DNA from: an uncultured Acidobacteriota bacterium
Lineage (GTDB): Bacteria; Acidobacteriota; Thermoanaerobaculia; UBA5066
Assembly: GCA_963779415.1 (NCBI GenBank)
Contig: CAVZYA010000001.1
Location: forward strand, 1,824,001-1,888,000
Reading direction: 5' to 3'
Length of the DNA stretch: 64,000 bases
Positions 1 through 64,000 of the stretch are shown piece after piece. Positions within the stretch are counted from its first letter, which is position 1. The number at the start of each line of letters is the position of its first letter. The position numbers and the translations under genes were made by a program. The notes below the pieces were generated by a model that saw nothing but the letters and a program-made list of their open reading frames with translations, did no database searches and was not told the origin of the DNA.

Positions 1-512
1 GCCGTCGAGGCGTCGTTCACGGGCCAGAGCTCCCCTTCGACCCGCCCCACGGCCACGCACTCCCCCGGCAGAGGAACGTGGATCCGGTGGTAGTCCTTCG
101 GCGCGAGATAGAGCGTCAGGTAGTGCCCCCCGTCGAAGAGCCGGGCGAGCGGGTCGCCGTCCAGGAGTTCGTCGAGCCCGTACGGCAGCCCCTTGGCCTG
201 GATGAGGGCCCCGTCCGTCACGCGCCCCGCGGCGATCAGCCGCCCGTCGACGGGTGAGTTGATTCCCCCCGGGCTCTCCGGGGTCTGCGGGCGAAGGCCC
301 GGTTTGAGCCGCCGCGTGAAGAAGTCGAGGAAGCTCGCGTAATCGCCGATTTGCCGGTCGGCCTCCTCGAGGTCCACGCCGTACGCCCGCGCGAACCGTC
401 CGTAGACCGGGGCGCGGAGGGCGCGCGGCAGTGTCATCCGCGAAAGAGCCCCCGCGACTGCCGAACCCGCCTTCTTCGGGTAGAGCGAGAGGAGCTGGAG
501 GGAGAGCGGCAT
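1..512 (-). CDS. psd: Phosphatidylserine decarboxylase proenzyme (5' part; runs off the left edge)
   Basis: Manual translation: MPLSLQLL...YGVDLEEA...YASFLDFFTRRLKPGLRP...SPVDG...QAKG..Y...TLYLAPKDYHRIHVP...GELWPVN, all hallmark PSD motifs; GGAGG RBS 6 nt before the ATG at 512. Absent from the ORF track because the stop lies outside the window. Confidence 0.93.
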   Translation of the reverse strand, partial: MPLSLQLLSLYPKKAGSAVAGALSRMTLPRALRAPVYGRFARAYGVDLEEADRQIGDYASFLDFFTRRLKPGLRPQTPESPGGINSPVDGRLIAAGRVTDGALIQAKGLPYGLDELLDGDPLARLFDGGHYLTLYLAPKDYHRIHVPLPGECVAVGRVEGELWPVNDAST

Positions 513-560
513 ACCCATCCTCCCCCGAAGCTACCAGACGGGACGCGGGCGGAGTGAGTC

Positions 561-1508
561 TCAGACCTTTGCCTTGAACTCCTCCGTCGCCTCGACGAGC
601 GCGGAAGCGATGCCCGGCTCGTCGGCGGCGTGTCCCGCGTCCCCGATGAACCGGAGGCGCGAGCCGGGCCAGGCGCGGTGGAGATCCCACGCGGACTGCG
701 CCGGGCAGACGAGGTCGTATCGCCCCTGGATGATCAGGGACGGCACGTGCCGGATCCGCCCGACGTTCCGGAGGAGCTGGTCGTCCGGGTCGAAGAACGA
801 GTCGTTCACGAAGTAGTGCGCCTCGATCCGCGCCAGCGCGATCTCCTTCGGGACGTCCTCCTCCTTCACCGGCTCGAGATTCGGGAAGAGGTGGCTCGCC
901 CGCTCCTCCCAGAGGTTCCAGGCGAGCGCCGCCTCTCTCGAAATCTCGGGCTCGGGCGCCGAGAGTCGGCGAAGGAAGGCGTGCAGGACGTCTCCCCGCT
1001 CGCGCGGAGAGAGCCTCTCGACGAAGGCCTCCCACCCGTCGGGATAGATCCGGCGGCAACCGTCGGAGAAGGTCCAGTCGATCTCGGAGCGGCGGCCGAG
1101 GAAGATGCCGCGGAGGATCAGCCCCTGCACCCGCTCGGGATGCGTCTCGGCGTAGGCGAGGGCGAGCGTGGAGCCCCAGGAGCCTCCGAAGACGAGCCAC
1201 TTCGGGATGCCGAGCCGCTCGCGGATCCGCTCCGTGTCGGCGACGAGGTCCCAGGTCGTGTTCTCCGCGATTTCCCCGAGCGGCGTCGACTTCCCGCACC
1301 CCCGCTGGTCGAAGAGAACGATGCGCCAGAATGCCGGATCGAAGAACCGTCGGTGGATCGGCGAGATTCCCGCCCCCGGTCCGCCGTGAAAGAAGAGAAC
1401 CGGCTTTCCTTCCGGATTCCCCGCTTCCTCGACGTGCAGATCGTGAAGGTCGGAGACGCGGAGGCGGAACGTCCGGTACGGCTCGATCTCCGGGTAGAGC
1501 GGCGGCAT
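561..1508 (-). CDS. pip: Prolyl aminopeptidase (proline iminopeptidase, alpha/beta hydrolase S33)
   Basis: LYPEIEPY N-terminus, HGGPG, DQRGCGKS, GGSWG nucleophile motif, QGRYD and DAGH catalytic motifs. Confidence 0.95.
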   Translation of the reverse strand: MPPLYPEIEPYRTFRLRVSDLHDLHVEEAGNPEGKPVLFFHGGPGAGISPIHRRFFDPAFWRIVLFDQRGCGKSTPLGEIAENTTWDLVADTERIRERLGIPKWLVFGGSWGSTLALAYAETHPERVQGLILRGIFLGRRSEIDWTFSDGCRRIYPDGWEAFVERLSPRERGDVLHAFLRRLSAPEPEISREAALAWNLWEERASHLFPNLEPVKEEDVPKEIALARIEAHYFVNDSFFDPDDQLLRNVGRIRHVPSLIIQGRYDLVCPAQSAWDLHRAWPGSRLRFIGDAGHAADEPGIASALVEATEEFKAKV

Positions 1509-1514
1509 GCCGGA

Positions 1515-1520
1515 AGTTTA
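1515..1520 (-). promoter_or_regulatory. Putative -10 box (TAAACT) 6 nt before the pip ATG; probable leaderless transcript
   Basis: Minus strand reads cTAAACTtccggcATG; no Shine-Dalgarno sequence between the box and the start codon. Confidence 0.45.
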
Positions 1521-1551
1521 AGCCGGAGGCCCGGCCGCGGGCGGACGGCCT

Positions 1552-3081
1552 CTACTCGATCCCGAAAAAGCCGCGGATCTTCGAGAGGAGCGAGCCCTGC
1601 TCCGCCTCGAGCCGGGCGCGCTTCGCCTCCTCGGAGAGCCCCTCGCGGACGGCCGCCAGCTCCACCTCGCGCGCGGCGAGAATCTGCGAGATCTCCCCGG
1701 CGAGGGACGGGCGGGCGGCGAGAATTCCCTGAAAGGCCTCCTTCGTCACGCGCCAGCACTCGACGTCATCGCTCGCGACCACCGTGGCACGCCGCGGTTC
1801 GCCGAGGAGGAGCCCCATCTCCCCGAAGACGACCGGGGCCGTGAGCGTCGCCACGGCGCGCGCCTCGGACCCTTCTACTGATACCCGAACCTCGGCGGTC
1901 CCCTTCGTCAGGACGTAGAGGTGCTTTGCCGGAGCTCCCTGCGCGACGACCGTCTCCCCGGCCCCGTATGGCGCGAAGAGGAGCCCTTCGGCCAGCCGGG
2001 TCTTCTCCTCCGGCGTGAGCGGCGAAAAGAAGGGAACCTGTTCGACGGCCGCGAGGCGGCGGGAGCCGTCTTCCTCCCGCGTTCTCCGCTCCCGCGCGTC
2101 GTCCTCGGCGGTCAGGAGCACGTTCTGCTTCGGGACGGCGAGCGGGATCCCCGCCCGCTTCAGCGCGAACCAGACGCGAGTCCGGACCGCCGAGTCGGTC
2201 GGATCCGGAGCGAGAAAATCCGTCAGCCAGTAGCGCGCGGCGTACTCCGCGGCGCTTCCACGCAGGTCGATGAGAACCACGTCCGGCCGTGGCTCGGACG
2301 ACACGTTCGGGATCGGCTCCCGGCGAAGGGCGTTCGTGACGGCCGCGATCACGGCCGTCGGCGGCACGCGGTTGTCCACCTGGAAATGGACCCAACGGCG
2401 GTCTTTGACCGGCCCTCCGACCGCCCTCCGGCCGAGGAGAAGGACGGGGCTGCGCATCATCTGGTTGTTCGGGATCGAGAGCGTGTCGCCGTTCAGCGTC
2501 TCGACCGAGGTGGTACGCCACGACACCTCGCGGACGACCCCCGTCACGTCGCCGAACCGGATCCAGTCCCCGACTCCCACCGACCGGTCGAGCTGGAGCG
2601 CCAGCCCTCCCATGACGTTCGTCAGGAAATCCTGGAGCGAGAGGCCGAGGACGGCGGTGAGGACCGCCGACGTCGCGACGAGCCCCGCCACGTCCACGCG
2701 GCGGGTGGAGAGGAGCCAGAGGAAGAATGCGACCGCTCCGAGGGCGACGGCCACGTCGCGGAGGATCTTCGAGGGGCGGAGACGGAGAAACGGCAGAACC
2801 GACCCGAACAGGAAGGCGCCGACGAGGCTGATGAGGGCGATCCCCTGAACGAGCTTCGCCACGAGATGGCCGACTTCCGCGGCGCCGGCAAGCCCGGCAG
2901 CCTCCACGACGGCCATCGCGCCCTGCACGACCAGGGACCCGAGGTAGAGCGCGACGAGGCGGAGAACGTGGCGCCGCTCGCGGGGCACGATGGCGAGGAC
3001 CACGAGCGAAAGGAGGACGAACGACGCCCCGAGACGGAGGTCGCCCGCGTCCAGAAATCCCCAGATCCGGATGGAGTCCAT
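1552..3081 (-). CDS. MscS-family mechanosensitive channel with C-terminal cyclic-nucleotide-binding domain (bCNG-like)
   Basis: Several TM helices, MscS core (LGLSLQD..N..GG...VGDWI....GVV.E..WR.T...IPN) followed by a cNMP-binding domain (FFSPL...QG....LY....G..EV...FGEMGLL.GEPRRATV). Confidence 0.88.
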   Translation of the reverse strand: MDSIRIWGFLDAGDLRLGASFVLLSLVVLAIVPRERRHVLRLVALYLGSLVVQGAMAVVEAAGLAGAAEVGHLVAKLVQGIALISLVGAFLFGSVLPFLRLRPSKILRDVAVALGAVAFFLWLLSTRRVDVAGLVATSAVLTAVLGLSLQDFLTNVMGGLALQLDRSVGVGDWIRFGDVTGVVREVSWRTTSVETLNGDTLSIPNNQMMRSPVLLLGRRAVGGPVKDRRWVHFQVDNRVPPTAVIAAVTNALRREPIPNVSSEPRPDVVLIDLRGSAAEYAARYWLTDFLAPDPTDSAVRTRVWFALKRAGIPLAVPKQNVLLTAEDDARERRTREEDGSRRLAAVEQVPFFSPLTPEEKTRLAEGLLFAPYGAGETVVAQGAPAKHLYVLTKGTAEVRVSVEGSEARAVATLTAPVVFGEMGLLLGEPRRATVVASDDVECWRVTKEAFQGILAARPSLAGEISQILAAREVELAAVREGLSEEAKRARLEAEQGSLLSKIRGFFGIE

Positions 3082-3117
3082 GTCCTGGTCCGATTATCTA
3101 CGTCGCCACGTCGGTTC

Positions 3118-4270
3118 TTACGCGGCTTCCCGGAGGAGCTGAACCACCGGGCGGCGGGAGAGGGTGAGGGCGGGGACGGCGCCGGAGACCACGGCGAGAA
3201 GGAGTCCGAAGAGAAGGACCGTCAGGTCGGAGAGGAGGTCCGGGCGGAGGAGATCGCCGAGCCCCTGGAGCTGCGTCTTGTTGAGCCCGAAGCTCGCCAG
3301 CGCGGAGAAGGCGCGGACGAAGAGCATCCCGATCGCCCCTCCGAGGACCCCGTAGAGCGCCGCTTCCGCGAGAAGGATGGCGAGCACGGCACGGCGGCCG
3401 AAGCCGAGGACGCGGAGGACGGCCGTCTCGCCGCGCCGCTCGCGCGCCCCCATCGCGAGGGTATTGCTCGTGATCAGGATGAGGGCGAACGCCGTCGCGA
3501 GGCCGATCGAGCCGATGAGCGCCTTCACGTTCCCGAGCATCTGCATGAACATCAGCTGGTACTGCTTCTCGGTCATGGCGCGGATCGGGGCCGGAGCGTT
3601 CTCGAACCGACGTTCGATTTCGGCCGTCATCGGCGCGACGGCGTCGCGGCTCGTGGCGAGGATCCAGAACATCGCGACGCTCCCCTCGTCCCCGGTCAGC
3701 TGCTCGAAGTACCGGCGGTGGAGGTAGACGCCGTTGTCGAGGTGGTAACCCATGACGGCGCGGACGGTCGCCTCGATGACGCCCCCTCGCACTGGCGCCT
3801 TGAGGACGATCCGAGTCCCCGGCTTCCACCCGAACCGGTCGGCGAGGATCCAGCCGATGAGGGCCCCCGTCGGATCCTCCTTCCACGCGGCGACCTGCTC
3901 TTTCGGAACGTCGGCCTCGGCGTAGACCTTCAGGAACGGGTCGACGTCGGCCTCGAGGACCGGGATCTGGTTCTCGGGCCGGTTGTCGCGGTAGAAGGCC
4001 GACGAGGAAGTCGAACGGCGCGACCTCGCGGACCCCGGGGACCTCCGCGATCTTCGGGAGATACGCCATCGGTAGCTTCTCGAAGAACGACGACTTCGCC
4101 ATGACCATGGCCCGCTGCGCCTGCATGGGGGACCAGTCCTGCTTCAGGGCGTCCGAGAGAAGAAGGAGGAATCCCATCAGGCCGACCGAGAGGCCTATCG
4201 CGAGAATCGTCAGGATCGACCGGAGCGGCCGGGCCAGAAGATGCCGGTGGACGAGGAGGAACGGCGGCAC
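3118..4270 (-). CDS. ABC transporter permease, FtsX/MacB family (one frameshift near 4000)
   Basis: N-terminus RPLRSILTILAIGLSV in ORF 3098-4270; C-terminus ERRGETAVLRVLGF...LLAEA..GG.IG in ORF 3118-3792. Removing one base in GTCGGCCTTCTAC joins them (…FYRDNRPENQIP…). Confidence 0.85.
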
Positions 4271-4277
4271 GGGCCCT

Positions 4278-5366
4278 TTACGCGCGGCCCGGCGCGGCGG
4301 GGATCTTCAGCCGGCAGCCCGGGATCGACTCGATGAAGCCGGCCCCGAACGCCTGCGCGGGGGTCCAGGCTCCCGCCGAAACCTCGCCGGCGACCACTCT
4401 CTTCGCGATCGCGACGGCGGTCTCGGCCGTCAGCGAGTAGCCCTCGGGCGTCTCGAGCGTTCCGGTCACTTCGTGCGTGCCGTCCGAGACGCGGCCCCAG
4501 AGGACAGACCGCTCGCGACGTCGGTCCTCTTCCGTCGGGCCCCGGACGTTCCGGTCCACGCGGGCCTTGAGGAAGCTCTGGACGAATCCGAGCCCGAGGA
4601 CCGGGGCGAGAAACGCGGAGCGCCTCGCGGCCGAGACCGCCGATGGCGGCACCGCCATGTAGACCTCGATGTTCGGAATTCCGGTCGACCGGAAGGCCGT
4701 CGAGACGTCGCCCCACGGGATCGTCATCGCGAGCCTCGGCTTGTCGGGGAAGGGAACGGTCATGGTCTTCCAAGCGGCCGGAACGCGGACGATCTTCCCG
4801 TCCACCCGTGCCGCGCCCCCCTTCGGGATCCCCTCGATCATCGTCTTCATCGTCCCGGCGCTCGACTTGAAGCCCCGGAAGGCGAGCTGAAGGTGCGTGG
4901 CTCCCGGAAGTGCGGCCGCGAGGGAAGCGGCGAGGCAGTCCGAAGGGACGACGTCGAACCCCGTTCCCGGTATTACTGGGATGCCGGCCTTTACGGCCTC
5001 CCGTTCCCTGGCGAAGCAGGCCTCGAAGACATCGATCTCGCCCGTGATGTCGAGGTAGGCCGTCCGGGCGCGGAGGCACGCCTCGAGCGCCGGAGCGCTC
5101 GTCCGCGAGAAGGGCCCCGCCGCGAGGAGGAGCGCTCCGAACGGTTCCAGCATCCGCGTGACGAGGTCGGGATCGGAGAGGGGGAAGCAGAGGGTCTCCC
5201 ACCCGAGCGGCTTCGCGACCGGATCCACCGTCTCCGGACGCCGGCCGCCGAGGACCGCGCGGAAACCTTCCCGGCGGAGAACCTCCGCGATGAGCCGCCC
5301 CGTGTAGCCGCCCGCGCCGTAGAGGAGAAGTCCCCCTTTTTTCCGCGCCGTCGTCATCCGGAACAT
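4278..5366 (-). CDS. Saccharopine-dehydrogenase-like NAD(P)-binding oxidoreductase
   Basis: LYGAGGYTG Rossmann motif, AGPF, YLDITGE, GFDVVPSD, WGDVSTA, GAWTPAQAFG. Confidence 0.85.
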   Translation of the reverse strand: MFRMTTARKKGGLLLYGAGGYTGRLIAEVLRREGFRAVLGGRRPETVDPVAKPLGWETLCFPLSDPDLVTRMLEPFGALLLAAGPFSRTSAPALEACLRARTAYLDITGEIDVFEACFAREREAVKAGIPVIPGTGFDVVPSDCLAASLAAALPGATHLQLAFRGFKSSAGTMKTMIEGIPKGGAARVDGKIVRVPAAWKTMTVPFPDKPRLAMTIPWGDVSTAFRSTGIPNIEVYMAVPPSAVSAARRSAFLAPVLGLGFVQSFLKARVDRNVRGPTEEDRRRERSVLWGRVSDGTHEVTGTLETPEGYSLTAETAVAIAKRVVAGEVSAGAWTPAQAFGAGFIESIPGCRLKIPAAPGRA

Positions 5367-5467
5367 AGTCTCGCACGACGGCGCCGCGCTCCCCCCTCCC
5401 CCGACGGCCCCACGCCGGCGAAAAAAGGAGCGCCATCCCCGTCCGGCGCCGATAACATCCGCGTCCG

Positions 5468-7423
5468 ATGAGCAGCAACGCGCCCGCGCGCGCTCCGCGC
5501 GCCCCGAAAGCCGCCTCCCGGACCCGAGCCCCCGAGAAGTTCGCCGACGCCGAGAAGCTCTACGGCATCGAGAACTGGGGAAAGGGATTCTTCTCCGTCT
5601 CGGACGACGGAAACCTCCTCGTCCATCCGACGCGCGAGAGCGTCCGGTTCATCGATCTGAAGAGCGTCATCGACGACGTCGCCCTGCGCGGCATCTCGAC
5701 GCCCGTCGTCGTACGGTTCCCGCAGATCCTCGCCTCGGCCGTGCGCGAGCTGAACGACGCCTTCGTCGACGCGATCAAGGAGTACGACTACGACGGCGCC
5801 TACCGCGGCGTCTTCCCGATCAAGGTGAACCAGAAGAAGGTCGTCGTGAACGAGGTGATCCATGCGGGGCGGAAGTACTCGTACGGCCTCGAGGCCGGCT
5901 CGAAGCCGGAGCTCCTCGCCTCGCTCTCTTCCGACCTCGGCCCCGACGCGCTCATCACGGCGAACGGCTACAAGGACGAGGCCTTCATCCGGCTCGCGCT
6001 GAACGGCACCCGGATGGGAAAGACCGTCGTCATGATTCTCGAGAAGGTCTCCGAGCTGGAGCGGATCCTCGACGTCGCCAAACGCCGAGGGGTCCGTCCG
6101 CTTCTCGGGATGCGGTCGAAGCTCTACGCGCGCGGCTCGGGAAAGTGGGCGAAGTCCGGCGGCGAGTCGGCGAAGTTCGGCCTCACGACGACCGAGATGC
6201 TCGAGGCCGTCGAGATCCTCAAGTCGAAGAAGATGCTCGACTGCCTCGTCATGCTCCATTTCCACATCGGCTCCCAGATCACCGACATCCGGAAGATCAA
6301 GCAGGCGATCCGGGAGGCGGGGCGCGTCTACGCGAAGCTCCGGCGTTCGGGCGTCGACATCGAGTACCTGAACCTCGGCGGCGGTCTCGGCGTCGACTAC
6401 GACGGGTCGAAGACGGCCTTCGACTCCTCGATGAACTACACGGTCCAGGAATACGCCCGCGACATCGTCTACACGATCAAGACGATCTGCGAGGAGGAGA
6501 AGGTTCCCGTCCCGATCCTCGTGACCGAGTCCGGGCGCGCCGTGACGGCCTTCCACTCGGTCCTCGTCACGAACGTCGTCGACGTGGCGGACCGGCTGGA
6601 GCAGGACCGGACGGTGAAGCTGGACGGCGACGAGAACCACGTCGTCCGTGAGCTGTACGACATCTGGCAGAGCGTGACGGCGAAGAACGTCCGCGAGAGC
6701 TACCACGACGCGATCCAGTACAAGGAGGAGCTCTTCACCCTCTTCAACCTCGGCTACGTCTCGCTCGAGGACCGGTCGAAAGGGGAGATTCTCTTCTGGC
6801 ACGTCTGCGACAAGATCCGCCGGCACCTGAAGTCGCTCAAGGAGATCCCCGAGGAGTTCGAGGACCTCGAGACGATGCTCTCGGACACCTACGTCATGAA
6901 CTTCTCGGTCTTCCAGTCGCTCCCGGACATCTGGGCGATCGACCAGCTCTTCCCGGTCCTCCCGATCCACCGGCTCCGCGAAAGGCCGACCGAGACCGCC
7001 ACGATCGCGGACATCACGTGCGACTCGGACGGGAAGATCGAGAAGTTCATCGACCTCCGTGACATCAAGGAGGCGCTGCCGCTCCACGAGTTCAAGCGCG
7101 CGCACCCCTACTACATCGGCTTCTGCCTCATCGGGGCCTACCAGGACGTCCTCGGCGACCTTCACAACCTCTTCGGGGAGGTGCACGAGGTCCTCGCGAG
7201 CGTGGACGAGGAAGGGCGGACGCGGATCGCGGACGTCCTTCCCGGCGAGAGCTGCGAGCGGGTCCTCTCCTACATGAACTACGACCGCGACGAGATTCTC
7301 GACGGCATCTGGCGCCAGCTCCGCCGCGCGACCGAGCGGAAGAAGGTCAAGGAAGCGGAGGCCAAGGCCATCGCCAAGGACTTCGAGCAGACCCTGACCC
7401 GGTACACGTACCTGGAGGAGTAG
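5468..7423 (+). CDS. speA: Biosynthetic arginine decarboxylase
   Basis: YGIENWG.GFF, FPIKVNQ (PLP lysine), GLEAGSKPEL, HFHIGSQI, GGGLGVDYDG, ESGRA, NFSVFQSLPD.W, DITCDSDG, GAYQ..LG..HNLFG. Confidence 0.97.
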   Translation: MSSNAPARAPRAPKAASRTRAPEKFADAEKLYGIENWGKGFFSVSDDGNLLVHPTRESVRFIDLKSVIDDVALRGISTPVVVRFPQILASAVRELNDAFVDAIKEYDYDGAYRGVFPIKVNQKKVVVNEVIHAGRKYSYGLEAGSKPELLASLSSDLGPDALITANGYKDEAFIRLALNGTRMGKTVVMILEKVSELERILDVAKRRGVRPLLGMRSKLYARGSGKWAKSGGESAKFGLTTTEMLEAVEILKSKKMLDCLVMLHFHIGSQITDIRKIKQAIREAGRVYAKLRRSGVDIEYLNLGGGLGVDYDGSKTAFDSSMNYTVQEYARDIVYTIKTICEEEKVPVPILVTESGRAVTAFHSVLVTNVVDVADRLEQDRTVKLDGDENHVVRELYDIWQSVTAKNVRESYHDAIQYKEELFTLFNLGYVSLEDRSKGEILFWHVCDKIRRHLKSLKEIPEEFEDLETMLSDTYVMNFSVFQSLPDIWAIDQLFPVLPIHRLRERPTETATIADITCDSDGKIEKFIDLRDIKEALPLHEFKRAHPYYIGFCLIGAYQDVLGDLHNLFGEVHEVLASVDEEGRTRIADVLPGESCERVLSYMNYDRDEILDGIWRQLRRATERKKVKEAEAKAIAKDFEQTLTRYTYLEE

Positions 7424-7446
7424 GGCTCTCCGGCTGGCGCGCGAAG

Positions 7447-8181
7447 TCAGGAGGGCGCGTACGGCAGGGGAAGCGACTGCAGGATCGCCCTCGGGTTCTG
7501 GCCGAAAAGGCCCATCGCGGCGTCCATCCCCCACCCTTTTCGCACCCACTCGTGCGCCGCGGCGAGGCGCGGGGGGCGCCGGAGAAGGGAGTGGGCGTCG
7601 GACGCGACGACGTGCACGATGCCGAGCCGAAAGAACTCGTCGCAAGCCCTCCGCGCCGTCCGACCGAAGTCACCAAGCAGGCTTCCGGCGGTGATCTGCA
7701 CGGCGGCCCCGCGGCGCACGAGCTCGGCCAGCCGCTTCGGCTCACGGGCGAATACGAGATTGCGCTCCGGATGGGCGACGATGGGACGGACGCCGAGTAC
7801 CGCGAGTTCGTGAAAGACGGCCGCCGCCGTCGGCGACACGAAACCCGCCTCGAACTCGACGAGAAGGTACGACCCCCGGGCGAGGCCGGTGAGCGGGTTC
7901 CTCTCCTTCCGTTTGACGAAGGCGATCAGCTGATCGGAGAAGAGAACCTCGCATCCGGCGAACACCTGGGGCGAGCCCTTCAGACGAGTGTTGAGCGCCG
8001 CGAGCAGCCGGTCCCGCACGACCGGATTCCCGTTGATCCAGGGATCCCGGAAGACATGCGGCGTCGCCACGATCTTCTTGGTCCCGTCGGCCGCCGCGGC
8101 CCGGCAAAGCGCCACGGCATCTTCCCAGCTCGCCGGGCCGTCGTCGATTCGCGGCAGACAGTGAAAGTGCAGGTCGATCAA
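7447..8181 (-). CDS. PHP-family protein-tyrosine phosphatase (CpsB/CapC type)
   Basis: IDLHFH.LP..DDG, ATPH, AHPERN and ASDAH motifs; directly downstream of the OPX gene. Confidence 0.92.
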   Translation of the reverse strand: MIDLHFHCLPRIDDGPASWEDAVALCRAAAADGTKKIVATPHVFRDPWINGNPVVRDRLLAALNTRLKGSPQVFAGCEVLFSDQLIAFVKRKERNPLTGLARGSYLLVEFEAGFVSPTAAAVFHELAVLGVRPIVAHPERNLVFAREPKRLAELVRRGAAVQITAGSLLGDFGRTARRACDEFFRLGIVHVVASDAHSLLRRPPRLAAAHEWVRKGWGMDAAMGLFGQNPRAILQSLPLPYAPS

Positions 8182-8217
8182 GACGTGGCGACCTCATCCC
8201 CGGCCGGCCGTGCCGCT

Positions 8218-9057
8218 CTAGAAGAACGACTCCTTCACGACGACGATGTCGTCGGCTTTCAGGACCGGGTCCGGGTCCTTGCCGGCCAGGATGCGGTTGT
8301 ACTCGTACACGGTCTCGACATCCTTTCCCGAGGCGTCCCGGCGCTTGACGCGAATCGTCTTCGAGGCCCTGTCCGTCAGACCGCCCGCCTTCGCGAGGAC
8401 CGACAGGAGCGAGATCCGGTCGTCCGCGGCGAGCTCCACCGCTCCCGGGATCTTGACTTCGCCGATGCAATAGATCCGGACCAGGGTCTTCCCCGGGATG
8501 TTGACGACGTCGCCCGGATAGATCGGAATGTTCCAGACCTGCGTCGCATTGCGGAACAGGTCGTCGGTCGAAACCTCCAGCGTGTCCGAGAGCCCCTTCT
8601 CACCCCTCCGCAGGATGTAGATCTTCCGGCCCGCTCCCTCCGTGAGGCCTCCGGCCGCCGAGATCGCCTGAAGGAGGAACCAGCGTCCCGAGATGTTGAG
8701 CGAGCCCGAGTGCTGGACGGCACCCACGATGGAGACCGGCTTGTTGGCAAAATCCTTGATCACCACCGACACGTCGGCACGATTGACGTACTTTGACTTC
8801 AGGAGAGCGTCGAGCTGGTTCCGGATCTCCGCCGCCGTCAGCCCGGAGACCGGGAAGTCCCCGATCATCGGAAGCGAGATCGTCCCGCCGTCGCTCACCC
8901 GCCGCTCCACGTTCAGCTCCGGAATCTCGATGACCTTGATCTCGAGGAGGTCTCTCGGTCCGACGCGATACTCGCCCGTCACGTCCTCGGCGAGGACTCC
9001 GGCCGAAGCCACCAGCAGCGCGAGCAGAATCGCCAGTATTGAGGTGCCTTTCGTCAT
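8218..9057 (-). CDS. wza: Polysaccharide export protein (OPX/Wza family, short form with SLBB domains)
   Basis: Signal peptide, Poly_export motif YRVGPRDLLEI...V..GG.ISLP.IG, two SLBB repeats (GAV..SG...LLQAI..AGG; GEV..PG...AGGLT), ends DDIVVVKESFF. Confidence 0.9.
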   Translation of the reverse strand: MTKGTSILAILLALLVASAGVLAEDVTGEYRVGPRDLLEIKVIEIPELNVERRVSDGGTISLPMIGDFPVSGLTAAEIRNQLDALLKSKYVNRADVSVVIKDFANKPVSIVGAVQHSGSLNISGRWFLLQAISAAGGLTEGAGRKIYILRRGEKGLSDTLEVSTDDLFRNATQVWNIPIYPGDVVNIPGKTLVRIYCIGEVKIPGAVELAADDRISLLSVLAKAGGLTDRASKTIRVKRRDASGKDVETVYEYNRILAGKDPDPVLKADDIVVVKESFF

Positions 9058-10343
9058 TGAAGCAGGTTCCCACCGAACCCCAGTGACACGGCCCAGCGGA
9101 AGAAGGAACGGTCGTTACCCGGCACGTTGGAATTGTAGCGACTTTCCGTGGTGACGAAGCTCAAGCGGAACCTGGACGTGATGAGGAAATCCAGGCCTCC
9201 CCCGTACTCCCTGACATCGTCCTTCCGATAGACGCTCTGGCCGTCGGGAAGCAGGGTGAGAGTCGTGTAACTGTCGTCGCCCAGATCGCCGAAGCCCCGC
9301 AGCTTCAGCCGCCAGCCAATGTTGAAGGTGATCCCTCCTCCGTACCGCGTCGAGATGAAGTAGGGGCTGCTCGTGCCGTAGTTCAGGGTCCGGCCACCGA
9401 GAGCGTTCAGGTCGAGCCAGGGAAAGAGCGAATACGTGGCGGCGCCGCCGCCGGTGAAGCCGGTAAAGGGCGGGATCGTGGAGCCATGGATCGGCTTTCC
9501 TTCCCGGTATCCGCCGGAGAAGTTCAGGAAGAACTTCGGCTGACTGAAATAGACGCTGCCGATGATCGCCCTCGTCTGGTTGTCGTACTGCTCCGGCGAG
9601 TAGACGAATTCGGCTTTCGTCTCTTCGGCCCCTGCGGCGATCGTCAGGCCTTCGAGCCACTTGTATCGAAGCTCGGCGCGGACGAGATAGGTCGTCCGAT
9701 CGGTCACGAAGGGGTCCAGGACCGCCCCCGGGGCTCCGGGGCCCGTGTATTGAAACCATTGGACGCGGCCCCCGCCGTAAAGGTAGAGCCGGGTCAGGAG
9801 ACGGTACTCCGCGCCCAGCCCCGCCGTCGACAGGTTCTGGATCACTCGCTGCTGGTTCTCCGTCGAGAAGAGAACGTCCTGTTTGGAGTACCCACCCCCC
9901 CCTTCGACCGTCAGCCGGTTCGCGAAGAGAATGAACGACCCGTCATATTCGCCGCCGAAGAATCGCCGCTCCTGGAGCGTCGCGTACCACGTGTACGCCG
10001 GAAGAACCGTGGCGCGGATGAAAAAGTTCCGCGAAACCGGGGCGATGAGTCCCAGCCCGGCCGCGATCGTCATCCGGAAGTCTCCGACCGGATTCTCAGT
10101 AGTCCCACCGACATTGTTGTCGTACGTCGCGTCCGTGACGTAGAGGCCGGGAGTGAGCCGGACGGGGCCAAGGCTGTAGCGGCTCGCGGCCAGCTCCCCG
10201 TCGATGGACTCCCGAGCCGTGACGACACGCTCGGTGGCGATCTCGTCCGTCGGAATCTGACCGGAAACCGTCCGACACACGACAAGGAGGAAGAGCACGG
10301 CCAGAGCGCGGCAACCCGTCCACGCCGCTCTCCACGATTTCAT
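9054..10343 (-). CDS. Outer-membrane beta-barrel protein (BBP2/EpsX-like, polysaccharide associated)
   Basis: True start is probably MKSWRAAW (ATGA overlap with the upstream stop); signal peptide, YDNNV motif, many alternating Tyr/Gly amphipathic strands; translationally coupled to the OPX gene. Confidence 0.78.
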   Translation of the reverse strand: MKSWRAAWTGCRALAVLFLLVVCRTVSGQIPTDEIATERVVTARESIDGELAASRYSLGPVRLTPGLYVTDATYDNNVGGTTENPVGDFRMTIAAGLGLIAPVSRNFFIRATVLPAYTWYATLQERRFFGGEYDGSFILFANRLTVEGGGGYSKQDVLFSTENQQRVIQNLSTAGLGAEYRLLTRLYLYGGGRVQWFQYTGPGAPGAVLDPFVTDRTTYLVRAELRYKWLEGLTIAAGAEETKAEFVYSPEQYDNQTRAIIGSVYFSQPKFFLNFSGGYREGKPIHGSTIPPFTGFTGGGAATYSLFPWLDLNALGGRTLNYGTSSPYFISTRYGGGITFNIGWRLKLRGFGDLGDDSYTTLTLLPDGQSVYRKDDVREYGGGLDFLITSRFRLSFVTTESRYNSNVPGNDRSFFRWAVSLGFGGNLLQ

Positions 10344-10977
10344 TGAAGGGGTCGTCCGGTCTTGCCGACCAGAGCCTGTGCTGCCTTTTCGACGTCGGCC
10401 CGCTTTCGGAACTCTTCCGGAATCTTGGGCCACGAGCCCTGGGCCCCCTTCCAGTCCTTCGTTTCGACCTGACAGACGAAGAGGTCGGCAAAGAGTTCGG
10501 GATGGCTCGTCCAATCCTCGCTCGGCACCTTCGCCAGCTTGTCGAGCAGCTCCCGGCAATGGTGCAGGGCGGCGCTCGCCAGCGAAGGGATCGAAATAAT
10601 CGTCTCGACGGGCACGCGAGCGAGGAGAACAGCCTCGAATTCCCGCCGCGATTCCCACGGGAGGTTCGCCTTCGCATAAGGAGCGAAGCGCCTTTCCGCT
10701 TCCAGGAAGCGATTCAGCGTCGCCTCGACGTCGGCCGGCCGCCTGGCGGCGTCGAGCGCCAGGGTGAGGTTGACGAGGCACTCCGAGAGGGGCTCGGCCT
10801 GATCCAGGAGACCGAAGCAGGCGATCCGGAGCTGGTCGATTGCCTCCGGAATCGCTTCGCCCGAAGAGCCTCCTCGCCTGCGCGGAGACGTTCGAGAGAG
10901 AAGTCGTCCGCGAAGAGAGATACCCGCGGGACCGCGAGAACGATTCCGAGGACAAGGGCCTGCAGGCGACGGCTCAT
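10340..10977 (-). CDS. Exported helical (TPR-like) protein, frameshift near 10848
   Basis: Signal peptide MSRRLQALVLGIVLA...; adding one C in TTCCGGAG gives …RFPEAIDQLRIACFGLLDQ…, continuous with ORF 10340-10615; helical repeat character. Confidence 0.6.
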
Positions 10978-10994
10978 CGTGAAAGAGTCTCCGA

Positions 10995-11735
10995 ATGACG
11001 ATCCTGGCGGCTGCGCGAAAGGGATTATGCCTTAGTGGACTAATCTATCCGAAAGTGAAACGAACCTCTTTGGCGCCCCGCAGCCGCGTCTGTCTCCTCT
11101 GGAAGCACCCCCTCGTCCTCGCGGAAGTGAGGCGGGTCCTCTCGGACGAGCCCGTCGAGCTTCTTCCGGTGAAGATCGACTCTTCCTTCTCGTCGTCCCT
11201 CGACGGCCTTCTTCCCCCGGAGACGCTTCTCTACGTGATCGACAGCGACATCCTCGGCTCGCGGACCGCCGCGCTCGTCACCGATGTTCTCGCGGCGAAC
11301 CCGGGAGCCAGACCGATCGTCATAGGGGACGATTTCAGCGAAGCGACGGCCTTCTCCCTGCTGCGTCTCGGCACGAAGGGAATCATCACGTACGCCGAGG
11401 TCACGGAGCGACTGCCGCGCATTCTCCAGGAGGTGAACGCCGGCGGCTTCTGGGTCCCGCGAACGCTCCTTTCACGCTTCGTGGACTCGACACGCCGGGA
11501 AAGCGTTCCTCCGCGTCCTCTGGGAAGGGAGCCGGCCCTGACGCCACGCGAGCGGGAGATCCTGAACGACCTGCTGCAGAACCTCTCGAACAAGGAGATC
11601 GCCCAGAAGCACCATATCTCCAGCCGTACCGCCAAGTTCCACGTCTCGAACGTGCTGGCGAAGCACGGCGTCAAGCGGCGTGCGGACCTCTTCCTCCTGA
11701 CTTTTCCCGAAAGAGGGGCATCTCAACCGACTTGA
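10995..11735 (+). CDS. LuxR/NarL-family transcriptional regulator with atypical receiver domain
   Basis: C-terminal HTH LTPREREIL..L.Q.LSNKEIA....ISSRTAKFHVSNVLAK.GV; receiver-like N-terminus; real start may be GTG at ~11055. Confidence 0.88.
   Translation: MTILAAARKGLCLSGLIYPKVKRTSLAPRSRVCLLWKHPLVLAEVRRVLSDEPVELLPVKIDSSFSSSLDGLLPPETLLYVIDSDILGSRTAALVTDVLAANPGARPIVIGDDFSEATAFSLLRLGTKGIITYAEVTERLPRILQEVNAGGFWVPRTLLSRFVDSTRRESVPPRPLGREPALTPREREILNDLLQNLSNKEIAQKHHISSRTAKFHVSNVLAKHGVKRRADLFLLTFPERGASQPT
11032..11043. promoter_or_regulatory. Palindrome TTAGT-GG-ACTAA in the divergent export-operon/luxR promoter region
   Basis: Perfect 5-bp inverted repeat in a locally AT-rich stretch between divergent starts. 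Confidence 0.3.
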
Positions 11736-13665
11736 CCGGGGAATCCAGCCGGGCCTCGGGCAGGAATTCGCTCAGGATGGCCCGAATCTCCCTTCCGTCC
11801 CCGAAGAAGGCCCTGTCCTCGAGCCGCACCAGAACGCCGATGAGCTTCTCGACATCCACGGGGGCGATCTTGCCGATGAGAATCCTCGGATGGCGGGTCT
11901 TTTCGAGCTGTTCCCCGCCAAGCTCGAGTTCTTCGGCCAGCTTCTCTCCCGGGCGGAGGCCGGTAAAGACGATCGGCATCTCCTCGAAAGGTTTCAGCCC
12001 CGTCAGCCTGATGAGGGCCGTCGCGACATCGAGGATCTTCACCTGCTCCCCCATCTCGAGGACCAGGATCTCGCCCCCCCGGCCGAGGGCACCGGCCTGC
12101 AGAACGAGCTGCGCAGCTTCCGGAATCGTCATGAAGTAGCGCTTCATTTCCGGGTGCGTGACCGTGACCGGTCCTCCGCTGGCGATCTGCTCCCGGAAGG
12201 TCGGGAGCACCGAGCCGGCGGAATCCATGACGTTCCCGAACCGGACGGCCATGAAGCGGGTCCCGTTCCGGCGGGCGAGGTCCTGGATCACGAGCTCGGC
12301 CACCCGCTTCGAGGCCCCCATGACCGAGCTCGGTTTTACCGCCTTGTCCGTCGAGATCAGGACAAAGGTCTCGACCCCGTGCTCGTGGGCCAGCTCGCCG
12401 AGCCGGCGCGTGGCGATGACGTTGTTCTTGATCGCCTCGGCCGGATTCGCCTCCATCATCGGGACGTGCTTGTGCGCCGCCGCGTGGAAGATGACGCCCG
12501 GCCGGTAACGTTCCAGGATCTGAGCCATCCGCGTCACGTCTCCGACGTCGGCCACGAGCGGTTCGACCGGGACGTCGTTGAACGTCCGGAGCCGGCGTTT
12601 CAGCTCCTGCTCGATCTCGAAGAGCGCGAACTCGGCCCTCTCCACGAGGAGGATCCGTGCCGGCCGGAAACTGGCCACCTGGCGCGCCAGCTCCGATCCG
12701 ATGGAGCCTCCGGCTCCCGTGACGAGGACCGTCTTCCTTTCGAGGAATGCGCTCACGAGCATCTCGTCCAGCACCACCGGTGGCCGCTCGAGAAGATCCT
12801 CGACCTTCACGTCCCGGATTCGCGTCACCTTCACCTTCCCCTCGAGGACCTCGGAGAAGCCGGGAATGATCCGGCAGGACACAGGAATCAGCTGGCACAG
12901 CTCGATCAGCTTCAGGATTTCCTTACGCGAGATCTGGGCGATGGTGATGATGACCTGCGAGATCCCGAGTTCTTTTACGAGGCGCGGAAGGTCGGCACGG
13001 GTCCCGAGGACGGGGATGCCGTAGATGACCATTCCCTGTTTCCTGGGGTCGTCGTCGAGGAAGCCCCGGACGTCGAGGTTGGTGTCGGTCCGCCCTTCGA
13101 TTTCACGCGCCGCGAGGACACCCGCCTCCCCGGCTCCGAAGAAGAGGGTCGGCGCGCGCTCCCCTGATGTGGACCGCACGCGGCGCCGCTTCCTATCCTC
13201 CGCCTCCCAGAGGGCCCGCCGCGCCACCCGGAGGCCCAGAACCCCCAGGAAGCCGAGGATCGTTCCCATCAGAATGACGGATAGGGGGACGCGCCAGTCG
13301 CCGAACCGGTTCGGCAGCGCAAGACGGAGAGCCGTGAGGACGACCGACGACCAGAAGAACGCGATCAGGAAGGAACGCACCTCCCTCATGCCGACATAGC
13401 GCCAGATGAAGCTGTAGACGCCAGCCAGAGAGAGTGCAACGACCTGTATCAGAACCACATAGGGGAGCTGGACGAGGGCGCCCATCAGGACCTTTTCCGG
13501 TATCACGAACTCGAATCGCACGAGGTACGCGACCAGGAAACTCGCTGGCAGAACCAGCAGATCGAGGACGAACTGCATCTTCCGGGTCAGAAAGCCCAGT
13601 GGAATATTTCCCCCATCGAGGGAGAAAAATCTTCCCCAGCGGCCCTTCGGCGAGACCGGGGGCAC
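11671..13665 (-). CDS. Membrane-bound UDP-GlcNAc 4,6-dehydratase (CapD/WbpM/PglF family)
   Basis: Four N-terminal TM helices, GAGEAG, GF.DDD..K, EDLL.R, VLVTGAGGSIGSEL, HAAAHKHVP.ME, STDKAV.P..VMGASKR, VRFGNV..S.GSV, GLRPGEKL.EEL. Confidence 0.93.
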   Translation of the reverse strand: MPPVSPKGRWGRFFSLDGGNIPLGFLTRKMQFVLDLLVLPASFLVAYLVRFEFVIPEKVLMGALVQLPYVVLIQVVALSLAGVYSFIWRYVGMREVRSFLIAFFWSSVVLTALRLALPNRFGDWRVPLSVILMGTILGFLGVLGLRVARRALWEAEDRKRRRVRSTSGERAPTLFFGAGEAGVLAAREIEGRTDTNLDVRGFLDDDPRKQGMVIYGIPVLGTRADLPRLVKELGISQVIITIAQISRKEILKLIELCQLIPVSCRIIPGFSEVLEGKVKVTRIRDVKVEDLLERPPVVLDEMLVSAFLERKTVLVTGAGGSIGSELARQVASFRPARILLVERAEFALFEIEQELKRRLRTFNDVPVEPLVADVGDVTRMAQILERYRPGVIFHAAAHKHVPMMEANPAEAIKNNVIATRRLGELAHEHGVETFVLISTDKAVKPSSVMGASKRVAELVIQDLARRNGTRFMAVRFGNVMDSAGSVLPTFREQIASGGPVTVTHPEMKRYFMTIPEAAQLVLQAGALGRGGEILVLEMGEQVKILDVATALIRLTGLKPFEEMPIVFTGLRPGEKLAEELELGGEQLEKTRHPRILIGKIAPVDVEKLIGVLVRLEDRAFFGDGREIRAILSEFLPEARLDSPVKSVEMPLFREKSGGRGPHAA

Positions 13666-13812
13666 CGGCTTTGATCCCGACCCGAACCTGACAGAAATTG
13701 TCGTTTCCTCCAGTCAGGAACACTAAATCTTGACAGGCGGAACCTCTCTCCGCCCCGATACGCGGTACCTGGTCTAGCTTACACGAAAGATCCGTGCCAG
13801 ATGAGATCCCTT

Positions 13813-14475
13813 CTACGTTTGATGTCTGTCGGGGACCCGCCCGGTTTCAAGGTCCTCCTTCGTGACGTCGGGGATACAGACGAGGTTTACGACGGCCAGA
13901 AGCGTTCTTGCGATGACGGCGAGGTCCGTCCAGGCGGTCCGGTTCTGGATGTAATCCATGTAGCCGTGTAACTTGAACGGCTGGAGCTTCTCCCGGTAGA
14001 ACCGCTCGCGGTCACCCGCCACTCCGGCCAGAAGCGCTTCCTCGTTCTTCAGCGCCAGCGCCACCGGGTCGGTGATTCCCGGCCGAACGCTCAGGACACG
14101 CCGCCATGTCTCGCTTGCGAGGTCGACGAAAGCCGGAACCTCGGGACGCGGCCCGACGAACGACATCTCTCCTTTCAGGACGTTCCAGAGCTGCGGCAGC
14201 TCGTCGAGCTTCAGCCGGCGTAAGACGCGTCCGACCCGGGTCACCCGGGTATCTCCGGCCGCCGTCACTTCCGGCCCGTCGCCCGCCCTCATCGTCCGGA
14301 GCTTCCAGAGAAAGAACCGTCGGCCGCCGCGGCCGACCCTCTCGTGACGAAACAGCGCCGGCCCCGTGGAATCGAGAACGACCGCGAGGCCGGCAACGAG
14401 GAGAAACGGCGACGCGAGAACGAGACCTCCCAGCGACAGGACGACCTCCACACCCCGCGGGAGACCTCCTCGCAT
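13813..14475 (-). CDS. Initiating phosphoglycosyl transferase (Bac_transf, PglC/WcaJ-like small form)
   Basis: [53 protein letters not shown]; start at MRGGLPR. Confidence 0.92.
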
Positions 14476-14510
14476 GGGCTTCTCAGGCCCCGGGCGGGCG
14501 AGCGTTCCAG

Positions 14511-15776
14511 TCACTTCCCGGCCCGGAAGGCTCCGGACGTTGCCACCACAGCCCTGCGTCGGAATCGTCTGCAGAGTTCCCGGACGGTCCCGACGACGTG
14601 GCCCACTTCGCGCCTGCGCATGCCCGGGAAGATAGGAAGGCTCACGAGCCGGGGCCAGAGGGCCGTCGCCACGGGGAGGTCCCGCGCGCGCCAGCCGAAG
14701 ATCTTCTGGTAGTACGGATGGAGATGAAGCGGCCGCCAGTGAACGGAGCAGCCGACGCCCGCCTTCTTCAGTTCCTCCATGAATCGATTGCGGTCTATGG
14801 AGAGCCGCTCGAGGCACAGCCGGATCGGAAAGAGGTGCCAGGCGTGGATCCGGTCCGCCGGGTCTGGAGGAAGCTCCAGCTCTTCGATCGCGGTCAGCTC
14901 CTCGCGGTACCGGATCGCCACGGCCTCCCGCGCACGCCGCATCTCCTCGGCCCTTTCCAGCTGGTGAATCCCGATCGCCGCCGCGATATCCGTGAGGTTG
15001 TACTTGAAGCCCGGCGCCAGGATCCGGTAGTCCCAGCTTCCGCTCCCCGAGTACCTCCCCCACGCATCGTGCGAGAGCCCGTGAAGGGACATGAGCCGCA
15101 TCCGGTCGGCCAGGGCCCGGTCAGCCGTCACGGACATCCCCCCCTCGCCCGTCGTGATCGTCTTGTTCGCGTAGAAGGAGAAGCAAGACACGGCTGACGT
15201 GTTCTCGCCGCATCGCCGCCACCGAGAGCGATTCGATCCCCGGTAGGCCGCGGGGAAGGCGTGAGCGGCGTCCTCCACGACCCAGAGATTCCTGCTCTTC
15301 GCCCACGCCGAGACGGCGTCCATGTCGAGCATCAGCCCGCCTACGTGCACCGGGATGATTCCGACGGCCTTCGCATCACGCGGCAGTTTCGGCGAGAGGC
15401 GACTCGACCGAAGATTCTCCAGTTTCCGTGATGCATCTGTCAGGTCGAGGTTCCCGGTCACCGGATCGCAGTCGACGAGAACCGGCACGGCCCCCAGATA
15501 CCGCACTACCTCTGCCGTCGCGGCGAACGTCATCGTCGGGACGAGAACCGCCTGCCCGGCCTTCAGACCCAGGGCTTCCACGGCCAGATGGAGAGCCGCT
15601 GTCGCCGAGTTGACGGCGACGGCATGCCGGCCGCCCACGGCGGTGCAGAAGTTCTCCTCGAAGCGTTTCGCGCGCGGTCCCGTCGTCAGCCAGCCCGACT
15701 TCAGGGTGGCGACGACCTCGTCGATCTCTCCCGCCAGAAGGTCGGGACGGAAAAAGGGAACCGAACTCTTCTTCAC
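14511..15776 (-). CDS. DegT/DnrJ/EryC1/StrS PLP-dependent sugar aminotransferase
   Basis: SGWLTTGP, NSATAALHLA, TFAATA, EDAAHA, FSFYANKTITTGEGG (PLP lysine), GFKYNLTD; GTG start assumed. Confidence 0.94.
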   Translation of the reverse strand: MKKSSVPFFRPDLLAGEIDEVVATLKSGWLTTGPRAKRFEENFCTAVGGRHAVAVNSATAALHLAVEALGLKAGQAVLVPTMTFAATAEVVRYLGAVPVLVDCDPVTGNLDLTDASRKLENLRSSRLSPKLPRDAKAVGIIPVHVGGLMLDMDAVSAWAKSRNLWVVEDAAHAFPAAYRGSNRSRWRRCGENTSAVSCFSFYANKTITTGEGGMSVTADRALADRMRLMSLHGLSHDAWGRYSGSGSWDYRILAPGFKYNLTDIAAAIGIHQLERAEEMRRAREAVAIRYREELTAIEELELPPDPADRIHAWHLFPIRLCLERLSIDRNRFMEELKKAGVGCSVHWRPLHLHPYYQKIFGWRARDLPVATALWPRLVSLPIFPGMRRREVGHVVGTVRELCRRFRRRAVVATSGAFRAGK

Positions 15777-15783
15777 GCTGCCC

Positions 15784-17092
15784 TCACGTACGACCCCCAT
15801 CGGGACGTCCCTCTCGGCGGAAGAGCCTCACGCTGCGCGCCAGTTCAGTTCGCACAGGAAACGACGCCGGCACAATTGCGAAGGAGAGAGCGATCACCGG
15901 CACGACGTACCGCACGATCGAGAGGGAGACGAACGCCATCGTCCAGAACAAGACGCAGCATCCCACGAGCAGCGAAGCGAGCCGGGCTGGTTCGGGTCCC
16001 TGTGCCCATGCCCTGTATCCAGACCACGCCAGCAGAGCCAGATACGGAATCTGGAGCAGTGCAATGGCCGTTTCATGGCGACGGCTGTCCGTCGCATACC
16101 AGACGCGAACCGCTTTCCAGGCGAGGAGTTTCGCCACCGCGAGCGGCTGTTTCACTGCTTCACGCGCCGAGAGCGATCCCACGTCCCCGAGGGTCCTCAG
16201 CTCCCGATAATGCTCTTCGATTTCAGCGGTCAACTCTGCGACGTCTGTCGGGCACCGCCTTCCTCTCCCTCCAGTCCTTTCGTGTGCCCGCAAACACCAG
16301 GCCATCACGAACTGTAGCGACGCCACCCGTGCTCAGCGGAATCACTCTTCCAGTCTGGGTGAAGGCCCACACTTCCCACGGCAAGACGACGAGAACATTT
16401 CCCAGAAGGAGAATTCCCGCGATCAAGGCGCCATGCCAGCGCGAACCGCGGCCCCACGACCACGCGAAAGAGGCGAAAAGAAATCCCGCCCCGATCGCGA
16501 TCGGACGGACGAGCATGGAGAGCCCCGTCAACATGCCGGCCGTGAGAGCGAGACCGTACCGACTCTCCGCCTCCAACGCGACTCCAGAACGCGAGCACGC
16601 GGCCGAGAAGAGCGCCAGAAACGGTAGATCACTGCTCGGCTGCTTGCACAACCAGAGAAGAAGCGGATAGGTCGCAACGAGCGCCGGGGCCAACAGCGCC
16701 CGCCTCCCCGGCCAGACCTCCTGGAAAGCTCGAAAACACACAAAGCTGCCAGACCGACCGAGATCGCCGAAAGCACTCCGATCGCCTGCGGCTCGGAGAT
16801 TCTCGATGCGCCAGCCGATCAGGAATGTCCCTGCCACGATCACGGATAGCCGGGCGGATACCGCAACGCGGGGCTGCCGTCCGCCAGCACGAGACCACGC
16901 CCTCGAGGAGATTTCGCGCGACGGTTCGTAGAACGACGTAAAGTCCGAATTCTCGTTCACGGCCTTGGCGCCCGGAAGGGCCGCACGAAAACCCAACACG
17001 GCAAGCACAGCTAGGACGAACACAACGACGCCGACGAGCCGGGGCGCGGCGCCGTGTCCGGACAAGGGCCAGGGGTCATGAACGCTTCTCAC
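15784..17092 (-). CDS. GT-C-like (ArnT/PMT-like) multi-pass membrane protein, several frameshifts
   Basis: Pieces across frames: TM then SDFTSFYEP; RYPPGY at ~16845-16865 in another frame; AGMLTGLSMLVRP; PW..W; C-terminal RYVVPV. Layout typical of lipid-linked-donor transferases. Confidence 0.62.
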
Positions 17093-17094
17093 AG

Positions 17095-18176
17095 TTAAAG
17101 CCTCTTCGATCCGACGATGATGTCCACGATCCGGACGCTCGCCTGGCCGTCCCAGAGCGGCACTTCCCGGGCAGCATTCCACCTCCCGTCCAGGATCTCT
17201 TTCGCGCTCGCCTCGATAGCCTCGGCCGATGTCCCCACAAGGCGGTTTGTCCCATGTGTCAACGTGACCGGCCTTTCCGTGTTCAGGCGCAGGGTCAGAC
17301 AGGGGATGCCGAGTGCGGTCGTCTCCTCCTGAATTCCACCGGAGTCGGTCAATACGAACCGGGCCGGCGCCATCAGACCAAGGAACGCTACATACGGCAA
17401 CGGTTCGCAGAACCGCACGTCGTCCGTCGCAACGATGCCCGCCACTTCGAGGCGGGTTTTCGTTCTGGGATGTACCGGAAAGAGGATTGGAATGCTCGCT
17501 GATACGCCCTTGACCGCCTCCATGAGACCCGTAAGCGCTGCGGTTGAATCGACGTTCGAAGGACGGTGAAGGTTAACAGAGCATAACCGTCAGGCCTGAG
17601 CCCGAAATCCGCCCACGGCGCGCGCTCCAACGCGACCGAGACGTGTTTCTTCAGAGTATCGACCATGCAGTTGCCCACGAAGTACACACGTTCCCGGGGA
17701 ATCCCTTCTAGCGCGAGGTTTTCGTTGGCGCTCTCTTCCGTCGTGAACAGGTAGTCAGAAAGGTGGTCCGTGACGACACGGTTGATCTCTTCCGGCATGG
17801 TCCGGTCGAACGAGCGAAGTCCCGCCTCAACATGCCCCAGCGGGATTCTCTCTTTCGCTGCGACGAGCGCGACGGCGGCTGTCGAGTTCACATCTCCTCC
17901 GACGAGGATCAGATCGGGGCGCCGTTCGCGGCAAACGTCCTCGAAGGCCATCATGATTCGCGCAGTCTGGCGTGCGGGCGTGTCAGATCCGACGTCTAAG
18001 TCCACGTCCGGCCGGGGCATTTCAAGTTCGTCAAAGAACACGCGGGACATGTTGTCGTCGTAATGTTGCCCCGTGTGGACGAAGTAATGCCCGATCCCTC
18101 GCTTCCGGATCTCCCCGACGACCGGCGCCATCTTCATGAAGTTGGGCCGGGCCCCCACGACACTGCAGATCAGCAT
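17095..18176 (-). CDS. wecB: UDP-N-acetylglucosamine 2-epimerase (non-hydrolysing), frameshift at ~17571
   Basis: VGARPNFMKMAP, HTGQHYD, HVEAGLRSFD..MPEEINR, GN.M.D; one missing C restores TLHRPSNVD; second part has PVHPRT, TDSGGIQEE, TERP.T, WDG.AS.RI. Confidence 0.93.
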
Positions 18177-19396
18177 GCCCCAAGACTCTCCAGATGGTGG
18201 ATGAAGGCATCGGCGATCGTCCGGCGGTCGAAGTCTCGGAGGGCCGCCGCGCGGCCGGCACGACCGAGTTCAGCACGATTACTTGCACTCGAAGAGAGTT
18301 CGCGCAGCGCCGCCACGATACCGTCGATGTCGCCCGGTGCGACGACCCGGCCCGCGCCCGAGTCGCTCACGAGCGTTGCTGCCTCGCCCTCTGCCACCAG
18401 CAGGATGGGTACTCCGACCCCCATAGCCTCGTAAATTTTAGATGGAACCGCCCCGGGCAGCGATACTCCGAGAGGTACGAGCGCGATGCCAGCCGAGGCG
18501 AGGAGCTCCGGTATCGCCTCCCGCGGGAGGGCCTCGACGAAGTGCACTCGCTGGAGGTCCAACGTCTGGCTCCGGGCCATCAGACGCTCCTTTTCGGGAC
18601 CGTCTCCCACGAAAACAAATTCCAGCCCGTCGACGTCTCGCAACCGTGCCGCGGCTTCGAGAATCTGCTCGAGGCCCTGTGCAATCCCGTGCAGCCCCGC
18701 GTACATGGCAACGCAAGCATTCTTCTTCACTCCTCCAACCAGAAGCCTTTTCCAAACCGTTTCGGACCGGCTGGCCGGACTGAAAAGCTCCGTGTCGACA
18801 CCATTCGACAAATGATACAGGGGGACTGACGGGAACCGGCCCCGGATATTCGCCATGATCTCCCGACTCTGCCCAGTCACAAGCCAGGCATTGCGGTAGC
18901 AGAACGCTTCCAGGGTATGGGCGAGCTTGAGACCCCATCCGTCCGACACCACGCCCAAACGAACGGCACTCTCGGGCCAGAGGTCCGAGACGTTGAAGAT
19001 CCAGCGCGCCCGCGTCCGAAGCGCGAGCAGCCATCCGGAGATCCCGAGAAAAAGAGGGGGGCTCTCGGTCATCAAATAGTCAAGCCGCCCGAGACAGAAA
19101 AGGCCGACCCCCAGGGAAGAGAGAACGAATGAGAGATAGGATGCCAGACGCGGCCGAAGGCGAGCGCTCTGCGCAGTGTATAGCCAGCAGCGAATCACGG
19201 AGACTCCGTCGCGCGTTTCCCGGCGTAGAAAACCGCGATAGCCTGGAAATATCCGACCCCGCGGATAGTTCGGCATCGCCGTAAGCACGACCACCTCGTG
19301 CCCGTGCCGCACGAACTGGCCGGCAAGATGCGAGAGCCTTGCCTGCGGCGCTCCCATCTCCGGCGGGTAGTACTGGGTCAGGATTCCTATTCTCAT
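18170..19396 (-). CDS. Glycosyltransferase family 4 (WbuB-like)
   Basis: TQYYPPE.GA, PNYP.G, ESPPL, DLWPES, YAG.HG.AQGL, GDG.E, PSK.YE.M..G.P. Confidence 0.92.
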   Translation of the reverse strand: MRIGILTQYYPPEMGAPQARLSHLAGQFVRHGHEVVVLTAMPNYPRGRIFPGYRGFLRRETRDGVSVIRCWLYTAQSARLRPRLASYLSFVLSSLGVGLFCLGRLDYLMTESPPLFLGISGWLLALRTRARWIFNVSDLWPESAVRLGVVSDGWGLKLAHTLEAFCYRNAWLVTGQSREIMANIRGRFPSVPLYHLSNGVDTELFSPASRSETVWKRLLVGGVKKNACVAMYAGLHGIAQGLEQILEAAARLRDVDGLEFVFVGDGPEKERLMARSQTLDLQRVHFVEALPREAIPELLASAGIALVPLGVSLPGAVPSKIYEAMGVGVPILLVAEGEAATLVSDSGAGRVVAPGDIDGIVAALRELSSSASNRAELGRAGRAAALRDFDRRTIADAFIHHLESLGAC

Positions 19397-20856
19397 GCCC
19401 TAAGTCCGGCCACGCCCTTCTCGATGGCGCCCGTCACCGAATACCCCGCTCCTCCGGACTCAGATTGCAGACCTGTACGCGGAACTTCCCGGCCGGTGTC
19501 CGGGCGATCTCGTCGACCAGATCTACGACCACCTCGACGTTGGTGCCGAGTCTCGCCTGGACGCCTTTCTTCATGTCGAACACGATCAGCATCCGAGAAT
19601 CCAGTTACGGGAACCGACCCGAATCCGGATGAGATTCCGGCGTTCCTGGACGATCTGCGCCTCTCGCATGTGGAGACCCGAATGAAAGATCGTGTCGAGT
19701 CCCCCGACCGGACTTCCTGCCGGCGTGTAAAGGAGATCGGCCGTGCGTCCTTCGAATCCTTTCAGAACGGGAAGGCGACGGCTGCATGGGCAGACCGACC
19801 GCCGAATCGGCCGCGAATCCGCGGTCACCGATTTCATAGCGAACCAGTGGCATGGCTTCATTTAGAAGTCCTGTACTCACGAGCCGGCCTACGCGCCCCG
19901 GCTCGACTGGCTCGTCCACATCATCCTTCGATCCATTCGGTGACGCCGATATCCGGCCAGAGGTGCATCACCCCTGCCGTACACTCACTGGCGGCGGCGA
20001 CGATTTCGGCCTGGCCGTACGTATCTCGAACCGGAGCTTGAAATGCGCGAGCGATGACATCGCGCTGATAGTCGAAAAGCGGCTCCGCATTGCTGAGGAC
20101 GACGGCCATCGGCGGCGCGACCAAGCCGCGCTCGATCACCCCGGCGGCAAGCGCCGCGAGGGCGGACGGATAGCCCAGCAGATATCGGATGTCATGGCGA
20201 GCCAGTGCCGAGACGTACGACGCCACGTTGCCGGGAGAGACGTGGTACGACGAGAGATAGAGTTGGTGAAGGGCGTGATTCCACACCCAGAACGGCGGCC
20301 GCTTCCGGTTTCCGGGCGTGACGCGCTGTCCGCCGCAGTTTGCCCAGCGGTCATGTCGCGAAACACCGTTCCAGGCCCTGAGGCGAGCCTCAATATGGCG
20401 AACCAGCCATGCTCGGTTCTCGCGAGAATGCCATAAGCTCAAGCGGCTTACCCGTGGTCCCGCTCGTCTCATCGAGAAGCAGCCCCCTGATGTCCGCAAT
20501 CGTCCGCGACAAAGGTTCGCGGACTTCTTCTAACCGACTCCTTTGAGAGAAGAGGCCAGTTCGCCAGGTCGTCCCAGGGCGCCCGATCTCCCGCCCGGCG
20601 GCGATGCGCCCACTGCTCCCGGTAGAACGGGACCCTCGTTGCCGCACGATGGAGAACCGTCCCAGATCGCTCCGCCTGCCACCGCGTCCATCTCTCTGGA
20701 GAGAACCCGTCCCTTTCGAGTGCCTCCGCTACGAGTCGGTCCGTCTCGCGGCCCATACCGCCATCGCCGTAGCCGATAGCCATGAAGGCTTGCGGCCAAT
20801 GTCTTTGCCGGATAAGGTGCCATCCGGTAGAGAGCGTGCGCCAGCCCGCTCAACAC
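19393..20856 (-). CDS. Phenylacetate-CoA-ligase-like adenylating enzyme (CapK family), broken by several frameshifts
   Basis: Fragments in successive frames: VPFYR...WPLL.KE, ETSGTTGKPL (adenylation P-loop), GYPSAL, E.L...QR..I...F, YGQAE, G.LV.TGLLN.AMPLVRYEIGD. Confidence 0.8.
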
Positions 20857-21968
20857 TCGCCACCCGCCGCACGTCGAAGCAGCGCCTCCCACATCGGAAA
20901 AACGAGGGACCAGTCACATCGGGTGACCCGTTCGCGGCCATTCCGCGAGAGGCTCGCCGCGAGATCCGGTTCCGACAGAACGCGTCGCACCGCATCCGCC
21001 ATCGCGTTCGGGTCGTTGGGCGGGACGAGAATCGCCTCCTTTTCGTTCTCGACCAGGTAGGGCATCCCGCCAGCCGAAGTCGACACGACACAAAGACCGC
21101 ATGCCATCGCCTCGAGCACGCTTACCGGGGCGTTGTCGACATTCGTCGTGTTGAGGAAGATGTCGCCTTCGTTCAGCCAGCGGCCGACTTCTACCTTGGG
21201 AACGCCCCCCGGAAACACGATGCGATCCGAGACCTGCAGCTCTACCGCAAGGCGCCTGGTCTCTTCCAGGCTCCCGTCGTGTTTATCGCGTCCCACCATC
21301 ACGAGTGAGATGTCGGGTACGTCCTGGGCGAGCTGCTGCACCACGCGTGGCGCCATCGCCGGGTTATAGATCCGATGGAACGCCCGCAGCCAGACGAGTC
21401 TTGGTGCTGCGGCACGACGAAGTCGGAAGGGGTAAAGAGATAGGTCCAGCGGATTCTCGAGGAGCTGAAGGTCTTCCCGGTAACCTCTCATTGCCTCGAA
21501 CAGGTACCGGGAGGGAACGGTGACGGCGGCTGCTCTCCGAAGCAGAGCCTGCACCCGGCGCCGTGCCGTCGCCGAGAAAGAGGGAAGGTCGCCTCCGCGG
21601 AGGGTGAAGACGACGGGCTTCCCTAGCATGTATGCCGTCCAGCCGACTGCCTCCCCCCACAGGAAGGCCGGTCCGCTGAAGAGGTCCACCACGGCTACGT
21701 CGTAGCTAAATCGCCGAAACAGCGCCGTCGTCACCATGTCCCAGCCGCGGGCGATCCGTCCGACCCGTCCTGAAGTCGTGACCAGTGACCAGCCGTGGCC
21801 CTCCAGACGCAGCGCGAGTTCCTCCATCACGGCCCGGCTTCCGCCTTCGTTTGACAGGAACGTCGCCACGAGAAGCAATCGGGGATTCTGGCCGCTGGTC
21901 GAATTTAGCCCCATTTTCGAGTCCCCCGCTTCCGGGCCTTCCGTTCCCCGTGCAGCTGCCTCCATCAA
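20850..21968 (-). CDS. Glycosyltransferase family 4
   Basis: PS.YL, LVWLRAFH.IYNP, DIFLNTT.VDNAPVSVLEAMACGL.VVST..GG; start may be 21914. Confidence 0.9.
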   Translation of the reverse strand: MMEAAARGTEGPEAGDSKMGLNSTSGQNPRLLLVATFLSNEGGSRAVMEELALRLEGHGWSLVTTSGRVGRIARGWDMVTTALFRRFSYDVAVVDLFSGPAFLWGEAVGWTAYMLGKPVVFTLRGGDLPSFSATARRRVQALLRRAAAVTVPSRYLFEAMRGYREDLQLLENPLDLSLYPFRLRRAAAPRLVWLRAFHRIYNPAMAPRVVQQLAQDVPDISLVMVGRDKHDGSLEETRRLAVELQVSDRIVFPGGVPKVEVGRWLNEGDIFLNTTNVDNAPVSVLEAMACGLCVVSTSAGGMPYLVENEKEAILVPPNDPNAMADAVRRVLSEPDLAASLSRNGRERVTRCDWSLVFPMWEALLRRAAGGEC

Positions 21969-22029
21969 TTCCTTCGCAACACTTCACCGCATCCTCATCC
22001 AAACGAACACCGAAACCTTCCGGCCCGCG

Positions 22030-22846
22030 TTACCCCGGACTTCTGATGAGGATCTTTCCATCGTCAACGGATACCGCTCGTTCCTTGAAGAATTCTAGCA
22101 GCTCCTCGTCATAAAACGCTCCGTACTTCTGGGCCCGGTTCAGGTGAAGATAGATGCGGCCGCCACGCTCAAGCAGGTTCTCCATCAAGTCGTCAAGCAG
22201 AAACTTCCATTCCCGACAACCCCAGGTGTTGTCTTCTGCATTACTGTCGCGTCGCCAAATTGAATGTCGTCCGAAATGCCGTGATCAGGTCAAACCGCCC
22301 TCCGAAAACCTCGGAAGCTTCTCCAGCGGTTTGATTCGCCACGCAGTCCGGCGAACGTTCAACGCCCTCACCATCTCATTGAATACCGCGAAATCCGGCA
22401 CATCGATCCCCTGCATCTCATGCCCAAACACGCTGCATACGTACGCGAAGTAGCCGGCCCCGCAGCCGATGTCCAGTATCCGGAGCGCCGGACCGCGCTG
22501 AAGCCCCAGGGAATAACAACGATACAAATTATAAAGCAGAAAGTAATTTGGCCGCAGGTACTCTGAATACTTCTCACGTTCCCGGACGTACCCGACCCGT
22601 ATTCGTCTCAGTGCGTCTCGATCCGCCCTTCGCCACATCAGAACGTAATCCCTGGCGAACGCGAAGGGATTCTCTTTCAACAGAAACGTAATCGCCTTTA
22701 TGATCTTCCGCAAAAAAGCTCCTTCTATTCTCGGACGCAGTCCCCATCCTTGAAGCACTCAAGATGCGACGTCTCCTGGTGAGCGAACGCGCTCGGCCGC
22801 AGCTTTCCGTCTCTTCGGGATCGGCCCGGGTGCCCAGTCGTTTCAT
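22030..22846 (-). CDS. Class I SAM-dependent methyltransferase, frameshifted (near 22298 and 22260; start uncertain)
   Basis: ILDIGCGAGYF motif I; next frame RFDLITAF; last frame W...EWKFLLDDL...LERGGRIYLHLN…, stop at 22030. DNA visibly more AT-rich than neighbours. Confidence 0.7.
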
Positions 22847-22987
22847 TCTGACACTTCATTAACATTTCGCAGCATTCGTGGGCCCCAGTCCGATAGCGCT
22901 CCAGTGTCGTCGTGCGGCGAAAACTCCCCACAACGAGAACTGCCGGGAATCCGGATCCTCCTGACGCAATTTCCAGCTTCGGTGCCG

Positions 22988-24349
22988 TCATCTTCGCCGT
23001 TCCTTCGGCTGCCCGGAAGATCGACCGATCCGGCACTGCGTCAACCCCATGGCAAACGCAGGCGCGGCGAGCCGCATCCCCGCGTGAAACATGAACAGAA
23101 AGGCCCACACAGCGAATGCGACCGCAAGCGCTCTTTCGAGGGGGCGTCGGTGATGCCCACCGGCCCTCCAGGCCATCATGATGAGACAAATAGCGGCACC
23201 GAAACCGAGCAGACCGTGTTCCGCCACGAGGCGCGTCCATTCCGTGTGGGCGGACGGTGCCCAGCTCAGCAAAGCAAACCGATTGGCAGCGCCCATCCCG
23301 GGCCCGACGCCGAGGATCGGATTCTGTTTCCAGATCATGAGGTCAGCCATTGCAATTTCATAACGACCCGACGTGTCCAGGTCCTGAAACCGGGCTTCCA
23401 GAGTACCCCCTGTGAACGACTTCAGGCCGGGAAGCACGAGAAAGACGGCGAGCCCGAGAGCAAAGGTCCCGCCGAAGAACAGGCGCCGGCGGGCACCCCG
23501 CTCTCGCACCAGAAATACCAAGGCAGCAGCCGCGGCGCCCGCGGCCGTATAGAGTCCGCCACGGGAGAACGTCAGAGCGCTCTGACACGCCAGGACGACC
23601 ATGAGCGAGAAGAAGATCGCTCTCAGCCATCCGGCACTGCGTATCGTCACCAGGAACAATAGCGACACGAGTGCTCCGAGCCCGAGAACCGACGACACCT
23701 GATTCGGCCCGTACCCACCGCTTGTGGCAAAATTCGACGCATCCGCGAAATCAAGTTCCGCAGCAGAAAATAGTCCCGAAAGCGCGATAGAACCAACGCT
23801 GATGGCGGGTCCCAGCATCGCCAGGAGTACAGCAGAGTACGTCGAGGCCGGCAACGTGAGCCGCGAGAAGAACCACGCGCATAGAGTGAGCGCCAACGGC
23901 CCCGACAGGTTGAAGCTGAGCCCGTTGAAGGCGATCCGCGGCCCGAGATTCCAGACGACGAGAAGGGACGACGGGAGCAAAAGCCCCAGGTAGGCGAATG
24001 GCAGCGCCATTCCGCGAAGCCGCCCCGAGCGGGCGATAGCAAGAGCAAGAACAAGGGCGAGGGCATACTTGGCGAACTCCCACGGTACCGACGCTCGCGT
24101 CATCCTCCAGAGGACGTCGCAGACGGCCACGTATCCGCCCCAGGCTGCGACACGGTCTTCGTGGCCGGCGACAGCCCAAACGAGCCCCAGAGCGAACACG
24201 AGAAAGGCATGAAGCGTCGAGACGAGCGGGTAGGCCCGCATGGCAAGACCCAGCGGGACGTGGACGAGCAGGAAGGCCGTCGCCCAGGCGGGCGTCACTC
24301 CGAAACTGCGCGGGGTGGGACCTGCCCCAGGTCGGTGGATCGTCGTCAT
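22988..24349 (-). CDS. O-antigen ligase/polymerase family protein (Wzy_C/WaaL-like)
   Basis: About 10-12 TM helices, GPNQ, LTFSRGG, SGR..I......W...PILGVGPG, AHTEW.R..AEHG..G; ATG 24349 overlaps the upstream stop. Confidence 0.88.
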   Translation of the reverse strand: MTTIHRPGAGPTPRSFGVTPAWATAFLLVHVPLGLAMRAYPLVSTLHAFLVFALGLVWAVAGHEDRVAAWGGYVAVCDVLWRMTRASVPWEFAKYALALVLALAIARSGRLRGMALPFAYLGLLLPSSLLVVWNLGPRIAFNGLSFNLSGPLALTLCAWFFSRLTLPASTYSAVLLAMLGPAISVGSIALSGLFSAAELDFADASNFATSGGYGPNQVSSVLGLGALVSLLFLVTIRSAGWLRAIFFSLMVVLACQSALTFSRGGLYTAAGAAAAALVFLVRERGARRRLFFGGTFALGLAVFLVLPGLKSFTGGTLEARFQDLDTSGRYEIAMADLMIWKQNPILGVGPGMGAANRFALLSWAPSAHTEWTRLVAEHGLLGFGAAICLIMMAWRAGGHHRRPLERALAVAFAVWAFLFMFHAGMRLAAPAFAMGLTQCRIGRSSGQPKERRR

Positions 24350-25504
24350 GGTGCCGGCGCCGCCGTACCCTCGGGCAGATCGAGCAGGGACCGCACGGCC
24401 TCGACGAAGCGCGAGTACGAGAAGAGTCCCGCCGCGGCGACGGCCCGCTGCGATTCGTCCTTCCATTCCGCCGGATGCCCCAGATACCATCTGACGGCGT
24501 CGACGAACGCCTGTTCGTCAGCCGCGGGATAGGCTCGACCTGTGCGAAATCGTTCCAGGTACTGAGGTATGCAGCTGACCCGTCCGGCCAGGGGGACGGC
24601 GCCATACGCCATACCTTCGCTGAGCACCTTGGGCCAGCCCTCCGACACCGAGGGCAGAAGGATAAAATGAGCCTGTCCCAGCAACGGCGTGAGTTCCGGT
24701 CGCGTACGCCAGCCGTGGAACCGCACGGAGTGGCGAACGTCGAGTTGATCGGAGAGGGCCTCGAAGGTGCCTCGCTGCGGACCGTCCCCGACGAGATCGA
24801 GGCTCGCGGCGACGTTCGAAGCGCGGAGCCGCTCCAGAATACAAATGGCGTGGCCGGCTCCCTTCTCCTTCTCGAGTCGCCCGACGAAGACAAGTCTCAC
24901 CGGGCCGCCAAGCGTCTTTTCCGCTGCTGCGCGACGGCCTTCCTCGAGTTCGGTATCCGTGAGGCAAGGGTTCAGAAACGAGCGCACATGTGCCGGCTGG
25001 TCTGGCCATTCGCCGTTCACCGTCACGAGACTTCGGGTTCGGCCCGAAAGCAGCCATCGCCGCTGAAGGCGATACGACCAGGGTTCGCGCCCGTCCGGCT
25101 TCCAGTTACCCGCATACTTGATCCAGCGCTTCACGACCCCGCGAACGAACGGCAGAAGCGCCACGGCGACCAGACTGATTCCCGCCGGGCAACGCACGTG
25201 AAGGACGTCGGCGTCGGTCGTCTCCCTCAGGATCGTCCGCACCCATCCGGGCGCCCGGAGCAGAATCCCAAGCTTTTCCCTCACTCCCTCTCCTCCGGCC
25301 GGCCGCACCGCCACGACGCGGACGCGTGCAGACGAGTACGGCAGGGCGCTTTCGGGTGCCGCCGCTCTCGTGAAGAGGCGCGATGTGCACGATCTCCCGA
25401 AAAAGCTCGGCGAGATGGTCGATTTCCCGCACGGTCGGTCCCCAGCCGACGGTCCCGATTGCCGACCTGTAGTGATGCGTATGAGAGACCACGACGAGTT
25501 TCAC
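24346..25504 (-). CDS. Glycosyltransferase family 4, frameshift near 25355
   Basis: N-terminus MKLVVVSHT.H in ORF 25106-25504; C-part FVGRL..EKG, GDG..R, LPS.SEGWPKVL.E.MAYG. Confidence 0.85.
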
Positions 25505-26662
25505 GCGCGCTCTCCCTGGGTAGCGACGACTTCGCGCAAAAGACGGTCGAACAGGAAGACGCTCCGATCCCAGGTCTGCTGCGAGATAGCGCGCGCACGC
25601 GCGGCGGCACCCATCGCCCGCCGCTTCCCGGAATCCGCGAGAAGATTCTGAATCGCCGCGGCCGTCGCGCCCACGTCGTTCTCGGGCACGACGATTCCGG
25701 TCCTTCCATCCTCAATTGCCTCGGCCAGACCCGAATTGCCCGTCACCACGGCCGGCCGACCGCAAAGGGCGGCTTCCACGACGGCGATGCCATACCCCTC
25801 GAAGTCTCCGCTCTCGTCGTGCCGGCTCGTCATGACGAAGAGGTCGCAGGCATTCATGAGCCCAACGAGGCGGGCGGAGCCCACGCGTCCGAGAAAGTGA
25901 ACGCGCTCCGCCACGCCCAGCTCGCGAGCCAGAGCGCTGAATTCACGTTCCTTCGTCGGCAGGCCGGCCATCACGTAATGGACGGCACCGGCGTCCCGAA
26001 GTTCTGCGAGCGCACGAATGACGATGTCCTGCCCCTTCCGCTCGCTCACGTGCCCCACCGTGAGAAGGATTCGCGCGTCAAACAGCCCGAGCGACTCTCG
26101 ACAACTGGCGATCTCGGCCTCCGGAAGCAACATGAACGTCGACGCGTCTCCTCCATTCGGAATGACGCGGCCCGCACGAGGAGTAATTCCCGCGCCGCAC
26201 ATCGCGTTCCAGGTGTACTGGCTGACGCACACGACAGCGTTCGTACGCTTGTAGGCACGGCGTGTCAGCGTCCGCTGGAGGCCCCGCACGCCGAATTCCG
26301 AGCCGTGCCCAATTGCGATCCACGGCCCCCTCCAGATCGGAGCGAGAAGCCCACAGAGCCATACCGCTCGAAGGCCTGTCGCGATGACCACGTCGGGCTC
26401 GACTTTCCGAAACTCTGCAATGCCGTCAAGAAACGTAGGAACGCCTGACCGGCCGCCATCGGAAAAGATTCCATGCGCACGATGCGAAACGACTGGCAGC
26501 GCATTGAATCGCGTCGACCTCATCCTCGGTCGCATAGTCCTGGCACGTGAGGACCGTGGCTTCCCAGCCAAGGGATGCGAGACCCTTTACGACGGAAAAG
26601 GCATGCGTCCCGATTCCTCCCGGCCCCGGCGGAAACTCGCTGGAGACGACGAGGAGACGCAT
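25501..26662 (-). CDS. Glycosyltransferase family 4 (PimA/PimB-like), frameshift(s) at ~26450-26510
   Basis: MRLLVVSSEFPPGPGGIG N-terminus; HGSE, TVG....RKGQD, DLFVM.SR....D.EG.GI...EA...G.P. Confidence 0.87.
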
Positions 26663-28316
26663 CAATCGTCCCCGGTCGTCCTGTCGACGAAGAAGTGAAG
26701 GGATCCTCGGAAACTCCGACAGCATCTGCTCCGATGCGCGAGCCCGGGCCCTCAGCGTCCTGACCGTATCCGGGAGAAGGAGCGTGGAAAAGAGCAGCTT
26801 CAGGATCCTGCGGAGCTTTCCTCCTCTGAGACCGAATGTGCCGAGGACGGTAATCCAGAACGCTCTCGCGTACCTGTCCGGGCATGAAGTATCGCCGTTC
26901 GAGATACATCTCCGTCACCGAGGGCAGCGCCCGATGAGTCAGGCGGGATCGGCTGCTCGCATAGGTCATCACGCGTGCTCCGTGCTTTCGCAGGCCCCCC
27001 TGTGGAGCGTGATGATGAAGCACGGAGATCGCGGGGTCCAACACCATCAAGGCGCCCGAGAGGTAGGTTCGCATTCCCAGATCGTGGTCGGCGCGCGGGC
27101 CGTGGTCGAACGCCAGGTCGAAGAGTCCGGAGCGGACCAGAACCTCCCGATCCACGAGCGTGTTGTTCGTGGGGAAGACGTCGCTCGTGCGGACGAAAGT
27201 GAAGGCTTCGGGCAGCGGGCCGGCTCCGACCTCGTCGGCGACGCCGCTCGATACCTCACAGCGAAAGCGGCAAAGGTTCATCATGTGCCGCTCGATCAGT
27301 TCCGGCGGGATCTCGTCGTCGTCGTCCAGAAAGAGGATGTAGTCGCCGGTTGCGGCCTGAAGGCCTGCATTCCGCGACCGGCACTGTCCGGCCTCGTCCA
27401 TCGTGATGACACGAAGGGGAAGAGCGGGAAATCGGGACTCGAGATCCGTGATTCGGTGTTCCCGAGCCGTCTGGTCCACGACGATGACCTCGTGCGGCGG
27501 AATAGTCTGCTTTCCGATCTGATCGAGCAGTTTCAGAAGGTAGGGATAGCGATCCACCGTCGGTATGAGTACGGTGACGCGGGCGGTTGGGGGCGCCCCT
27601 TCGCCTCCGGACTCCGTGCGGCGATATGTCGGCAGCGGTTGCAACGCCCGAAGGTCGGCAAACCGACGGGAGGCTGAAATCGCGTCCACAGCTCCCACCG
27701 TTCCCGACAGAACGGCGCGGGTGAGCGCCCAGCGGGCCCAACGGCGACCGAAACCAAGCGCAACGAACCGCAGCTCATCCTCGAGAGGAAGGATCAAGGG
27801 TCCCGAGGATGACGACGCACCCGGCCCCAGCAGCGTGGGAACGTGCCGAACGAACGCGCCGCGAGATACGAGCCGGTGTCCCAGCTCGAGCGCAGCTCCC
27901 GCTATCGTCAGGAAGTCCGCTCTCACTCCTCCGAGCTGGAGAAGAGCGTCGGTGCGCGCCAGACATGCGCCGAGAGATAACCGCCAGGATGTCGCCTCGA
28001 TTGCGACATCGGGGTTCCGGTTCAGCATCCATGTCGGCGCAACGAAATCGATGAGCTTCGGAACGTCCCCCATGCCCAGCGCGAGGCCTGCGTGCCACAC
28101 GTCCCCCGGTCTGCTCAGCAACCGGTCGAAACTCCCGATGCCCGGGACGGGTCCCGAAGCCGGCATCCAGAAGAGAATCCACGGGGCGCGATCCCGGTTG
28201 CCGGCTATTTCGTCAAGAACCCTCGCGACATCGGCGGGAGACGGGTTCGCCACGAGGACCGAGCCATGCGCCCAAGCCGGGCGATTCCGCCGCGGGCCCG
28301 AGCCAGACGAGGTCAA
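26660..28316 (-). CDS. Glycosyltransferase family 2 with extra N-terminal domain; C-terminus frameshifted (~26850)
   Basis: VTVLIPT..R, EVIVVD, RNAG...A.GDYILFLDDD, G.FD..F....AD.DLG.R; N-terminal half looks like a degenerate GT-A domain. Confidence 0.85.
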
Positions 28317-28325
28317 TCGGCGCCG

Positions 28326-29553
28326 TCATGCGCCCATGAGCCTCGCGTAAGCCTGGTCGAACGCCGCAATCTGGTCCCCGATGCGGAACAGCTCCAGCAC
28401 TCGTCTCCGGCCTGCCCTTCCCATCCGCTCCCGAAGCGAGGGATCTGCCGCCAGGCGGGACACACCCCGTGCGAGCGCCTCCGGATCCCTTCGCGGCGCG
28501 ACGAAACCCGTTACACCGTCCGCGACGTTCTCCACCAGGCCGCTGGCATCGGTGCAGACAATCGGGAGCTGCATCGCCTGCGCCTCTATGACCGCGTTGC
28601 AGAAGCCCTCCGAAACGGCGGCATGGAGGAACAGGTCGGCCCAGAGCATCTCGCCCCTCACCGCGGCGGGCGAGACGGCACCGAGAAGGCTCACGGAATC
28701 GTCGAGGCCCATTTCGTGACGTGAGTAAGCAATGGCGTCAGAATAGTATCCATCGCCCACGATCCGGTACTCGACGCAGATCCCGGCTCTCCGCAGCAGA
28801 CGAACCGCCTCCAGGGCGTCTTCGTATCCCTTTTGCCACACGAGCCGCCCGACGCCGAGGATCCGGAGGGGTCGCTCCGGCGTTCCAACAACGCTCGCCG
28901 TCTGACGTTCACCCGGATCGAAAAAAGCCGTATCGATTGCCGGAGGGATCAGGACATGCTCCTTGTCGGCAGGGCATCCCCGCCGCACCGCCCTTCGCCA
29001 GAGATCCTCCCCCAGGCAATGGACGAGATCCACTTCCCGAAAGACTTCTGCGTAGTAATGCGGCTCTTCGAGTCCCGCGAAATTCACGTCGAAGCCGCGA
29101 AAACTCGCCGACATCCGGCAACCCAACAGTTCCTTCAGATACGTCTTCCCGACGGCCAGCGTGCCGAATTCGAAATGAACGAGGTCCGGCGAGAGCCGTA
29201 TCAGGATCGCATCCAGGTAAAGCCGCTTCAGACTGCTCCAGCCGTCTCTCAGAGCACCGCGGAGCAGAAATCCGCCCCGTGGCCCGCGGGTTGTACAACA
29301 TGCACGAACCGATGGCCGCGGGCGCCAAAGCCGCGGCAAGCATTCGGCGTCCGGCGGGCCACGCCACATGCACGCGTCCCTCGAGAGCCGCCGCCACACT
29401 GCTCGGGAAGTGCCGCCACTCCTCGCGATCGCTTCTGCGGCAAGCGATGTGGACATCCCAGCCGGCCTCGAGAAGTCCTGTCGCCTTCGAAACAATGAAG
29501 GTCTCGGACAGCTTCGGGAAAGCGTGTAAGACGAGAATCAGGCGTGCCCGCAC
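28326..29553 (-). CDS. Glycosyltransferase family 4 (WcaL-like), frameshift near 29270
   Basis: FPKLSETFI N-terminus; H.EFG, SFRG.D, VGRL.W.KGY, SEGF.NAVIEAQAM.LP.V.TD..G..E. Confidence 0.88.
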
Positions 29554-30755
29554 TTGCGCACTTCCTCGAGGAGCTCCGTGAACCTCTGAACCTGGCTTGC
29601 CAGCGTGAATTCCCTCAGGATGCGATCCCTCGCGGCCGCCCCCATCCGGACGCGAAGTTCCGCATCCGCGGCAAGACGCTCCAGCGCCCTGGCCATCTGT
29701 CTCACGCCGCGTACGGGCACCACGAACCCTTCCACGCCGTCCGAGACCGCCTCGCGCATACCACCGCAATCCGTCGTGACGATCGGAAGCCCGGTCGCCA
29801 TCGCCTCGAGGGCGGCGTTCGAGATGCCCTCGCTTACGCTCGAGAGGAGGAACAGATCGGCGTTCCGCAGCCGCTCGGCAACGTCCTCGGGAGGCAGTTC
29901 CCCGGAAAGACGGACGCGTCCCGAAAGCCCAAGATCCTCGATATCGAATAGAAGACGCTGACGGTCGGCTCCTTCTCCCAGGATCTCGAGCTCGATGTCG
30001 GCTCCCGAGTCTCTCGCGGCACGCAGACTTCGAAGCGCGTACTCGAAGCCCTTCCTCCATGTAAGAGAGCCGACGGCGATTACGCGCAGCGGCCCGGCCG
30101 CGGTGCGCCGCCCGGCCTGCGGGAAGAACTTCCCGGGATCCACCGCGGGCCGGATGACTCTCGACTTCGCCGGGTCCAGGCCGTACGAACTGGCTTCGGC
30201 CTCGATCGCTTTCGAGACGCAATGGACGGCGGCCGCACGGGAGAAGGTGGCTCGCAGCCCGTCCCGAAGATCCTGGCGGTCCGGGTCGAGCGGCCCGATG
30301 TTCACCTGAGATCCCCGGCAGCTCAGGAGGACCGGGACCCCGAGATCGAAAAGGGCAGAGTGGAGAATCGCCGCAGAATTCCACGGAAAGTAGATCACGT
30401 CAGCCTTTCGTCCGACGTACGGAAGAAGCTGATTCCAGGCCCGAAGCCGAGGCACGCCTCGCGGGAGGGCAGCGACGTGCGGTCTGAGAAGGCTGAGATC
30501 TTGGCGGCCCCCGATAGTGGCCTCCAAGGCCATCTCTGCGAGATGGAGCAGGCGACGCGGGATCGGGTCGTTCCAGGCAGGCGAGCGCAGCCATCTGACC
30601 CCGTTCGTCCGCAGCCATGTCGAGTCCGGCGCCACGCGCAATGCAAGCATGATCTCCACGCCCGCGCCCGCGAGCCCCTCGAAGAGACGCTCGAGAAACG
30701 TCTCGAGAGGCCACGAGCAACCTGCGACGAGGAGGCGGAGAGGCCGCTCAGCCAT
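29538..30755 (-). CDS. Glycosyltransferase family 4 (WcaL-like)
   Basis: ETFL, SCRGSQ, VG.L.WRKGFE, SVSEGISNA.LEAMA.GLP.V.TD.GG..E. Confidence 0.9.
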   Translation of the reverse strand: MAERPLRLLVAGCSWPLETFLERLFEGLAGAGVEIMLALRVAPDSTWLRTNGVRWLRSPAWNDPIPRRLLHLAEMALEATIGGRQDLSLLRPHVAALPRGVPRLRAWNQLLPYVGRKADVIYFPWNSAAILHSALFDLGVPVLLSCRGSQVNIGPLDPDRQDLRDGLRATFSRAAAVHCVSKAIEAEASSYGLDPAKSRVIRPAVDPGKFFPQAGRRTAAGPLRVIAVGSLTWRKGFEYALRSLRAARDSGADIELEILGEGADRQRLLFDIEDLGLSGRVRLSGELPPEDVAERLRNADLFLLSSVSEGISNAALEAMATGLPIVTTDCGGMREAVSDGVEGFVVPVRGVRQMARALERLAADAELRVRMGAAARDRILREFTLASQVQRFTELLEEVRKCGHA

Positions 30756-32547
30756 AAGTCTCCAGCCACGCCGAGAACGTCAGGAGCATCGACACCGTGT
30801 ACCCGCGCCCTTTTACGAATGGCGCGGCGAAGAAATCGTCGAGTAAAGCGGTGACGGCCGCCCGGGGAACGAGATCGTGAAGCTTCAGGCCGGGCGCGAG
30901 CAGCCACCTTTCGAGGCCAGCTCGTCCGGAAGCCGAGAGAAACTGCACTTCCCAGTTCCGTTCGACGACGTGGCGTCCTGTCGCAAGCCGGACGAGCTTG
31001 TTAAGCGCCCTCTTCGGCAGAAGCAGCGCCTCGGGTCTCGTCGCCCAGTAGAGGCTGGCGCCGCGAGCCTGCCACGTGATGCGTGCGAGATCCGGCGCAT
31101 GACGCTTCAGATAGTCGATCTGAAGTCGCCGGCCGGCAACAAATTCCGACGGGACGGTCGAGAAGAAGTCGGCCATGCGATTGTCATAGAAGGGAAGACG
31201 CGGGAACGCACCGGCCTGGAACATCCGCAGGCTGGCCAGTGTCCAGCGAAAGGACCACTGGTCGGTCTTGAACGCCTTCACGCGGAAGTCGGGGTCCTCA
31301 ATCGCCGGGAGCCGTTCCAGTTCCCGCCGGACGAACCCCTCGAGGACCGCCTCCACATCGCCACCGTCCTCCCGGTGGCCCGCACACACGTTCCGCGTCA
31401 GCCACTCTCCTCCGGCCTTCCGCATTTTCTTCAAAGCGTGCGCGACGATTTCATCTCCGTTCGCAGCGGCAGCGCCAACGAGACCCATGTCATCCAGCCA
31501 GACGTCGCCCCAGTGCGCCGCGACGACCCGGTCTGCCCGCTGCGCCAGTCGGGAGGACACCGCGGCCTGCCGGCACTGTGTGATGTCCTGAAATCCCTCG
31601 ATGCAGGACAAGACCTCGTCCAGTCGTTCGAAGAGGTAGGGGCGGATGGTCAACGCCTCGAACGAGAGCTGCCGGGCCGCCGCGACGCGGGATGCGATCC
31701 GGGTTTCGACCGAGTCCTCCGAATAGCCGTACGAATAGGCCCAGAAGTTCCCCGGACCGGACCTCGCGCCGTTCTGCTCCGTGAGGACGGCCACCGTCGT
31801 GCGGGAGTCGAGCCCGCCCGAGATCGGAACCGCGAGCCGACAGCCCGCGGCGTGCTCGGTGAGAACCTCTCGCAGAACCTCGCCAAACTGGACCACCGTT
31901 TCGTCGTAGGATCGATTTCCGTCCGGCTCATGCTGCCAGGTCCACGTTCGCTCCTCACGTAGCGGCCGGCCGCCTGCGTCGAATACTCTTCGCGTGCCCG
32001 GCCGAACGATCCGAACATCCTCGAAGAAGGTCCGGTCTTCCGGGAAGAAGCCGAAAGAAAAGAAGCCGGTCAGCCCGACCCAGTCCACCTGCCGCCGGGA
32101 GGCGCTCTCCGCAACAGCGGGAGAAAACGTGCCGATGGCCGCTCGCGGCGGGCTGTACGAATGGTAGGCGTGAATCGTTCCGAACCGGTCCGTCACCACG
32201 TGCCATTCCCGGGCCCCCTCGCTCCATCCCAACAGAAGGAAGTGTCCGTTGAGACTCCCACCCGGGCTCCGCCCGTCCGCCACGGCGAGGACTTCGTTCT
32301 CGAGGCTCCTCTCCGACAGCAGCCCGAACACTTCTCCCAGCAGCCACAGCCGCCATCCGGGCGCCCGGAATCTCCTCAACGGAAAGCCCTTCCATCCCCG
32401 CCCCGGCTCCTGTCGCCAGAGCGTCCACACATCCGACCGGTCCTCGAGAACCCACGGTACCTCACGACCACGAGCCATCCTCGGCGCGTCTCCACCGAAG
32501 ACGATGATCAGGTCCCCACACCCGCCGCGGTCAACCGTGTCGCTCAC
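30748..32547 (-). CDS. Asparagine-synthase-related ATP-dependent amide ligase (degenerate glutaminase domain)
   Basis: LNG.F, DRFG...(Ntn-fold remnant), ISGGLDSR PP-loop, PFYD..M.DF; no N-terminal Cys nucleophile. Confidence 0.82.
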   Translation of the reverse strand: MSDTVDRGGCGDLIIVFGGDAPRMARGREVPWVLEDRSDVWTLWRQEPGRGWKGFPLRRFRAPGWRLWLLGEVFGLLSERSLENEVLAVADGRSPGGSLNGHFLLLGWSEGAREWHVVTDRFGTIHAYHSYSPPRAAIGTFSPAVAESASRRQVDWVGLTGFFSFGFFPEDRTFFEDVRIVRPGTRRVFDAGGRPLREERTWTWQHEPDGNRSYDETVVQFGEVLREVLTEHAAGCRLAVPISGGLDSRTTVAVLTEQNGARSGPGNFWAYSYGYSEDSVETRIASRVAAARQLSFEALTIRPYLFERLDEVLSCIEGFQDITQCRQAAVSSRLAQRADRVVAAHWGDVWLDDMGLVGAAAANGDEIVAHALKKMRKAGGEWLTRNVCAGHREDGGDVEAVLEGFVRRELERLPAIEDPDFRVKAFKTDQWSFRWTLASLRMFQAGAFPRLPFYDNRMADFFSTVPSEFVAGRRLQIDYLKRHAPDLARITWQARGASLYWATRPEALLLPKRALNKLVRLATGRHVVERNWEVQFLSASGRAGLERWLLAPGLKLHDLVPRAAVTALLDDFFAAPFVKGRGYTVSMLLTFSAWLETYG

Positions 32548-33665
32548 GCCCGACCTTCCCTGACAAGCTTCGCGTACATATCCTCGTACGCCCGAGCCTC
32601 TTGCTCCAACGTGAAAAGCTCGAGGACCCGCCGCCGCGCCTCTTCGCCGAACGACATTCGGGCGCTCGGAGACTCCAATGCTGTCAGAGCGCCAGCCAAA
32701 GCCTCGTGGTCCCCCGGCGGAACGAGAAGCCCGCTTCGACCGTTCACCACGGGCTCACGGCATCCGGGCACGTCCGACGTGACGCACGCACGCCCGCTGC
32801 TCATGGCTTCCAGCAGGGCGACCGGGCAGCCCTCGCCCGGCGGTACGGACGGCAGGACGAAGATGTCGAGCTCCGCGAGTAGAGCCGGTACGTCGGTGAC
32901 TGGCCCCAACATATGTACCCGTGCCGTCACGCCGAGTTCGGTGGCCAATCTCTGCAGCTCTGCCACAAAGTTCACGTCGCCCATCGCCCCCGCGAGGATC
33001 ACATGTGCGCCGGGCACGTCCCTGATCGCACGGATCAACGTCGCCTGTCCCTTGATCGGGAGAAGGTTCGCGACACAACCAACGAGCAGTGAGTTCTTCG
33101 AGATTCCGAGGCCTGTTCGGAGAGTCAATCGATGTGGTACATCTGGCGCGTACCGCATCGCGTCTACGCCCGGCCGTATGAGCGTCGCCTTCCTGCGAAA
33201 AAGCGGCCCCTTATAGAACATCTGAAGCATGTCGCTGTTCTGGACGGCCACGTGGCCCGCGAGAACGCTCCGCACGAGCCACGCCCGCCGGTTCCACGCC
33301 ATGTTCTTTTTTGTGAACACCCAGGCTCGCGCACCCGAAGCCCGGGCCACGAGAGGCTCGGTGTAGTCGTCCAGATAGTGAAACGAATGCCAGAGATCGA
33401 ACCCGTAGGGACGGAAAGTCGCCGCCGCACGCTTCACCCGCCCGTAGAGCCCGTACAGCGGCCGAGCCGCGGTACTCGTCTCGGCCTCGAGGAGCGGGAT
33501 GCCCATCTCCTCCACCACGGCGTCCAGCCCCCCCCCTCGCCGGTTGACGCAGACGAACGGCGTGAATCTCCGCCGGTCGAGCCGCTCGATGACATTCAAC
33601 ATCGCCCGGCCCGAACCGGCCGTGATGAAGTTCGGGATCGTAAAGAGGACTCGCGTCGGCCTCAT
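32544..33665 (-). CDS. Glycosyltransferase family 4 (tandem paralog B)
   Basis: LFTIPNFITAGSG, KGQ..L, DIFVLPS...EG.PVALLEAM..G. Confidence 0.9.
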   Translation of the reverse strand: MRPTRVLFTIPNFITAGSGRAMLNVIERLDRRRFTPFVCVNRRGGGLDAVVEEMGIPLLEAETSTAARPLYGLYGRVKRAAATFRPYGFDLWHSFHYLDDYTEPLVARASGARAWVFTKKNMAWNRRAWLVRSVLAGHVAVQNSDMLQMFYKGPLFRRKATLIRPGVDAMRYAPDVPHRLTLRTGLGISKNSLLVGCVANLLPIKGQATLIRAIRDVPGAHVILAGAMGDVNFVAELQRLATELGVTARVHMLGPVTDVPALLAELDIFVLPSVPPGEGCPVALLEAMSSGRACVTSDVPGCREPVVNGRSGLLVPPGDHEALAGALTALESPSARMSFGEEARRRVLELFTLEQEARAYEDMYAKLVREGRA

Positions 33666-34857
33666 GCGATTCGCGTCACCTGAAGGCCGCCAATACGCTC
33701 CGCGAGGCAGCACCGTTCCGTCACCGTTCGCCGTTCCCGATCATTCCGTCACGAAACTTCTCTCCGAGAGCCTCTCTATACAACCGTATGTATGCCGCTG
33801 TTTCTCGTTCGATCGTGTAGCGCTCCACGATCCGAGCGCGACCTGCCTTTCCCAATCGCTGTCGAAGCGCGCCATCTTTCACCAGCCGTGCAAGCGCCCG
33901 GGAAAGAGAGACTGGATCACGAGGCGCTACAAGGAGACCGCTTCTTTCGGACTCAATGACATCATGACAACCGGGGATATTCGTGGCCACGCAGGCCACG
34001 CCACAAGACATCGCCTCGAGAAGAGCAATCGGACAACCCTCCATCCGCCAACGATCCCACGTCGCGACGACCCCGATGTCGAGCTCCGCCCACAGGCCCG
34101 GAACGTCTGCAACATTTCCAAGAAAGCGAACTCTGGCCTCGAGACCCGCCCGGGCTACCCTGTCATGAAGGCTTGTCGCGTAATCTTTGTCGCGGGGATC
34201 GCCCGCGACCACCAGATGCAGTTCGGGAACCTGTTCGATGGCCTCCAGAAGCGTGGGGTGCCCCTTGACCGGAAGGAGATGGCCCACACAGCCGGCTACG
34301 ATGGCTCCCGGCGGAAACCCAAGTTCGGCTCGGAGGTCATGCCGCCGCGGCAGGCCCGGCCGAAACCGCTCCGTGTCGACGCCAGGCGGAAGAAGCGTCG
34401 CCTTCCCGCGAAGAAGCGGCCCTCCGAGAAAGTCCCGCAGGATGTCCGTATTCTGAGAGGCAATCCGGCTCGCGAGAATGCTTCGCAGGAACCACGAACG
34501 ACGATTCCAACTCATGTTCTTCTTCGTGTACACCCAGGCGGCTGCGCCCGCCGCGCGGGCCACGAGAGGCTCGGTGTAGTCGTCGCTGTAGTGGTAGGAG
34601 TGCCAGATGTGAAACCCGTAAGGACGGAATGTGGTGGCGGCGCGCAAAATGCGCGCGCGTAAGCTCGGGAGCGGCCGCGCCGCGACGAGCATCGGCGCCT
34701 CCAGGAACGGGATGCCCAACTCCTCCACGGTTGCGTCCAGAACCCCGCCCTTCCTCAGGACGCACACCGCCGGAGCGAACTCGTTTCTGTCGAGTCGCTT
34801 GACGATGTTGAGCATCGCGTCGCCGGAACCGGCCGTGATGAAGTTCGGGATCGTAAA
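33343..34857. repeat. Identical blocks shared by the tandem GT4 paralogs (29 bp at 33343/34556; 32 bp at 33613/34826)
   Basis: cgggccacgagaggctcggtgtagtcgtc and gaaccggccgtgatgaagttcgggatcgtaaa each occur twice at the same 1213-bp offset. Confidence 0.9.
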
Positions 34858-34878
34858 CAGGATCCGGATCTGACTCAT
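33721..34878 (-). CDS. Glycosyltransferase family 4 (tandem paralog A)
   Basis: LFTIPNFITAGSG, KGH..L, EG.PIALLEAMSCG, ATNIPG..DVI. Confidence 0.9.
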   Translation of the reverse strand: MSQIRILFTIPNFITAGSGDAMLNIVKRLDRNEFAPAVCVLRKGGVLDATVEELGIPFLEAPMLVAARPLPSLRARILRAATTFRPYGFHIWHSYHYSDDYTEPLVARAAGAAAWVYTKKNMSWNRRSWFLRSILASRIASQNTDILRDFLGGPLLRGKATLLPPGVDTERFRPGLPRRHDLRAELGFPPGAIVAGCVGHLLPVKGHPTLLEAIEQVPELHLVVAGDPRDKDYATSLHDRVARAGLEARVRFLGNVADVPGLWAELDIGVVATWDRWRMEGCPIALLEAMSCGVACVATNIPGCHDVIESERSGLLVAPRDPVSLSRALARLVKDGALRQRLGKAGRARIVERYTIERETAAYIRLYREALGEKFRDGMIGNGER

Positions 34879-36062
34879 TCGATCCCCGCCACCCGCCGGG
34901 AATTGCGCCGGCCCACAGCGAAACGCAGCGCACGCCGCCATGCGGGGTCAAGCGGCGTGAGAAGCCTCATCTCCCGGGTCACGATGTCGCAATAGATCCC
35001 GCCGCAATCGATCGCCTCGCCGAGTTCCGGGCTCGTGAGGTAGAGAGGCCGTTGAGGTTTCAGGGCGTCAAGCAGCTCGTTCAGGTCGCGGAGGCCCTGT
35101 TCGCAATATCGGCCGGTGTAGTTGATCCGGTGGGTGTCGACCACCGCCGGAATTCTCTGCTCGAAACAGGACCGGATGCGCGGGAGAGCCGCTGCGATTC
35201 CCTGATGAGGGCGCTCGGGTCGCGGTTCGAACTTGATGGACCGGCGGAGATAGCGAAGCCCGGCGGGCGATTTCTCGCCCATGGCATGCTCGACCCAGAA
35301 ATCCCCGTATCCGGCGTTGTCGCGTCGCACGACATGATAGTTGCCGCCCTGAATGAAGCGGAGCCCGGCCTTTCGCCACGCCCGTTCGGTTCGTGCTGAG
35401 AAGACGTAATGGGGAGCGATGGTCGAAAGAGGTCTCCGGCCAAAGAGCCGCTCGAGAGCGTCCAGGGACGTCTTCAGGTCCCCTTCGAGCGTCTCCTCGT
35501 CCGGCTCGACGCCGGTACGCCAGGAGACGTACTCCGTGTGATAGCGATGCCCCTGGCCTTTCAGGAGCGACAGGCCGCCATGCCGGCGCTCGGAAGAAAG
35601 CTGGCGTGCTCCGGGGACGTCGCGCCGCAGATCCGCCAGCCACTCCTCGACGGAAAAGTGGCGCCGGCCATGGAGCTCCGCGCAGAAAACCCCCCGCTCG
35701 ACCCCCTCCCGATATGCCGAGCGGAGATCCTCCCGAGCGCCGATCGGAATCTCGTGATAGGCCTCATAGCGATCCCGTGCGATCGCGTCATGATCCGGGT
35801 TCGCGACGATGAAGTTCGCCGAGAACGCCGCCGGCCGGCCCGCCGCGTCGCGGTGCTGCTCGAGGACGTCGAAGAGGCGCCGCAGATCGTCCGCCGTCTC
35901 CATCTCCTCATCGGCCCGCTCACCCGGCTCGCCGAAAGCCCTGAGCCGTTCCGAGGACGCCCGGCGCTCGAGGCCCCAGTCGTCGGTCTCGAGAACGAGC
36001 ACCGGTTCTGCGCACCGCCAGTGCGCGAAACTGCCGAACCCCGGCCACTTCCTCGACGACAT
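34875..36062 (-). CDS. Polysaccharide-deacetylase-like (NodB/CE4-fold) protein
   Basis: ETDDWG acidic motif, LHG..H metal motif, F.R...S..AP, H.INY; located inside the GT operon. Confidence 0.65.
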   Translation of the reverse strand: MSSRKWPGFGSFAHWRCAEPVLVLETDDWGLERRASSERLRAFGEPGERADEEMETADDLRRLFDVLEQHRDAAGRPAAFSANFIVANPDHDAIARDRYEAYHEIPIGAREDLRSAYREGVERGVFCAELHGRRHFSVEEWLADLRRDVPGARQLSSERRHGGLSLLKGQGHRYHTEYVSWRTGVEPDEETLEGDLKTSLDALERLFGRRPLSTIAPHYVFSARTERAWRKAGLRFIQGGNYHVVRRDNAGYGDFWVEHAMGEKSPAGLRYLRRSIKFEPRPERPHQGIAAALPRIRSCFEQRIPAVVDTHRINYTGRYCEQGLRDLNELLDALKPQRPLYLTSPELGEAIDCGGIYCDIVTREMRLLTPLDPAWRRALRFAVGRRNSRRVAGIE

Positions 36063-36160
36063 TCCGGCCTCTGTTCCTCCCGACCTGATCGAGAGACTCG
36101 ACTATTTCGTGGTTCCCGGAAACTCCGGCCGCATCACGTCCTCCTCCGCCTTGGGATCCT

Positions 36161-37417
36161 TCAGGGCGCCGGCACGCGGGCAAGGGTCTCCACCGACCAG
36201 GACCCCGCGGGCGGTATCACGCCCGGGTAGTAGACATCGATCTCTCGAGGTCCGCCCAGATTGATCGTCCTCGACTCTTCTCCCTTGCAGATCCAACGCT
36301 GCCGGTGGACGCCCAGCAGGAAGACGATGCTGTAGGCACCGGGCTGAAGAAGCCCGCCCGGCAGGCGACAGATGGAAAGATATCGCCCCGGGGGTCGCTT
36401 CTGCATGCCGACCTTCTGCAGGTCATAGGTCCGGAAGACGTGACTCCCGTCCGAGGCCACGACGTCGAAGCCAAGAAGCAGTCTCTCGATGGGTTCGTGG
36501 ATCTCGTACTCGAACCGGAGATCGAAGGCTTCCCGCCAGTCGATCGCTTCGGCAGCTTCGTGTGAACCCTGGATGACCGTAACCGAAGTGAGCGTGATCC
36601 GCGGGTCATGGACCACCGGCCCCCCGGAGCCGCTGTCCTTGCTTGCCCCGCCGACGAGGTATGCACTGATGACCTCCGCCGAGGGACCCTGTCGGGCCAG
36701 GCGCCCGCGCTCGAACAGGAACGTCGAGGAACAGAGGCGGTTCACGGCCTGCAGGTTGTGACTCACGAACAGGATCGTCCTCCCCGTGCGTGACACCTCG
36801 TCCATCTTCCCGAGGCACCTCGCCTGGAACTCGGCGTCGCCGACGGCGAGGACCTCGTCGACGAGGAGGATTTCCGGTTCGAGATGTGCGGCCACGGCGA
36901 AGGCGAGCCGGAGATACATGCCGCTCGAATAGTGCTTGACCGCCGTGTCGACGAAACGCTCCACCTCCGCGAACGCGACGATTGCGTCGAATTGCCGGAG
37001 GATCTCGGCCCGCCGCATTCCCAGGATCGCCCCGTTCATGAAGATGTTTTCCCGGCCGGTCAGCTCCGGATGGAAACCCGTGCCGACCTCGAGAAGCGAA
37101 CGCACGCGGCCGCGGACCTGGGCTTCTCCTCTCGTCGGCTCCGTGATTCGCGAGAGGACCTTGAGGAGCGTGCTCTTGCCCGCGCCGTTTCGGCCGATGA
37201 TCCCCACGACGTTGCCCGCCGCGATGTCGAAGCTGACGTCGCGGAGCGCCCAGAAGGTCTCCGGCCGGACGCGGCCGGACACGATGCGCTTTGCCATGGC
37301 GGCGGGCCACCGGGCCGCGCCGGAGAGCGTCTCGCGGATCGTCTTGTACGAGGCCGATCGGCCGCCGAGGCGGTACTCTTTTCCGAGGTCCCGGGCCCGG
37401 ATTACGACGTCATCCAT
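36161..37417 (-). CDS. wzt: Polysaccharide ABC exporter ATP-binding subunit with C-terminal Wzt_C domain
   Basis: FWALRDVSF, GRNGAGKSTLL, LLEVGTGFHPELTGRENI, YSSGM..RLAF, DEVLAVGD..FQ, VSH, plus a C-terminal beta-sandwich. Confidence 0.95.
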   Translation of the reverse strand: MDDVVIRARDLGKEYRLGGRSASYKTIRETLSGAARWPAAMAKRIVSGRVRPETFWALRDVSFDIAAGNVVGIIGRNGAGKSTLLKVLSRITEPTRGEAQVRGRVRSLLEVGTGFHPELTGRENIFMNGAILGMRRAEILRQFDAIVAFAEVERFVDTAVKHYSSGMYLRLAFAVAAHLEPEILLVDEVLAVGDAEFQARCLGKMDEVSRTGRTILFVSHNLQAVNRLCSSTFLFERGRLARQGPSAEVISAYLVGGASKDSGSGGPVVHDPRITLTSVTVIQGSHEAAEAIDWREAFDLRFEYEIHEPIERLLLGFDVVASDGSHVFRTYDLQKVGMQKRPPGRYLSICRLPGGLLQPGAYSIVFLLGVHRQRWICKGEESRTINLGGPREIDVYYPGVIPPAGSWSVETLARVPAP

Positions 37418-37426
37418 CGACGCCCC

Positions 37427-38305
37427 TCAGACGACATCCGCGAAGGTCCTCTCCATCCGCCGGAAATAGAACGCCCCCGACAGAAGAAAGACCAGCGTCA
37501 CGGACGCGCTCGCGACCAGGATCGGGCCCGGGCCGGAGCCGCTCCCCAGGAGCGCCCAGCGGAATCCTTCGACCACCCCCGTCATGGGGTTGAGCCCGCT
37601 GAGCCACACCGGGAGGCCCAGTTCGGTCAGCTTTGCCGACAGGCGGCTCGTCGGATAGATGACGGGGGTCACGAAGAGCCAGAGCTGGACGAAGAACGGA
37701 ACGACGTACCGCACGTCCCGGTATTCCACGTTGAGCGCCGCGAGCCAGAGTCCGGAGCCGAGCGCGGCCAGGACGGCCAGAAGAAGGAAGAGCGGGAGCC
37801 AGAGGAGAGCCAACGTGGGCGGCACCCGGTACCAGACCATCATCCCCACGAGGACCGAGAAGGCGACGAAAAAGTCCACCAGCCCCGTCAGGACCGACGC
37901 GAGGGGAACGATCAGGCGCGGGAAATAGACCTTCTTGATGAGATTCGAGGATCCGACGAGGCTGTTGGCGGCCTGGGTGAGACCCTGTGCGAACAGTGTC
38001 CAGGGCAAGAGGCCCGCGTAGGAGAAGAGCGGATACGGCAGTCCGTCGGAGCCGACGCGGGCCAGCCCGCCGAAGAAGATCGTGAAGATGAGCATCGTCA
38101 GCAGCGGCTGGAGGATCGCCCACATCGCCCCCAGAGCGGTTTGCTTGTAGCGGACCTTGACGTCGCGCCACGCGATGAAGAACAACAGCTCCCGGAACTC
38201 CCATACGTCGCGGAGCCCCAGCGACGCCCAACCCTTCGTCGGGCGAATCACGATCCACCGGGCGCTGGCCGCCTCGCGCTCCCGGTTCATCACCGCGTTC
38301 CTCAT
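37427..38305 (-). CDS. wzm: Polysaccharide ABC exporter permease
   Basis: RELL....WRD.KVRYKQT.LG..WA..QPL, LIKKVYFPR, YRDV, TPV.YP, LNP....EGFR, ER.FADVV. Confidence 0.95.
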   Translation of the reverse strand: MRNAVMNREREAASARWIVIRPTKGWASLGLRDVWEFRELLFFIAWRDVKVRYKQTALGAMWAILQPLLTMLIFTIFFGGLARVGSDGLPYPLFSYAGLLPWTLFAQGLTQAANSLVGSSNLIKKVYFPRLIVPLASVLTGLVDFFVAFSVLVGMMVWYRVPPTLALLWLPLFLLLAVLAALGSGLWLAALNVEYRDVRYVVPFFVQLWLFVTPVIYPTSRLSAKLTELGLPVWLSGLNPMTGVVEGFRWALLGSGSGPGPILVASASVTLVFLLSGAFYFRRMERTFADVV

Positions 38306-39294
38306 GCCGGCCTCATCGTCGCACCGCGTCCCCCGACAGCCCCGTCGTAATGCTTTTTCGCGATCGCGAGACCGTCGGAAAGCTCCACACGAGGATTCCA
38401 CCCCAGAGAATCCCGGACGCGCGTCAGATCGGCCAGCGAATGAGGGACATCGCCGGGGCGGGGCGGCGCGTATTGGGGCGCGAGCCCGGAGCCGGCGGCG
38501 TCGCGCACGAGCCTCGCGAGTTCCGTCACGGTGGTGCGCCGGCCGCCAGCCACGTTGTAAGCCCGACCGCATGCCGAAACGGCTGCCTCGGCAGCGGCCA
38601 GGTTCGCGGCCACGGCATCCGAGACGAACGTGAAGTCGCGCGACTGCTGGCCATCACCGTGAATAACGGGTGCTTCCCCGGCGAGACATGCCTTGAAAAA
38701 GCACGGGATGACGGCCGCGTATGGGCCGTCGGGATCCTGACGCGGACCGTAGACGTTGAAGTATCGAAGACCCACGACCTGCATCCCGAAACAGCGGGCA
38801 AAGACGTCCGCGAGCTGCTCGTTCATGACCTTCGACACCGCGTAGGGAGAAAGGGGCCTGCCCTCCTCCCCTTCCCGCTTCGGGAGCGCCGCGCTGTCGC
38901 CATAGACGCTCGACGAAGAGGCATAGACCACCCGGGTCACCTTTGCGTCCCGCGCCGCCGCGAATACGTTCGCGGTCCCTGCGACGTTGACCGCGATCGT
39001 CGCCGCCGGATCGCTCATCGAGCGCGGGACGGATCCCCTCGCCGCCTGATGGAAGACAAACGCGGCACCGTCGCAAGCGCGGCGGCAACATTCCGCGTCG
39101 CGGATGTCCCCTTCCAGAAAGTTGATTCGTGGAAGGACCCCGGCCACATTCTCGCGCCTGCCGGTCGAGAGGTCGTCGAGAACGCGAACGTGCGCACCTC
39201 TCTCGAGCAGGGCGTCGACGAGGTGAGAGCCGATGAAGCCCGCTCCGCCTGTCACGAGAACGAGCTTTCCCCGGAGGACGTCGCTCGCGGGCAT
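38302..39294 (-). CDS. NAD-dependent UDP-HexNAc(A) 4-epimerase (WbpP/TviC-like)
   Basis: VTGGAGFIGSH, HQAA.GSVPRS, ASSSSVYG, SPYAVSK, LRYFNVYGPRQDP...YAAVIP, GDG.QSRDFT.V. Confidence 0.92.
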   Translation of the reverse strand: MPASDVLRGKLVLVTGGAGFIGSHLVDALLERGAHVRVLDDLSTGRRENVAGVLPRINFLEGDIRDAECCRRACDGAAFVFHQAARGSVPRSMSDPAATIAVNVAGTANVFAAARDAKVTRVVYASSSSVYGDSAALPKREGEEGRPLSPYAVSKVMNEQLADVFARCFGMQVVGLRYFNVYGPRQDPDGPYAAVIPCFFKACLAGEAPVIHGDGQQSRDFTFVSDAVAANLAAAEAAVSACGRAYNVAGGRRTTVTELARLVRDAAGSGLAPQYAPPRPGDVPHSLADLTRVRDSLGWNPRVELSDGLAIAKKHYDGAVGGRGATMRPA

Positions 39295-39301
39295 TCTCTC
39301 C

Positions 39302-40639
39302 TCAGGCCTTCACGACGTTCTTTCGCGGCTCCCGATACACGCCGCGGGTGTCGATGATGAGGGGCGCCGCGCGCGCCACGAGGTCGTAGTCGACCGCAGT
39401 GTGGTTCGTAACGAGGACGACGGCGTCCGACTTCGAGAGCGTCTCGGCCGTCAGCGGAACCGACGTCATCTGCGGCAGGTCGGGCCAGGAGCGCATATGC
39501 GGCGCCCTGGGCACGTGGGGGTCGTGATACGAGACGTCTGCCTTCAGATGCAGGAGCTTGTGGATGACCTCGAAGGCCGGGCTCTCGCGCGGGTCGTCGA
39601 TGTCCTTCTTGTAGGCGAGGCCCAGGACGAGGATGCGGCTCCCCTTAACGGCCTTTCCCCGCTCGTTGAGCGCCTCCTGCAGCTTCGTCACGACGTAGGA
39701 GGGCATCTCGACGTTGACTTCGCCCGCAAGCTCGATGAAGCGCGGCGCGAGCCCGTACTCGCGGGCTTTCCAGGAGAGGTAGAACGGGTCGAGCGGAATG
39801 CAGTGGCCGCCCCACCCCGGTCCGGGATTGAAACGCATGAAGCCGAACGGCTTCGTCGAGGCCGCGTCGAGGACCTCCCAGACGTCGATCCCCATCCGGT
39901 CGAAGACCATCTTCAGCTCGTTGACGAGGGCGATGTTCACCGCCCGGAAAATGTTCTCGACGAGCTTCGACGCCTCTGCGGCGCGCGCCGAAGAGACGCG
40001 GACGGTCTGCACGATGATCTGATCGTAGAGGAGCTGGGCGAGGTCGCCCGACACCGTGTCGAACCCGCCGACGACCTTCGGGATGGAGGCCGTGCCGAAA
40101 TCCTTGTTTCCCGGATCCTCTCGCTCCGGGGAGAAAGCGAGAAAGAACTCCCGGCCGGCGCGCAGGGCCGGAGTTTCCAGGATTCCGCGCAGAAGCTCGT
40201 CCGTCGTCCCCGGATACGTGCTCGACTCCAGAATGACGAGCTGCCCGGGCCGAAGCGCCGCGGCGATCTGCCGCGCCGTCGAGACGACGTATTTCATGTC
40301 CGGCTCGCGCTGCAGAGTCAGCGGCGTCGGCACGCAGATGAGAAGGGCGTCCGGCTCCGCGAGGCGCGCGAAGTCCGTCGTCGTCGAAAGCCGTCCCGTG
40401 GAGAGCGCCGCCTTCAGCCGCCCACCGTCCATGTGCTTGATGTAGCACTCGCCCCGGGAGAGGGCGTCGACCTTGGTGGCGTCCACGTCGAAGCCGAGGA
40501 CCGTGAAGCCCTTCTCGATGAAGGTGAGTGCCAGCGGGAGGCCGACGTATCCGAGGCCGAGGATCCCGACGGTGGCCGTATGGTCGGCGAAACGCCTTCG
40601 AAGAGCCTCGCCGAGGTCAGAAGAATCGGTGTTCACCAT
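39302..40639 (-). CDS. UDP-N-acetylhexosamine 6-dehydrogenase (WbpA/TviB/WecC family)
   Basis: GLGYVGLPLA, CVPTPL, ESSTYPGTT, FSPEREDPGN, K..EN.FR.VNIA, GGHCIP.DP.YL, GLAYKKD.DD.RESP. Confidence 0.94.
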   Translation of the reverse strand: MVNTDSSDLGEALRRRFADHTATVGILGLGYVGLPLALTFIEKGFTVLGFDVDATKVDALSRGECYIKHMDGGRLKAALSTGRLSTTTDFARLAEPDALLICVPTPLTLQREPDMKYVVSTARQIAAALRPGQLVILESSTYPGTTDELLRGILETPALRAGREFFLAFSPEREDPGNKDFGTASIPKVVGGFDTVSGDLAQLLYDQIIVQTVRVSSARAAEASKLVENIFRAVNIALVNELKMVFDRMGIDVWEVLDAASTKPFGFMRFNPGPGWGGHCIPLDPFYLSWKAREYGLAPRFIELAGEVNVEMPSYVVTKLQEALNERGKAVKGSRILVLGLAYKKDIDDPRESPAFEVIHKLLHLKADVSYHDPHVPRAPHMRSWPDLPQMTSVPLTAETLSKSDAVVLVTNHTAVDYDLVARAAPLIIDTRGVYREPRKNVVKA

Positions 40640-40709
40640 TCGCGTCTCGTTTCGAGCAGAACTCTCTTCCCCGCAGGGTGAAAAAGGAGCAGGGACACCG
40701 CAACCATGC

Positions 40710-40770
40710 GGAGAAAGATTCCTCGGAAAGGCTACCACAGTCCCTCCTGCCGATCGGGAGCTGTTGCCTC
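40710..40770 (-). promoter_or_regulatory. Putative extended -10 promoter (TGgTAGCCT), copy 1 of a duplicated upstream element
   Basis: 45/61 nt identical without gaps to 42140-42200; lies upstream of the dehydrogenase gene. Confidence 0.65.
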
Positions 40771-42121
40771 AGTTTCGCGGACGGAAGACGGGCTTGACGG
40801 GGCGGCCTTCGAGGAAACGCTCGATTCCGCCGTCGAGCGCCTGACGGTAGACGCTGAGCGCCCCACCGACCGCCTCGACCGTCCGATCGATGTCGTCGTC
40901 GTGGTGGGAGAAGCTGACGACCAGTGACGGCATGAGGACGCCCCGCTTCAGGGTCTCCTGGAGAACCAGCGTCCGGAAGGCCTGCGACGCGTTTCCCTCG
41001 GCGTCCCTGGCCGCATAGACGAGATTGCAGTCCCGGCCCAACACCTGGAATTGTCCGGCGACCCCGTGCGCCCGCGCGGCCTCTTCGATGCCGGCTTTCA
41101 GCCGCGCGCCCTGGCGGTGGAGAACTTCGACGACTCCCTCGCCCTCGTAGATCCTCATCGTCTCGATCGCCGCCGCGAGCGCGTGGGTCTCGGCCCCGTG
41201 CGTCGTGGAGAGCAGAAAGACGCGCTCCTGGTCGTGGTGGAGACCGCCGCGCTCCATGAGGGCCCGCTTGCCGACGAGGGCCGAGACGGAAAAGCCGTTC
41301 GCCATCGCCTTGCCGAAGGCCGCGAGGTCCGGAACCACGCCGTAAAGCTTCTGTGCGCCGCCGAGGTGCCAGCGGAAGCCGGTAATGTTCTCGTCGAATA
41401 TCAGGACCGTTTCCTCCGCATCGCACAGGCGCCGGAGGTGCGCGAGGAACCCGGGGGCGGGCTCATGAACGGCCGCGGGCTCCAGCATCAGGCAGGCGAT
41501 CTGCCCGGGGTAGCGGCGAAACAGCGTCTCGACACTCGCGACATCGTTGTATTGGAAGGTGAGAGTCAGGGCGCGGGCGCTCTTCGGGACGCCGGCGGGC
41601 ATCGCCGTCGACCCGATGAACCAGTCGTCGATCGAGAAGAAGGGCTGATCCCCGCAGAGCGCGACGAGGTCTCGACCCGTGTGAGCCCGGGCGAGCTTGA
41701 CGGCGGCCGTCGTGGCGTCGGAGCCGTTCTTGCAGAACTTCGCCATGTCCGCCCCGTCGATCAGGCCGAGCAGCCGCTCGGCGCACTCCACCTCGACAGG
41801 AGAGGGTCGGGTGAAGTTGCTCCCGTGTCTGAGCGCCGAGCTGGCGGCCTCGACGACGGCCGGATGGGCGTGGCCGAGGGTGACGGAGCGCAGCCCCATT
41901 CCGTACTCGATGAACTCCCGTCCGTCCAGGTCCCAGACGTGACAGCCGCGGCCGCGCACGATGAAGGCGGGCGCGCCGACGGGGTACTGGTCGTCGCCCT
42001 TCGCGTACGTGTGCGCGCCTCCGGGAATGGCCGCGTGCGCCCGCGCCCGCAGCATCGCCGAGCCGGGCGACTCGATGAGTCGCCGCGCGGGATCTCCGGA
42101 CACGGGGGGCTTTGCGCTCAT
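40769..42121 (-). CDS. Class-III PLP aminotransferase, glutamate-1-semialdehyde aminomutase-like (polysaccharide-locus type, probably not HemL)
   Basis: IPGG.HT..KG, G.G..V.D.DG.E.I.Y, KNGSDATT.A..LARA.TGR, LIFDE.ITGFR, DL..FGKAMANG (PLP lysine). Confidence 0.85.
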   Translation of the reverse strand: MSAKPPVSGDPARRLIESPGSAMLRARAHAAIPGGAHTYAKGDDQYPVGAPAFIVRGRGCHVWDLDGREFIEYGMGLRSVTLGHAHPAVVEAASSALRHGSNFTRPSPVEVECAERLLGLIDGADMAKFCKNGSDATTAAVKLARAHTGRDLVALCGDQPFFSIDDWFIGSTAMPAGVPKSARALTLTFQYNDVASVETLFRRYPGQIACLMLEPAAVHEPAPGFLAHLRRLCDAEETVLIFDENITGFRWHLGGAQKLYGVVPDLAAFGKAMANGFSVSALVGKRALMERGGLHHDQERVFLLSTTHGAETHALAAAIETMRIYEGEGVVEVLHRQGARLKAGIEEAARAHGVAGQFQVLGRDCNLVYAARDAEGNASQAFRTLVLQETLKRGVLMPSLVVSFSHHDDDIDRTVEAVGGALSVYRQALDGGIERFLEGRPVKPVFRPRN

Positions 42122-42139
42122 CGTCAGGGCGATTTGACC

Positions 42140-42200
42140 GGAGAAGAATTCTTTTCGAAGGTTACCACAGTCCCCCCTGCTCAGCGCGACCTATTGCCAC
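42140..42200 (-). promoter_or_regulatory. Putative extended -10 promoter (TGgTAACCT), copy 2 of the duplicated upstream element
   Basis: Matches 40710-40770; lies ~20 nt upstream of the aminotransferase start. Confidence 0.65.
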
Positions 42201-42292
42201 TTCGCCAGTCGGTCACTTCCAACGGCCCGCTCTCTCTCTTCCCGTGATCGGCGTCGTGATCTTCTCCCCCCCGCCACCGGAGCCGGGGCCGT

Positions 42293-44011
42293 TCACCTCG
42301 AGGCATCTATGCGTCCCAGGTCGAGGACGGCCGTATCCCGAACACGAAATACCGCTGCAGCGTCGAGCTGTCTCCGGATCTCGAGCTCGCGCCCTCCGGC
42401 GGCCCGAACGGCGTCTTCTATATCACGATCGAAAGGGGCGAAGTACTCAAGTCTGCCTCCCCGGAGCGCCTCGAGGTCGACAACGAGATGTGTCACGCCG
42501 AATTCTCGATACAGCCGCATCAGCGGTTCCGGCGTCGTCGCAAAGAACGCATCGATCAACGCTCGCATTCTGCGACGCATTTCGAGTGTGTATTTGTCGT
42601 GAAATGCCCAATGCGTTTCGTAAGTCACGAAAGCGCGACGGCGTACGAGATACGGAACTGTATCGAAGAACTCCGATGGCCAGCCGGCGATCACGGAGTC
42701 CGAAGGCAACGTCTCGAGAAACCGGTAAACGGGGTCCGCAGGGTCGGCCCGTCTGTTCAACCCTGCATCCCCGGATCCCCTGCTTCCAAGCAGGACGAGG
42801 GTCGCGATCCCGAACATCCCAACAGCCGTTTGCGAGAGCCAGCGCCGCCGCGCAGCGGACGAGCCTGGTATGAGGCCAGCGGCGCCGGCCCCGAGCAGGA
42901 CAATCGCGAATGGAGGCAGCGCGTATGCGACGTAACGATTCGGCAAGTACAGGGCCGGGAACAAGGGCTGGGCAATTACGTAACCCGCCAGCGCCGCGAT
43001 TGGCAGAAGCGTGATCCGGCGAACCTGGGGGCTCCGGATGAGGAGCCTCAGCCATCCGATCGACGACAGAACCAGCATAGCCAGGAGCGTCACCAGCAGC
43101 CTTCGACCGGACCCGTTCGACCGGATCCACCGCCCCACGACCGAGATCGGAGTGCCGGCTCCAGGGACCGCGGAACCGATGACGGATTCCGTCTCGCGAA
43201 CGAATCCCCGAAACGGAGGTCGATTGCTGGGGCTGTTCCGCCCCCCGGGCCCCGCCTCCGGAAACTCCGCCGACCGGTCCGCCGTGATGAGTCGTCCGAA
43301 CCGAGCCGAGAGAATCTCGACAGGCAGCAGAATCACGACGGCGATGCCCGCGACGCCAAAAAGAGCGCCGATCCGCTTCCCCGGAGCCCACGATGCGGCA
43401 GGCCCTCTCTCCTCGGAGATCGGATGGAACAGCAGTATCGCCAGGCATATGCCCGCAAGGACCCCGGCAATCGGATAGAAGGCCGCCCCAAGCCAGACCA
43501 GCAGCGAGAGCGCCCGAATGCTGCCGTACGCGAGCGCCACCAGAACACCGGCCAGAATGGGAAAGCCAAACGAGCGCGGCAGACCACCGGCCATCTGAAA
43601 GAGGAACGCGCCGCTCCCGAAGCAGAGACACGCAGACGTCCATGCCGCAAGAACACCTGCAATCCTGTAAGCGACGAGCGCGATGCAATAGACGGTCACT
43701 AACAACAGCACGTAAGGAAGGGCCTTGCTGAGCGTCGTTGCGCCGTTCAGATGCGCCGCAGCGGTATAGAGGCCTCGATATCCCACCGGGAGACATGCCA
43801 GGTCGTAGTCAGAAGCATAATCACCACGGAGTGCGGGAGATTCGTACCGGAAAAAGGGAACAATGTGTTGACGAACATCGTCGTTGAAGACGGACGGATC
43901 TCTAGCCAGCTGAATGTGAGAGTACAGAGCCGGGCCGTAGATCGCGGCGATTGTGACGACAAAGAACCCGGCAATCGCGATGGCGCGGAACGTCGGACGC
44001 AGAGGGGTCAC
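42293..44011 (-). CDS. Multi-pass membrane protein, probable GT-C-type glycosyltransferase
   Basis: TM1 followed by an acidic loop FNDDVRQH, P.GY..LY, about 10 TMs, LP.RY, C-terminal soluble domain ending ..GVTHLVV. Confidence 0.6.
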   Translation of the reverse strand: MTPLRPTFRAIAIAGFFVVTIAAIYGPALYSHIQLARDPSVFNDDVRQHIVPFFRYESPALRGDYASDYDLACLPVGYRGLYTAAAHLNGATTLSKALPYVLLLVTVYCIALVAYRIAGVLAAWTSACLCFGSGAFLFQMAGGLPRSFGFPILAGVLVALAYGSIRALSLLVWLGAAFYPIAGVLAGICLAILLFHPISEERGPAASWAPGKRIGALFGVAGIAVVILLPVEILSARFGRLITADRSAEFPEAGPGGRNSPSNRPPFRGFVRETESVIGSAVPGAGTPISVVGRWIRSNGSGRRLLVTLLAMLVLSSIGWLRLLIRSPQVRRITLLPIAALAGYVIAQPLFPALYLPNRYVAYALPPFAIVLLGAGAAGLIPGSSAARRRWLSQTAVGMFGIATLVLLGSRGSGDAGLNRRADPADPVYRFLETLPSDSVIAGWPSEFFDTVPYLVRRRAFVTYETHWAFHDKYTLEMRRRMRALIDAFFATTPEPLMRLYREFGVTHLVVDLEALRGGRLEYFAPFDRDIEDAVRAAGGRELEIRRQLDAAAVFRVRDTAVLDLGRIDASR

Positions 44012-44319
44012 GAAATACCGGTCCTTACGTCGACACGCCGCACCCGGTCAAAGCCCCGGCTCAGCGTTCGCGAGGCAGCCACTCGGCCTACCCCATTTCG
44101 AACCAATAACACAAACAGCGTGCTACGTTGACCTCCCTGACTCTTCGTGATTACGGCGCGCTATAGGCCATCAATACTATGCTCTCAGGCATCCGCCTTC
44201 AACAGCGGCTTTCCCGCTCGTCCAGGCAGACGACAAAGCCTCAGCCGAGCTCGCTCTAGGCGTCCCGCGTGTGGCGCAGGAGGTCCGTCCGGTCCAGGTG
44301 CCCCATCCGGTGGAAGTAT

Positions 44320-44465
44320 CAACTGATTCGGTGTCACGCCTTGTTCGTTGAGCGTCACAAGTGAGAGCTTTCCCTCTCGGAAATTCCCTTCAGGACGGCC
44401 TTTCGTGGCCGTCCGCCGTCTCTCACTCCTTTCGTTCGCCGCCAGGAACTCGCCGGCTTTACTAC
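44320..44465 (-). pseudogene. Fragment resembling a phage/mobile-element protein segment
   Basis: KAGEFLAA.E......KGRP.......TLNEQGVTPNQ recalls the RKAGELL…GRP…TL..LG.T..Q segment I associate with phage proteins (often N-terminal to DNA methylases); no start or full ORF. Confidence 0.35.
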
Positions 44466-44547
44466 CAGCTCCGCCACCGCAACCGGGAGGACGTTCACCG
44501 GAACGGCCGCCACGGCTCCTGCCGACACTTCCCGGGATCTTCGCGAC

Positions 44548-44737
44548 ATCGCCTCCGCCACGCCCACCTTTCAGCAGATCTCCTCGATCGGCATCCCCGC
44601 TTCCCCCTGTCGAAGCGCCACCCTGATCTGCTTTTCCCTGTACCGGCCCTACCCTCACCGATCCGTCCTCCCGGCCCCTCCCAGAGCCTCAGAACGAACC
44701 GAAATCTACGCCCCCTTTACGAGAAGCACCCCTCACA
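44548..44737 (-). mobile_element. Degenerate IS3-family element, left end with orfA remnant
   Basis: Minus strand RYREKQIRVALRQGEAGMPIEEIC*KVGVAEA matches the IS3 OrfA start (R.SEEQI..ALRQ.E.G.PV.E.CRK.G.SEAT); in-frame TGA at 44571-44573; GGAGG then GTG at 44658; candidate 5'-TG end at 44737. Confidence 0.72.
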
Positions 44738-44931
44738 AAGAATCGGCGGTCAGGCCCCTGGATGTGCCGTTCGAAATGGTCCTCCCCGGACGCCCTGGCG
44801 TGTCGCCCGTCGATGAAGACGTTGGGGCGTCCAGACCCGGGAAAGGGTGAACCACAGCGCGTCACCGGACCTTCCAGAGAAGACCCTGCCGAACCCGATC
44901 TGCCGACGCGGAAGGGATATGATTCAGTCAA

Positions 44932-45450
44932 ATGGCTCTGACTGGCATTCTCGTAGTCATACAGAAGGCCGCGCGAATCAGCTTTCTTGCGACGCTGGCA
45001 CTTTTCCTGATCCTTGGTGCCCCTACCGCGTTAATGAAGTCGCTCAGAAGAGTCAAGCAGGGGTGGGACCTTCGGCACGAGGCATTCATCGAATCGCGCA
45101 AGCGTCTCTTTGGAGCCGAGTACGTAGACGGCATAGAGGCCATTCGTAAATCGATATCCCCAGACGGCGAGTATCTGCTGGTACGAGAGCAAGGCGCGGA
45201 CGACGAGGCGGAACTTTGGGTCCGGTACGACCTGGCACCAAGGCGTGCAGTGTTCTTGGACCAATCCGTGTTTTCGCTTGCGCGAGGAGAAACACCGTCC
45301 CGGGGAGCAGTTGAAGCAGTGCCACAACTCGCGGTAATCGCGCGCGACCGTGGAAAGGCGCCACAGCTCGTCGCCACCACGCTGCTCTTCCCGGCAATTC
45401 AGGGGAGACAGCCCGTACCACGCGAAAATCCAGCGCCGTCTACTCGATGA
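44932..45450 (+). CDS. Hypothetical membrane-anchored protein
   Basis: N-terminal TM helix, soluble domain with W.RY.LAPR; ATGA overlap with the next gene. Confidence 0.65.
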   Translation: MALTGILVVIQKAARISFLATLALFLILGAPTALMKSLRRVKQGWDLRHEAFIESRKRLFGAEYVDGIEAIRKSISPDGEYLLVREQGADDEAELWVRYDLAPRRAVFLDQSVFSLARGETPSRGAVEAVPQLAVIARDRGKAPQLVATTLLFPAIQGRQPVPRENPAPSTR

Positions 45451-46925
45451 AGAGCGATCTGCTACGGTTTGCCTTCGGCGTCGGCGGGGTGGCGCTGTTC
45501 CTGAGCGCCGGCTTCGGCCTCTCCCAGCTATCGACCACGCTGCGGAGACGCTCACTGGCAATTCGCTTGGCTTACAGCTATTTGCTTGGTGTGGCCTATG
45601 TTGCTGGAGCAATGTATGTGACTTCCTACCTCCTCGGGCTTGCTCTCGAGCGCACGGTCATTCTTTCGATTGTCATCGTTCCGGGCGGCGTGGCGTTGAT
45701 CCAATGGCTCTCCGCTCGACGTCGCGTGGCTCGGGGTCTAACTGGAGGCTACTGTTCGTGGAGGAGAGTTACCCGCGATCCGCTCCTCGGGGTGGTCACA
45801 GCACTAGGTATCCTCGTGTCGCTGGGAGTCCTGGCTGAAGCGATGACTAACCCGGTGACGGACCCAGATGGGCGGATTGAGTGGTGTCTTCAGGCGAAGT
45901 ACCTTCGAGCAGAACAGAGTGTCACCCCGAAGGCCCTGCGGGAGGCGCAGTGGTATGTGACTAACCGCGGATACCCGCTGTTGCTCCCTTTGGCGCAGGT
46001 GGCCATCCAACAAACGTTTTCGACGAATGAAGATGAACGTGTCTTTCGGCCCTTGTACGCAGCGTTCTTTCCAGTGTCTCTTCTGATTGTTTTTGAGGGC
46101 TCCGCACGCCTCGCCGGACGGCGATGGGCAGCGACGGCGGTTCTGATGGCATCGATTGTCCCTTTTCTTGCGTCTTCGAGTAACGGCGGAGCAGCGTCAG
46201 CGTGCAGCGATCTTCCACTTGCGTGTTTCTTCACCGGCGGGATACTTCTTCTTCTTGGCGATCGAAGGTCTCTCTCATCGACGATCGCTGCAGGCGCGCT
46301 TCTGGCAGCCTGCGTTCTGACAAAACAAGAAGGACTTGTGCTTGCAGTGGTGGCGGTTGCGGCCGGCTCGAGTGTAGTGTTTCCATTTTTTACACGACGT
46401 GTTCGTCCCCAACGGACAACTTACCTTATGGCAAGGCTGGGCTTTCCGGTTTTCGCGGTCGTGTCGGCTCTGGCGCTGCGAATGTCGTGGTCAGCGCGGA
46501 TTTCCCCAACGATGTTTGATTATGTGACGCCGCTGTGGAAGGTGTCGACATACCTCGAGTTTCTTCCCCGACTACTGAGAGCAGCACCTGAAATGCTCAG
46601 TGAGACTCTTAATCGACAGAAGTGGGGGCTTTTCTGGGCCGTCGTAGTGCTCGCTTTCATCGCAGGATTGCAGGCGTTTCGTTTCCGATTCTGCCGGCTA
46701 CTGCTGTTGGCTGCACTAGCTCCTTTGGCGGTGGCCTGCCTGGCATATGGCGTCGATCCGGGCTCCGGCTGGGTGGCAAGGCACAGCTGGAGCCGATTTC
46801 TGGCGCAGGCGTCGCTCCTGATTCTGGTGGTCCTGCCGTTCTTCGTGAAGCAGGCCATCGGAGGGATGTCTCCCCGAGTGTGGGTCCAGCGTAACTCTCG
46901 TGTTCGAGGTGGTGTTTCGGTCTAG
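45447..46925 (+). CDS. Multi-pass membrane protein, GT-C (ArnT/PMT-like) family
   Basis: About 12 TMs, P...D....W...AK, GYPLLLP, DLPLA, LTKQEG motifs; lower GC than the backbone genes. Confidence 0.7.
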   Translation: MKSDLLRFAFGVGGVALFLSAGFGLSQLSTTLRRRSLAIRLAYSYLLGVAYVAGAMYVTSYLLGLALERTVILSIVIVPGGVALIQWLSARRRVARGLTGGYCSWRRVTRDPLLGVVTALGILVSLGVLAEAMTNPVTDPDGRIEWCLQAKYLRAEQSVTPKALREAQWYVTNRGYPLLLPLAQVAIQQTFSTNEDERVFRPLYAAFFPVSLLIVFEGSARLAGRRWAATAVLMASIVPFLASSSNGGAASACSDLPLACFFTGGILLLLGDRRSLSSTIAAGALLAACVLTKQEGLVLAVVAVAAGSSVVFPFFTRRVRPQRTTYLMARLGFPVFAVVSALALRMSWSARISPTMFDYVTPLWKVSTYLEFLPRLLRAAPEMLSETLNRQKWGLFWAVVVLAFIAGLQAFRFRFCRLLLLAALAPLAVACLAYGVDPGSGWVARHSWSRFLAQASLLILVVLPFFVKQAIGGMSPRVWVQRNSRVRGGVSV

Positions 46926-47213
46926 CCGGCGGCTCCGGAGGGAACCGGGAGGTCGGATCGGGTTGGAAGACCCCGAGTTGAACGCGTAGCAATCGTCACG
47001 CAGTGGAAAACGAGGAAATATGCGTATCAGGCGTCGTCTCGTGGTGGGTGACAGCGAGGTCAGTCGACGTTCAATCGTCGAAGCAGCTCTGCTGCCGGAC
47101 GTACCTCCGCCTGTCGGGCTTGGGGGAGGAGTTCGCGAATCTCAGGGCCCGTCTCACAGGCCCGCATCCTGCCCGGCTACCGGGAGGATTCGCCTGAACA
47201 AGCCGTAAACTGA

Positions 47214-47375
47214 ATGTATGTCGATCAGGACGGCCGAAGGTCGATGCTCATAATCGCGCTCGCCGCCGACTCCGAGGAGCGCCTTGACATGACCGGCGAC
47301 TGGTTCACATGGGGCAACGACGCGGCGACGATGAGCCGGGGCGCCAGGGCGCTGGGCCAAGGGAGGTCTGAATGA
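47214..47375 (+). pseudogene. C-terminal remnant of a paralog of the downstream beta-propeller gene
   Basis: Translates MYVDQDGRRSMLIIALAADSEERLDMTGDWFTWGNDAAT…SE*, aligning with DQDGRRPWRLPALAAGTDGGIYITGDWFTQGSDTAT of 47372-48640; its TGA overlaps that gene's ATG. Confidence 0.8.
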
Positions 47376-48640
47376 GAAGCGTTACGCTGAAGTGGTACGG
47401 GCTCGTTGTTGCGGCGTTCGCGGTCGCGTGCATCGGTATGGCCGCACGCGGCGAAGAGGCCAGGAAGCTCGTGACCCGCTCCTGGAACCTCTGCGACTAC
47501 AAGACCGATCTCGACGGCCAGTGGGAGGGCTCGATCGTCGCCTCCGACGGAAACTGCTACTTCGCCAGCTCGACCCACTCCGGGCGGACCGGAGGGATGT
47601 TCTTCAAGTTCGACCCCAGGACCGAAAAGATAACCGTCCTCACCGACGACATCACCAGGGTCTGCGGCGAGGAACCGACCCGGGACGCCCCCCAGGGCAA
47701 GATCCACTCCGATGTCGACGAGATGGACGGGTGGCTCTACTTCGGCACCCACGAGTCCTATGGCACGCCAACCAGGCTCTATAAGGGTGCGCACCTCATC
47801 GGTTACGAGATGAAGACCGGCAAGCTCAAGGACTACGGGGTGCTCGAGCCGAAATACACCAACTACGCCGGGCTGGCCGCCGATCCGAAGAACAAGTGCG
47901 TCTACGTTTACCTCATCTATCCGGGCCAGAGAAATGACAAGCCCAGCTTCCTCTACAGGATCGACGTCAAGACGGGCCAGAAACGCAAGGTACACGAGTT
48001 CCCGGGGATGCTGGGCGACATGAAGGCTGGCGGCTACGACGCGGCGGTCTACTACATGTACTGCGACCCAGGCGGCGTCCTGTGGCTCCCCACCTGGAAG
48101 GGGCTCCTCGCCAGGTACGACCCGCCGAAGGACAAGGTCGAGCTGATCGACGGCGTGTTCCCCTTCAAGGCCGAGATGCCCCACCAGAACTGGACGTGGA
48201 TACAGCCGATCCCCGGGCAGAGCAAGGCGGCGGTGACCTGCGGCGACGGCCTCTACATATTCGACCCGTCGGGGGAAAAGCCCGGCTTCAAGCTCGTCGC
48301 CAGAATCGGGAAGACCGATCTCGGAATCGCCATTGCGGGGAACATCGTCTACTTCGTCCAGGACCTGCACCTCAAGGCGGTGGACATCGGCAAGGAGAAT
48401 CCGCCGGTGACAGACTACGGCTTCGTTACGGACCAGGATGGCCGCCGGCCATGGCGCCTGCCCGCACTGGCCGCGGGCACCGACGGCGGCATCTACATCA
48501 CCGGCGACTGGTTCACCCAGGGCAGCGACACCGCCACCACGCGCCTGAGCCGCGAGAGGAACATGGGAGAGGAGACGTATCCGGCCCAGAAGCGATGCGA
48601 GCGCTTCGCTTACGTGAAGGTGACGCCGCCGGGGAAGTGA
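47372..48640 (+). CDS. Secreted beta-propeller-like protein of unknown function
   Basis: Signal peptide; repeated blades (SDG..YF, FDP.T.K, DG.LYFGT, Y...TGK, ID.KTG, YDP..DK, FDP, DG.IY); QGKIHS motif; Lys-rich with strongly C/G-ending codons. Confidence 0.75.
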   Translation: MRSVTLKWYGLVVAAFAVACIGMAARGEEARKLVTRSWNLCDYKTDLDGQWEGSIVASDGNCYFASSTHSGRTGGMFFKFDPRTEKITVLTDDITRVCGEEPTRDAPQGKIHSDVDEMDGWLYFGTHESYGTPTRLYKGAHLIGYEMKTGKLKDYGVLEPKYTNYAGLAADPKNKCVYVYLIYPGQRNDKPSFLYRIDVKTGQKRKVHEFPGMLGDMKAGGYDAAVYYMYCDPGGVLWLPTWKGLLARYDPPKDKVELIDGVFPFKAEMPHQNWTWIQPIPGQSKAAVTCGDGLYIFDPSGEKPGFKLVARIGKTDLGIAIAGNIVYFVQDLHLKAVDIGKENPPVTDYGFVTDQDGRRPWRLPALAAGTDGGIYITGDWFTQGSDTATTRLSRERNMGEETYPAQKRCERFAYVKVTPPGK

Positions 48641-48709
48641 GCCCTTGGCGGGTGCACGCCATCCGACGGGTACCCGACCGAGCACGGATCCTGTCAGGAT
48701 GTCCGGCCT

Positions 48710-49750
48710 TCAAATGCTGCGAGCGCTCTGATCGATTCTGCGCAGCCAGCGCAGGACCCGCAGGGTGAACGCGCGCGTCCCAAATAGCAGCACGGGAGAA
48801 GAGACGACGATCAGGGCGGCGAGACGCCCCTTGCTCCCGGACCACCGCCACGCGGCGATGATCGTCTGACGCATCAACGAACGCTCGCCGCGCGCAGCAC
48901 AGAGGATCGAACCGTCCAGAAAGAGATCGACGATTCTGGGCCAGACCGTCGGATCCCGGCGCCACGCCGTCCTCTCCAGATTTCTTGCGATTGCAAGGTG
49001 AGCCAGAGCGAAGCTCCGAGCGTCTTCGAAGGGCTTCCTGATCGAAAGCCGATCGGGGGCGTCGACCTGTACGAAGCAGAGGGCCTCGGCCCGGTGCACG
49101 ATGGCAACTTCGTGACAACCTGCCCGGACGTCGTACTCCTTGTCTTCCCAGTTCCGGAGAGGGAGCCATGCTCCAATCGCATTCACCGCCGATCGCCGCC
49201 AGACGCACGAGCCTGTCGCCCATGGCCTTCTCCACAGCACCGTGGGAAGGAACCCGTCACAGGTCGGATCCCCGCCCCGAAAGACCTCCATGGCATCCTC
49301 ACCCTTCATGGCGACCGATGCGCAGTACGCCATCCCCGCACCGGGCGAGGCGCGGAGTGCCGTCACCAGAACGTCGAGAAAACGTGGCGCCCAGAAGTCG
49401 TCCGAATCAAGGTAGGAAACGTAAGCCCCCGTTGCCACCCTCCGACCGGCCTCGCGTGCGGTGCCTGGCCCGCTGTTGGTCTCGAGCCGAAGAAGCCGTA
49501 CGGCCACGTCACGTCGCCGATCGCCGCCGGGCACGACGTAAGGCACCGGCGATGCGTCGTCGACAATCACCAACTCGATGGCGGGGTAAGTCTGCGCGAA
49601 GACCGATCTGACGGCGCGGTCCGTCAGATCCGCGCGGGCATACGTCGGAATCACGACCGTGACGACTTCGGTTCCAGCAGAAGGCACCTGGCCGGTCCCG
49701 GACGAGGGCGTCCCTTCGCAGCTAACCCTCGTGAGTTCGTCCCGCGTCAA
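48710..49750 (-). CDS. Glycosyltransferase family 2 (start uncertain)
   Basis: VTVVIPTY.R, SV.AQT, VIVDDAS, NSGPG.AR..G, YLDSDD.W, ED.EY. Confidence 0.88.
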   Translation of the reverse strand: MTRDELTRVSCEGTPSSGTGQVPSAGTEVVTVVIPTYARADLTDRAVRSVFAQTYPAIELVIVDDASPVPYVVPGGDRRRDVAVRLLRLETNSGPGTAREAGRRVATGAYVSYLDSDDFWAPRFLDVLVTALRASPGAGMAYCASVAMKGEDAMEVFRGGDPTCDGFLPTVLWRRPWATGSCVWRRSAVNAIGAWLPLRNWEDKEYDVRAGCHEVAIVHRAEALCFVQVDAPDRLSIRKPFEDARSFALAHLAIARNLERTAWRRDPTVWPRIVDLFLDGSILCAARGERSLMRQTIIAAWRWSGSKGRLAALIVVSSPVLLFGTRAFTLRVLRWLRRIDQSARSI

Positions 49751-49754
49751 GCTG

Positions 49755-51440
49755 TCACTCTCGCTCGGTCCTGCGACCGAAGGAAAGACGCGCCTTGACC
49801 CGGGAGGCCAACGCGCCGCGCAGCCTTTGCAAGGGCGATCTGGCCGGCTCGCGCAGCACCACCTCGACAATCGAGACGCCGCCCTCCCGGATCACTCGAG
49901 AGAGCGTCTCTTCGACGTCCCCTGCCAGCCTCACATAACGGGCCCCGACCGACTCCGCAAAACGGCGGAAGTCCGGATTCCGGAGTTCCGTCCCGTGAAG
50001 GTGCCCGTACGTGCCGAGCTGTTGCCCACTGATGGCGCTGTAGAGCCCGTCATTGAAGACGATCGCGGTGAGCGGTATCTCCTCGCGCACCGCCGTGAGC
50101 AGCTCGAGCCCTGAAATGGCGAAGCCGCCGTCTCCGAGGAGGGCGACCACGGTCCGGTCTGCGCGGGCGAGCCGCGCTCCGATGGCCGCCGGCAACGCGA
50201 AGCCCATTGCCTGAAGATTCGTCGGAAGGATGAGACCCCGGGGCCGGAGGACGCGAAAGTGGCGTCGCCCCAACATCTGGTGCCGGCCGGAATCGAGGAC
50301 CAGGCAGGATTCCGCGGGCATCGCACGGCGCAGGGCGGCGAAGAAGCCCTCGATCGACGCCGGCCGCCCTCCTCGAATCGTCGGCTCCGTACCACGTGGC
50401 GCCGCCTCCGTGACGCGCCGTCTCCATTGGCCGACCTCCTCCTCCGTGAAGCCCGAACCGATGGACGTCTCTGAAGACAAACGGCGGTTCAGGAGCGCCC
50501 TGATCACGGACGGGACGTCGGCGGCGAGGGTCGACGACGCGTCGTAATTCGCTCCGAGGACCGCTTCGGACGCGTCGACGTGGATCAGCCGATCCGGCGC
50601 GAGCCGAAGGCGGAAACCGTGCGCTCCGTTGTGAGAAAACTTGCAGCCCAGAGCCAGGACCAGATTCGCGCTATCGAGGAGTTCGTTCAGCAGGGGGACG
50701 CTTCCGCGATCGAAGCACAACACCCACGGGTTGTCCTCTGGTACGACACCGCGTCCCGACGTCGTCGTCACGAGCGGTGCCTTCAGGGTCTCCATGAGCT
50801 GGAGCAGCTCCGCCGCCGCGCCGTTCGCTCCCTGTCCGACGTAGAGCACGATGCGCCGCGCCCCGCACACCCGAAGTGCGATTTCGTCGACCGACGGCGC
50901 TTCTTGATGCGGACGCTCCGAGGGAGCGGGCGGCGACACCGTGCCTTCGTCCGAAAGAGTTCCGGGCGAGACCTGAACGACCACCGGTCCCGGCTCCCCG
51001 GCCCGGGAAACGGCATAGGCCTCTTCGAGCGTGGCTTCGACGCCCTCGGCGGTCCTGAGGTCGAAGACACGTTTCACCAGCGGCGCCACCACCGCCCGCT
51101 GGTCGAGTGCCTGGAGCTGGAACCGCCGGCCCGGGCCATCGGCCGGCCCCCCGACGATGTGCAGGACCGGGGCCGAATCCAGGAGAGCTTCGGCGAGCCC
51201 CGTCAGGGAATAGGTGAACCCCGGTCCCGGTATCGTCAGGAGCACGCCCGGGCGGCCCGAGGCACGCGCGTAGCCATTTGCCATGAAGGAGGCGGCCAGC
51301 TCGTGCGTTGCGACGATGGTTCGCAGACGCGATTTTCGAAGCGCCTCGAAGAGAGCGACGTTCTGCGTGCCGGGAAGACCGAAGACGGTCTCCACGCCGA
51401 GAGTCTCGAGGGCTCGACAAAGACGCTCGGCGCCGCTCAC
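49755..51440 (-). CDS. Thiamine-diphosphate-dependent enzyme, acetolactate-synthase-like
   Basis: GV..VFGLPG, HE..A.FMA.GYAR.SG.PG, GPG, G.PGPV, MGF.LP.AIGA, GDGGF…ND TPP-binding motif, PDF...A. Confidence 0.9.
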   Translation of the reverse strand: MSGAERLCRALETLGVETVFGLPGTQNVALFEALRKSRLRTIVATHELAASFMANGYARASGRPGVLLTIPGPGFTYSLTGLAEALLDSAPVLHIVGGPADGPGRRFQLQALDQRAVVAPLVKRVFDLRTAEGVEATLEEAYAVSRAGEPGPVVVQVSPGTLSDEGTVSPPAPSERPHQEAPSVDEIALRVCGARRIVLYVGQGANGAAAELLQLMETLKAPLVTTTSGRGVVPEDNPWVLCFDRGSVPLLNELLDSANLVLALGCKFSHNGAHGFRLRLAPDRLIHVDASEAVLGANYDASSTLAADVPSVIRALLNRRLSSETSIGSGFTEEEVGQWRRRVTEAAPRGTEPTIRGGRPASIEGFFAALRRAMPAESCLVLDSGRHQMLGRRHFRVLRPRGLILPTNLQAMGFALPAAIGARLARADRTVVALLGDGGFAISGLELLTAVREEIPLTAIVFNDGLYSAISGQQLGTYGHLHGTELRNPDFRRFAESVGARYVRLAGDVEETLSRVIREGGVSIVEVVLREPARSPLQRLRGALASRVKARLSFGRRTERE

Positions 51441-51450
51441 GGTCGACCCA

Positions 51451-52514
51451 TCAGGAATCCGAAGGGCGCCGACGGAGGCGGTCCGCCGACGCCGCGAGCT
51501 TCTTCCGAAGGAACTTCGTCATCTCGCGGCTTCTCCGAGCCCAGCGAAAACGCGCCGACTCGGGGCTTTCCAGAAGAAGGCACAGGTGAAGGTCGCCTCC
51601 GAGCTGAGCCTTGAAGTGGGTCACGGGGTTGAGGGGGGCGTCCGTAAGGTCGTTCGCGGTGACTCCCTGCTCCGAGAGGCGCTTGAAGACATTCCACCGG
51701 AGAAAGGCCGTGGCTCCGAGATTGAGATACTGCCCGTCCGCGGCGGCGCACACCGTGTCCGACATGGTATTCGCGCCGACGAGAACCAGCTGGGTCGACA
51801 CCGACGGTCCCTGAGGCAGCCGGGCGTGGAACAGGCGGGCGAGGCCCCGGGATCTCAGGCGTCCGAAGAAACGCTCGAACGCCGCCCGGGGAAGGTAGAG
51901 GCGGACGCCCTTCCGCTCGTGAATCTGGGAGTGGAGGCGAAAGAAGCTGTCGAAGTCGTCATCCTCCGTCACGGAAAGGCCTTCGCGACCCGCCCGCTCC
52001 ACGAGCCGCCTGAGGTTCTGCTCCACGCGCGCCCAGAGCAGGTCCAGGTCCGAAAGTGGGACGGCATAGCTGTACTGAAGGCTTGCCGTCCAGCCTCTCG
52101 CGAGAAGAACCCGGACGTCGGTGATGGAGCTCCGGCATCGCAGCGCGATGTGGCCGTAGCCCCGGGCGGCGAGACCACTCGCCAGCGCCTCGAGGATTTC
52201 GTTCTGCCGCGAGGTCCGTTGGGAGGGGTAGCGGGTCTCGAAAGGCCGCAGGAGGATCCCGTTGTAGTAGAGAAGGAGCCGCGGCGAGACGTACGTTCCC
52301 AGACGCGACGTCCGCTCGTAGACGGCGACCCCACCGAGGATCTCGTCGCCCTTTTCGACGGCCAGAATGCGATAGCTCCCCCCGCCGCCTCGCAGAGGGC
52401 TTCGAGGTACTCGGGGGTGCTGTAGACGGCGCCCTGCGCCGACCGGGAGACCAGCTGGTTCCACGCCGGATAGTCGGCCTCCGCGAGGAACCGACTGGCG
52501 AGCCCTGCTCTCAA
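51451..52514 (-). CDS. GNAT-fold protein (FemAB/Acetyltransf_6-like), frameshift in a G-run at ~52380
   Basis: W..LV..S.QG.VY.TPEYL N-terminus (ORF 51969-52514); then Y.G, LRR....A...G, F..L, L.W, FK.Q.GG C-terminal Fem-like motif. Confidence 0.8.
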
Positions 52515-53725
52515 CCGTCGAGCCTCTGCCGGCTCTGCTTCCTGATCCAGGAGCAGAAGCTGACGATCCCGGGCACGGGATCTTTCCAGGTGAAGTACGG
52601 CTCATACGCTCCGATCCAGGATCGAATCAGGGACCAGCCGCTCACGGCCTGCTTCCTCCACTCGGCGAGCCCGCTCTGCAGATCGAGCCGCGGGTAGACA
52701 CAACGTCGTCCGAGCCGATATTCCCGGACAGGCTCGACCTCGCCGCCGAGAGCGTCACGGTAGGCCATCTCGCAGACGTCGATGCCGCAGCGGGCGGCGA
52801 AGTCCACGTACCACCACGGCCGGGCATTCACCTCCAGGATCTTGTACAGACCGTCCCGATCGTCGAGCTTGAACTCCGCGCTGAAGACACCGTGATACCC
52901 GATTTCGCTCAGGAGCCGCGTGATCGTCTCCACCGCTCCGGCCACTTCGCCCAGCGGAATGGTCACGCAAAGGGTGCTGTTGCCAAACAATTCCGGGAAC
53001 ATCCGGACTCGCCGGCGCGCGAGGAGGCCGCAGATCCGTCCGCGCCGGTCCACGAAGCCTTCGACGAAGACGTGACGCGTCGGAGGACCGGGGATGAACT
53101 CCTGAAGCATCACCGTCAGACCGTTCGCGGAGGCATCCTGGAGCAGCCGGAGTGCGTCTGCGCGATCCGTGAAGCGGAGCGCTTTTGCCCCGTAGAATTT
53201 GGCAAAGGCCGTCGACTGGTTCGGTTTCACGAAGTAGTCCTGCAGCCGATCGGCCGGAACCTCTTCGAGCGCCGCCGCGTCACGGAGGACGACTGTCCTG
53301 GGATGAGGGAGGCCCAATCTCGTGAGCGTTTCGGCGAAGACGGCCTTGTCCACCAGCTGCCTGAGAGTCCCGGGAGGAGCCACGCTGCTCGGAAAGCGGG
53401 TCGCAAGCTCCGGCTTCAGCCGGCTGACCGCCATGGCCCACGCGTCCGAGCAGGGCAGGAGGACCATTCGGCTGATGGTCAGCGACTCGAGCCGCGAACC
53501 GAGGTTCTCTTCGGAGAACTCGTCCGGGCCTTCCTCGGGCAAGGTCCGATACCAGCGCGAGCGGGTGATCTCGCCGACGCGAGCGCCTGTCACGTACAGG
53601 GGCACGCCGCGTCTTCCGAGGCAGCGCACGGCCCCGAGTACCGTGAGGCCGCGCCCGAGGATCAAGACCGGCACCGCATGGCGCCGGTTCGCGCCGTCAG
53701 GCTCCCCGGCCGTCGAAGAGCTCAT
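52511..53725 (-). CDS. ATP-grasp carboxylate-amine ligase (D-aspartate-ligase-like)
   Basis: LG.VR.LGR.GV, SRW, LLP.SD, DK..F.....GLP.P.T, VKP, QEFIPG, EFK.D.RDG.YKILEVNAR.W, D..P. Confidence 0.85.
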   Translation of the reverse strand: MSSSTAGEPDGANRRHAVPVLILGRGLTVLGAVRCLGRRGVPLYVTGARVGEITRSRWYRTLPEEGPDEFSEENLGSRLESLTISRMVLLPCSDAWAMAVSRLKPELATRFPSSVAPPGTLRQLVDKAVFAETLTRLGLPHPRTVVLRDAAALEEVPADRLQDYFVKPNQSTAFAKFYGAKALRFTDRADALRLLQDASANGLTVMLQEFIPGPPTRHVFVEGFVDRRGRICGLLARRRVRMFPELFGNSTLCVTIPLGEVAGAVETITRLLSEIGYHGVFSAEFKLDDRDGLYKILEVNARPWWYVDFAARCGIDVCEMAYRDALGGEVEPVREYRLGRRCVYPRLDLQSGLAEWRKQAVSGWSLIRSWIGAYEPYFTWKDPVPGIVSFCSWIRKQSRQRLDG

Positions 53726-53743
53726 CCCGCTTCCCGTCGCGGC

Positions 53744-53832
53744 AGTCTACACACTCCGACGACGAACCGTCGGCTGCCCCGTCGCGCCCGGTGCGCCACG
53801 AGCCGCTGTCGCCGTCTTCCCGATGGTATGAT
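53744..53832. promoter_or_regulatory. Divergent promoter pair: TAGACT (-) for the ATP-grasp operon and TGgTATGAT (+) for wzc
   Basis: Near-consensus -10 hexamers at ~53744-53749 (minus) and 53827-53832 (plus, with extended TG) in otherwise GC-rich intergenic DNA. Confidence 0.55.
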
Positions 53833-53919
53833 TTCCGGGGTTATATCCGGCGTCCCGGCTGAAGTGTGCGGAAGGCGTGTCCTCCCGGCTCCATGAAGCC
53901 GTCCGCCGCAGGGAGACTA

Positions 53920-56217
53920 GTGCCGATGCCGAGTCTGGAGCTCGAAGAAGAGACGCTGAATCGCCCGTCCGAGCCCGAGGTACATCTCGCGGACCTGTGG
54001 CGTGTCGTGGTCCAGCACCGCGGGCTGGTCATCGGGTCCGTCGTCCTTTGTCTCGCCACGGCGTGGGTGGTCGCCTTCCTGACGAGGCCGATGTTCCGCG
54101 CTTCGACGCTCCTTGCCCTCGAACAGGAACGCGATAATCCCCTGGACATCGCCGCGAGCGTGGCGCGTCAGCGCGGCCCGGACGCCATCTCGGTCGAGAC
54201 CGAGTCGCGGCTCATGAAGAGCCGCGATGTGCTCGAGCGCGTCGTGAGGAAGCTGAGCCTCGCCGAGTCGGCTCCCAAGCAGGAGACGACGAGCGCCAAT
54301 GGCACGCCGGCCGCCACCGCGCCGGCTTCCGACATCGATCCCGTCGCGGAGGCCGCCCTGGGCCTGCAAGAGAGCGTCGACATTCGGCCCGTACGAGGCA
54401 CGGAGCTCATCGAGATCCTGGTCACGGCGCATTCCGCCCGGAAAGCCGCCGACCTCGCCAATGCGGTGGCCGACGCCTACGTCTCCTGGAAGCTCGAGTC
54501 GAGGTTCCGGCTGCTGGGCCAGGCCTCCGAGTTCCTCACGAGCCAGATCGAAGATGCCAAGTCGGCTCTCGCGCAGAAGGAGGAGCGTCTCCTCGCCTTC
54601 GGCCGGCGGAAAGACATCCTGAGCACCGACCTCCAGAGCGGATCAGCGGCCGCGAAGGTCGATGCCCTCGCGCGCGACCTCGCCGCGGCTACGGCCGACC
54701 GGATCTCGAAAGAGGCCCGCGAAGCGGAGCTTCGAAACGCACGTCCCGAAACGCTCGCCGACTCGATTTCGGGCGGCCTCGTCCCGCAGCTTCGGGCCGA
54801 TCAGGCCCGCCTCGAGCGCGAATACCAGGCCAAGCTCGACGTCTACAAGCCCGACTGGCCCGCCATGCGGCAGCTCAAGGCCCAGATCGAGAAGGACCGC
54901 CAGAATCTCGACCTCGCCATCCAGGAAGCCGTCCGAAAGGCACGCGAATCCGCGCATTCCGACGTCCTCGTCGCGCAGCGCCGCGAGGACATTCTCCGGA
55001 GCGCCCTGCAGACCCAGCGCTCCCAGGCGATGGCAGGCAACGCCGACGCCGTCGAGTACAGCAACCTGAAGGTGGAGACCGACACCCAGCGGGCGCTCGT
55101 CGACAACCTTCTGAAGCGGCAGGCGGAGATCCAGGTCCTGACCCGCGTCGAGGGCGAACGCGTCTCGAACGTCCGGATCGTGGAGCGGGCCCTTCCGCCC
55201 GGCTCGCGCTTCCGCCCCTCCTATCGTCTCAACAGCCTCGTCGGGCTGGCCTGCGGCCTGTTGCTCGGCGTGGGGCTCGCCTTCATGGCCGACTACATGG
55301 ATCGGAGCCTGCGGACTCCGGAGCATGTGAGCCGGTACCTGAAGCTCCCGGTTCTCGGAATCATCCCGGCCGCCGACGGGGTTACGGAAGGGGTCTACGC
55401 ATCCCCCTCGCCTGCCGACGCCTCTGCTACCCGCAAGAAGTCCAGGCCGAACGCTCTTCGTGTGAAGGCCGTGAAGGCACAGAAGACCCCCCTCGAGCTT
55501 CTTCCTCACACGCTTCCCCGCTCCACGGTGGCCGAGGCCTACCGCGCCCTCCGGACGTCCCTTCTCCTCTCCACGGCCGACCGTCCCCGCTCCGTCGTCG
55601 TCACGTCGGCCATCCCTCTCGAAGGGAAGACGACGACGGCGACGAACCTCGCCGTCGTCCTTTCGCAGCTCGGAAAGAAGGTTCTCCTCGTCGATGCGGA
55701 CCTCCACCGGTCACGCCTCCACGAGATCTTCCAGGTCTCGAACGTCGTCGGCCTGGTCACCGTGCTCACCGGACTGAGCGACACCGGAACGGCCGTCCAC
55801 GGGACCGAGATACCGGGCCTGTTCGTTCTCCCGGCCGGTCCGAATCCGCCGAACCCGTCGGGGCTCCTCTCCTCAGACAGAATGCTCGAGTTCCTCAACA
55901 GCGCATTGGCCGAGTACGACTTCGTCGTTCTCGACACCCCGCCGGCTCTCGTGCTCGCCGACGCCGTCCTCGTCGGGCATCTGAGCGACGGCATCATCCT
56001 GACCGTTCGGGCCGGCAGCACGCCGCGCGAACAGGTCGTCCGGGCCCGGGACGAACTCCGCCGGGGAAATGGCCGGATCCTCGGGGTCGTTCTCAACGCG
56101 CTGAAGGACGAAAGTGGCGACATCACGTACCGCGAGCGGTACGGCGCCCGCTACTACCAGGGTACGGCGAGTCCAGCCGAGACCGCCGAGACGCCGTCCG
56201 CCGTCAAGACGACTTAG
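53920..56217 (+). CDS. wzc: Polysaccharide co-polymerase / BY tyrosine autokinase (Wzc/GumC)
   Basis: Wzz-like N-terminal TM, coiled-coil periplasmic region, second TM, AEAYR.LRT, Walker [23 protein letters not shown]-terminal Tyr cluster [10 protein letters not shown]; start 53893-53926. Confidence 0.94.
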
Positions 56218-56233
56218 AGCGAGCGGGAGCCAG

Positions 56234-57298
56234 ATGCGACTCCTCGTCACCGGCCATCTCGGCTACATCGGCACGGTGCTCGTGCCGATGCTCCGGGCCG
56301 AGGGGCACGACGTCGTCGGCCTCGACAGCGCCCTTTTCGAGCGGTGCACCTTCGGCGATCCGCCGCAGACGGTGCCGGAGATCCGGAAGGACATCCGGGA
56401 CGTCCGGCTCCCTGACGTCCAGGGCTTCGACGCGGTGATCCATCTCGCGGCCCTCTCGAACGACCCTCTGGGAAACCTCGACCCCGACCTGACCTACGAC
56501 ATCAACCACAAGGCTTCGGTTCGTCTGGCCGAGCTGTGCAAGCAGGCGAAGGTCGCCCGCTTCCTCTTCTCCTCCTCTTGCAGCCTTTACGGAGCGGCGG
56601 GCGAGAGTCCCGTGGACGAGCATGCCCCCTTCAACCCCGTCACGCCCTACGGCCACTCCAAAGTGCTCGTCGAGCGGGATGTCGCCCGACTGGCCGACTC
56701 GAGCTTCAGCCCGGTCTTTCTCCGAAACGCGACGGCCTACGGTGTCTCGCCGCGACACCGGTTCGACATCGTGCTGAACAACCTGGTCGCGTGGGCCTTT
56801 ACGACGGGCCGCGTCCACATCAAGAGCGACGGCACGCCCTGGCGCCCCATCGTGCACGTCGAGGACATCTCACGGGCGTTCCTCGCGGCGCTCACGGCCC
56901 CCCGCGACGTCATTCACAACGAAGCCTTCAACGTCGGGCAGGACGGCGAGAACCACCAGGTCCGTGACCTCGCCGAGCTGGTCCACCAGGTCGTGCCGGG
57001 GTGCACGATCGAGTACGCCGCGGACGCCGGACCGGACAAGCGAAGCTACCGCGTCGACTTCGGAAAGATCTCGAGGCTCCTCCCCGCGTTCAAGCCCGAA
57101 TGGAATGCCCGGCGGGGCGCCGTCCAGCTCTATGAAGCGTATCGCCGAACAGGGGTCCGGCTCGACGAGTTCGAAGGCCCGCGATACCGCCGGATCGACC
57201 ATATCCAGGAACTCATCCGCTCCGGCGTTCTCGGCCGCGACCTTCGAAGAACGAGCCCCATCGCCGCCCCCGCTGCGGAGCCCGGCCGGAGCGAATGA
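56234..57298 (+). CDS. NAD-dependent sugar epimerase/dehydratase (extended SDR)
   Basis: [55 protein letters not shown]. Confidence 0.9.
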
Positions 57299-58558
57299 CC
57301 TCGGACACCGGCACGGGACCCGGGCCTCGAACGCTCTGCCGGTTCTGCCGGGCGCCGCTCACCCGGACCTTCGCCGACCTCGGGATGTCTCCCCTGTGCG
57401 AAAGCTACGTGACCGCCGATCGGCTCGACGAGATGGAGCCTTTCTTCCCGCTTCACGTCTGGGTCTGCTCGCGATGCTTCCTGGTCCAGCTGGGGGAGTA
57501 CGTCTCCCCCGCGGAGATCTTTTCGGAATACGCCTACTTCTCCTCCTACTCGGAGTCGTGGGTGCGGCACGCGAAGGCCTATGCCGATCGGATGGCGCAG
57601 CGGCTCGGTCTCGGCGCCGGCAGCCGGGTCGTCGAAGTCGCCAGCAACGACGGGTACCTCCTGCAGCACTTCGCGGCGAGCGGGATTCCCGTCCTCGGAA
57701 TCGAGCCGGCGACGAACGTGGCGGCGCGCGCGATCGAACGGGGGATTCCCACGATCGAGCGATTCTTCGGACCGGAGCTGGCGCGGGAGCTGGCGTCCGA
57801 CGGGAGGCAGGCCGACCTCATCGTCGGGAACAACGTCCTCGCCCACGTTCCCGATCTGAACGGCTTCGTGGACGGCCTCCGCATCCTCCTGAAGCCTTCC
57901 GGCACGATCACGATGGAGTTCCCGCATCTCTGGCGGCTGATGGACGAGAACCAGTTCGACACGATCTACCACGAGCACTTTTCGTATCTTCTCGCTTCTC
58001 GTCGCCGAGAAGGTCTTCGCCGCGCACGACATGACGGTCTTCGACGTGGAGGAACTGTCGACCCACGGAGGCTCGCTTCGCGTCTACGCCCGGCACCGGG
58101 CGGACTCCTCGCGACCCGTGACGGCGGCCGTCGAGACCCTCAGGAGCCGGGAGAGGAGCGCGGGCTTCGAGAACCTCGAGCACTATGACGGCTTCATGCC
58201 GAGGGTGGCCGAGACGAAGCGGCGCCTCCTCGGCTTCCTCATCGAGGCGAAGGAGCGTGGAATGTCGGTCGCGGCCTACGGTGCCCCCGGCAAGGGGAAC
58301 ACCCTTCTGAACTATTGCGGGATCCGGACGGATTTCCTCGAATATGCGGTCGACAGGAACCCCTACAAGCAGGGCAAGTTCCTGCCGGGAACCCACATTC
58401 CAATCTTTCCCGTGGAGAAGCTCGACGAGACGCGGCCGGACTACGTGCTCATCCTTCCATGGAACCTGAAGGACGAGATCGTGAAACAGATGACCCGGGT
58501 GCGAGGCTGGGGAGGCCGCTTCGTCGTCCCGATCCCCCGGGTGGAGATCATCGAATGA
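57295..58558 (+). CDS. NDP-hexose C-methyltransferase (NovU/TylCIII-like), frameshift at ~57988
   Basis: Zn-binding CRFC...[35 protein letters not shown] (restored by removing one base), [37 protein letters not shown]. Confidence 0.92.
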
Positions 58559-59113
58559 ACTTTCATCCTCTCGAGGTCTCCGGGGCCTTCCTGATCGAAC
58601 CGCAGCCGATCCCCGACGAGCGGGGTTTCTTTGCGAGGCTCTGGTGTCAGAAGGATTTCGAGGACCGCGGACTCGATCGGGCGCATCGTCCAGTGCAGCC
58701 AGTCCTTCAACGCGAGAAAGGGAACCCTGAGGGGCCTTCACTACCAGCTCCCGCCGCATGCCGAGGCGAAGGTCGTCCGGTGCCTGAAGGGAGCGATCTA
58801 CGACGTCGTCCTCGACCTGCGGCCCGAGTCCCCGACCTTCAGGAAATTCGCGGCGATCACCCTCACGTCGGAGAATCGGTCGATGGCGTACGTGCCAAAA
58901 GGGTGTGCGCACGGGTTCCAGACACTCGAGGACGAAACCGAGGTCCTTTACCTGATTTCGGAGCTCTACCGGCCTGACCATGCCCGCGGCGTTCGGTGGG
59001 ACGATCCGGCGTTCCAGATTCCATGGCCGCCGGGGGAGAAGATCCTGAACGATCGGGATCGAAGCTATCCCGACTACCGCCCCCTGGAAGGCGGAACGTC
59101 CGATGGGCGCTGA
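58555..59113 (+). CDS. rfbC: NDP-4-keto-6-deoxyhexose 3,5-epimerase (RmlC/RfbC family), frameshift at ~58680
   Basis: DERGFFAR, GTLRGLHYQ, E.K.VRC..G.I.DV..DLR..SPT, P.G.AHGFQTL, G.RWDDP...I.WP, D. Confidence 0.9.
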
Positions 59114-60413
59114 ACCTCGTCCGAGCCCCGTTCCGGCGAGCCTCGGCGCCGAGATGCACGAGCTGATTTCGGAGCTGTACCCGATCTGCCGCAGCATCAC
59201 GGGCGCCGGATTCCGCGAGACGCTCCGGCGTATCGACCGGCTCGTGCCGCTGAAGATGCACGAGGTGCCGACCGGAACGAAAGTATTCGATTGGACCGTG
59301 CCGAGGGAGTGGAACATCCGTGACGCGTACGTCAAGGACGGCGCGGGTCGCCGCGTCATCGATTTCCGGACGTCCAACCTCCACGTCGTCAACTACAGCG
59401 TTCCGATCCGCGCCACGCTGACCCGCGCCGAGCTGGAGGAGCACCTCTTCTCCATACCCGAGCATCCGGACTGGATTCCGTACCGCACGACCTACTACGA
59501 GGAATCGTGGGGCTTCTGCCTGAGCCACAACCAGCTTCTCGAGATGAAGGACGAGAGCTACGAGGTTTTCATCGATTCCTCGCTCGAGAAGGGCCACCTG
59601 ACCTGGGGCGAGACCTTCCTTGAAGGCGCGACCGACGAGGAGGTCCTGATCACGTGCCACGCCTGTCATCCGTCCCTGTGCAACGACAATCTGTCCGGCG
59701 TGGCGGTGGCCGCATATCTGGCCCGAGCCCTGGAGGGGACCCCTCACCGCTTCTCCTACCGGTTCCTGTTCATTCCGGGGACGATCGGATCGATCACGTG
59801 GCTCGCCCTCAACGAAGACAAGGTCCACCGGATACGGCACGGCCTCGTTCTGGCGCTTCTGGGCGACGCAGGCCCGTTCACGTACAAGCGGTCCCGGCGC
59901 GGCGATGCCGAGATCGACCGTGTCGCCGCTTACGTCCTGGGAACCCTGCCGGGCGGGCACCGCGTCCGCGACTTCACCCCCTGGGGCTACGACGAGCGAC
60001 AGTTCTGCTCGCCCGGCTTCAACCTCCCCGTCGGCAGCCTCATGAGGACGCCGAATGGAGAGTTTCCCGAATATCACACCTCTGCGGACAACCTCGACTT
60101 CGTGACGCCCGTCCGCCTCGCGGAGTCGTACGCGCTCTGCCTTTCCATCATCGACGTTCTCGAGAATAACGTGCGATACACGAGCCGGAACCCGAAGTGC
60201 GAGCCCCAGCTGGGGCGCCGCGGCCTCTATCGTCCGATGGGGGGTGACGCGATGTCGCCGGAGTCCGGGATGGCCCTCCTGTGGGTCCTCAACCAGTCGG
60301 ACGGAAGCCGCACCCTTCTCGACATCGCGGAGCGCTCCCGGCTTCCCTTCGACGCGATTCGATCGGCCGCGGACGCTCTCCGGGAGAACGGCCTTCTCGA
60401 GACGTGCCAGTGA
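59103..60413 (+). CDS. DUF4910-family protein (M28 aminopeptidase-like fold with C-terminal winged helix)
   Basis: LYPICRSITG.G.R.TL, FDWTVP.EWN, LHVVNYS, IPYRT.YY...WGFC, H.CHPSL.NDNLSG, DERQ.CSPG, EYHTSADNL, P.CEPQLG.RGLY. Confidence 0.9.
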   Translation: MGAEPRPSPVPASLGAEMHELISELYPICRSITGAGFRETLRRIDRLVPLKMHEVPTGTKVFDWTVPREWNIRDAYVKDGAGRRVIDFRTSNLHVVNYSVPIRATLTRAELEEHLFSIPEHPDWIPYRTTYYEESWGFCLSHNQLLEMKDESYEVFIDSSLEKGHLTWGETFLEGATDEEVLITCHACHPSLCNDNLSGVAVAAYLARALEGTPHRFSYRFLFIPGTIGSITWLALNEDKVHRIRHGLVLALLGDAGPFTYKRSRRGDAEIDRVAAYVLGTLPGGHRVRDFTPWGYDERQFCSPGFNLPVGSLMRTPNGEFPEYHTSADNLDFVTPVRLAESYALCLSIIDVLENNVRYTSRNPKCEPQLGRRGLYRPMGGDAMSPESGMALLWVLNQSDGSRTLLDIAERSRLPFDAIRSAADALRENGLLETCQ

Positions 60414-60482
60414 CCTCGACGCCCGTGACGTTCATTACGCCGGGGTTTTGCGCGATACTTCCCTGGGTCACGACGTGAGGAT

Positions 60483-61268
60483 ATGAAAGTCGTTCTCTTC
60501 TGCGGCGGCCTCGGCATGAGGCTGAAAGAGTTCTCGGAGAGCATTCCGAAGCCTCTCGTCACGATCGGCCTCCGGCCCCTCCTCTGGCACGTCATGAAGT
60601 ACTACGCCCATTTCGGGCACAAGGACTTCATCCTCTGCCTCGGATACCGGGCCGACCTGATCAAGGACTATTTCCTCAAGTACGACGAGTGCCTGTCGAA
60701 CGACTTCATCCTGTCGGGCGACGGCGGCGGCGTCCAGCTCCTCGACCGCGACATCCATGACTGGAAGATCACCTTCGTCGACACCGGCCTGAATTCGAAC
60801 GTCGCCCAGCGTCTCAAAGCCGTCGAAAAACATCTCGCCGGCGAAGAGGTGTTTCTCGCGAACTACGCCGACGGGCTTACCGACTTCCCGCTTCCGCGGC
60901 TGATCGAGCAGTTCGCGAAGTCGGGCAGCGTGGCGAGCTTCCTCGGCGTCCGTCCAAGCCAGACCTTCCACGTCGTGACGATGGCGGACGACCACCGCGT
61001 CACCGCCATCCAGGACGTGACCCAGGCCGGCCTCTGGGTCAACGGAGGCTTCTTCGTGATGCGGCAGTCCATCTTCGACTACATCGGGCCCGGCGAGGAG
61101 CTGGTTCAGGAACCCTTCCAGAGGTTGATCAACGAAAGAAGGCTGACCGCTCACCGATACGACGGCTTTTTCGTCGCCATGGACACGTTCAAGGACAAGC
61201 AAATTCTCGACGAGCTGTACTCCCGGGGCGACGCGCCCTGGGAGGTCTGGAAGACGGCAGGAAAGTAG
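60483..61268 (+). CDS. rfbF: Glucose-1-phosphate cytidylyltransferase
   Basis: MKVVLFCGGLG.RL....PKP, H.MKYY..FGH.DF.LCLGY, W.ITFVDTG, Y.DG, NGGFF, MDT.KD, APW.VW; GAGGA RBS. Confidence 0.9.
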   Translation: MKVVLFCGGLGMRLKEFSESIPKPLVTIGLRPLLWHVMKYYAHFGHKDFILCLGYRADLIKDYFLKYDECLSNDFILSGDGGGVQLLDRDIHDWKITFVDTGLNSNVAQRLKAVEKHLAGEEVFLANYADGLTDFPLPRLIEQFAKSGSVASFLGVRPSQTFHVVTMADDHRVTAIQDVTQAGLWVNGGFFVMRQSIFDYIGPGEELVQEPFQRLINERRLTAHRYDGFFVAMDTFKDKQILDELYSRGDAPWEVWKTAGK

Positions 61269-61280
61269 TCGACGCACGAG

Positions 61281-61934
61281 ATGATGCCGTTCCAGTTCGC
61301 CCGGAGCCGCCGCGCCGCCCTTCGCATCCTCTGTCTCGGCGCCCACAGCGACGACATCGAGATCGGCTGCGGGGGTACGCTCTTGCGTCTCCTCGAGACG
61401 TACACGAACGTCACCTGCCGCTGGGTCGTCTTCACGGCGGAGGGGCCGCGGGCGCGGGAAGCTCGCGCAGGGGCCCGCCGGTTCCTGCGCGGGGCCGCCG
61501 AAGCAGCCGTGACGCTCCACACGTTCCGGAACGGCTACTTCCCGTCCCTGGCGGCCGACATCAAGACGGCCTTCGAGGAGCTGAAGAGGACCGTCTCGCC
61601 TGACCTCATCTTCACCAATTACCGCGGCGATCTTCACCAGGACCATCGGACGATCGCCGAGCTGACCTGGAACACGTTCCGGGATCACACGATCCTCGAG
61701 TACGAGGTTCCGAAGTACGACGGAGATCTCGGCGCACCCAACCTCTTCTTTCAGCTCGACGGCCGGACGGCCCGCCGGAAGGCCCGGCTTCTCATGCAGA
61801 CGTTCGGGACGCAGAGAGGGAAGGACTGGTTCACCGAAGACACGTTTCTGGCCCTCATGAGACTTCGCGGCATGGAGTGCCGCGCGCCGGGGCGCTTCGC
61901 CGAGGCCTTCTACTGTCGGAAGGCTGTCCTGTAA
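61281..61934 (+). CDS. PIG-L/LmbE-family deacetylase
   Basis: GAHSDDIEIGCGG and D.HQDH metal motifs, ILEYE.P, EAF. Confidence 0.9.
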   Translation: MMPFQFARSRRAALRILCLGAHSDDIEIGCGGTLLRLLETYTNVTCRWVVFTAEGPRAREARAGARRFLRGAAEAAVTLHTFRNGYFPSLAADIKTAFEELKRTVSPDLIFTNYRGDLHQDHRTIAELTWNTFRDHTILEYEVPKYDGDLGAPNLFFQLDGRTARRKARLLMQTFGTQRGKDWFTEDTFLALMRLRGMECRAPGRFAEAFYCRKAVL

Positions 61935-61951
61935 GAGGAACCGGACGCCTG

Positions 61952-62980
61952 ATGCGACCCGGCACTGCGGTCTCACGCATACTCGATCTCCGGGCCGGCG
62001 ACCTCGTCGAGGTTCGCAGCCGCGAGGAGATCCTCGCCACGCTGGACCCATACGCAAGGCTCGATGCCCTTCCCTTCATGCCGGAGATGTTCCAGTATTG
62101 CGGTAATCGCTACCGCGTCTTCAAGCGGGCCGACAAGACGTGCGACACCATCACCGATACCGGGACGCGCCGGCTCTTCAATACCGTCCATCTGGAAGGC
62201 CTTCGTTGTGACGGCCGGGCCCATGGCGGCTGCCAGGCTCTCTGCTTCCTCTTCTGGAAGGAAGCGTGGCTGAGGCGAGTTCCGCCGCACGCCCCTCTCC
62301 CGCCTTCGGAGGCGCCTCCGGCGGAACGATGCACGGAGGAAGCGGTTTTCGCAGCAACCCGTGTCCACGCCCGCGCGGGCGCGCTTTCCGAGGAGCGCTT
62401 CTCCTGTCAGGCCACGGAACTTCTCCGCGCGACCTCCCCTCTCGCCTGGTGGGACGTCCGCCAGTACGCAAGAGACGTCCGCTCCCGGAACATCCGGATG
62501 CGGGACCTCATGCGCGGCGTCGCCCTCGGAGTCTTCAACACCATCCAGCGGCGCCGCGGCGGCACGACTTATCCCTATGTGAAGGGTCCGCTCACCAGAA
62601 CCCCGGCCGCGACGCTCGACCTCCGTCCCGGCGAGGTCGTCCGCGTGAAGCCGCTTGCCGAGATCCGCAACACACTCGACACGCGCCGGCGTAATCGCGG
62701 CCTCAAGTTCGACGTCGAGATGGTCCGATACTGCGGAAGAACCCTCCGGGTCCTTGCGCGTGTCGAGCGCATCATCAACGACAGGACCGGGACGATGATC
62801 TCCCTGCCGAAAGACTGCATCGTTCTCGAAGGGGCGACGTGCCTCGGCCACCTCAGTGTCACCCCGAACCGCCTTTTCTGCCCTCGCAGCATCTATGCGT
62901 TCTGGCGCGAGATCTGGCTGGAGCGCGTCGATCCGCCAGAGCCCCCACGGGCATCGTCGTCATTCGGTGAGAACACGTGA
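61952..62980 (+). CDS. Conserved hypothetical protein with two tandem Cys-containing domains
   Basis: Internal repeat: LRAGDLVEVRS..EILATLD…F.PEM..YCG…V.LEG..C.G…C…FWKEAWLRRV versus LRPGEVVRVK…EI..TLD…F..EM..YCG…I.LEG..C.G…C…FWREIWLERV. Confidence 0.8.
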   Translation: MRPGTAVSRILDLRAGDLVEVRSREEILATLDPYARLDALPFMPEMFQYCGNRYRVFKRADKTCDTITDTGTRRLFNTVHLEGLRCDGRAHGGCQALCFLFWKEAWLRRVPPHAPLPPSEAPPAERCTEEAVFAATRVHARAGALSEERFSCQATELLRATSPLAWWDVRQYARDVRSRNIRMRDLMRGVALGVFNTIQRRRGGTTYPYVKGPLTRTPAATLDLRPGEVVRVKPLAEIRNTLDTRRRNRGLKFDVEMVRYCGRTLRVLARVERIINDRTGTMISLPKDCIVLEGATCLGHLSVTPNRLFCPRSIYAFWREIWLERVDPPEPPRASSSFGENT

Positions 62981-64000
62981 CCGCCGGCACCGAGCCGCTC
63001 CTCAGCGTCGTGACGCCCGTCTACAACGGCGAGCCCTACCTTCGCGAGTGCATCGAAAGCATCCTCGCCCAGACGTATCTCAACTGGGACTACACGATCG
63101 TCAACAATTGCAGTCAGGACCGTACGCGCGAGATCGCCGAAGAGTATGCAGCGCGCGATCCCCGGATACGGGTCCATAACAACCCGCACTTTGTCGGTCA
63201 AATCGCCAACTACAACATTGCCGTGCGCCGGATCTCACCCGACAGCAAGTACTGCAAGGTCGTTGCCGCCGACGACTGGCTCTTCCCCGAGTGCCTCTCA
63301 CGGATGGTGGAGGTTGCCGAGGAAAACCCCACGGTCGCCATCGTGGGCGCGTACGTCCTCAGCGAAACGACAGTCAGGCCGGAGGGACTCCCTTACCCAA
63401 GTACATGTGTCCCTGGTCGCGACATCTGTCGCCAACGCCTCCTGGGGGGCCCTTTCCGATTCGGCACTCCAACCGCCGTCCTCTACAGATCGGACGTTGT
63501 TCGGTCGGCCGATGCGTTCTTCAACGAGTTCAATCTCCACTCCGACATGGAGGTGTTTTTTCAGATCCTTCGAGATCACGATTTCGGCTTCGTTCATCAG
63601 GTACTGACCTTTAATCGGATTCGGGAGGGATCGGAAACCTCCAATTCCGAAAGGCTGAACACCGAGCTTCCCGGGATGCTGTATCACCTTCTCACGTACG
63701 GTCCGGTCTATCTGAGCCGGCAAGAGGCTGCCGAACGCGTTGCAATGCACTTGAAACGTTATTATGCGGTTCTGGCTGAAAGCGTCTTTCAGCGTCGCGA
63801 CCGCGAATTCTTGGCTTTTCACAAGGAGAAGTTTCGTGAGCTGGGGTGTCCCCTCAGCTATTCTCGCCTTGGTGGCGTCATGGTCCTGCGGCTCCTCGAC
63901 CTGCTTCTGAATCCCAAACGCGCCGTCGAGGCCCTGTGGCGTCACGGCGGGGGATATCTCAGAAAGAAGGGCGCTGAAACTGCGACCGGGATGCACGAAG
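62977..64000 (+). CDS. Glycosyltransferase family 2 (runs off the right edge)
   Basis: Manual translation from GTG 62977: …PLLSVVTPVYNGEPYLRECIESILAQTY…NNCSQDRT…AADD.L.P.CL…; GTGA overlap with the upstream stop; no stop seen in the window. Confidence 0.9.
   Translation, partial: MTAGTEPLLSVVTPVYNGEPYLRECIESILAQTYLNWDYTIVNNCSQDRTREIAEEYAARDPRIRVHNNPHFVGQIANYNIAVRRISPDSKYCKVVAADDWLFPECLSRMVEVAEENPTVAIVGAYVLSETTVRPEGLPYPSTCVPGRDICRQRLLGGPFRFGTPTAVLYRSDVVRSADAFFNEFNLHSDMEVFFQILRDHDFGFVHQVLTFNRIREGSETSNSERLNTELPGMLYHLLTYGPVYLSRQEAAERVAMHLKRYYAVLAESVFQRRDREFLAFHKEKFRELGCPLSYSRLGGVMVLRLLDLLLNPKRAVEALWRHGGGYLRKKGAETATGMHE

Follow-up and report, generated by a model that had tools for sequence, protein, structure and literature searches.

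A conserved three-gene unit of an ATP-grasp ligase, a Fem-like transferase and an acetolactate synthase-like enzyme in an acidobacterial polysaccharide locus

An ATP-grasp ligase, a Fem-like tandem-GNAT transferase and an acetolactate synthase (ALS)-like thiamine-diphosphate (ThDP) enzyme are encoded by three adjacent genes that form a conserved unit, and in the uncultured soil bacterium studied here this unit is set in a large polysaccharide gene cluster. We propose, with a probability of roughly 0.5, that the trio is a portable cytoplasmic module that makes a building block derived from a 2-oxo acid, and links this block and an aminoacyl residue by amide bonds to an amino sugar of an exopolysaccharide. 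The charge of bacterial surface polysaccharides, their adhesion and their recognition by immune systems and phages are largely set by aminoacyl, acyl and amide substituents, and the enzymes that install non-sugar substituents are, to our knowledge, mostly unknown. We found no published description of the trio.

The window, a 64,000-nucleotide stretch of DNA, carries four co-directional genes on the minus strand at positions 48710–53725, in the order ATP-grasp, Fem-like GNAT, ThDP enzyme and family 2 glycosyltransferase (GT2). The stop codon of the ATP-grasp gene and the TTG start of the Fem-like gene overlap in TTGA (52511–52514), the GNAT stop is separated from the GTG start of the ThDP gene by 10 nt (51441–51450), and 4 nt lie between the ThDP stop and the likely GT2 start. 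Divergent from the ATP-grasp gene, and with its start codon about 140 bp away, is a wzc-type gene for a tyrosine autokinase/chain-length protein (53866–56217, plus strand; TIGR01005, 6.7e-64; TIGR01007, 171 bits, above cut-off). The first-pass annotation had described four tightly linked minus-strand genes divergent from wzc, and coordinates, overlap and 10-nt gap all agree with that description. It had also placed a promoter region common to the cassette and wzc between them, a proposal that gained no support from a sigma-70 consensus scan of the intergenic region (53726–53865), which returned no promoter match.

To define the conserved unit, we examined 79 related loci (numbered with the prefix L) collected with an ATP-grasp profile. 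The arrangement ATP-grasp, GNAT, ThDP recurs in the same order and on the same strand in 34 of them; in four further loci the ATP-grasp–GNAT pair is interrupted by a contig end, in eight further loci the ATP-grasp gene is followed by the ThDP gene without the GNAT, and in four the ThDP gene is located within 10 kb of the ATP-grasp gene. Trio loci are scattered over the ATP-grasp tree and come from six phyla: Acidobacteriota, Gemmatimonadota, Actinomycetota, Planctomycetota, Zixiibacteriota and Pseudomonadota. No further gene family is widely shared among the 1008 ORFs that these loci contain, and no regulator, exporter, resistance gene or reductase is conserved with the trio. The dN/dS values are 0.22–0.26 for all three genes relative to L001, and 0.23–0.30 for the GNAT and ThDP genes relative to L014; as judged by these ratios, all three are under equal constraint. 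The cassette is rare, patchy and accessory in its distribution, and the GNAT turned up in 4 of the 301 Acidobacteriota genomes sampled and in none of three from the same family. The conserved order across six phyla, together with a separate IlvB elsewhere in the genome, bears out the earlier view of a dedicated module, and the synteny of the ThDP gene with ligase and GNAT in 34 of the 79 loci runs counter to the scenario, also considered there, of a catabolic or IlvB-like gene that is not syntenic with these partners.

The conserved unit is thus made up of three genes, and not of the four initially proposed: homologues of the GT2 gene occur in two of the 79 loci (L001, 66% identity; L019, 36%), and adjoin the trio in a single close relative, L001, on its opposite side. 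This locus-specific fourth gene (48710–49750, minus strand; PF00535, 1.5e-21) encodes a glycosyltransferase that has a hydrophobic segment towards its C terminus, at residue 310. Its longest ORF (start at 49870) would overlap the ThDP gene by 116 nt, and the TTG at 49750, 4 nt past the ThDP stop, is the likely start.

The first gene of the trio (52511–53725, minus strand) encodes a 404-residue predicted ATP-grasp carboxylate-amine ligase, assigned from its fold and from a weak Pfam match that falls short of the gathering score (PF15632, E = 1.6e-4). The ATP-grasp fold and the ATP- and Mg-binding residues are present. The nearest folds are those of amino-acid and amine ligases, including the L-amino-acid ligases BacD, RizA and BL00235, as well as PylC, although the matches are generic (TM about 0.6), and the protein is closest to the uncharacterised 2pn1/PRK12767 type. 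No solved ligase shows significant sequence similarity to it (best E 0.007). One clade with the ATP-grasp gene only is located among housekeeping genes.

The second gene (51451–52514, minus strand) would encode a FemX/Sba18-like tandem-GNAT transferase of about 354 residues if read through. It had been described as one gene of the operon; as assembled, however, it is split into two frames, where the start at 52514 opens about 45 codons and the GNAT body lies in another frame. The genes of L001 and L014 are intact and read GGGTGGG at this point, and DNA alignment with them places a 1-nt deletion in a G-run at 52378–52383 (minus strand), a site that contigs from four public runs do not cover. 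We consider the break to be probably an assembly error, because the dN/dS of the gene is in line with the values of the adjacent genes and splits also affect further genes of the window. PF13480 (Acetyltransf_6, E = 3.5e-10) is the sole Pfam model above cut-off; the match to FemAB (PF02388; E = 0.007, 15.6 bits) falls below the cut-off of 24, and that to TIGR03019, its one NCBIfam match (6e-6, 25.5 bits), far below the cut-off of 260. Fold comparison reveals two tandem GNAT domains in a FemX-type overall arrangement, with FemX and FemA as the best matches and MprF-type lipid aminoacylases next; the fold also resembles that of Sba18/Sbb17. Phe301-Lys302 is invariant in a 15-sequence alignment and aligns with the F-K of 9wqy; the catalytic lysine has been placed in a C-terminal F-K motif in FemX (Lys305) and DhpH-C (Phe328-Lys329) (PMC12945691). 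The family also ends in a basic C-terminal tail. Based on this fold, the protein is probably an aminoacyl-tRNA-dependent transferase, and the fold matches support the earlier assignment of both the ATP-grasp and the Fem-like protein as formers of amide bonds.

The third gene (49755–51440, minus strand, GTG start) encodes a 561-residue protein with the three ThDP-enzyme domains PF02776, PF00205 and PF02775 (E 1e-24 to 6e-35). All NCBIfam models score it below cut-off, including TIGR00118 (approximately 266–267.5 bits against 538) and TIGR02418 (221 against 551), while a true IlvB on another contig of the genome reaches 722 bits against the cut-off of 538. Its top match in the PDB is E. coli ALS I (6lpi). 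In the alignment with 7u25 and 6lpi, the sequence K-F-S-H-N takes the place of RFDDR, the arginine of which (Arg377 in A. thaliana) binds the acceptor keto-acid in acetohydroxy-acid synthase (AHAS). The RFDDR motif is absent from all 37 cassette ThDP enzymes; the subfamily motif is K-F/L-x-H-N/S, its histidine being kept in 35 of the 37, and the IlvB of the genome reads VRFDDR. The glutamate that activates the cofactor and the GDG...N motif are retained, and a glutamine aligns with AHAS Gln207. A Pfam scan of 48 ORFs in the window identified no ilvN/ilvC or als/bud neighbours. By its sequence, the enzyme belongs to a separate ALS-like subfamily and is not IlvB, YerE having been compared by gene context only.

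Beyond wzc lies a possibly linked sugar cassette (56114–61934, plus strand), identified by Pfam and NCBIfam and by the position of its homologues, which adjoin ATP-grasp/ThDP genes in eight loci (L001, L028, L036, L038, L050, L052, L064 and L072). It encodes an SDR epimerase/dehydratase, a sugar C-methyltransferase (split), an RmlC-like protein, a DUF4910 protein, a glucose-1-phosphate cytidylyltransferase-like protein and a PIG-L deacetylase. The same cassette, with cytidylyltransferase, C-methyltransferase, RmlC-like, DUF4910, PIG-L and class-III aminotransferase genes, accompanies ligase and ThDP enzyme in Gemmatimonadota, L001 and L072. The class-III (glutamate-1-semialdehyde-aminomutase-like) aminotransferase of the window (40769–42121, minus strand; NF004856, 704 bits against a cut-off of 486) is a possible accessory; its homologues (58–64% identity) occur in 6 of the 79 loci, and in L072 the gene immediately precedes the trio, on the same strand. 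PIG-L genes are found in seven loci, and a CE4 deacetylase gene is directly upstream of the ATP-grasp gene in seven Gemmatimonadota loci.

In the mechanism that we propose, the trio is set in a Wzc/Wza-type exopolysaccharide locus and followed by a locus-specific GT2. The ThDP enzyme would decarboxylate a 2-oxo acid and release or carboligate the product to give an unusual aldehyde, hydroxy-ketone or acid block. The ATP-grasp enzyme would convert a carboxylate to an acyl phosphate and then to an amide, its partner most likely being the free amine of an amino sugar precursor provided by a PIG-L/CE4 deacetylase or an aminotransferase; the joining of an amine to the carboxylate of a uronic acid appears less likely. 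The Fem-like enzyme may then transfer an aminoacyl residue from aminoacyl-tRNA to an amine of that intermediate, in an optional step: because the GNAT is absent from eight loci, the core does not depend on aminoacylation from tRNA. Finally, the GT2 or another transferase of the locus would pass the decorated sugar to the repeat unit. We infer the choice of substrate at every step, the order of the steps is guesswork, and we found no precedent in the literature for a ThDP enzyme in aminoacyl or acyl decoration of glycans.

A further scheme, which we regard as quite unlikely, would have tRNA-dependent peptide or aminoacyl decoration of a polysaccharide precursor take place on a scaffold made by the ThDP enzyme. 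Here, the ATP-grasp enzyme would couple an amino sugar, once deacetylated, to a 2-oxo-dicarboxylate, the ThDP enzyme would decarboxylate or carboligate the sugar-tethered 2-oxo-acyl group, the class-III aminotransferase, where present, would convert the carbonyl to an amine, and the FemX/Sba18-like enzyme would aminoacylate this new amine from aminoacyl-tRNA. If true, the non-sugar substituent would belong to a new class, the ThDP enzyme would be the first known to act on an N-acyl sugar, and the cassette would have spread among soil phyla by horizontal transfer.

The trio could also be a complete pathway in itself, leading to a small metabolite that is soluble or secreted. The product might, for instance, be peptide-like or contain an acyloin, with a 2-oxo acid, an amino acid and aminoacyl-tRNA as precursors, and the position of the trio in polysaccharide loci would be incidental or a matter of co-regulation. 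We consider this possible, though not probable. Thirteen trio loci, selected for phyletic spread and not at random, were annotated by Pfam. Polysaccharide export or synthesis genes clearly adjoin the trio in four (L022, L024, L053 and L068), and at least one glycosyltransferase or sugar-modifying gene does so in three (L019, L056 and L072), giving a glycan context in 7 of 13; L051 is ambiguous. No glycan gene is located within 10 kb in the remaining five (L003, L013, L049, L065 and L073), so the target of the trio need not be a polysaccharide, and efflux or ABC-type genes are found there (MacB/HlyD in L049, RND/OEP in L065). The patchy, accessory distribution and the dipeptide-antibiotic ligases BacD and RizA among the nearest ATP-grasp folds also fit a metabolite, and the characterised non-cell-wall Fem-like enzymes named in the available part of PMC12945691 are all natural-product pathway enzymes. 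However, neither regulator nor exporter nor resistance gene is conserved with the trio, polysaccharide genes or deacetylases adjoin it in many loci, and in the window the cassette runs in the same direction as the GT2 gene, which it almost abuts, and is divergent from wzc.

The good fold matches to FemX, FemA and the MprF-type enzymes raise the question of another envelope target, such as a peptidoglycan precursor, a lipid, or a PEP-CTERM or S-layer protein. The ligase and the Fem-like enzyme might attach amino acids to this target, much as the stem peptide of peptidoglycan is modified by D-aspartate ligase and FemX. ATP-grasp homologues are named "D-aspartate ligase" by one source, PEP-CTERM, EpsI/exosortase or SLH-domain proteins are encoded nearby in L072, L050, L003 and L013, and the ATP-grasp-only clade among housekeeping genes would be compatible with such a role. 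The label, however, is an automatic annotation, the annotated loci show no mur, mra or penicillin-binding-protein genes next to the trio, and the ThDP enzyme would be left without a role. We therefore find this target doubtful. As to XrtA/PEP-CTERM exopolysaccharide systems, whose FemAB-family member is described by TIGR03019, the Fem-like protein scores far below the cut-off of that model, an EpsI/exosortase domain or a PEP-CTERM protein is encoded next to the cassette in L050 and L072, and PEP-CTERM-type export genes flank it in L022 and L053.

The first-pass annotation had suggested a YerE-like reaction, in which the ThDP enzyme adds a C-branch derived from a 2-oxo acid to a CDP-4-keto sugar from the neighbouring cassette. 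The decarboxylase superfamily of the ThDP enzyme also includes YerE-like enzymes (PMC12247030), SDR and RmlC-like genes and the cytidylyltransferase-like gene (which at 209 bits misses the cut-off of 300) are found beside wzc, and among the loci that combine this cassette with ATP-grasp/ThDP genes, L064 holds a true CDP-glucose 4,6-dehydratase (484 bits). In the 92%-complete genome, by contrast, no such dehydratase scores above the TIGR02622 cut-off (best 66.5 bits against 278); in YerE-type clusters this enzyme helps to supply the CDP-3,6-dideoxy-4-keto sugar, together with a cytidylyltransferase and E1/E3. A YerF-type NAD(P)H reductase, frequently with an aldolase, marks the described YerE clusters (PMC9306805), and neither adjoins the ThDP gene, flanked as it is by GNAT and GT2. 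Its constant partners are the ligase and the predicted tRNA-dependent transferase, and not sugar-nucleotide genes, a SAM-dependent sugar C-methyltransferase is already available in the cassette for branching, and 5 of the 13 annotated trio loci lack a sugar gene within 10 kb. Taken together, these observations make the suggestion very unlikely. An ordinary acetolactate/acetohydroxy-acid synthase in a metabolic operon is barely conceivable, even though acetolactate synthases rank first among its PDB and NCBIfam matches and homologues are annotated as "acetolactate synthase large subunit", given the scores far below all ALS cut-offs, the true IlvB elsewhere, the replacement of RFDDR and the lack of ilvN/ilvC nearby, which likewise uphold the earlier judgement that branched-chain amino acid synthesis is unlikely.

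Returning to the proposed module for exopolysaccharide decoration, the work defines a compact three-gene unit, present in at least six phyla, that pairs two predicted amide-forming chemistries with a distinct, uncharacterised ALS-like subfamily. It offers a target for enzymology, since all three proteins are soluble and the ThDP homologue is present in a cultured candidate organism, and would correct the labels "acetolactate synthase large subunit" and "D-aspartate ligase" on thousands of database entries. Should the Fem-like enzyme use aminoacyl-tRNA on a glycan precursor, tRNA-dependent aminoacylation would reach the exopolysaccharides of Gram-negative soil bacteria, and would no longer be confined to peptidoglycan, lipids and antibiotics.

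Each component resembles a known system in part. Orf11/Sba18 glycylates an amino sugar from Gly-tRNA (PMC12945691); the Fem-like protein of the window shares approximately 14–18% identity with Sba18/Sbb17 (Orf11 of the streptothricin-type antibiotic BD-12) and with FemX/FemA, and differs from Sba18 and FemX in its gene context, being encoded alongside the ligase and the ThDP enzyme, and in its occurrence in Gram-negative and other soil phyla. In the Caulobacter holdfast, HfsK is a soluble FemX-like tandem GNAT with a basic C-terminal tail, coupled genetically to EPS loci, and its proposed role is the acylation of sugar amines that the deacetylase HfsH has freed (PMC5362036). CE4 or PIG-L deacetylases similarly accompany the cassette, whose GNAT family ends in a basic tail as well, but HfsK has no ligase or ThDP partner. 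Cj1438C of the Campylobacter jejuni HS:2 capsule is an ATP-grasp domain that amidates GlcA (PMC11800379); it is described as TupA-like and is fused to a GT2, whereas the ATP-grasp protein of the window stands alone. The ThDP enzyme shares the three-domain architecture, the glutamate and GDG...N with IlvB and YerE-like enzymes at approximately 30% identity, but has K-F/L-x-H-N/S in place of RFDDR, and ligase and Fem-like protein as constant partners in place of an AHAS regulatory subunit or a YerF reductase. Finally, the cassette recalls the logic of mycothiol and bacillithiol synthesis, in which a PIG-L deacetylase (MshB/BshB), an ATP-dependent cysteine ligase (MshC) and a tandem GNAT (MshD) are combined; unlike the class-I tRNA-synthetase-like MshC, the cassette ligase is of the ATP-grasp type, its GNAT is of the predicted tRNA-dependent type, and a ThDP enzyme is added, with no thiol chemistry implied.

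The four genes at 48710–53725 lie head to tail on the minus strand of the window, which has a GC content of about 65% and, in a Pfam scan of its ORFs, is nearly all one polysaccharide locus: many GT4 and GT2 genes, a Wzy-like protein, Wzm/Wzt, Wza, CpsB and Wzc are encoded, as are UDP-glucose dehydrogenase and CapD-like and DegT enzymes. The ATP-grasp protein (52511–53725) comes first, and its stop is overlapped (TTGA) by the TTG start of the Fem-like GNAT at 52514; a three-domain ThDP enzyme (49755–51440) begins with GTG 10 nt past the GNAT stop, and a GT2 with a likely TTG start at 49750 follows 4 nt past the ThDP stop. The divergent wzc gene (53866–56217, plus strand) starts about 140 bp upstream of the cassette; a promoter/terminator scan of this region returned no promoter, with terminator-like sites at chance level. 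The description in the first-pass annotation stands, except that it leaves out a break in the Fem-like gene: the frame shifts about 45 codons from the start, and when the gene is aligned with its unbroken counterparts in two close relatives (loci L001 and L014), a G-run at 52378–52383 proves to be one base short.

The dN/dS values of both GNAT halves (0.26–0.30 against L014, 0.22 against L001) are similar to those of the neighboring ThDP (0.23) and ATP-grasp genes (0.26, taken against L001; the L014 ATP-grasp gene is itself split). Two further window genes are split: a UDP-GlcNAc 2-epimerase at 17095–18176 on the minus strand (PF02350 halves at 17388–18176 and 17095–17523) and a sugar C-methyltransferase at 57295–58558 on the plus strand (Methyltransf_13/23 at 57295–58188, Methyltransf_14 at 58031–58558). 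Based on the dN/dS parity, these two split genes and split matches of like kind in related large-contig metagenome-assembled genomes, we favor an error of assembly, or else a very recent event, as the origin of the GNAT frameshift. Of ten public sequencing runs, none recorded as RNA, contigs from four were compared with the window, and none extends over 52374–52491. Taken together, the three split genes suggest assembly indel errors and not gene decay.

Elsewhere in the window, an ABC-transporter export pair (Wzm-like ABC2_membrane and Wzt with Wzt_C; 36161–38572, minus strand) occurs together with Wza/CpsB/Wzc genes (7447–9057, minus strand; 53866–56217, plus strand), so that the locus may specify a pair of neighboring export routes or a pair of glycans. 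The segment 42293–48640 has a lower GC content (0.60–0.63) and reversed AT skew, and its ORFs matched no Pfam or NCBIfam family; two of them encode polytopic membrane proteins, possibly polymerase or flippase-like (42293–44011, about 9 hydrophobic segments; 45447–46925, about 10), and the stretch 47372–48640 shares 88% identity with its counterparts in L001 and L014. On the border of the glycan locus (4278–7423), a SpeA-type biosynthetic arginine decarboxylase with three Pfam domains adjoins a saccharopine-dehydrogenase-like gene, both being polyamine genes.

Homologues of the ThDP and ATP-grasp enzymes were repeatedly found on contigs of identical length. We searched GTDB species genomes with an ATP-grasp family profile, confirmed 410 candidates and kept the best 80, which gave 79 loci whose classes were assigned by tblastn with the proteins of the window. 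Among these 79 loci, ATP-grasp, GNAT and ThDP genes follow one another in the same order and on the same strand in 34; in 4 the contig ends after ATP-grasp and GNAT, in 8 the ThDP gene directly follows the ATP-grasp gene, in 4 it lies elsewhere within 10 kb, 27 carry the ATP-grasp gene alone and 2 are uninformative. Every locus was picked up by way of its ATP-grasp gene, so this census covers ThDP genes only where a ligase accompanies them. A GT2 homologue was found in only two of the 79 and is adjacent in L001 alone, there upstream of the ATP-grasp gene; the conserved unit is a trio, and not the four-gene unit first proposed. Clustering of 1008 ORFs from the 79 loci and the window gave no further broadly shared family, the next commonest being an AsnB-like amidotransferase in 11 loci.

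In an ATP-grasp tree of 78 loci and the window (FastTree, local supports only; L014 dropped, its gene being split), the full trio is scattered over Acidobacteriota, Gemmatimonadota, Actinomycetota, Planctomycetota, Zixiibacteriota and Pseudomonadota, and the loci with the ATP-grasp gene alone fall into a few derived clades. The GNAT profile matches 4 of 301 sampled Acidobacteriota genomes, the window's own included, and none of three genomes of the same family. Given this rarity in the phylum, the distribution matches that of a portable accessory module.

One Terriglobales clade (L025, L029, L032, L034, L039 and L041) has kept ATP-grasp homologues and lost the GNAT and ThDP partners. The two annotated members, L025 and L029, have housekeeping surroundings with a transketolase-type ThDP beta subunit and a holin-like 4-TMS protein, to which L029 adds a YbaK-like editing protein and Obg, and L025 RNase R; ORF clustering finds parts of this neighborhood in the remaining members of the clade. 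No additional Pfam domain is present in the long ATP-grasp homologues P0152, P0238 and P0196. A search for longer GNAT-containing proteins found two: P0242 (904 aa, 38% of the GNAT query covered, no Pfam domains on record) and P0241, an 864-aa protein from a metagenome contig and the single case of a predicted GNAT–ThDP fusion. Because the tail of the P0241 gene is apparently frameshifted, an artefact of assembly may explain the fusion, to which we give little weight.

Structure models were used to place the two amide-forming candidates. The ATP-grasp model (pLDDT 89.5) gives generic Foldseek matches, and its residues for binding nucleotide and Mg are invariant; the protein is predicted to be a competent carboxylate-amine ligase. 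The GNAT sequence matches PF13480 only, plus a marginal hit to the solved protein 9wqy (E 0.002). For the fold, the unbroken L014 orthologue was itself modeled, using an alignment of 15 family members with intact genes (pLDDT 90.1), and the top three Foldseek entries are Sba18 and Sbb17 (1e-16, TMt 0.8), with FemX next. Sba18 and Sbb17 are aminoacyl-tRNA-dependent peptide synthases, and two of the three entries were solved with the amino-sugar substrate streptothrisamine. An invariant F-K near the GNAT C-terminus aligns in sequence with F-K of 9wqy; according to a recent review (PMC12945691), the catalytic residue is Lys305 in FemX and, right after Phe328, Lys329 in DhpH-C.

The surroundings of the trio were annotated with Pfam in 13 loci picked for taxonomic spread. 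Unmistakable polysaccharide genes are present in four: L022 and L053 (Wza, chain-length and tyrosine-kinase genes of PEP-CTERM type), L024 (UGDH, GT2 and GT4) and L068 (CE4-DUF3473, DegT, GT4 and AsnB). Three more (L019, L056, L072) carry one or more glycosyltransferase or sugar-modifying genes, L051 is ambiguous, and five (L003, L013, L049, L065, L073) have no glycan genes within 10 kb. Across the 79 loci from the best 80 of 410, seven from Gemmatimonadota have a gene for a CE4 polysaccharide deacetylase immediately upstream of the ATP-grasp gene; one further locus has it at a distance of about 1 kb upstream, and another has it in divergent orientation. Seven loci encode a PIG-L deacetylase and six a class-III, glutamate-semialdehyde-aminomutase-like aminotransferase. 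L072 places the aminotransferase ahead of the ligase, GNAT and ThDP genes, in that order.

In Gemmatimonadota, L001 and the window, the ligase and ThDP genes accompany a recurrent sugar cassette. This cassette encodes glucose-1-P cytidylyltransferase-like, SDR, C-methyltransferase, RmlC-like, DUF4910/DUF2172/HTH_47 aminopeptidase-like and PIG-L proteins, as well as an aminotransferase that resembles GSA aminomutase and scores above the NF004856 cut-off; it lies at 56114–61934 (plus) and 40769–42121 (minus) in the window and in L028, L036, L038, L050, L052 and L064, with 55–65% identity between Thermoanaerobaculia-like and Gemmatimonadota genomes.

Based on these observations, we propose, with a probability of about 0.5, that the cassette is a cytoplasmic module working in four steps. 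Gene organization, conservation, folds and motifs are observed, and the substrates and step order are what we infer: (i) the ThDP enzyme would convert a 2-oxo acid to an unusual building block; (ii) the ligase would link a carboxylate as an amide to an amine of an amino-sugar precursor; (iii) the Fem-like enzyme would add an aminoacyl residue from aminoacyl-tRNA; and (iv) the locus-specific GT2, or another transferase, would use the decorated sugar. The five trio loci lacking glycan context, together with natural-product precedents, would fit a stand-alone small-metabolite pathway, which we consider possible but unlikely. That peptidoglycan, lipid or surface proteins are the decorated target seems more doubtful still.

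The ThDP enzyme bears on two further readings. The first-pass annotation had proposed YerE-type sugar branching; described YerE clusters are marked by an adjacent reductase or aldolase (PMC9306805, PMC12247030), whereas the ThDP gene here has neither, its constant partners are not sugar-nucleotide genes, and the genome contains no CDP-glucose 4,6-dehydratase above cut-off, so that this reading is improbable. The best matches of the enzyme are acetolactate synthases at about 30% identity, under every curated cut-off; a genuine IlvB on another contig of the genome, with VRFDDR and the Q-W-Q stretch, scores 722 bits (cut-off 538) against 266 for the window enzyme. In an alignment with plant AHAS (index offset +85), the Glu that activates the cofactor is kept, as is the position of Gln207, and K-F-S-H-N stands in place of R-F-D-D-R. 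In plant numbering, these changes turn Arg377 into Asn and Asp376 into His. All 37 cassette ThDP enzymes have the Glu and GDG and none has RFDDR, with His in 35. A homologue of the ThDP enzyme with 53% identity (WP_343791682.1) is encoded by the cultured bacterium Dokdonella soli. Judged by sequence, the cassette enzyme represents a distinct subfamily, and an ordinary acetolactate synthase is extremely improbable. A phosphonate (PEP mutase) role was dropped because the scan of window ORFs found no PEP mutase domain.

Protein-cluster look-ups of the cassette proteins returned only their own unnamed or generic clusters, and no description of the conserved trio was found in the full-text literature searched. 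Within that literature, no counterpart appeared to the conserved combination, above all to an ALS-like subfamily of its own that is tied to an ATP-grasp ligase and a FemX/Sba18-like transferase. The trio is a clean, testable three-protein system whose function we so far purely infer.

The superfamily of each enzyme is already known, as is glycan decoration by amide-forming enzymes as a kind of system. Mycothiol synthesis follows a deacetylate-ligate-acylate logic, which the deacetylase, ligase and tandem GNAT of these loci recall. The same combination recalls the model proposed for HfsH and HfsK in the Caulobacter holdfast (PMC5362036), and Cj1438C is an example of an ATP-grasp enzyme able to amidate a capsule sugar (PMC11800379).

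Follow-up and report, generated by a model that had tools for sequence, protein, structure and literature searches.

There is about an even chance, in our estimate, that the seven genes at 56234–62980 of the window (the whole 64-kb stretch of DNA analysed here) are one more copy of a widespread set that makes a nucleotide-activated, probably CDP-linked, C-methyl-branched hexose for a surface polysaccharide, most likely an amino sugar. A preliminary description of this DNA had proposed that the genes build a nucleotide-activated sugar with a C-methyl branch for a surface glycan, and this is their most economical reading. The co-occurrence of the genes and the link suggested there to a distant aminotransferase also held up, but the neighbourhood is not new, the 6-deoxy premise fared badly, and the last of the seven genes stands outside the conserved set.

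Gene order and two interrupted reading frames

All seven genes lie on the plus strand, in a run that begins with wzc and continues into a GT2 gene (Table 1). The Wzc protein carries the Pfam domains Wzz, GNVR and AAA_31 and passes TIGR01007 (171 bits, cut-off 108), and its gene is separated from the SDR gene by 16 nt. The SDR stop is overlapped by the C-methyltransferase start (57295 vs 57298) and the C-methyltransferase stop by the RmlC-like start (58555 vs 58558), the RmlC-like and DUF4910 genes share 11 nt, and the end of the Cys-repeat gene (62980) overlaps the GT2 start (62977). No promoter- or terminator-like sites were found above shuffled expectation in the region 53000–64000. The genes, their shared orientation and the coordinates given in the preliminary description stand, with two amendments: the Cys-repeat protein (342 aa) begins at ATG 61952, as in the database's own gene call, and not at 61877, and the C-methyltransferase and RmlC-like genes are frameshifted.

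Table 1. Genes of the cassette and its surroundings, in window coordinates.
Feature	Position	Strand	Basis or remark
Class-III (GSA-aminomutase-like) aminotransferase	40769..42121	-	NF004856 704 bits vs cut-off 486
Wzc-type chain-length determinant / tyrosine autokinase	53866..56217	+	context, first gene of co-oriented run
GalE-like SDR	56234..57298	+	PF01370 161 bits
NDP-hexose C-methyltransferase, TylCIII/MtmC/TcaB9 type	57295..58558	+	PF08421, PF13489, PF08484
RmlC-like cupin epimerase	58555..59113	+	PF00908
DUF4910/DUF2172/HTH_47 protein	59103..60413	+	PF16254 376 bits, PF09940, PF16221
RfbF-like sugar-1-phosphate (probably cytidylyl-) transferase	60483..61268	+	TIGR02623 209 bits, under cut-off 300
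PIG-L/LmbE-family metal amidase	61281..61934	+	PF02585 48 bits vs cut-off 28
Cys-rich protein, two ~110-aa repeats	61952..62980	+	without Pfam family
Family-2 glycosyltransferase (GT2)	62977..63999	+	PF00535 112 bits; continues past window end

The frame that opens at 57295 in the C-methyltransferase gene encodes PF08421 and the methyltransferase core (PF13489), and that of 58031–58558 encodes PF08484 (225 bits). Intact orthologues aligned by tblastn follow frame 1 as far as position 57990 and are in frame 2 from 57980 onward, at 59–67% identity; as they align across both frames with zero residues lost, one extra base is indicated at ~57987–57988. The RmlC-like gene matches positions 2–39 of the PF00908 profile in one frame and 39–165 in the next, with tblastn matches in frame 1 to 58680 and in frame 2 from 58682. 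Judged from these alignments, it is split by one extra G within the GGG run at 58679–58681. Of the intact orthologues at locus L024, the RmlC-like protein scores 193 bits with TIGR01221 (cut-off 156), and the C-methyltransferase matches 4RV9 (294 bits). MtmC, KijD1 and TcaB9 are among the matches of the C-methyltransferase.

With these two genes frameshifted, the pathway may not run here. It is a real though lesser possibility that the frameshifts are true mutations, that the cassette is decaying and that the source organism makes no branched sugar. The affected genes are adjacent, each with a single-base insertion, one of them outside any homopolymer run, and a third indel lies at ~17567 in a UDP-GlcNAc 2-epimerase gene, all of which would suit decay. 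However, both genes are otherwise undamaged, retaining 55–71% identity to orthologues over their full length and having no stops in their proper frames, and the other five cassette genes are intact. Three scattered single-base indels per 64 kb are also compatible with assembly error, and the 2.18-Mb contig may hint at a long-read assembly.

Linkage to DUF4910 across phyla

The gene set was surveyed at the best 80 of at least 600 DUF4910 matches (hereafter the best 80 loci), whose record titles name about 13 phyla; 34 of them have full 10-kb flanks. The C-methyltransferase is present at 62 of the best 80 loci (30/34 with full flanks), the RmlC-like gene at 59 (25/34), an RfbF of either kind at 53 (27/34), the SDR family at 50 (24/34) and PIG-L at 38 (23/34). 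At most of the best 80 loci the DUF4910 gene sits next to the C-methyltransferase and RmlC genes or in between them. True RfbG (CDP-glucose 4,6-dehydratase) was found at just three (1/34), and the GT2 family of the window at eight. Among 35 DUF4910 genes of at least 50% identity on plasmids and chromids, 34 have a C-methyltransferase within 5 kb. All seven genes occur together in S. fredii NGR234 (pNGR234b), Roseateles XES5 and Streptomyces KN37. The check that had been named, whether DUF4910 co-occurs with the C-methyltransferase, RfbF, PIG-L and the GSA-like aminotransferase, gave a positive result on locus counts and plasmid records taken together.

This neighbourhood, put forward in the preliminary description as a candidate for an undescribed pathway, is not new: Das et al. 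(2014, BMC Bioinformatics 15:75; PMC4000134, main text and Additional file 1) had reported it for DUF4910 (CA_C2195, PDB 3K9T). The DUF4910 family and its neighbours are the same as in the window. For Streptomyces ipomoeae, Chroococcidiopsis, Kuenenia and Haliscomenobacter, Additional file 1 shows the peptidase-like gene in the company of a sugar C-methyltransferase, an rfbC-type epimerase, a sugar-phosphate nucleotidyltransferase, an N-deacetylase, an SDR, and a sugar aminotransferase or GSA aminomutase. The idea of N-acyl transfer or amidase activity for DUF4910 also comes from that paper, the available text of which gives neither product nor reaction and does not comment on the lack of a 4,6-dehydratase, on the division of RfbF into two classes or on how aminotransferase partners predominate among the fusions. 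The window differs from the published loci in its two frameshifted genes and in an aminotransferase lying 17 kb away. No published pathway or biochemical assignment explaining the gene set was found in the literature searched.

The DUF4910 protein matches 3K9T with E 1.2e-152 and is 57–66% identical across phyla. Residues H189, S191, D195, P225 and H325 are invariant in an alignment of its homologues, and match what section 6 of PMC4000134 gives as zinc ligands and as replaced catalytic residues. It is a one-zinc protein of M28-like fold without an assigned reaction. Of 59 long homologues, 31 are fused to an aminotransferase (PF00202; the order is DUF4910, then aminotransferase, in P0128 and P0162) and eight to C-methyltransferase domains. 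In other long forms the partner is a formyltransferase together with an AAC(3)-type acetyltransferase, a carbamoyltransferase, or AMP-binding and carrier domains. A role outside sugar chemistry, as a winged-helix regulator or scaffold or as a peptidase acting on a glycosylated protein, seems quite improbable. It would account for the HTH_47 domain at the C-terminus and for the lack of the M28 catalytic Asp and Glu (PMC4000134, section 6), and protein-directed roles are among the alternatives raised in the available text of Das et al. Yet the zinc site is invariant at this level of cross-phylum identity, the gene sits amid enzyme genes whose stops and starts overlap, its fusion partners are enzymes (aminotransferase, C-methyltransferase, acyltransferases), and no conserved gene for a target protein was found at the best 80 loci.

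The class-III aminotransferase scores only 225 bits with the HemL model TIGR00713 (cut-off 527). Its identity is 61% with the aminotransferase half of P0128, a DUF4910 fusion, and 63% with a gene adjoining DUF4910 at locus L038. In 28 of the 35 plasmid and chromid records such a gene is no more than 10 kb from DUF4910, although many of these are from close strains, so that the figure amounts to only nine genera with the aminotransferase and four without; among the best 80 loci it is that close at only nine. In the window it is the first gene of an operon that also contains TviB- and TviC-like genes, and these could be its real partners. Going by the DUF4910 fusions and the plasmid and chromid proximity, we nevertheless assign it to the cassette, as had been suspected, as an orthologue of the DUF4910-fused and DUF4910-adjacent forms.

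RfbF-like, PIG-L and Cys-repeat proteins

The RfbF-like protein matches 1TZF over its full length (168 bits). Its earlier naming as RfbF was right as to family, but it falls in a separate, PIG-L-paired clade and below the TIGR02623 cut-off: relatives at least 50% identical are found at 39 of the best 80 loci, and PIG-L accompanies them at 37 of these. Fifteen loci have an RfbF only 22–40% identical to that of the window, and the sole copy of this group that was scored (L024) passes TIGR02623 with 379 bits. Only five class-specific positions separate the clade of the window from true RfbF, so the case for a changed starter sugar is a weak one; the pocket is nearly unchanged. The PIG-L protein has the motifs AHSDD and HQDH in its translation, has BshB (6P2T, E 2.5e-6) as its best solved relative, and stands alone, without fusions, among the best 150 representatives. 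It is probably an N-deacetylase.

The internal repeat reported for the Cys-rich protein is real, the two halves being 36% identical over 110 residues (E 2e-18). The protein has no Pfam, NCBIfam or PDB sequence match, and its homologues, at least 7940, are all unnamed. It had been counted as part of the cassette but occurs at only eight of the best 80 loci, outside the conserved sugar set; it adjoins the same GT2 family in four of nine instances, the window included. Its link to the sugar set is loose, and it probably belongs with the glycan-assembly part.

Proposed route and related systems

The SDR was rejected as a 4,6-dehydratase: it scores only 21 bits with TIGR02622 (CDP-glucose 4,6-dehydratase), has no dehydratase motif and is GalE-like instead. 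It carries the motifs SSSCSLYG and YGHSK; the family has SSSCSxYG, and the Asp/Glu acid/base pair is absent. The closest solved relatives are 6VO6 and 6VO8 (E 3.8e-29, 105 bits, about 30% identity to 6VO6), the first of which we take to be Cj1427, the Campylobacter heptose C4-dehydrogenase. The similarity to 6VO6 is modest on sequence grounds, with a shared stretch 'ATxxG(V/I)SPRxRxD'. The proposed role is that of an NDP-sugar C4 oxidoreductase.

The preliminary description assumed an NDP-4-keto-6-deoxyhexose as the methylated intermediate. The CDP-glucose 4,6-dehydratase that this requires was not found in the 64-kb window and, as noted above, is nearly always missing from the best 80 loci. 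Together with the SDR lacking a dehydratase motif and having 6VO6 as its closest structure, this suggests that the sugar may keep its 6-OH. The genome could hold a dehydratase gene at some other place, and an ordinary CDP-6-deoxy-3-C-methylhexose pathway of the cereose/cillose or vinelose type, which we consider unlikely, would depend on it. RfbF would then make CDP-glucose, the distant dehydratase would supply the 4-keto-6-deoxy sugar, and the C-methyltransferase, RmlC-like protein and SDR (as a 4-ketoreductase) would finish it, leaving DUF4910, PIG-L and the aminotransferase to serve another sugar of the same glycan. The triad matches the final three steps in known routes to branched deoxysugars, PMC7725333 (in the text available) names CDP-cereose and CDP-cillose among known pathways, and the nearly unchanged RfbF-like pocket and the 15 loci of the second RfbF group, with its passing L024 copy, fit as well. 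On the other hand, C-methyltransferases without DUF4910 directly adjoin RfbG in six records among those listed (B. cereus, Bacillus sp. N5-665, Sinorhizobium sp. K101 and C101, Cupriavidus and Peteryoungia), so that the absence of RfbG from DUF4910 loci looks systematic, and both the fusions of DUF4910 to C-methyltransferase and its position beside the C-methyltransferase and RmlC genes tie it to the branched sugar.

Gene content, protein families, cross-phylum linkage, the fusions and the lack of a canonical dehydratase are shown directly; for the branched sugar with a retained 6-OH, we infer the following order of steps and the chemistry of each, as well as the nucleotide, starter and product. 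A hexose-1-phosphate would be activated with CTP by the RfbF-like enzyme and its N-acetyl group removed by the PIG-L amidase, which would indicate a GlcNAc-type starter for the RfbF-like/PIG-L clade. The GalE-like SDR would oxidise C4 while keeping the 6-OH, by a Cj1427-type route and not by a 4,6-dehydratase. The C-methyltransferase would then methylate the carbon adjoining the keto group, most likely C3, the RmlC-like cupin would epimerise C5 (possibly C3 too), and the class-III aminotransferase would convert a carbonyl to an amine. The amino or keto intermediate would be the DUF4910 substrate, with an amide made or broken, or a Lewis-acid step. Transfer of the sugar would fall to the GT2, perhaps with the Cys-repeat protein.

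A 4-keto sugar formed without 6-deoxygenation and then passed to an RmlC-like cupin is described for the GDP-heptose route of Campylobacter jejuni, with Cj1427 as C4-dehydrogenase, Cj1430 as cupin C3/C5-epimerase and Cj1428 as C4-reductase (PMC10680097, PMC9978623). That route differs in its nucleotide (GDP, against probably CDP in the window cassette) and sugar, has no C-methylation, DUF4910, PIG-L or aminotransferase, and is related through an SDR similarity of only 105 bits.

The Bacillus cereus CDP-cereose/CDP-cillose operon, reportedly described by Li et al. in 2017, is said to use RfbF, a TylCIII-type C-methyltransferase and an SDR to make a CDP-linked 3-C-methyl sugar for a surface glycan, and in these respects resembles the cassette. 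It reportedly includes a CDP-glucose 4,6-dehydratase and lacks an RmlC-like gene, DUF4910, PIG-L and aminotransferase; the C-methyltransferases of Bacillus plasmids likewise adjoin rfbG, whereas the window cassette is without it. The antibiotic pathways (TylCIII/EryBIII of mycarose, MtmC, TcaB9, KijD1) share the C-methyltransferase family and its three-domain architecture, and in the L-mycarose route, too, a 5-epimerase and an SDR come after C-methylation. The role of TylCIII is described in PMC3539893. These routes differ in using dTDP sugars, often 2-deoxygenated, and RmlB-type 4,6-dehydratases, and their products are destined for secondary metabolites, whereas the cassette is linked to Wzc, Wzm/Wzt, Wzx and surface-glycan glycosyltransferases.

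In aminoglycoside tailoring, a PIG-L-type 2'-N-acetylparomamine deacetylase is combined with a class-III 6'-aminotransferase. Here too a PIG-L-family GlcNAc deacetylase and a GSA-aminomutase-like aminotransferase act on one sugar, but the substrate is a pseudodisaccharide and not an NDP-sugar, and the DAO-type oxidase partner occurs at only eight of the best 80 loci. The window also encodes a UDP-sugar 6-dehydrogenase that passes TIGR03026 (414 bits) and keeps its catalytic Cys, in the motif GGHC of the translation.

Gene layout and reading frames

The cassette lies in a tight, co-oriented run that starts at wzc and leads into a GT2 gene. From wzc onward no intergenic gap exceeds 69 nt and neighbouring genes overlap at four junctions, in a window of about 65% G+C. 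These genes, gaps and overlaps were all seen on the plus strand, and therefore the preliminary description, which had proposed a CDP-linked C-methyl sugar cassette, was right in its gene list and coordinates. Promoter- and terminator-like sites between 53000 and 64000 showed no excess over shuffled controls.

Positions of the cassette genes and of other features in the window
Feature	Position	Strand	Remarks
wzc	53866-56217	+	starts the run
SDR	56234-57298	+	
C-methyltransferase	57295-58558	+	frameshifted
RmlC-like cupin	58555-59113	+	frameshifted
DUF4910/DUF2172/HTH_47	59103-60413	+	
RfbF-like nucleotidyltransferase	60483-61268	+	
PIG-L amidase	61281-61934	+	
Cys-rich repeat protein	61952-62980	+	
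GT2	62977 to window end	+	
Class-III aminotransferase	40769-42121	-	NF004856, 704 bits (cut-off 486)
Run headed by the aminotransferase	36164-42121	-	
UDP-GlcNAc 2-epimerase	17098-18269	-	PF02350; frameshifted
ThDP enzyme, FemAB-like GNAT, ATP-grasp-like trio	49758-53746	-	divergent, upstream of wzc
Region of lower G+C	42200-49700		0.60-0.63 at 42-48 kb
Long ORF in this region	42296-44047	-	
Long ORF in this region	47372-48637	+	
668-aa ORF	30751-32754	-	among glycosyltransferases

No uninterrupted frame was found in the C-methyltransferase gene; its Pfam domains are split over two reading frames, and in the gene that follows the RmlC profile is split likewise. Compared with the intact orthologues of L024 and L038 (two DUF4910 loci from other genomes), the C-methyltransferase passes from frame 1, which aligns to 57990, into frame 2, which aligns from 57980, and the RmlC-like protein from frame 1 (to 58680) into frame 2 (from 58682), with no residue missing from either. 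Read as DNA, the former has one base too many within TATCTTC, a sequence that is no homopolymer, at about 57987-57988; in the latter the surplus base is a G of the GGG run (58679-58681). The UDP-GlcNAc 2-epimerase gene is the third in the window with a single-base indel, one C being missing near 17567, which splits it into two frames. Programmed frameshifting is unlikely, as there is no slippery run and no motif common to both cassette sites. The indels, on a contig of 2.18 Mb, may be real mutations or assembly errors. A cassette that is truly decaying in this organism is a main alternative to a working pathway and would fit the two interrupted genes; to be set beside this, the genes bearing indels otherwise look healthy. 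The window holds one more, possibly damaged, copy of the cassette, and its value lies in the cross-genome pattern.

Conservation of the DUF4910 neighbourhood

A DUF4910 alignment was scanned over species-representative genomes and gave at least 600 matches, of which the best 80 were kept. These represent about 13 phyla, across which DUF4910 is conserved at 57-66% identity; being the best matches of the scan, the 80 loci are biased towards the subfamily of the window. Families were counted by tblastn with the window proteins and by unbiased clustering of all ORFs, and the counts from these loci, like those from the plasmid records, come from phylogenetically non-independent genomes.

Gene families near DUF4910 in the 80 best-matching loci
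Family	All loci (of 80)	Loci with full 10-kb flanks (of 34)
C-methyltransferase	62	30
RmlC-like	59	25
RfbF of either kind	53	27
SDR	50	24
PIG-L	38	23
Class-III aminotransferase	9	6
Cys-repeat protein	8	4
True RfbG	3	1

Other neighbours among the 80 loci were Wzm (19), Wzt (19), GT2 (18), a second SDR (16) and a family without Pfam match (14). The last, of about 315 aa, stands directly beside DUF4910 (e.g., L045:9007-9948); it has no Pfam or NCBIfam match and no copy in the window.

Of the 42 plasmid or chromid records with DUF4910, 35 carry it at 50% identity or more. Among these 35, the C-methyltransferase lies within 5 kb of DUF4910 in 34 and the class-III aminotransferase within 10 kb in 28 (nine genera with it, four without). 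All seven genes are present in Sinorhizobium fredii NGR234, Roseateles XES5 and Streptomyces KN37, with no RfbG in the stretch examined of each; in NGR234 they lie on pNGR234b at about 1330.8-1343.0 kb. The association of DUF4910 with the C-methyltransferase, RfbF, PIG-L and the aminotransferase, on which the earlier proposal hung, was thus recovered across genomes.

The window aminotransferase scores 225 bits with HemL (TIGR00713), below the equivalog cut-off of 527. It is 61% identical to the aminotransferase domain found fused to DUF4910 and 63% identical to the DUF4910-adjacent gene of L038; in the long homologues P0128 and P0162 the DUF4910 part comes first, followed by the aminotransferase domain. 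By these identities, the fusions and the plasmid linkage, the enzyme belongs to the DUF4910 set.

In the window, the aminotransferase heads a run with a TviB-like nucleotide-sugar 6-dehydrogenase (TIGR03026, 414 bits), a TviC-like 4-epimerase (267 bits), Wzm and Wzt, so that both ABC-transporter and Wzy/Wzc-type export genes are present. Action of the aminotransferase on a C6 aldehyde released by this neighbouring UDP-sugar 6-dehydrogenase was considered and dropped. The dehydrogenase retains the Cys of GGHC, presumably the catalytic residue, passes TIGR03026 and adjoins the 4-epimerase, which is a normal uronic-acid module; the occurrence of UGDH-family genes in only four of the 80 loci also counted against the idea.

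Enzymes of the cassette and the predicted sugar

The zinc ribbon (PF08421), class I methyltransferase core and C-terminal domain (PF08484) of the C-methyltransferase were all found, and its translation contains CxxC...CxxC and YHEHFSY, which we take to be the zinc and catalytic motifs of the family. The protein is of the MtmC/KijD1/TcaB9 (TylCIII) type and is predicted to C-methylate an NDP-4-ketohexose in a SAM-dependent reaction. The C-terminal piece of the RmlC-like cupin matches PF00908 (172 bits); scored alone, the gene being frameshifted, it reaches 135 bits with TIGR01221 against a cut-off of 156, and the intact L024 orthologue 193 bits.

The SDR scores 21 bits with TIGR02622 (CDP-glucose 4,6-dehydratase, RfbG) against a cut-off of 278, and the SDR of L024 has no match to this profile at E 1e-10. 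It carries SSSCSLYG and YGHSK without the Asp/Glu pair, as does the whole family (SSSCSxYG). Its best PDB match is 6VO6/6VO8 (E 3.8e-29), ahead of MoeE5 (7e-24) and UDP-sugar 4-epimerases, and 6VO6 is, we take it, Cj1427, a GDP-heptose C4-dehydrogenase of Campylobacter. The mechanism of Cj1427 is treated in parts of PMC10680097 and PMC9978623. Tight NADH binding and 2-oxoglutarate recycling are marks of Cj1427 itself; a cupin epimerase would be expected as the partner of an enzyme of its type. An RmlC-like protein is present in 59 of the 80 DUF4910 loci.

RfbG was not found in the window. C-methyltransferases in records without DUF4910 adjoin rfbG in at least six cases of the plasmid and chromid collection (B. 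cereus, Bacillus sp. N5-665, Sinorhizobium sp. K101 and C101, Cupriavidus and Peteryoungia), and none of the 60 rfbG records listed, out of 128, is a DUF4910 record. C4 oxidation by the SDR without 6-deoxygenation is favoured, given the systematic lack of a 4,6-dehydratase and an SDR of the 4-epimerase/C4-dehydrogenase kind. A main alternative is a classical 6-deoxy route whose dehydratase gene is unlinked; the missing dehydratase and the kind of SDR weigh against it.

The RfbF-like nucleotidyltransferase aligns with 1TZF over its full length (168 bits, residues 2-257 on 4-259) and scores 209 bits with TIGR02623, under the curated equivalog cut-off of 300.25. A nucleotidyltransferase at least 50% identical to it is encoded in 39 loci, with PIG-L beside it in 37 and RfbG in two. 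One of 22-40% identity occurs in 15 loci, none of which has PIG-L; the L024 copy, the single one scored among these 15, is a true RfbF (379.5 bits). A clearly remodelled pocket in the RfbF-like clade was dropped as an idea, as only five class-specific positions separate it from true RfbF, and the K179-to-V change of the window protein relative to 1TZF is not kept within the clade. PIG-L matches PF02585 (48 bits, gathering cut-off 28), and its translation shows AHSDD and HQDH, presumably the AHxDD and HxxH metal-binding motifs of PIG-L/LmbE N-deacetylases. It is a predicted member of that family, with BshB as the nearest solved relative. No convincing PIG-L fusion was seen among the best 150 of 4521 representatives.

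The DUF4910 protein (PF16254, PF09940 and PF16221) matches 3K9T, the structure of CA_C2195, at E 1.2e-152. By comparison with section 6 of PMC4000134, it keeps the one-zinc site H189/D195/H324, and S191 and P225 replace the M28 catalytic Asp and Glu. A non-enzymatic role of DUF4910, another main alternative, would be consistent with these replacements, while the retained zinc site is consistent with an enzyme. At least 8000 homologues were found at E 1e-10, the closest among the matches listed being 80-89% identical. Among the 59 homologues longer than 763 residues, Aminotran_3 is present in 31 and C-methyltransferase domains in eight, one of which (P0135) is possibly a gene-calling artefact. 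Other fusions, among P0144, P0171 and P0176-P0178, are with a carbamoyltransferase, with a formyltransferase and an AAC(3)-type N-acetyltransferase, or with AMP-binding and carrier-protein domains; amine decoration is the common trait of these partners.

Das et al. (2014; PMC4000134) solved the CA_C2195 structure and tied the family to sugar-modifying genes; as its reaction they proposed the transfer of an acyl group to an amino sugar, or the removal of one from it. Their Additional file 1 includes essentially the same cassette in four lineages, and in Additional file 2 cytidylyltransferase is mentioned 118 times, aminomutase 61 times and LmbE 24 times. No later functional study of the family was found in the open-access literature. 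DUF4910 is numerous, unusually conserved and structurally solved, yet without an assigned reaction.

The cassette most likely makes a nucleotide-activated, C-methyl-branched hexose for a surface glycan, and the product is probably an amino sugar. After the oxidation at C4, the sugar would be C-methylated, epimerised and transaminated, and the amino or keto intermediate would be the target of DUF4910. CDP-vinelose of Azotobacter is one precedent for such branched sugars. Others are CDP-cereose and CDP-cillose of Bacillus cereus (PMC7725333), 3-C-methyl-D-mannose in a Helicobacter pylori O-antigen (PMC12961483) and virenose, the subject of an in-silico study (PMC3539893).

A bolder version, which we consider improbable, is that the cassette represents an undescribed route to C-branched amino hexoses that keep the 6-OH, with a novel zinc reaction of DUF4910. 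A Cj1427-like SDR would oxidise C4 of a CDP-hexosamine, the C-methyltransferase and cupin would remodel the sugar, and the GSA-like aminotransferase would aminate it, its by-product 2-oxoglutarate possibly re-oxidising the SDR-bound NADH. DUF4910 would then carry out a zinc-dependent reaction on the nucleotide sugar, new for the M28 fold, such as turning the new amine into an amide or lactam, or a ketol rearrangement of the tertiary alpha-ketol; we know of no M28-fold protein with such a reaction. If this were true, the product would be a common, unrecognised surface-glycan building block in cyanobacteria, acidobacteria, rhizobia and actinomycetes.

The cassette occurs in soil and water bacteria and in tractable model organisms, among them Sinorhizobium fredii NGR234, Rhizobium etli, Nostoc punctiforme and Streptomyces. 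Solving it would name a probably widespread surface sugar, give the M28 fold a new reaction, and, across thousands of genomes, mend routine annotations of which 'glutamate-1-semialdehyde aminomutase', 'glucose-1-phosphate cytidylyltransferase' and 'dTDP-4-dehydrorhamnose 3,5-epimerase' are examples.

The Cys-repeat protein and other genes of the window

The Cys-repeat protein (342 aa) consists of two repeats of about 110 aa and has at least 7940 homologues, all unnamed as a family; the closest named relatives among the matches listed are from Vicinamibacteraceae and Luteitalea, which points to an acidobacterial origin of the window. It has no Pfam, NCBIfam or PDB sequence match. For a profile run over PDB sequences the lowest E was 0.96, and the family gave scattered Pfam matches at E 0.016 or worse, in one or two of 31 members. 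Its gene often adjoins the GT2 family of the window, or Wzx or Wzt, and we place the protein with glycan assembly and not with sugar synthesis.

In the divergent trio upstream of wzc, a ThDP enzyme resembling acetolactate synthase is encoded together with a FemAB-like GNAT and an ATP-grasp-like protein. Acyl-branched sugars are made by ThDP enzymes elsewhere (PMC9306805). The three genes were rejected as cassette members, having been found by tblastn in 0, 0 and 1 of the 80 loci, respectively. The long ORFs in the adjoining region of lower G+C have no Pfam or NCBIfam match. For the 668-aa ORF the matches are weak, at 54 and 47 bits and far under the cut-offs, and of asparagine-synthase or PEP-CTERM amidotransferase-like type; asparagine synthase genes also appear in DUF4910 neighbourhoods in Additional file 1 of Das et al. 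(PMC4000134).
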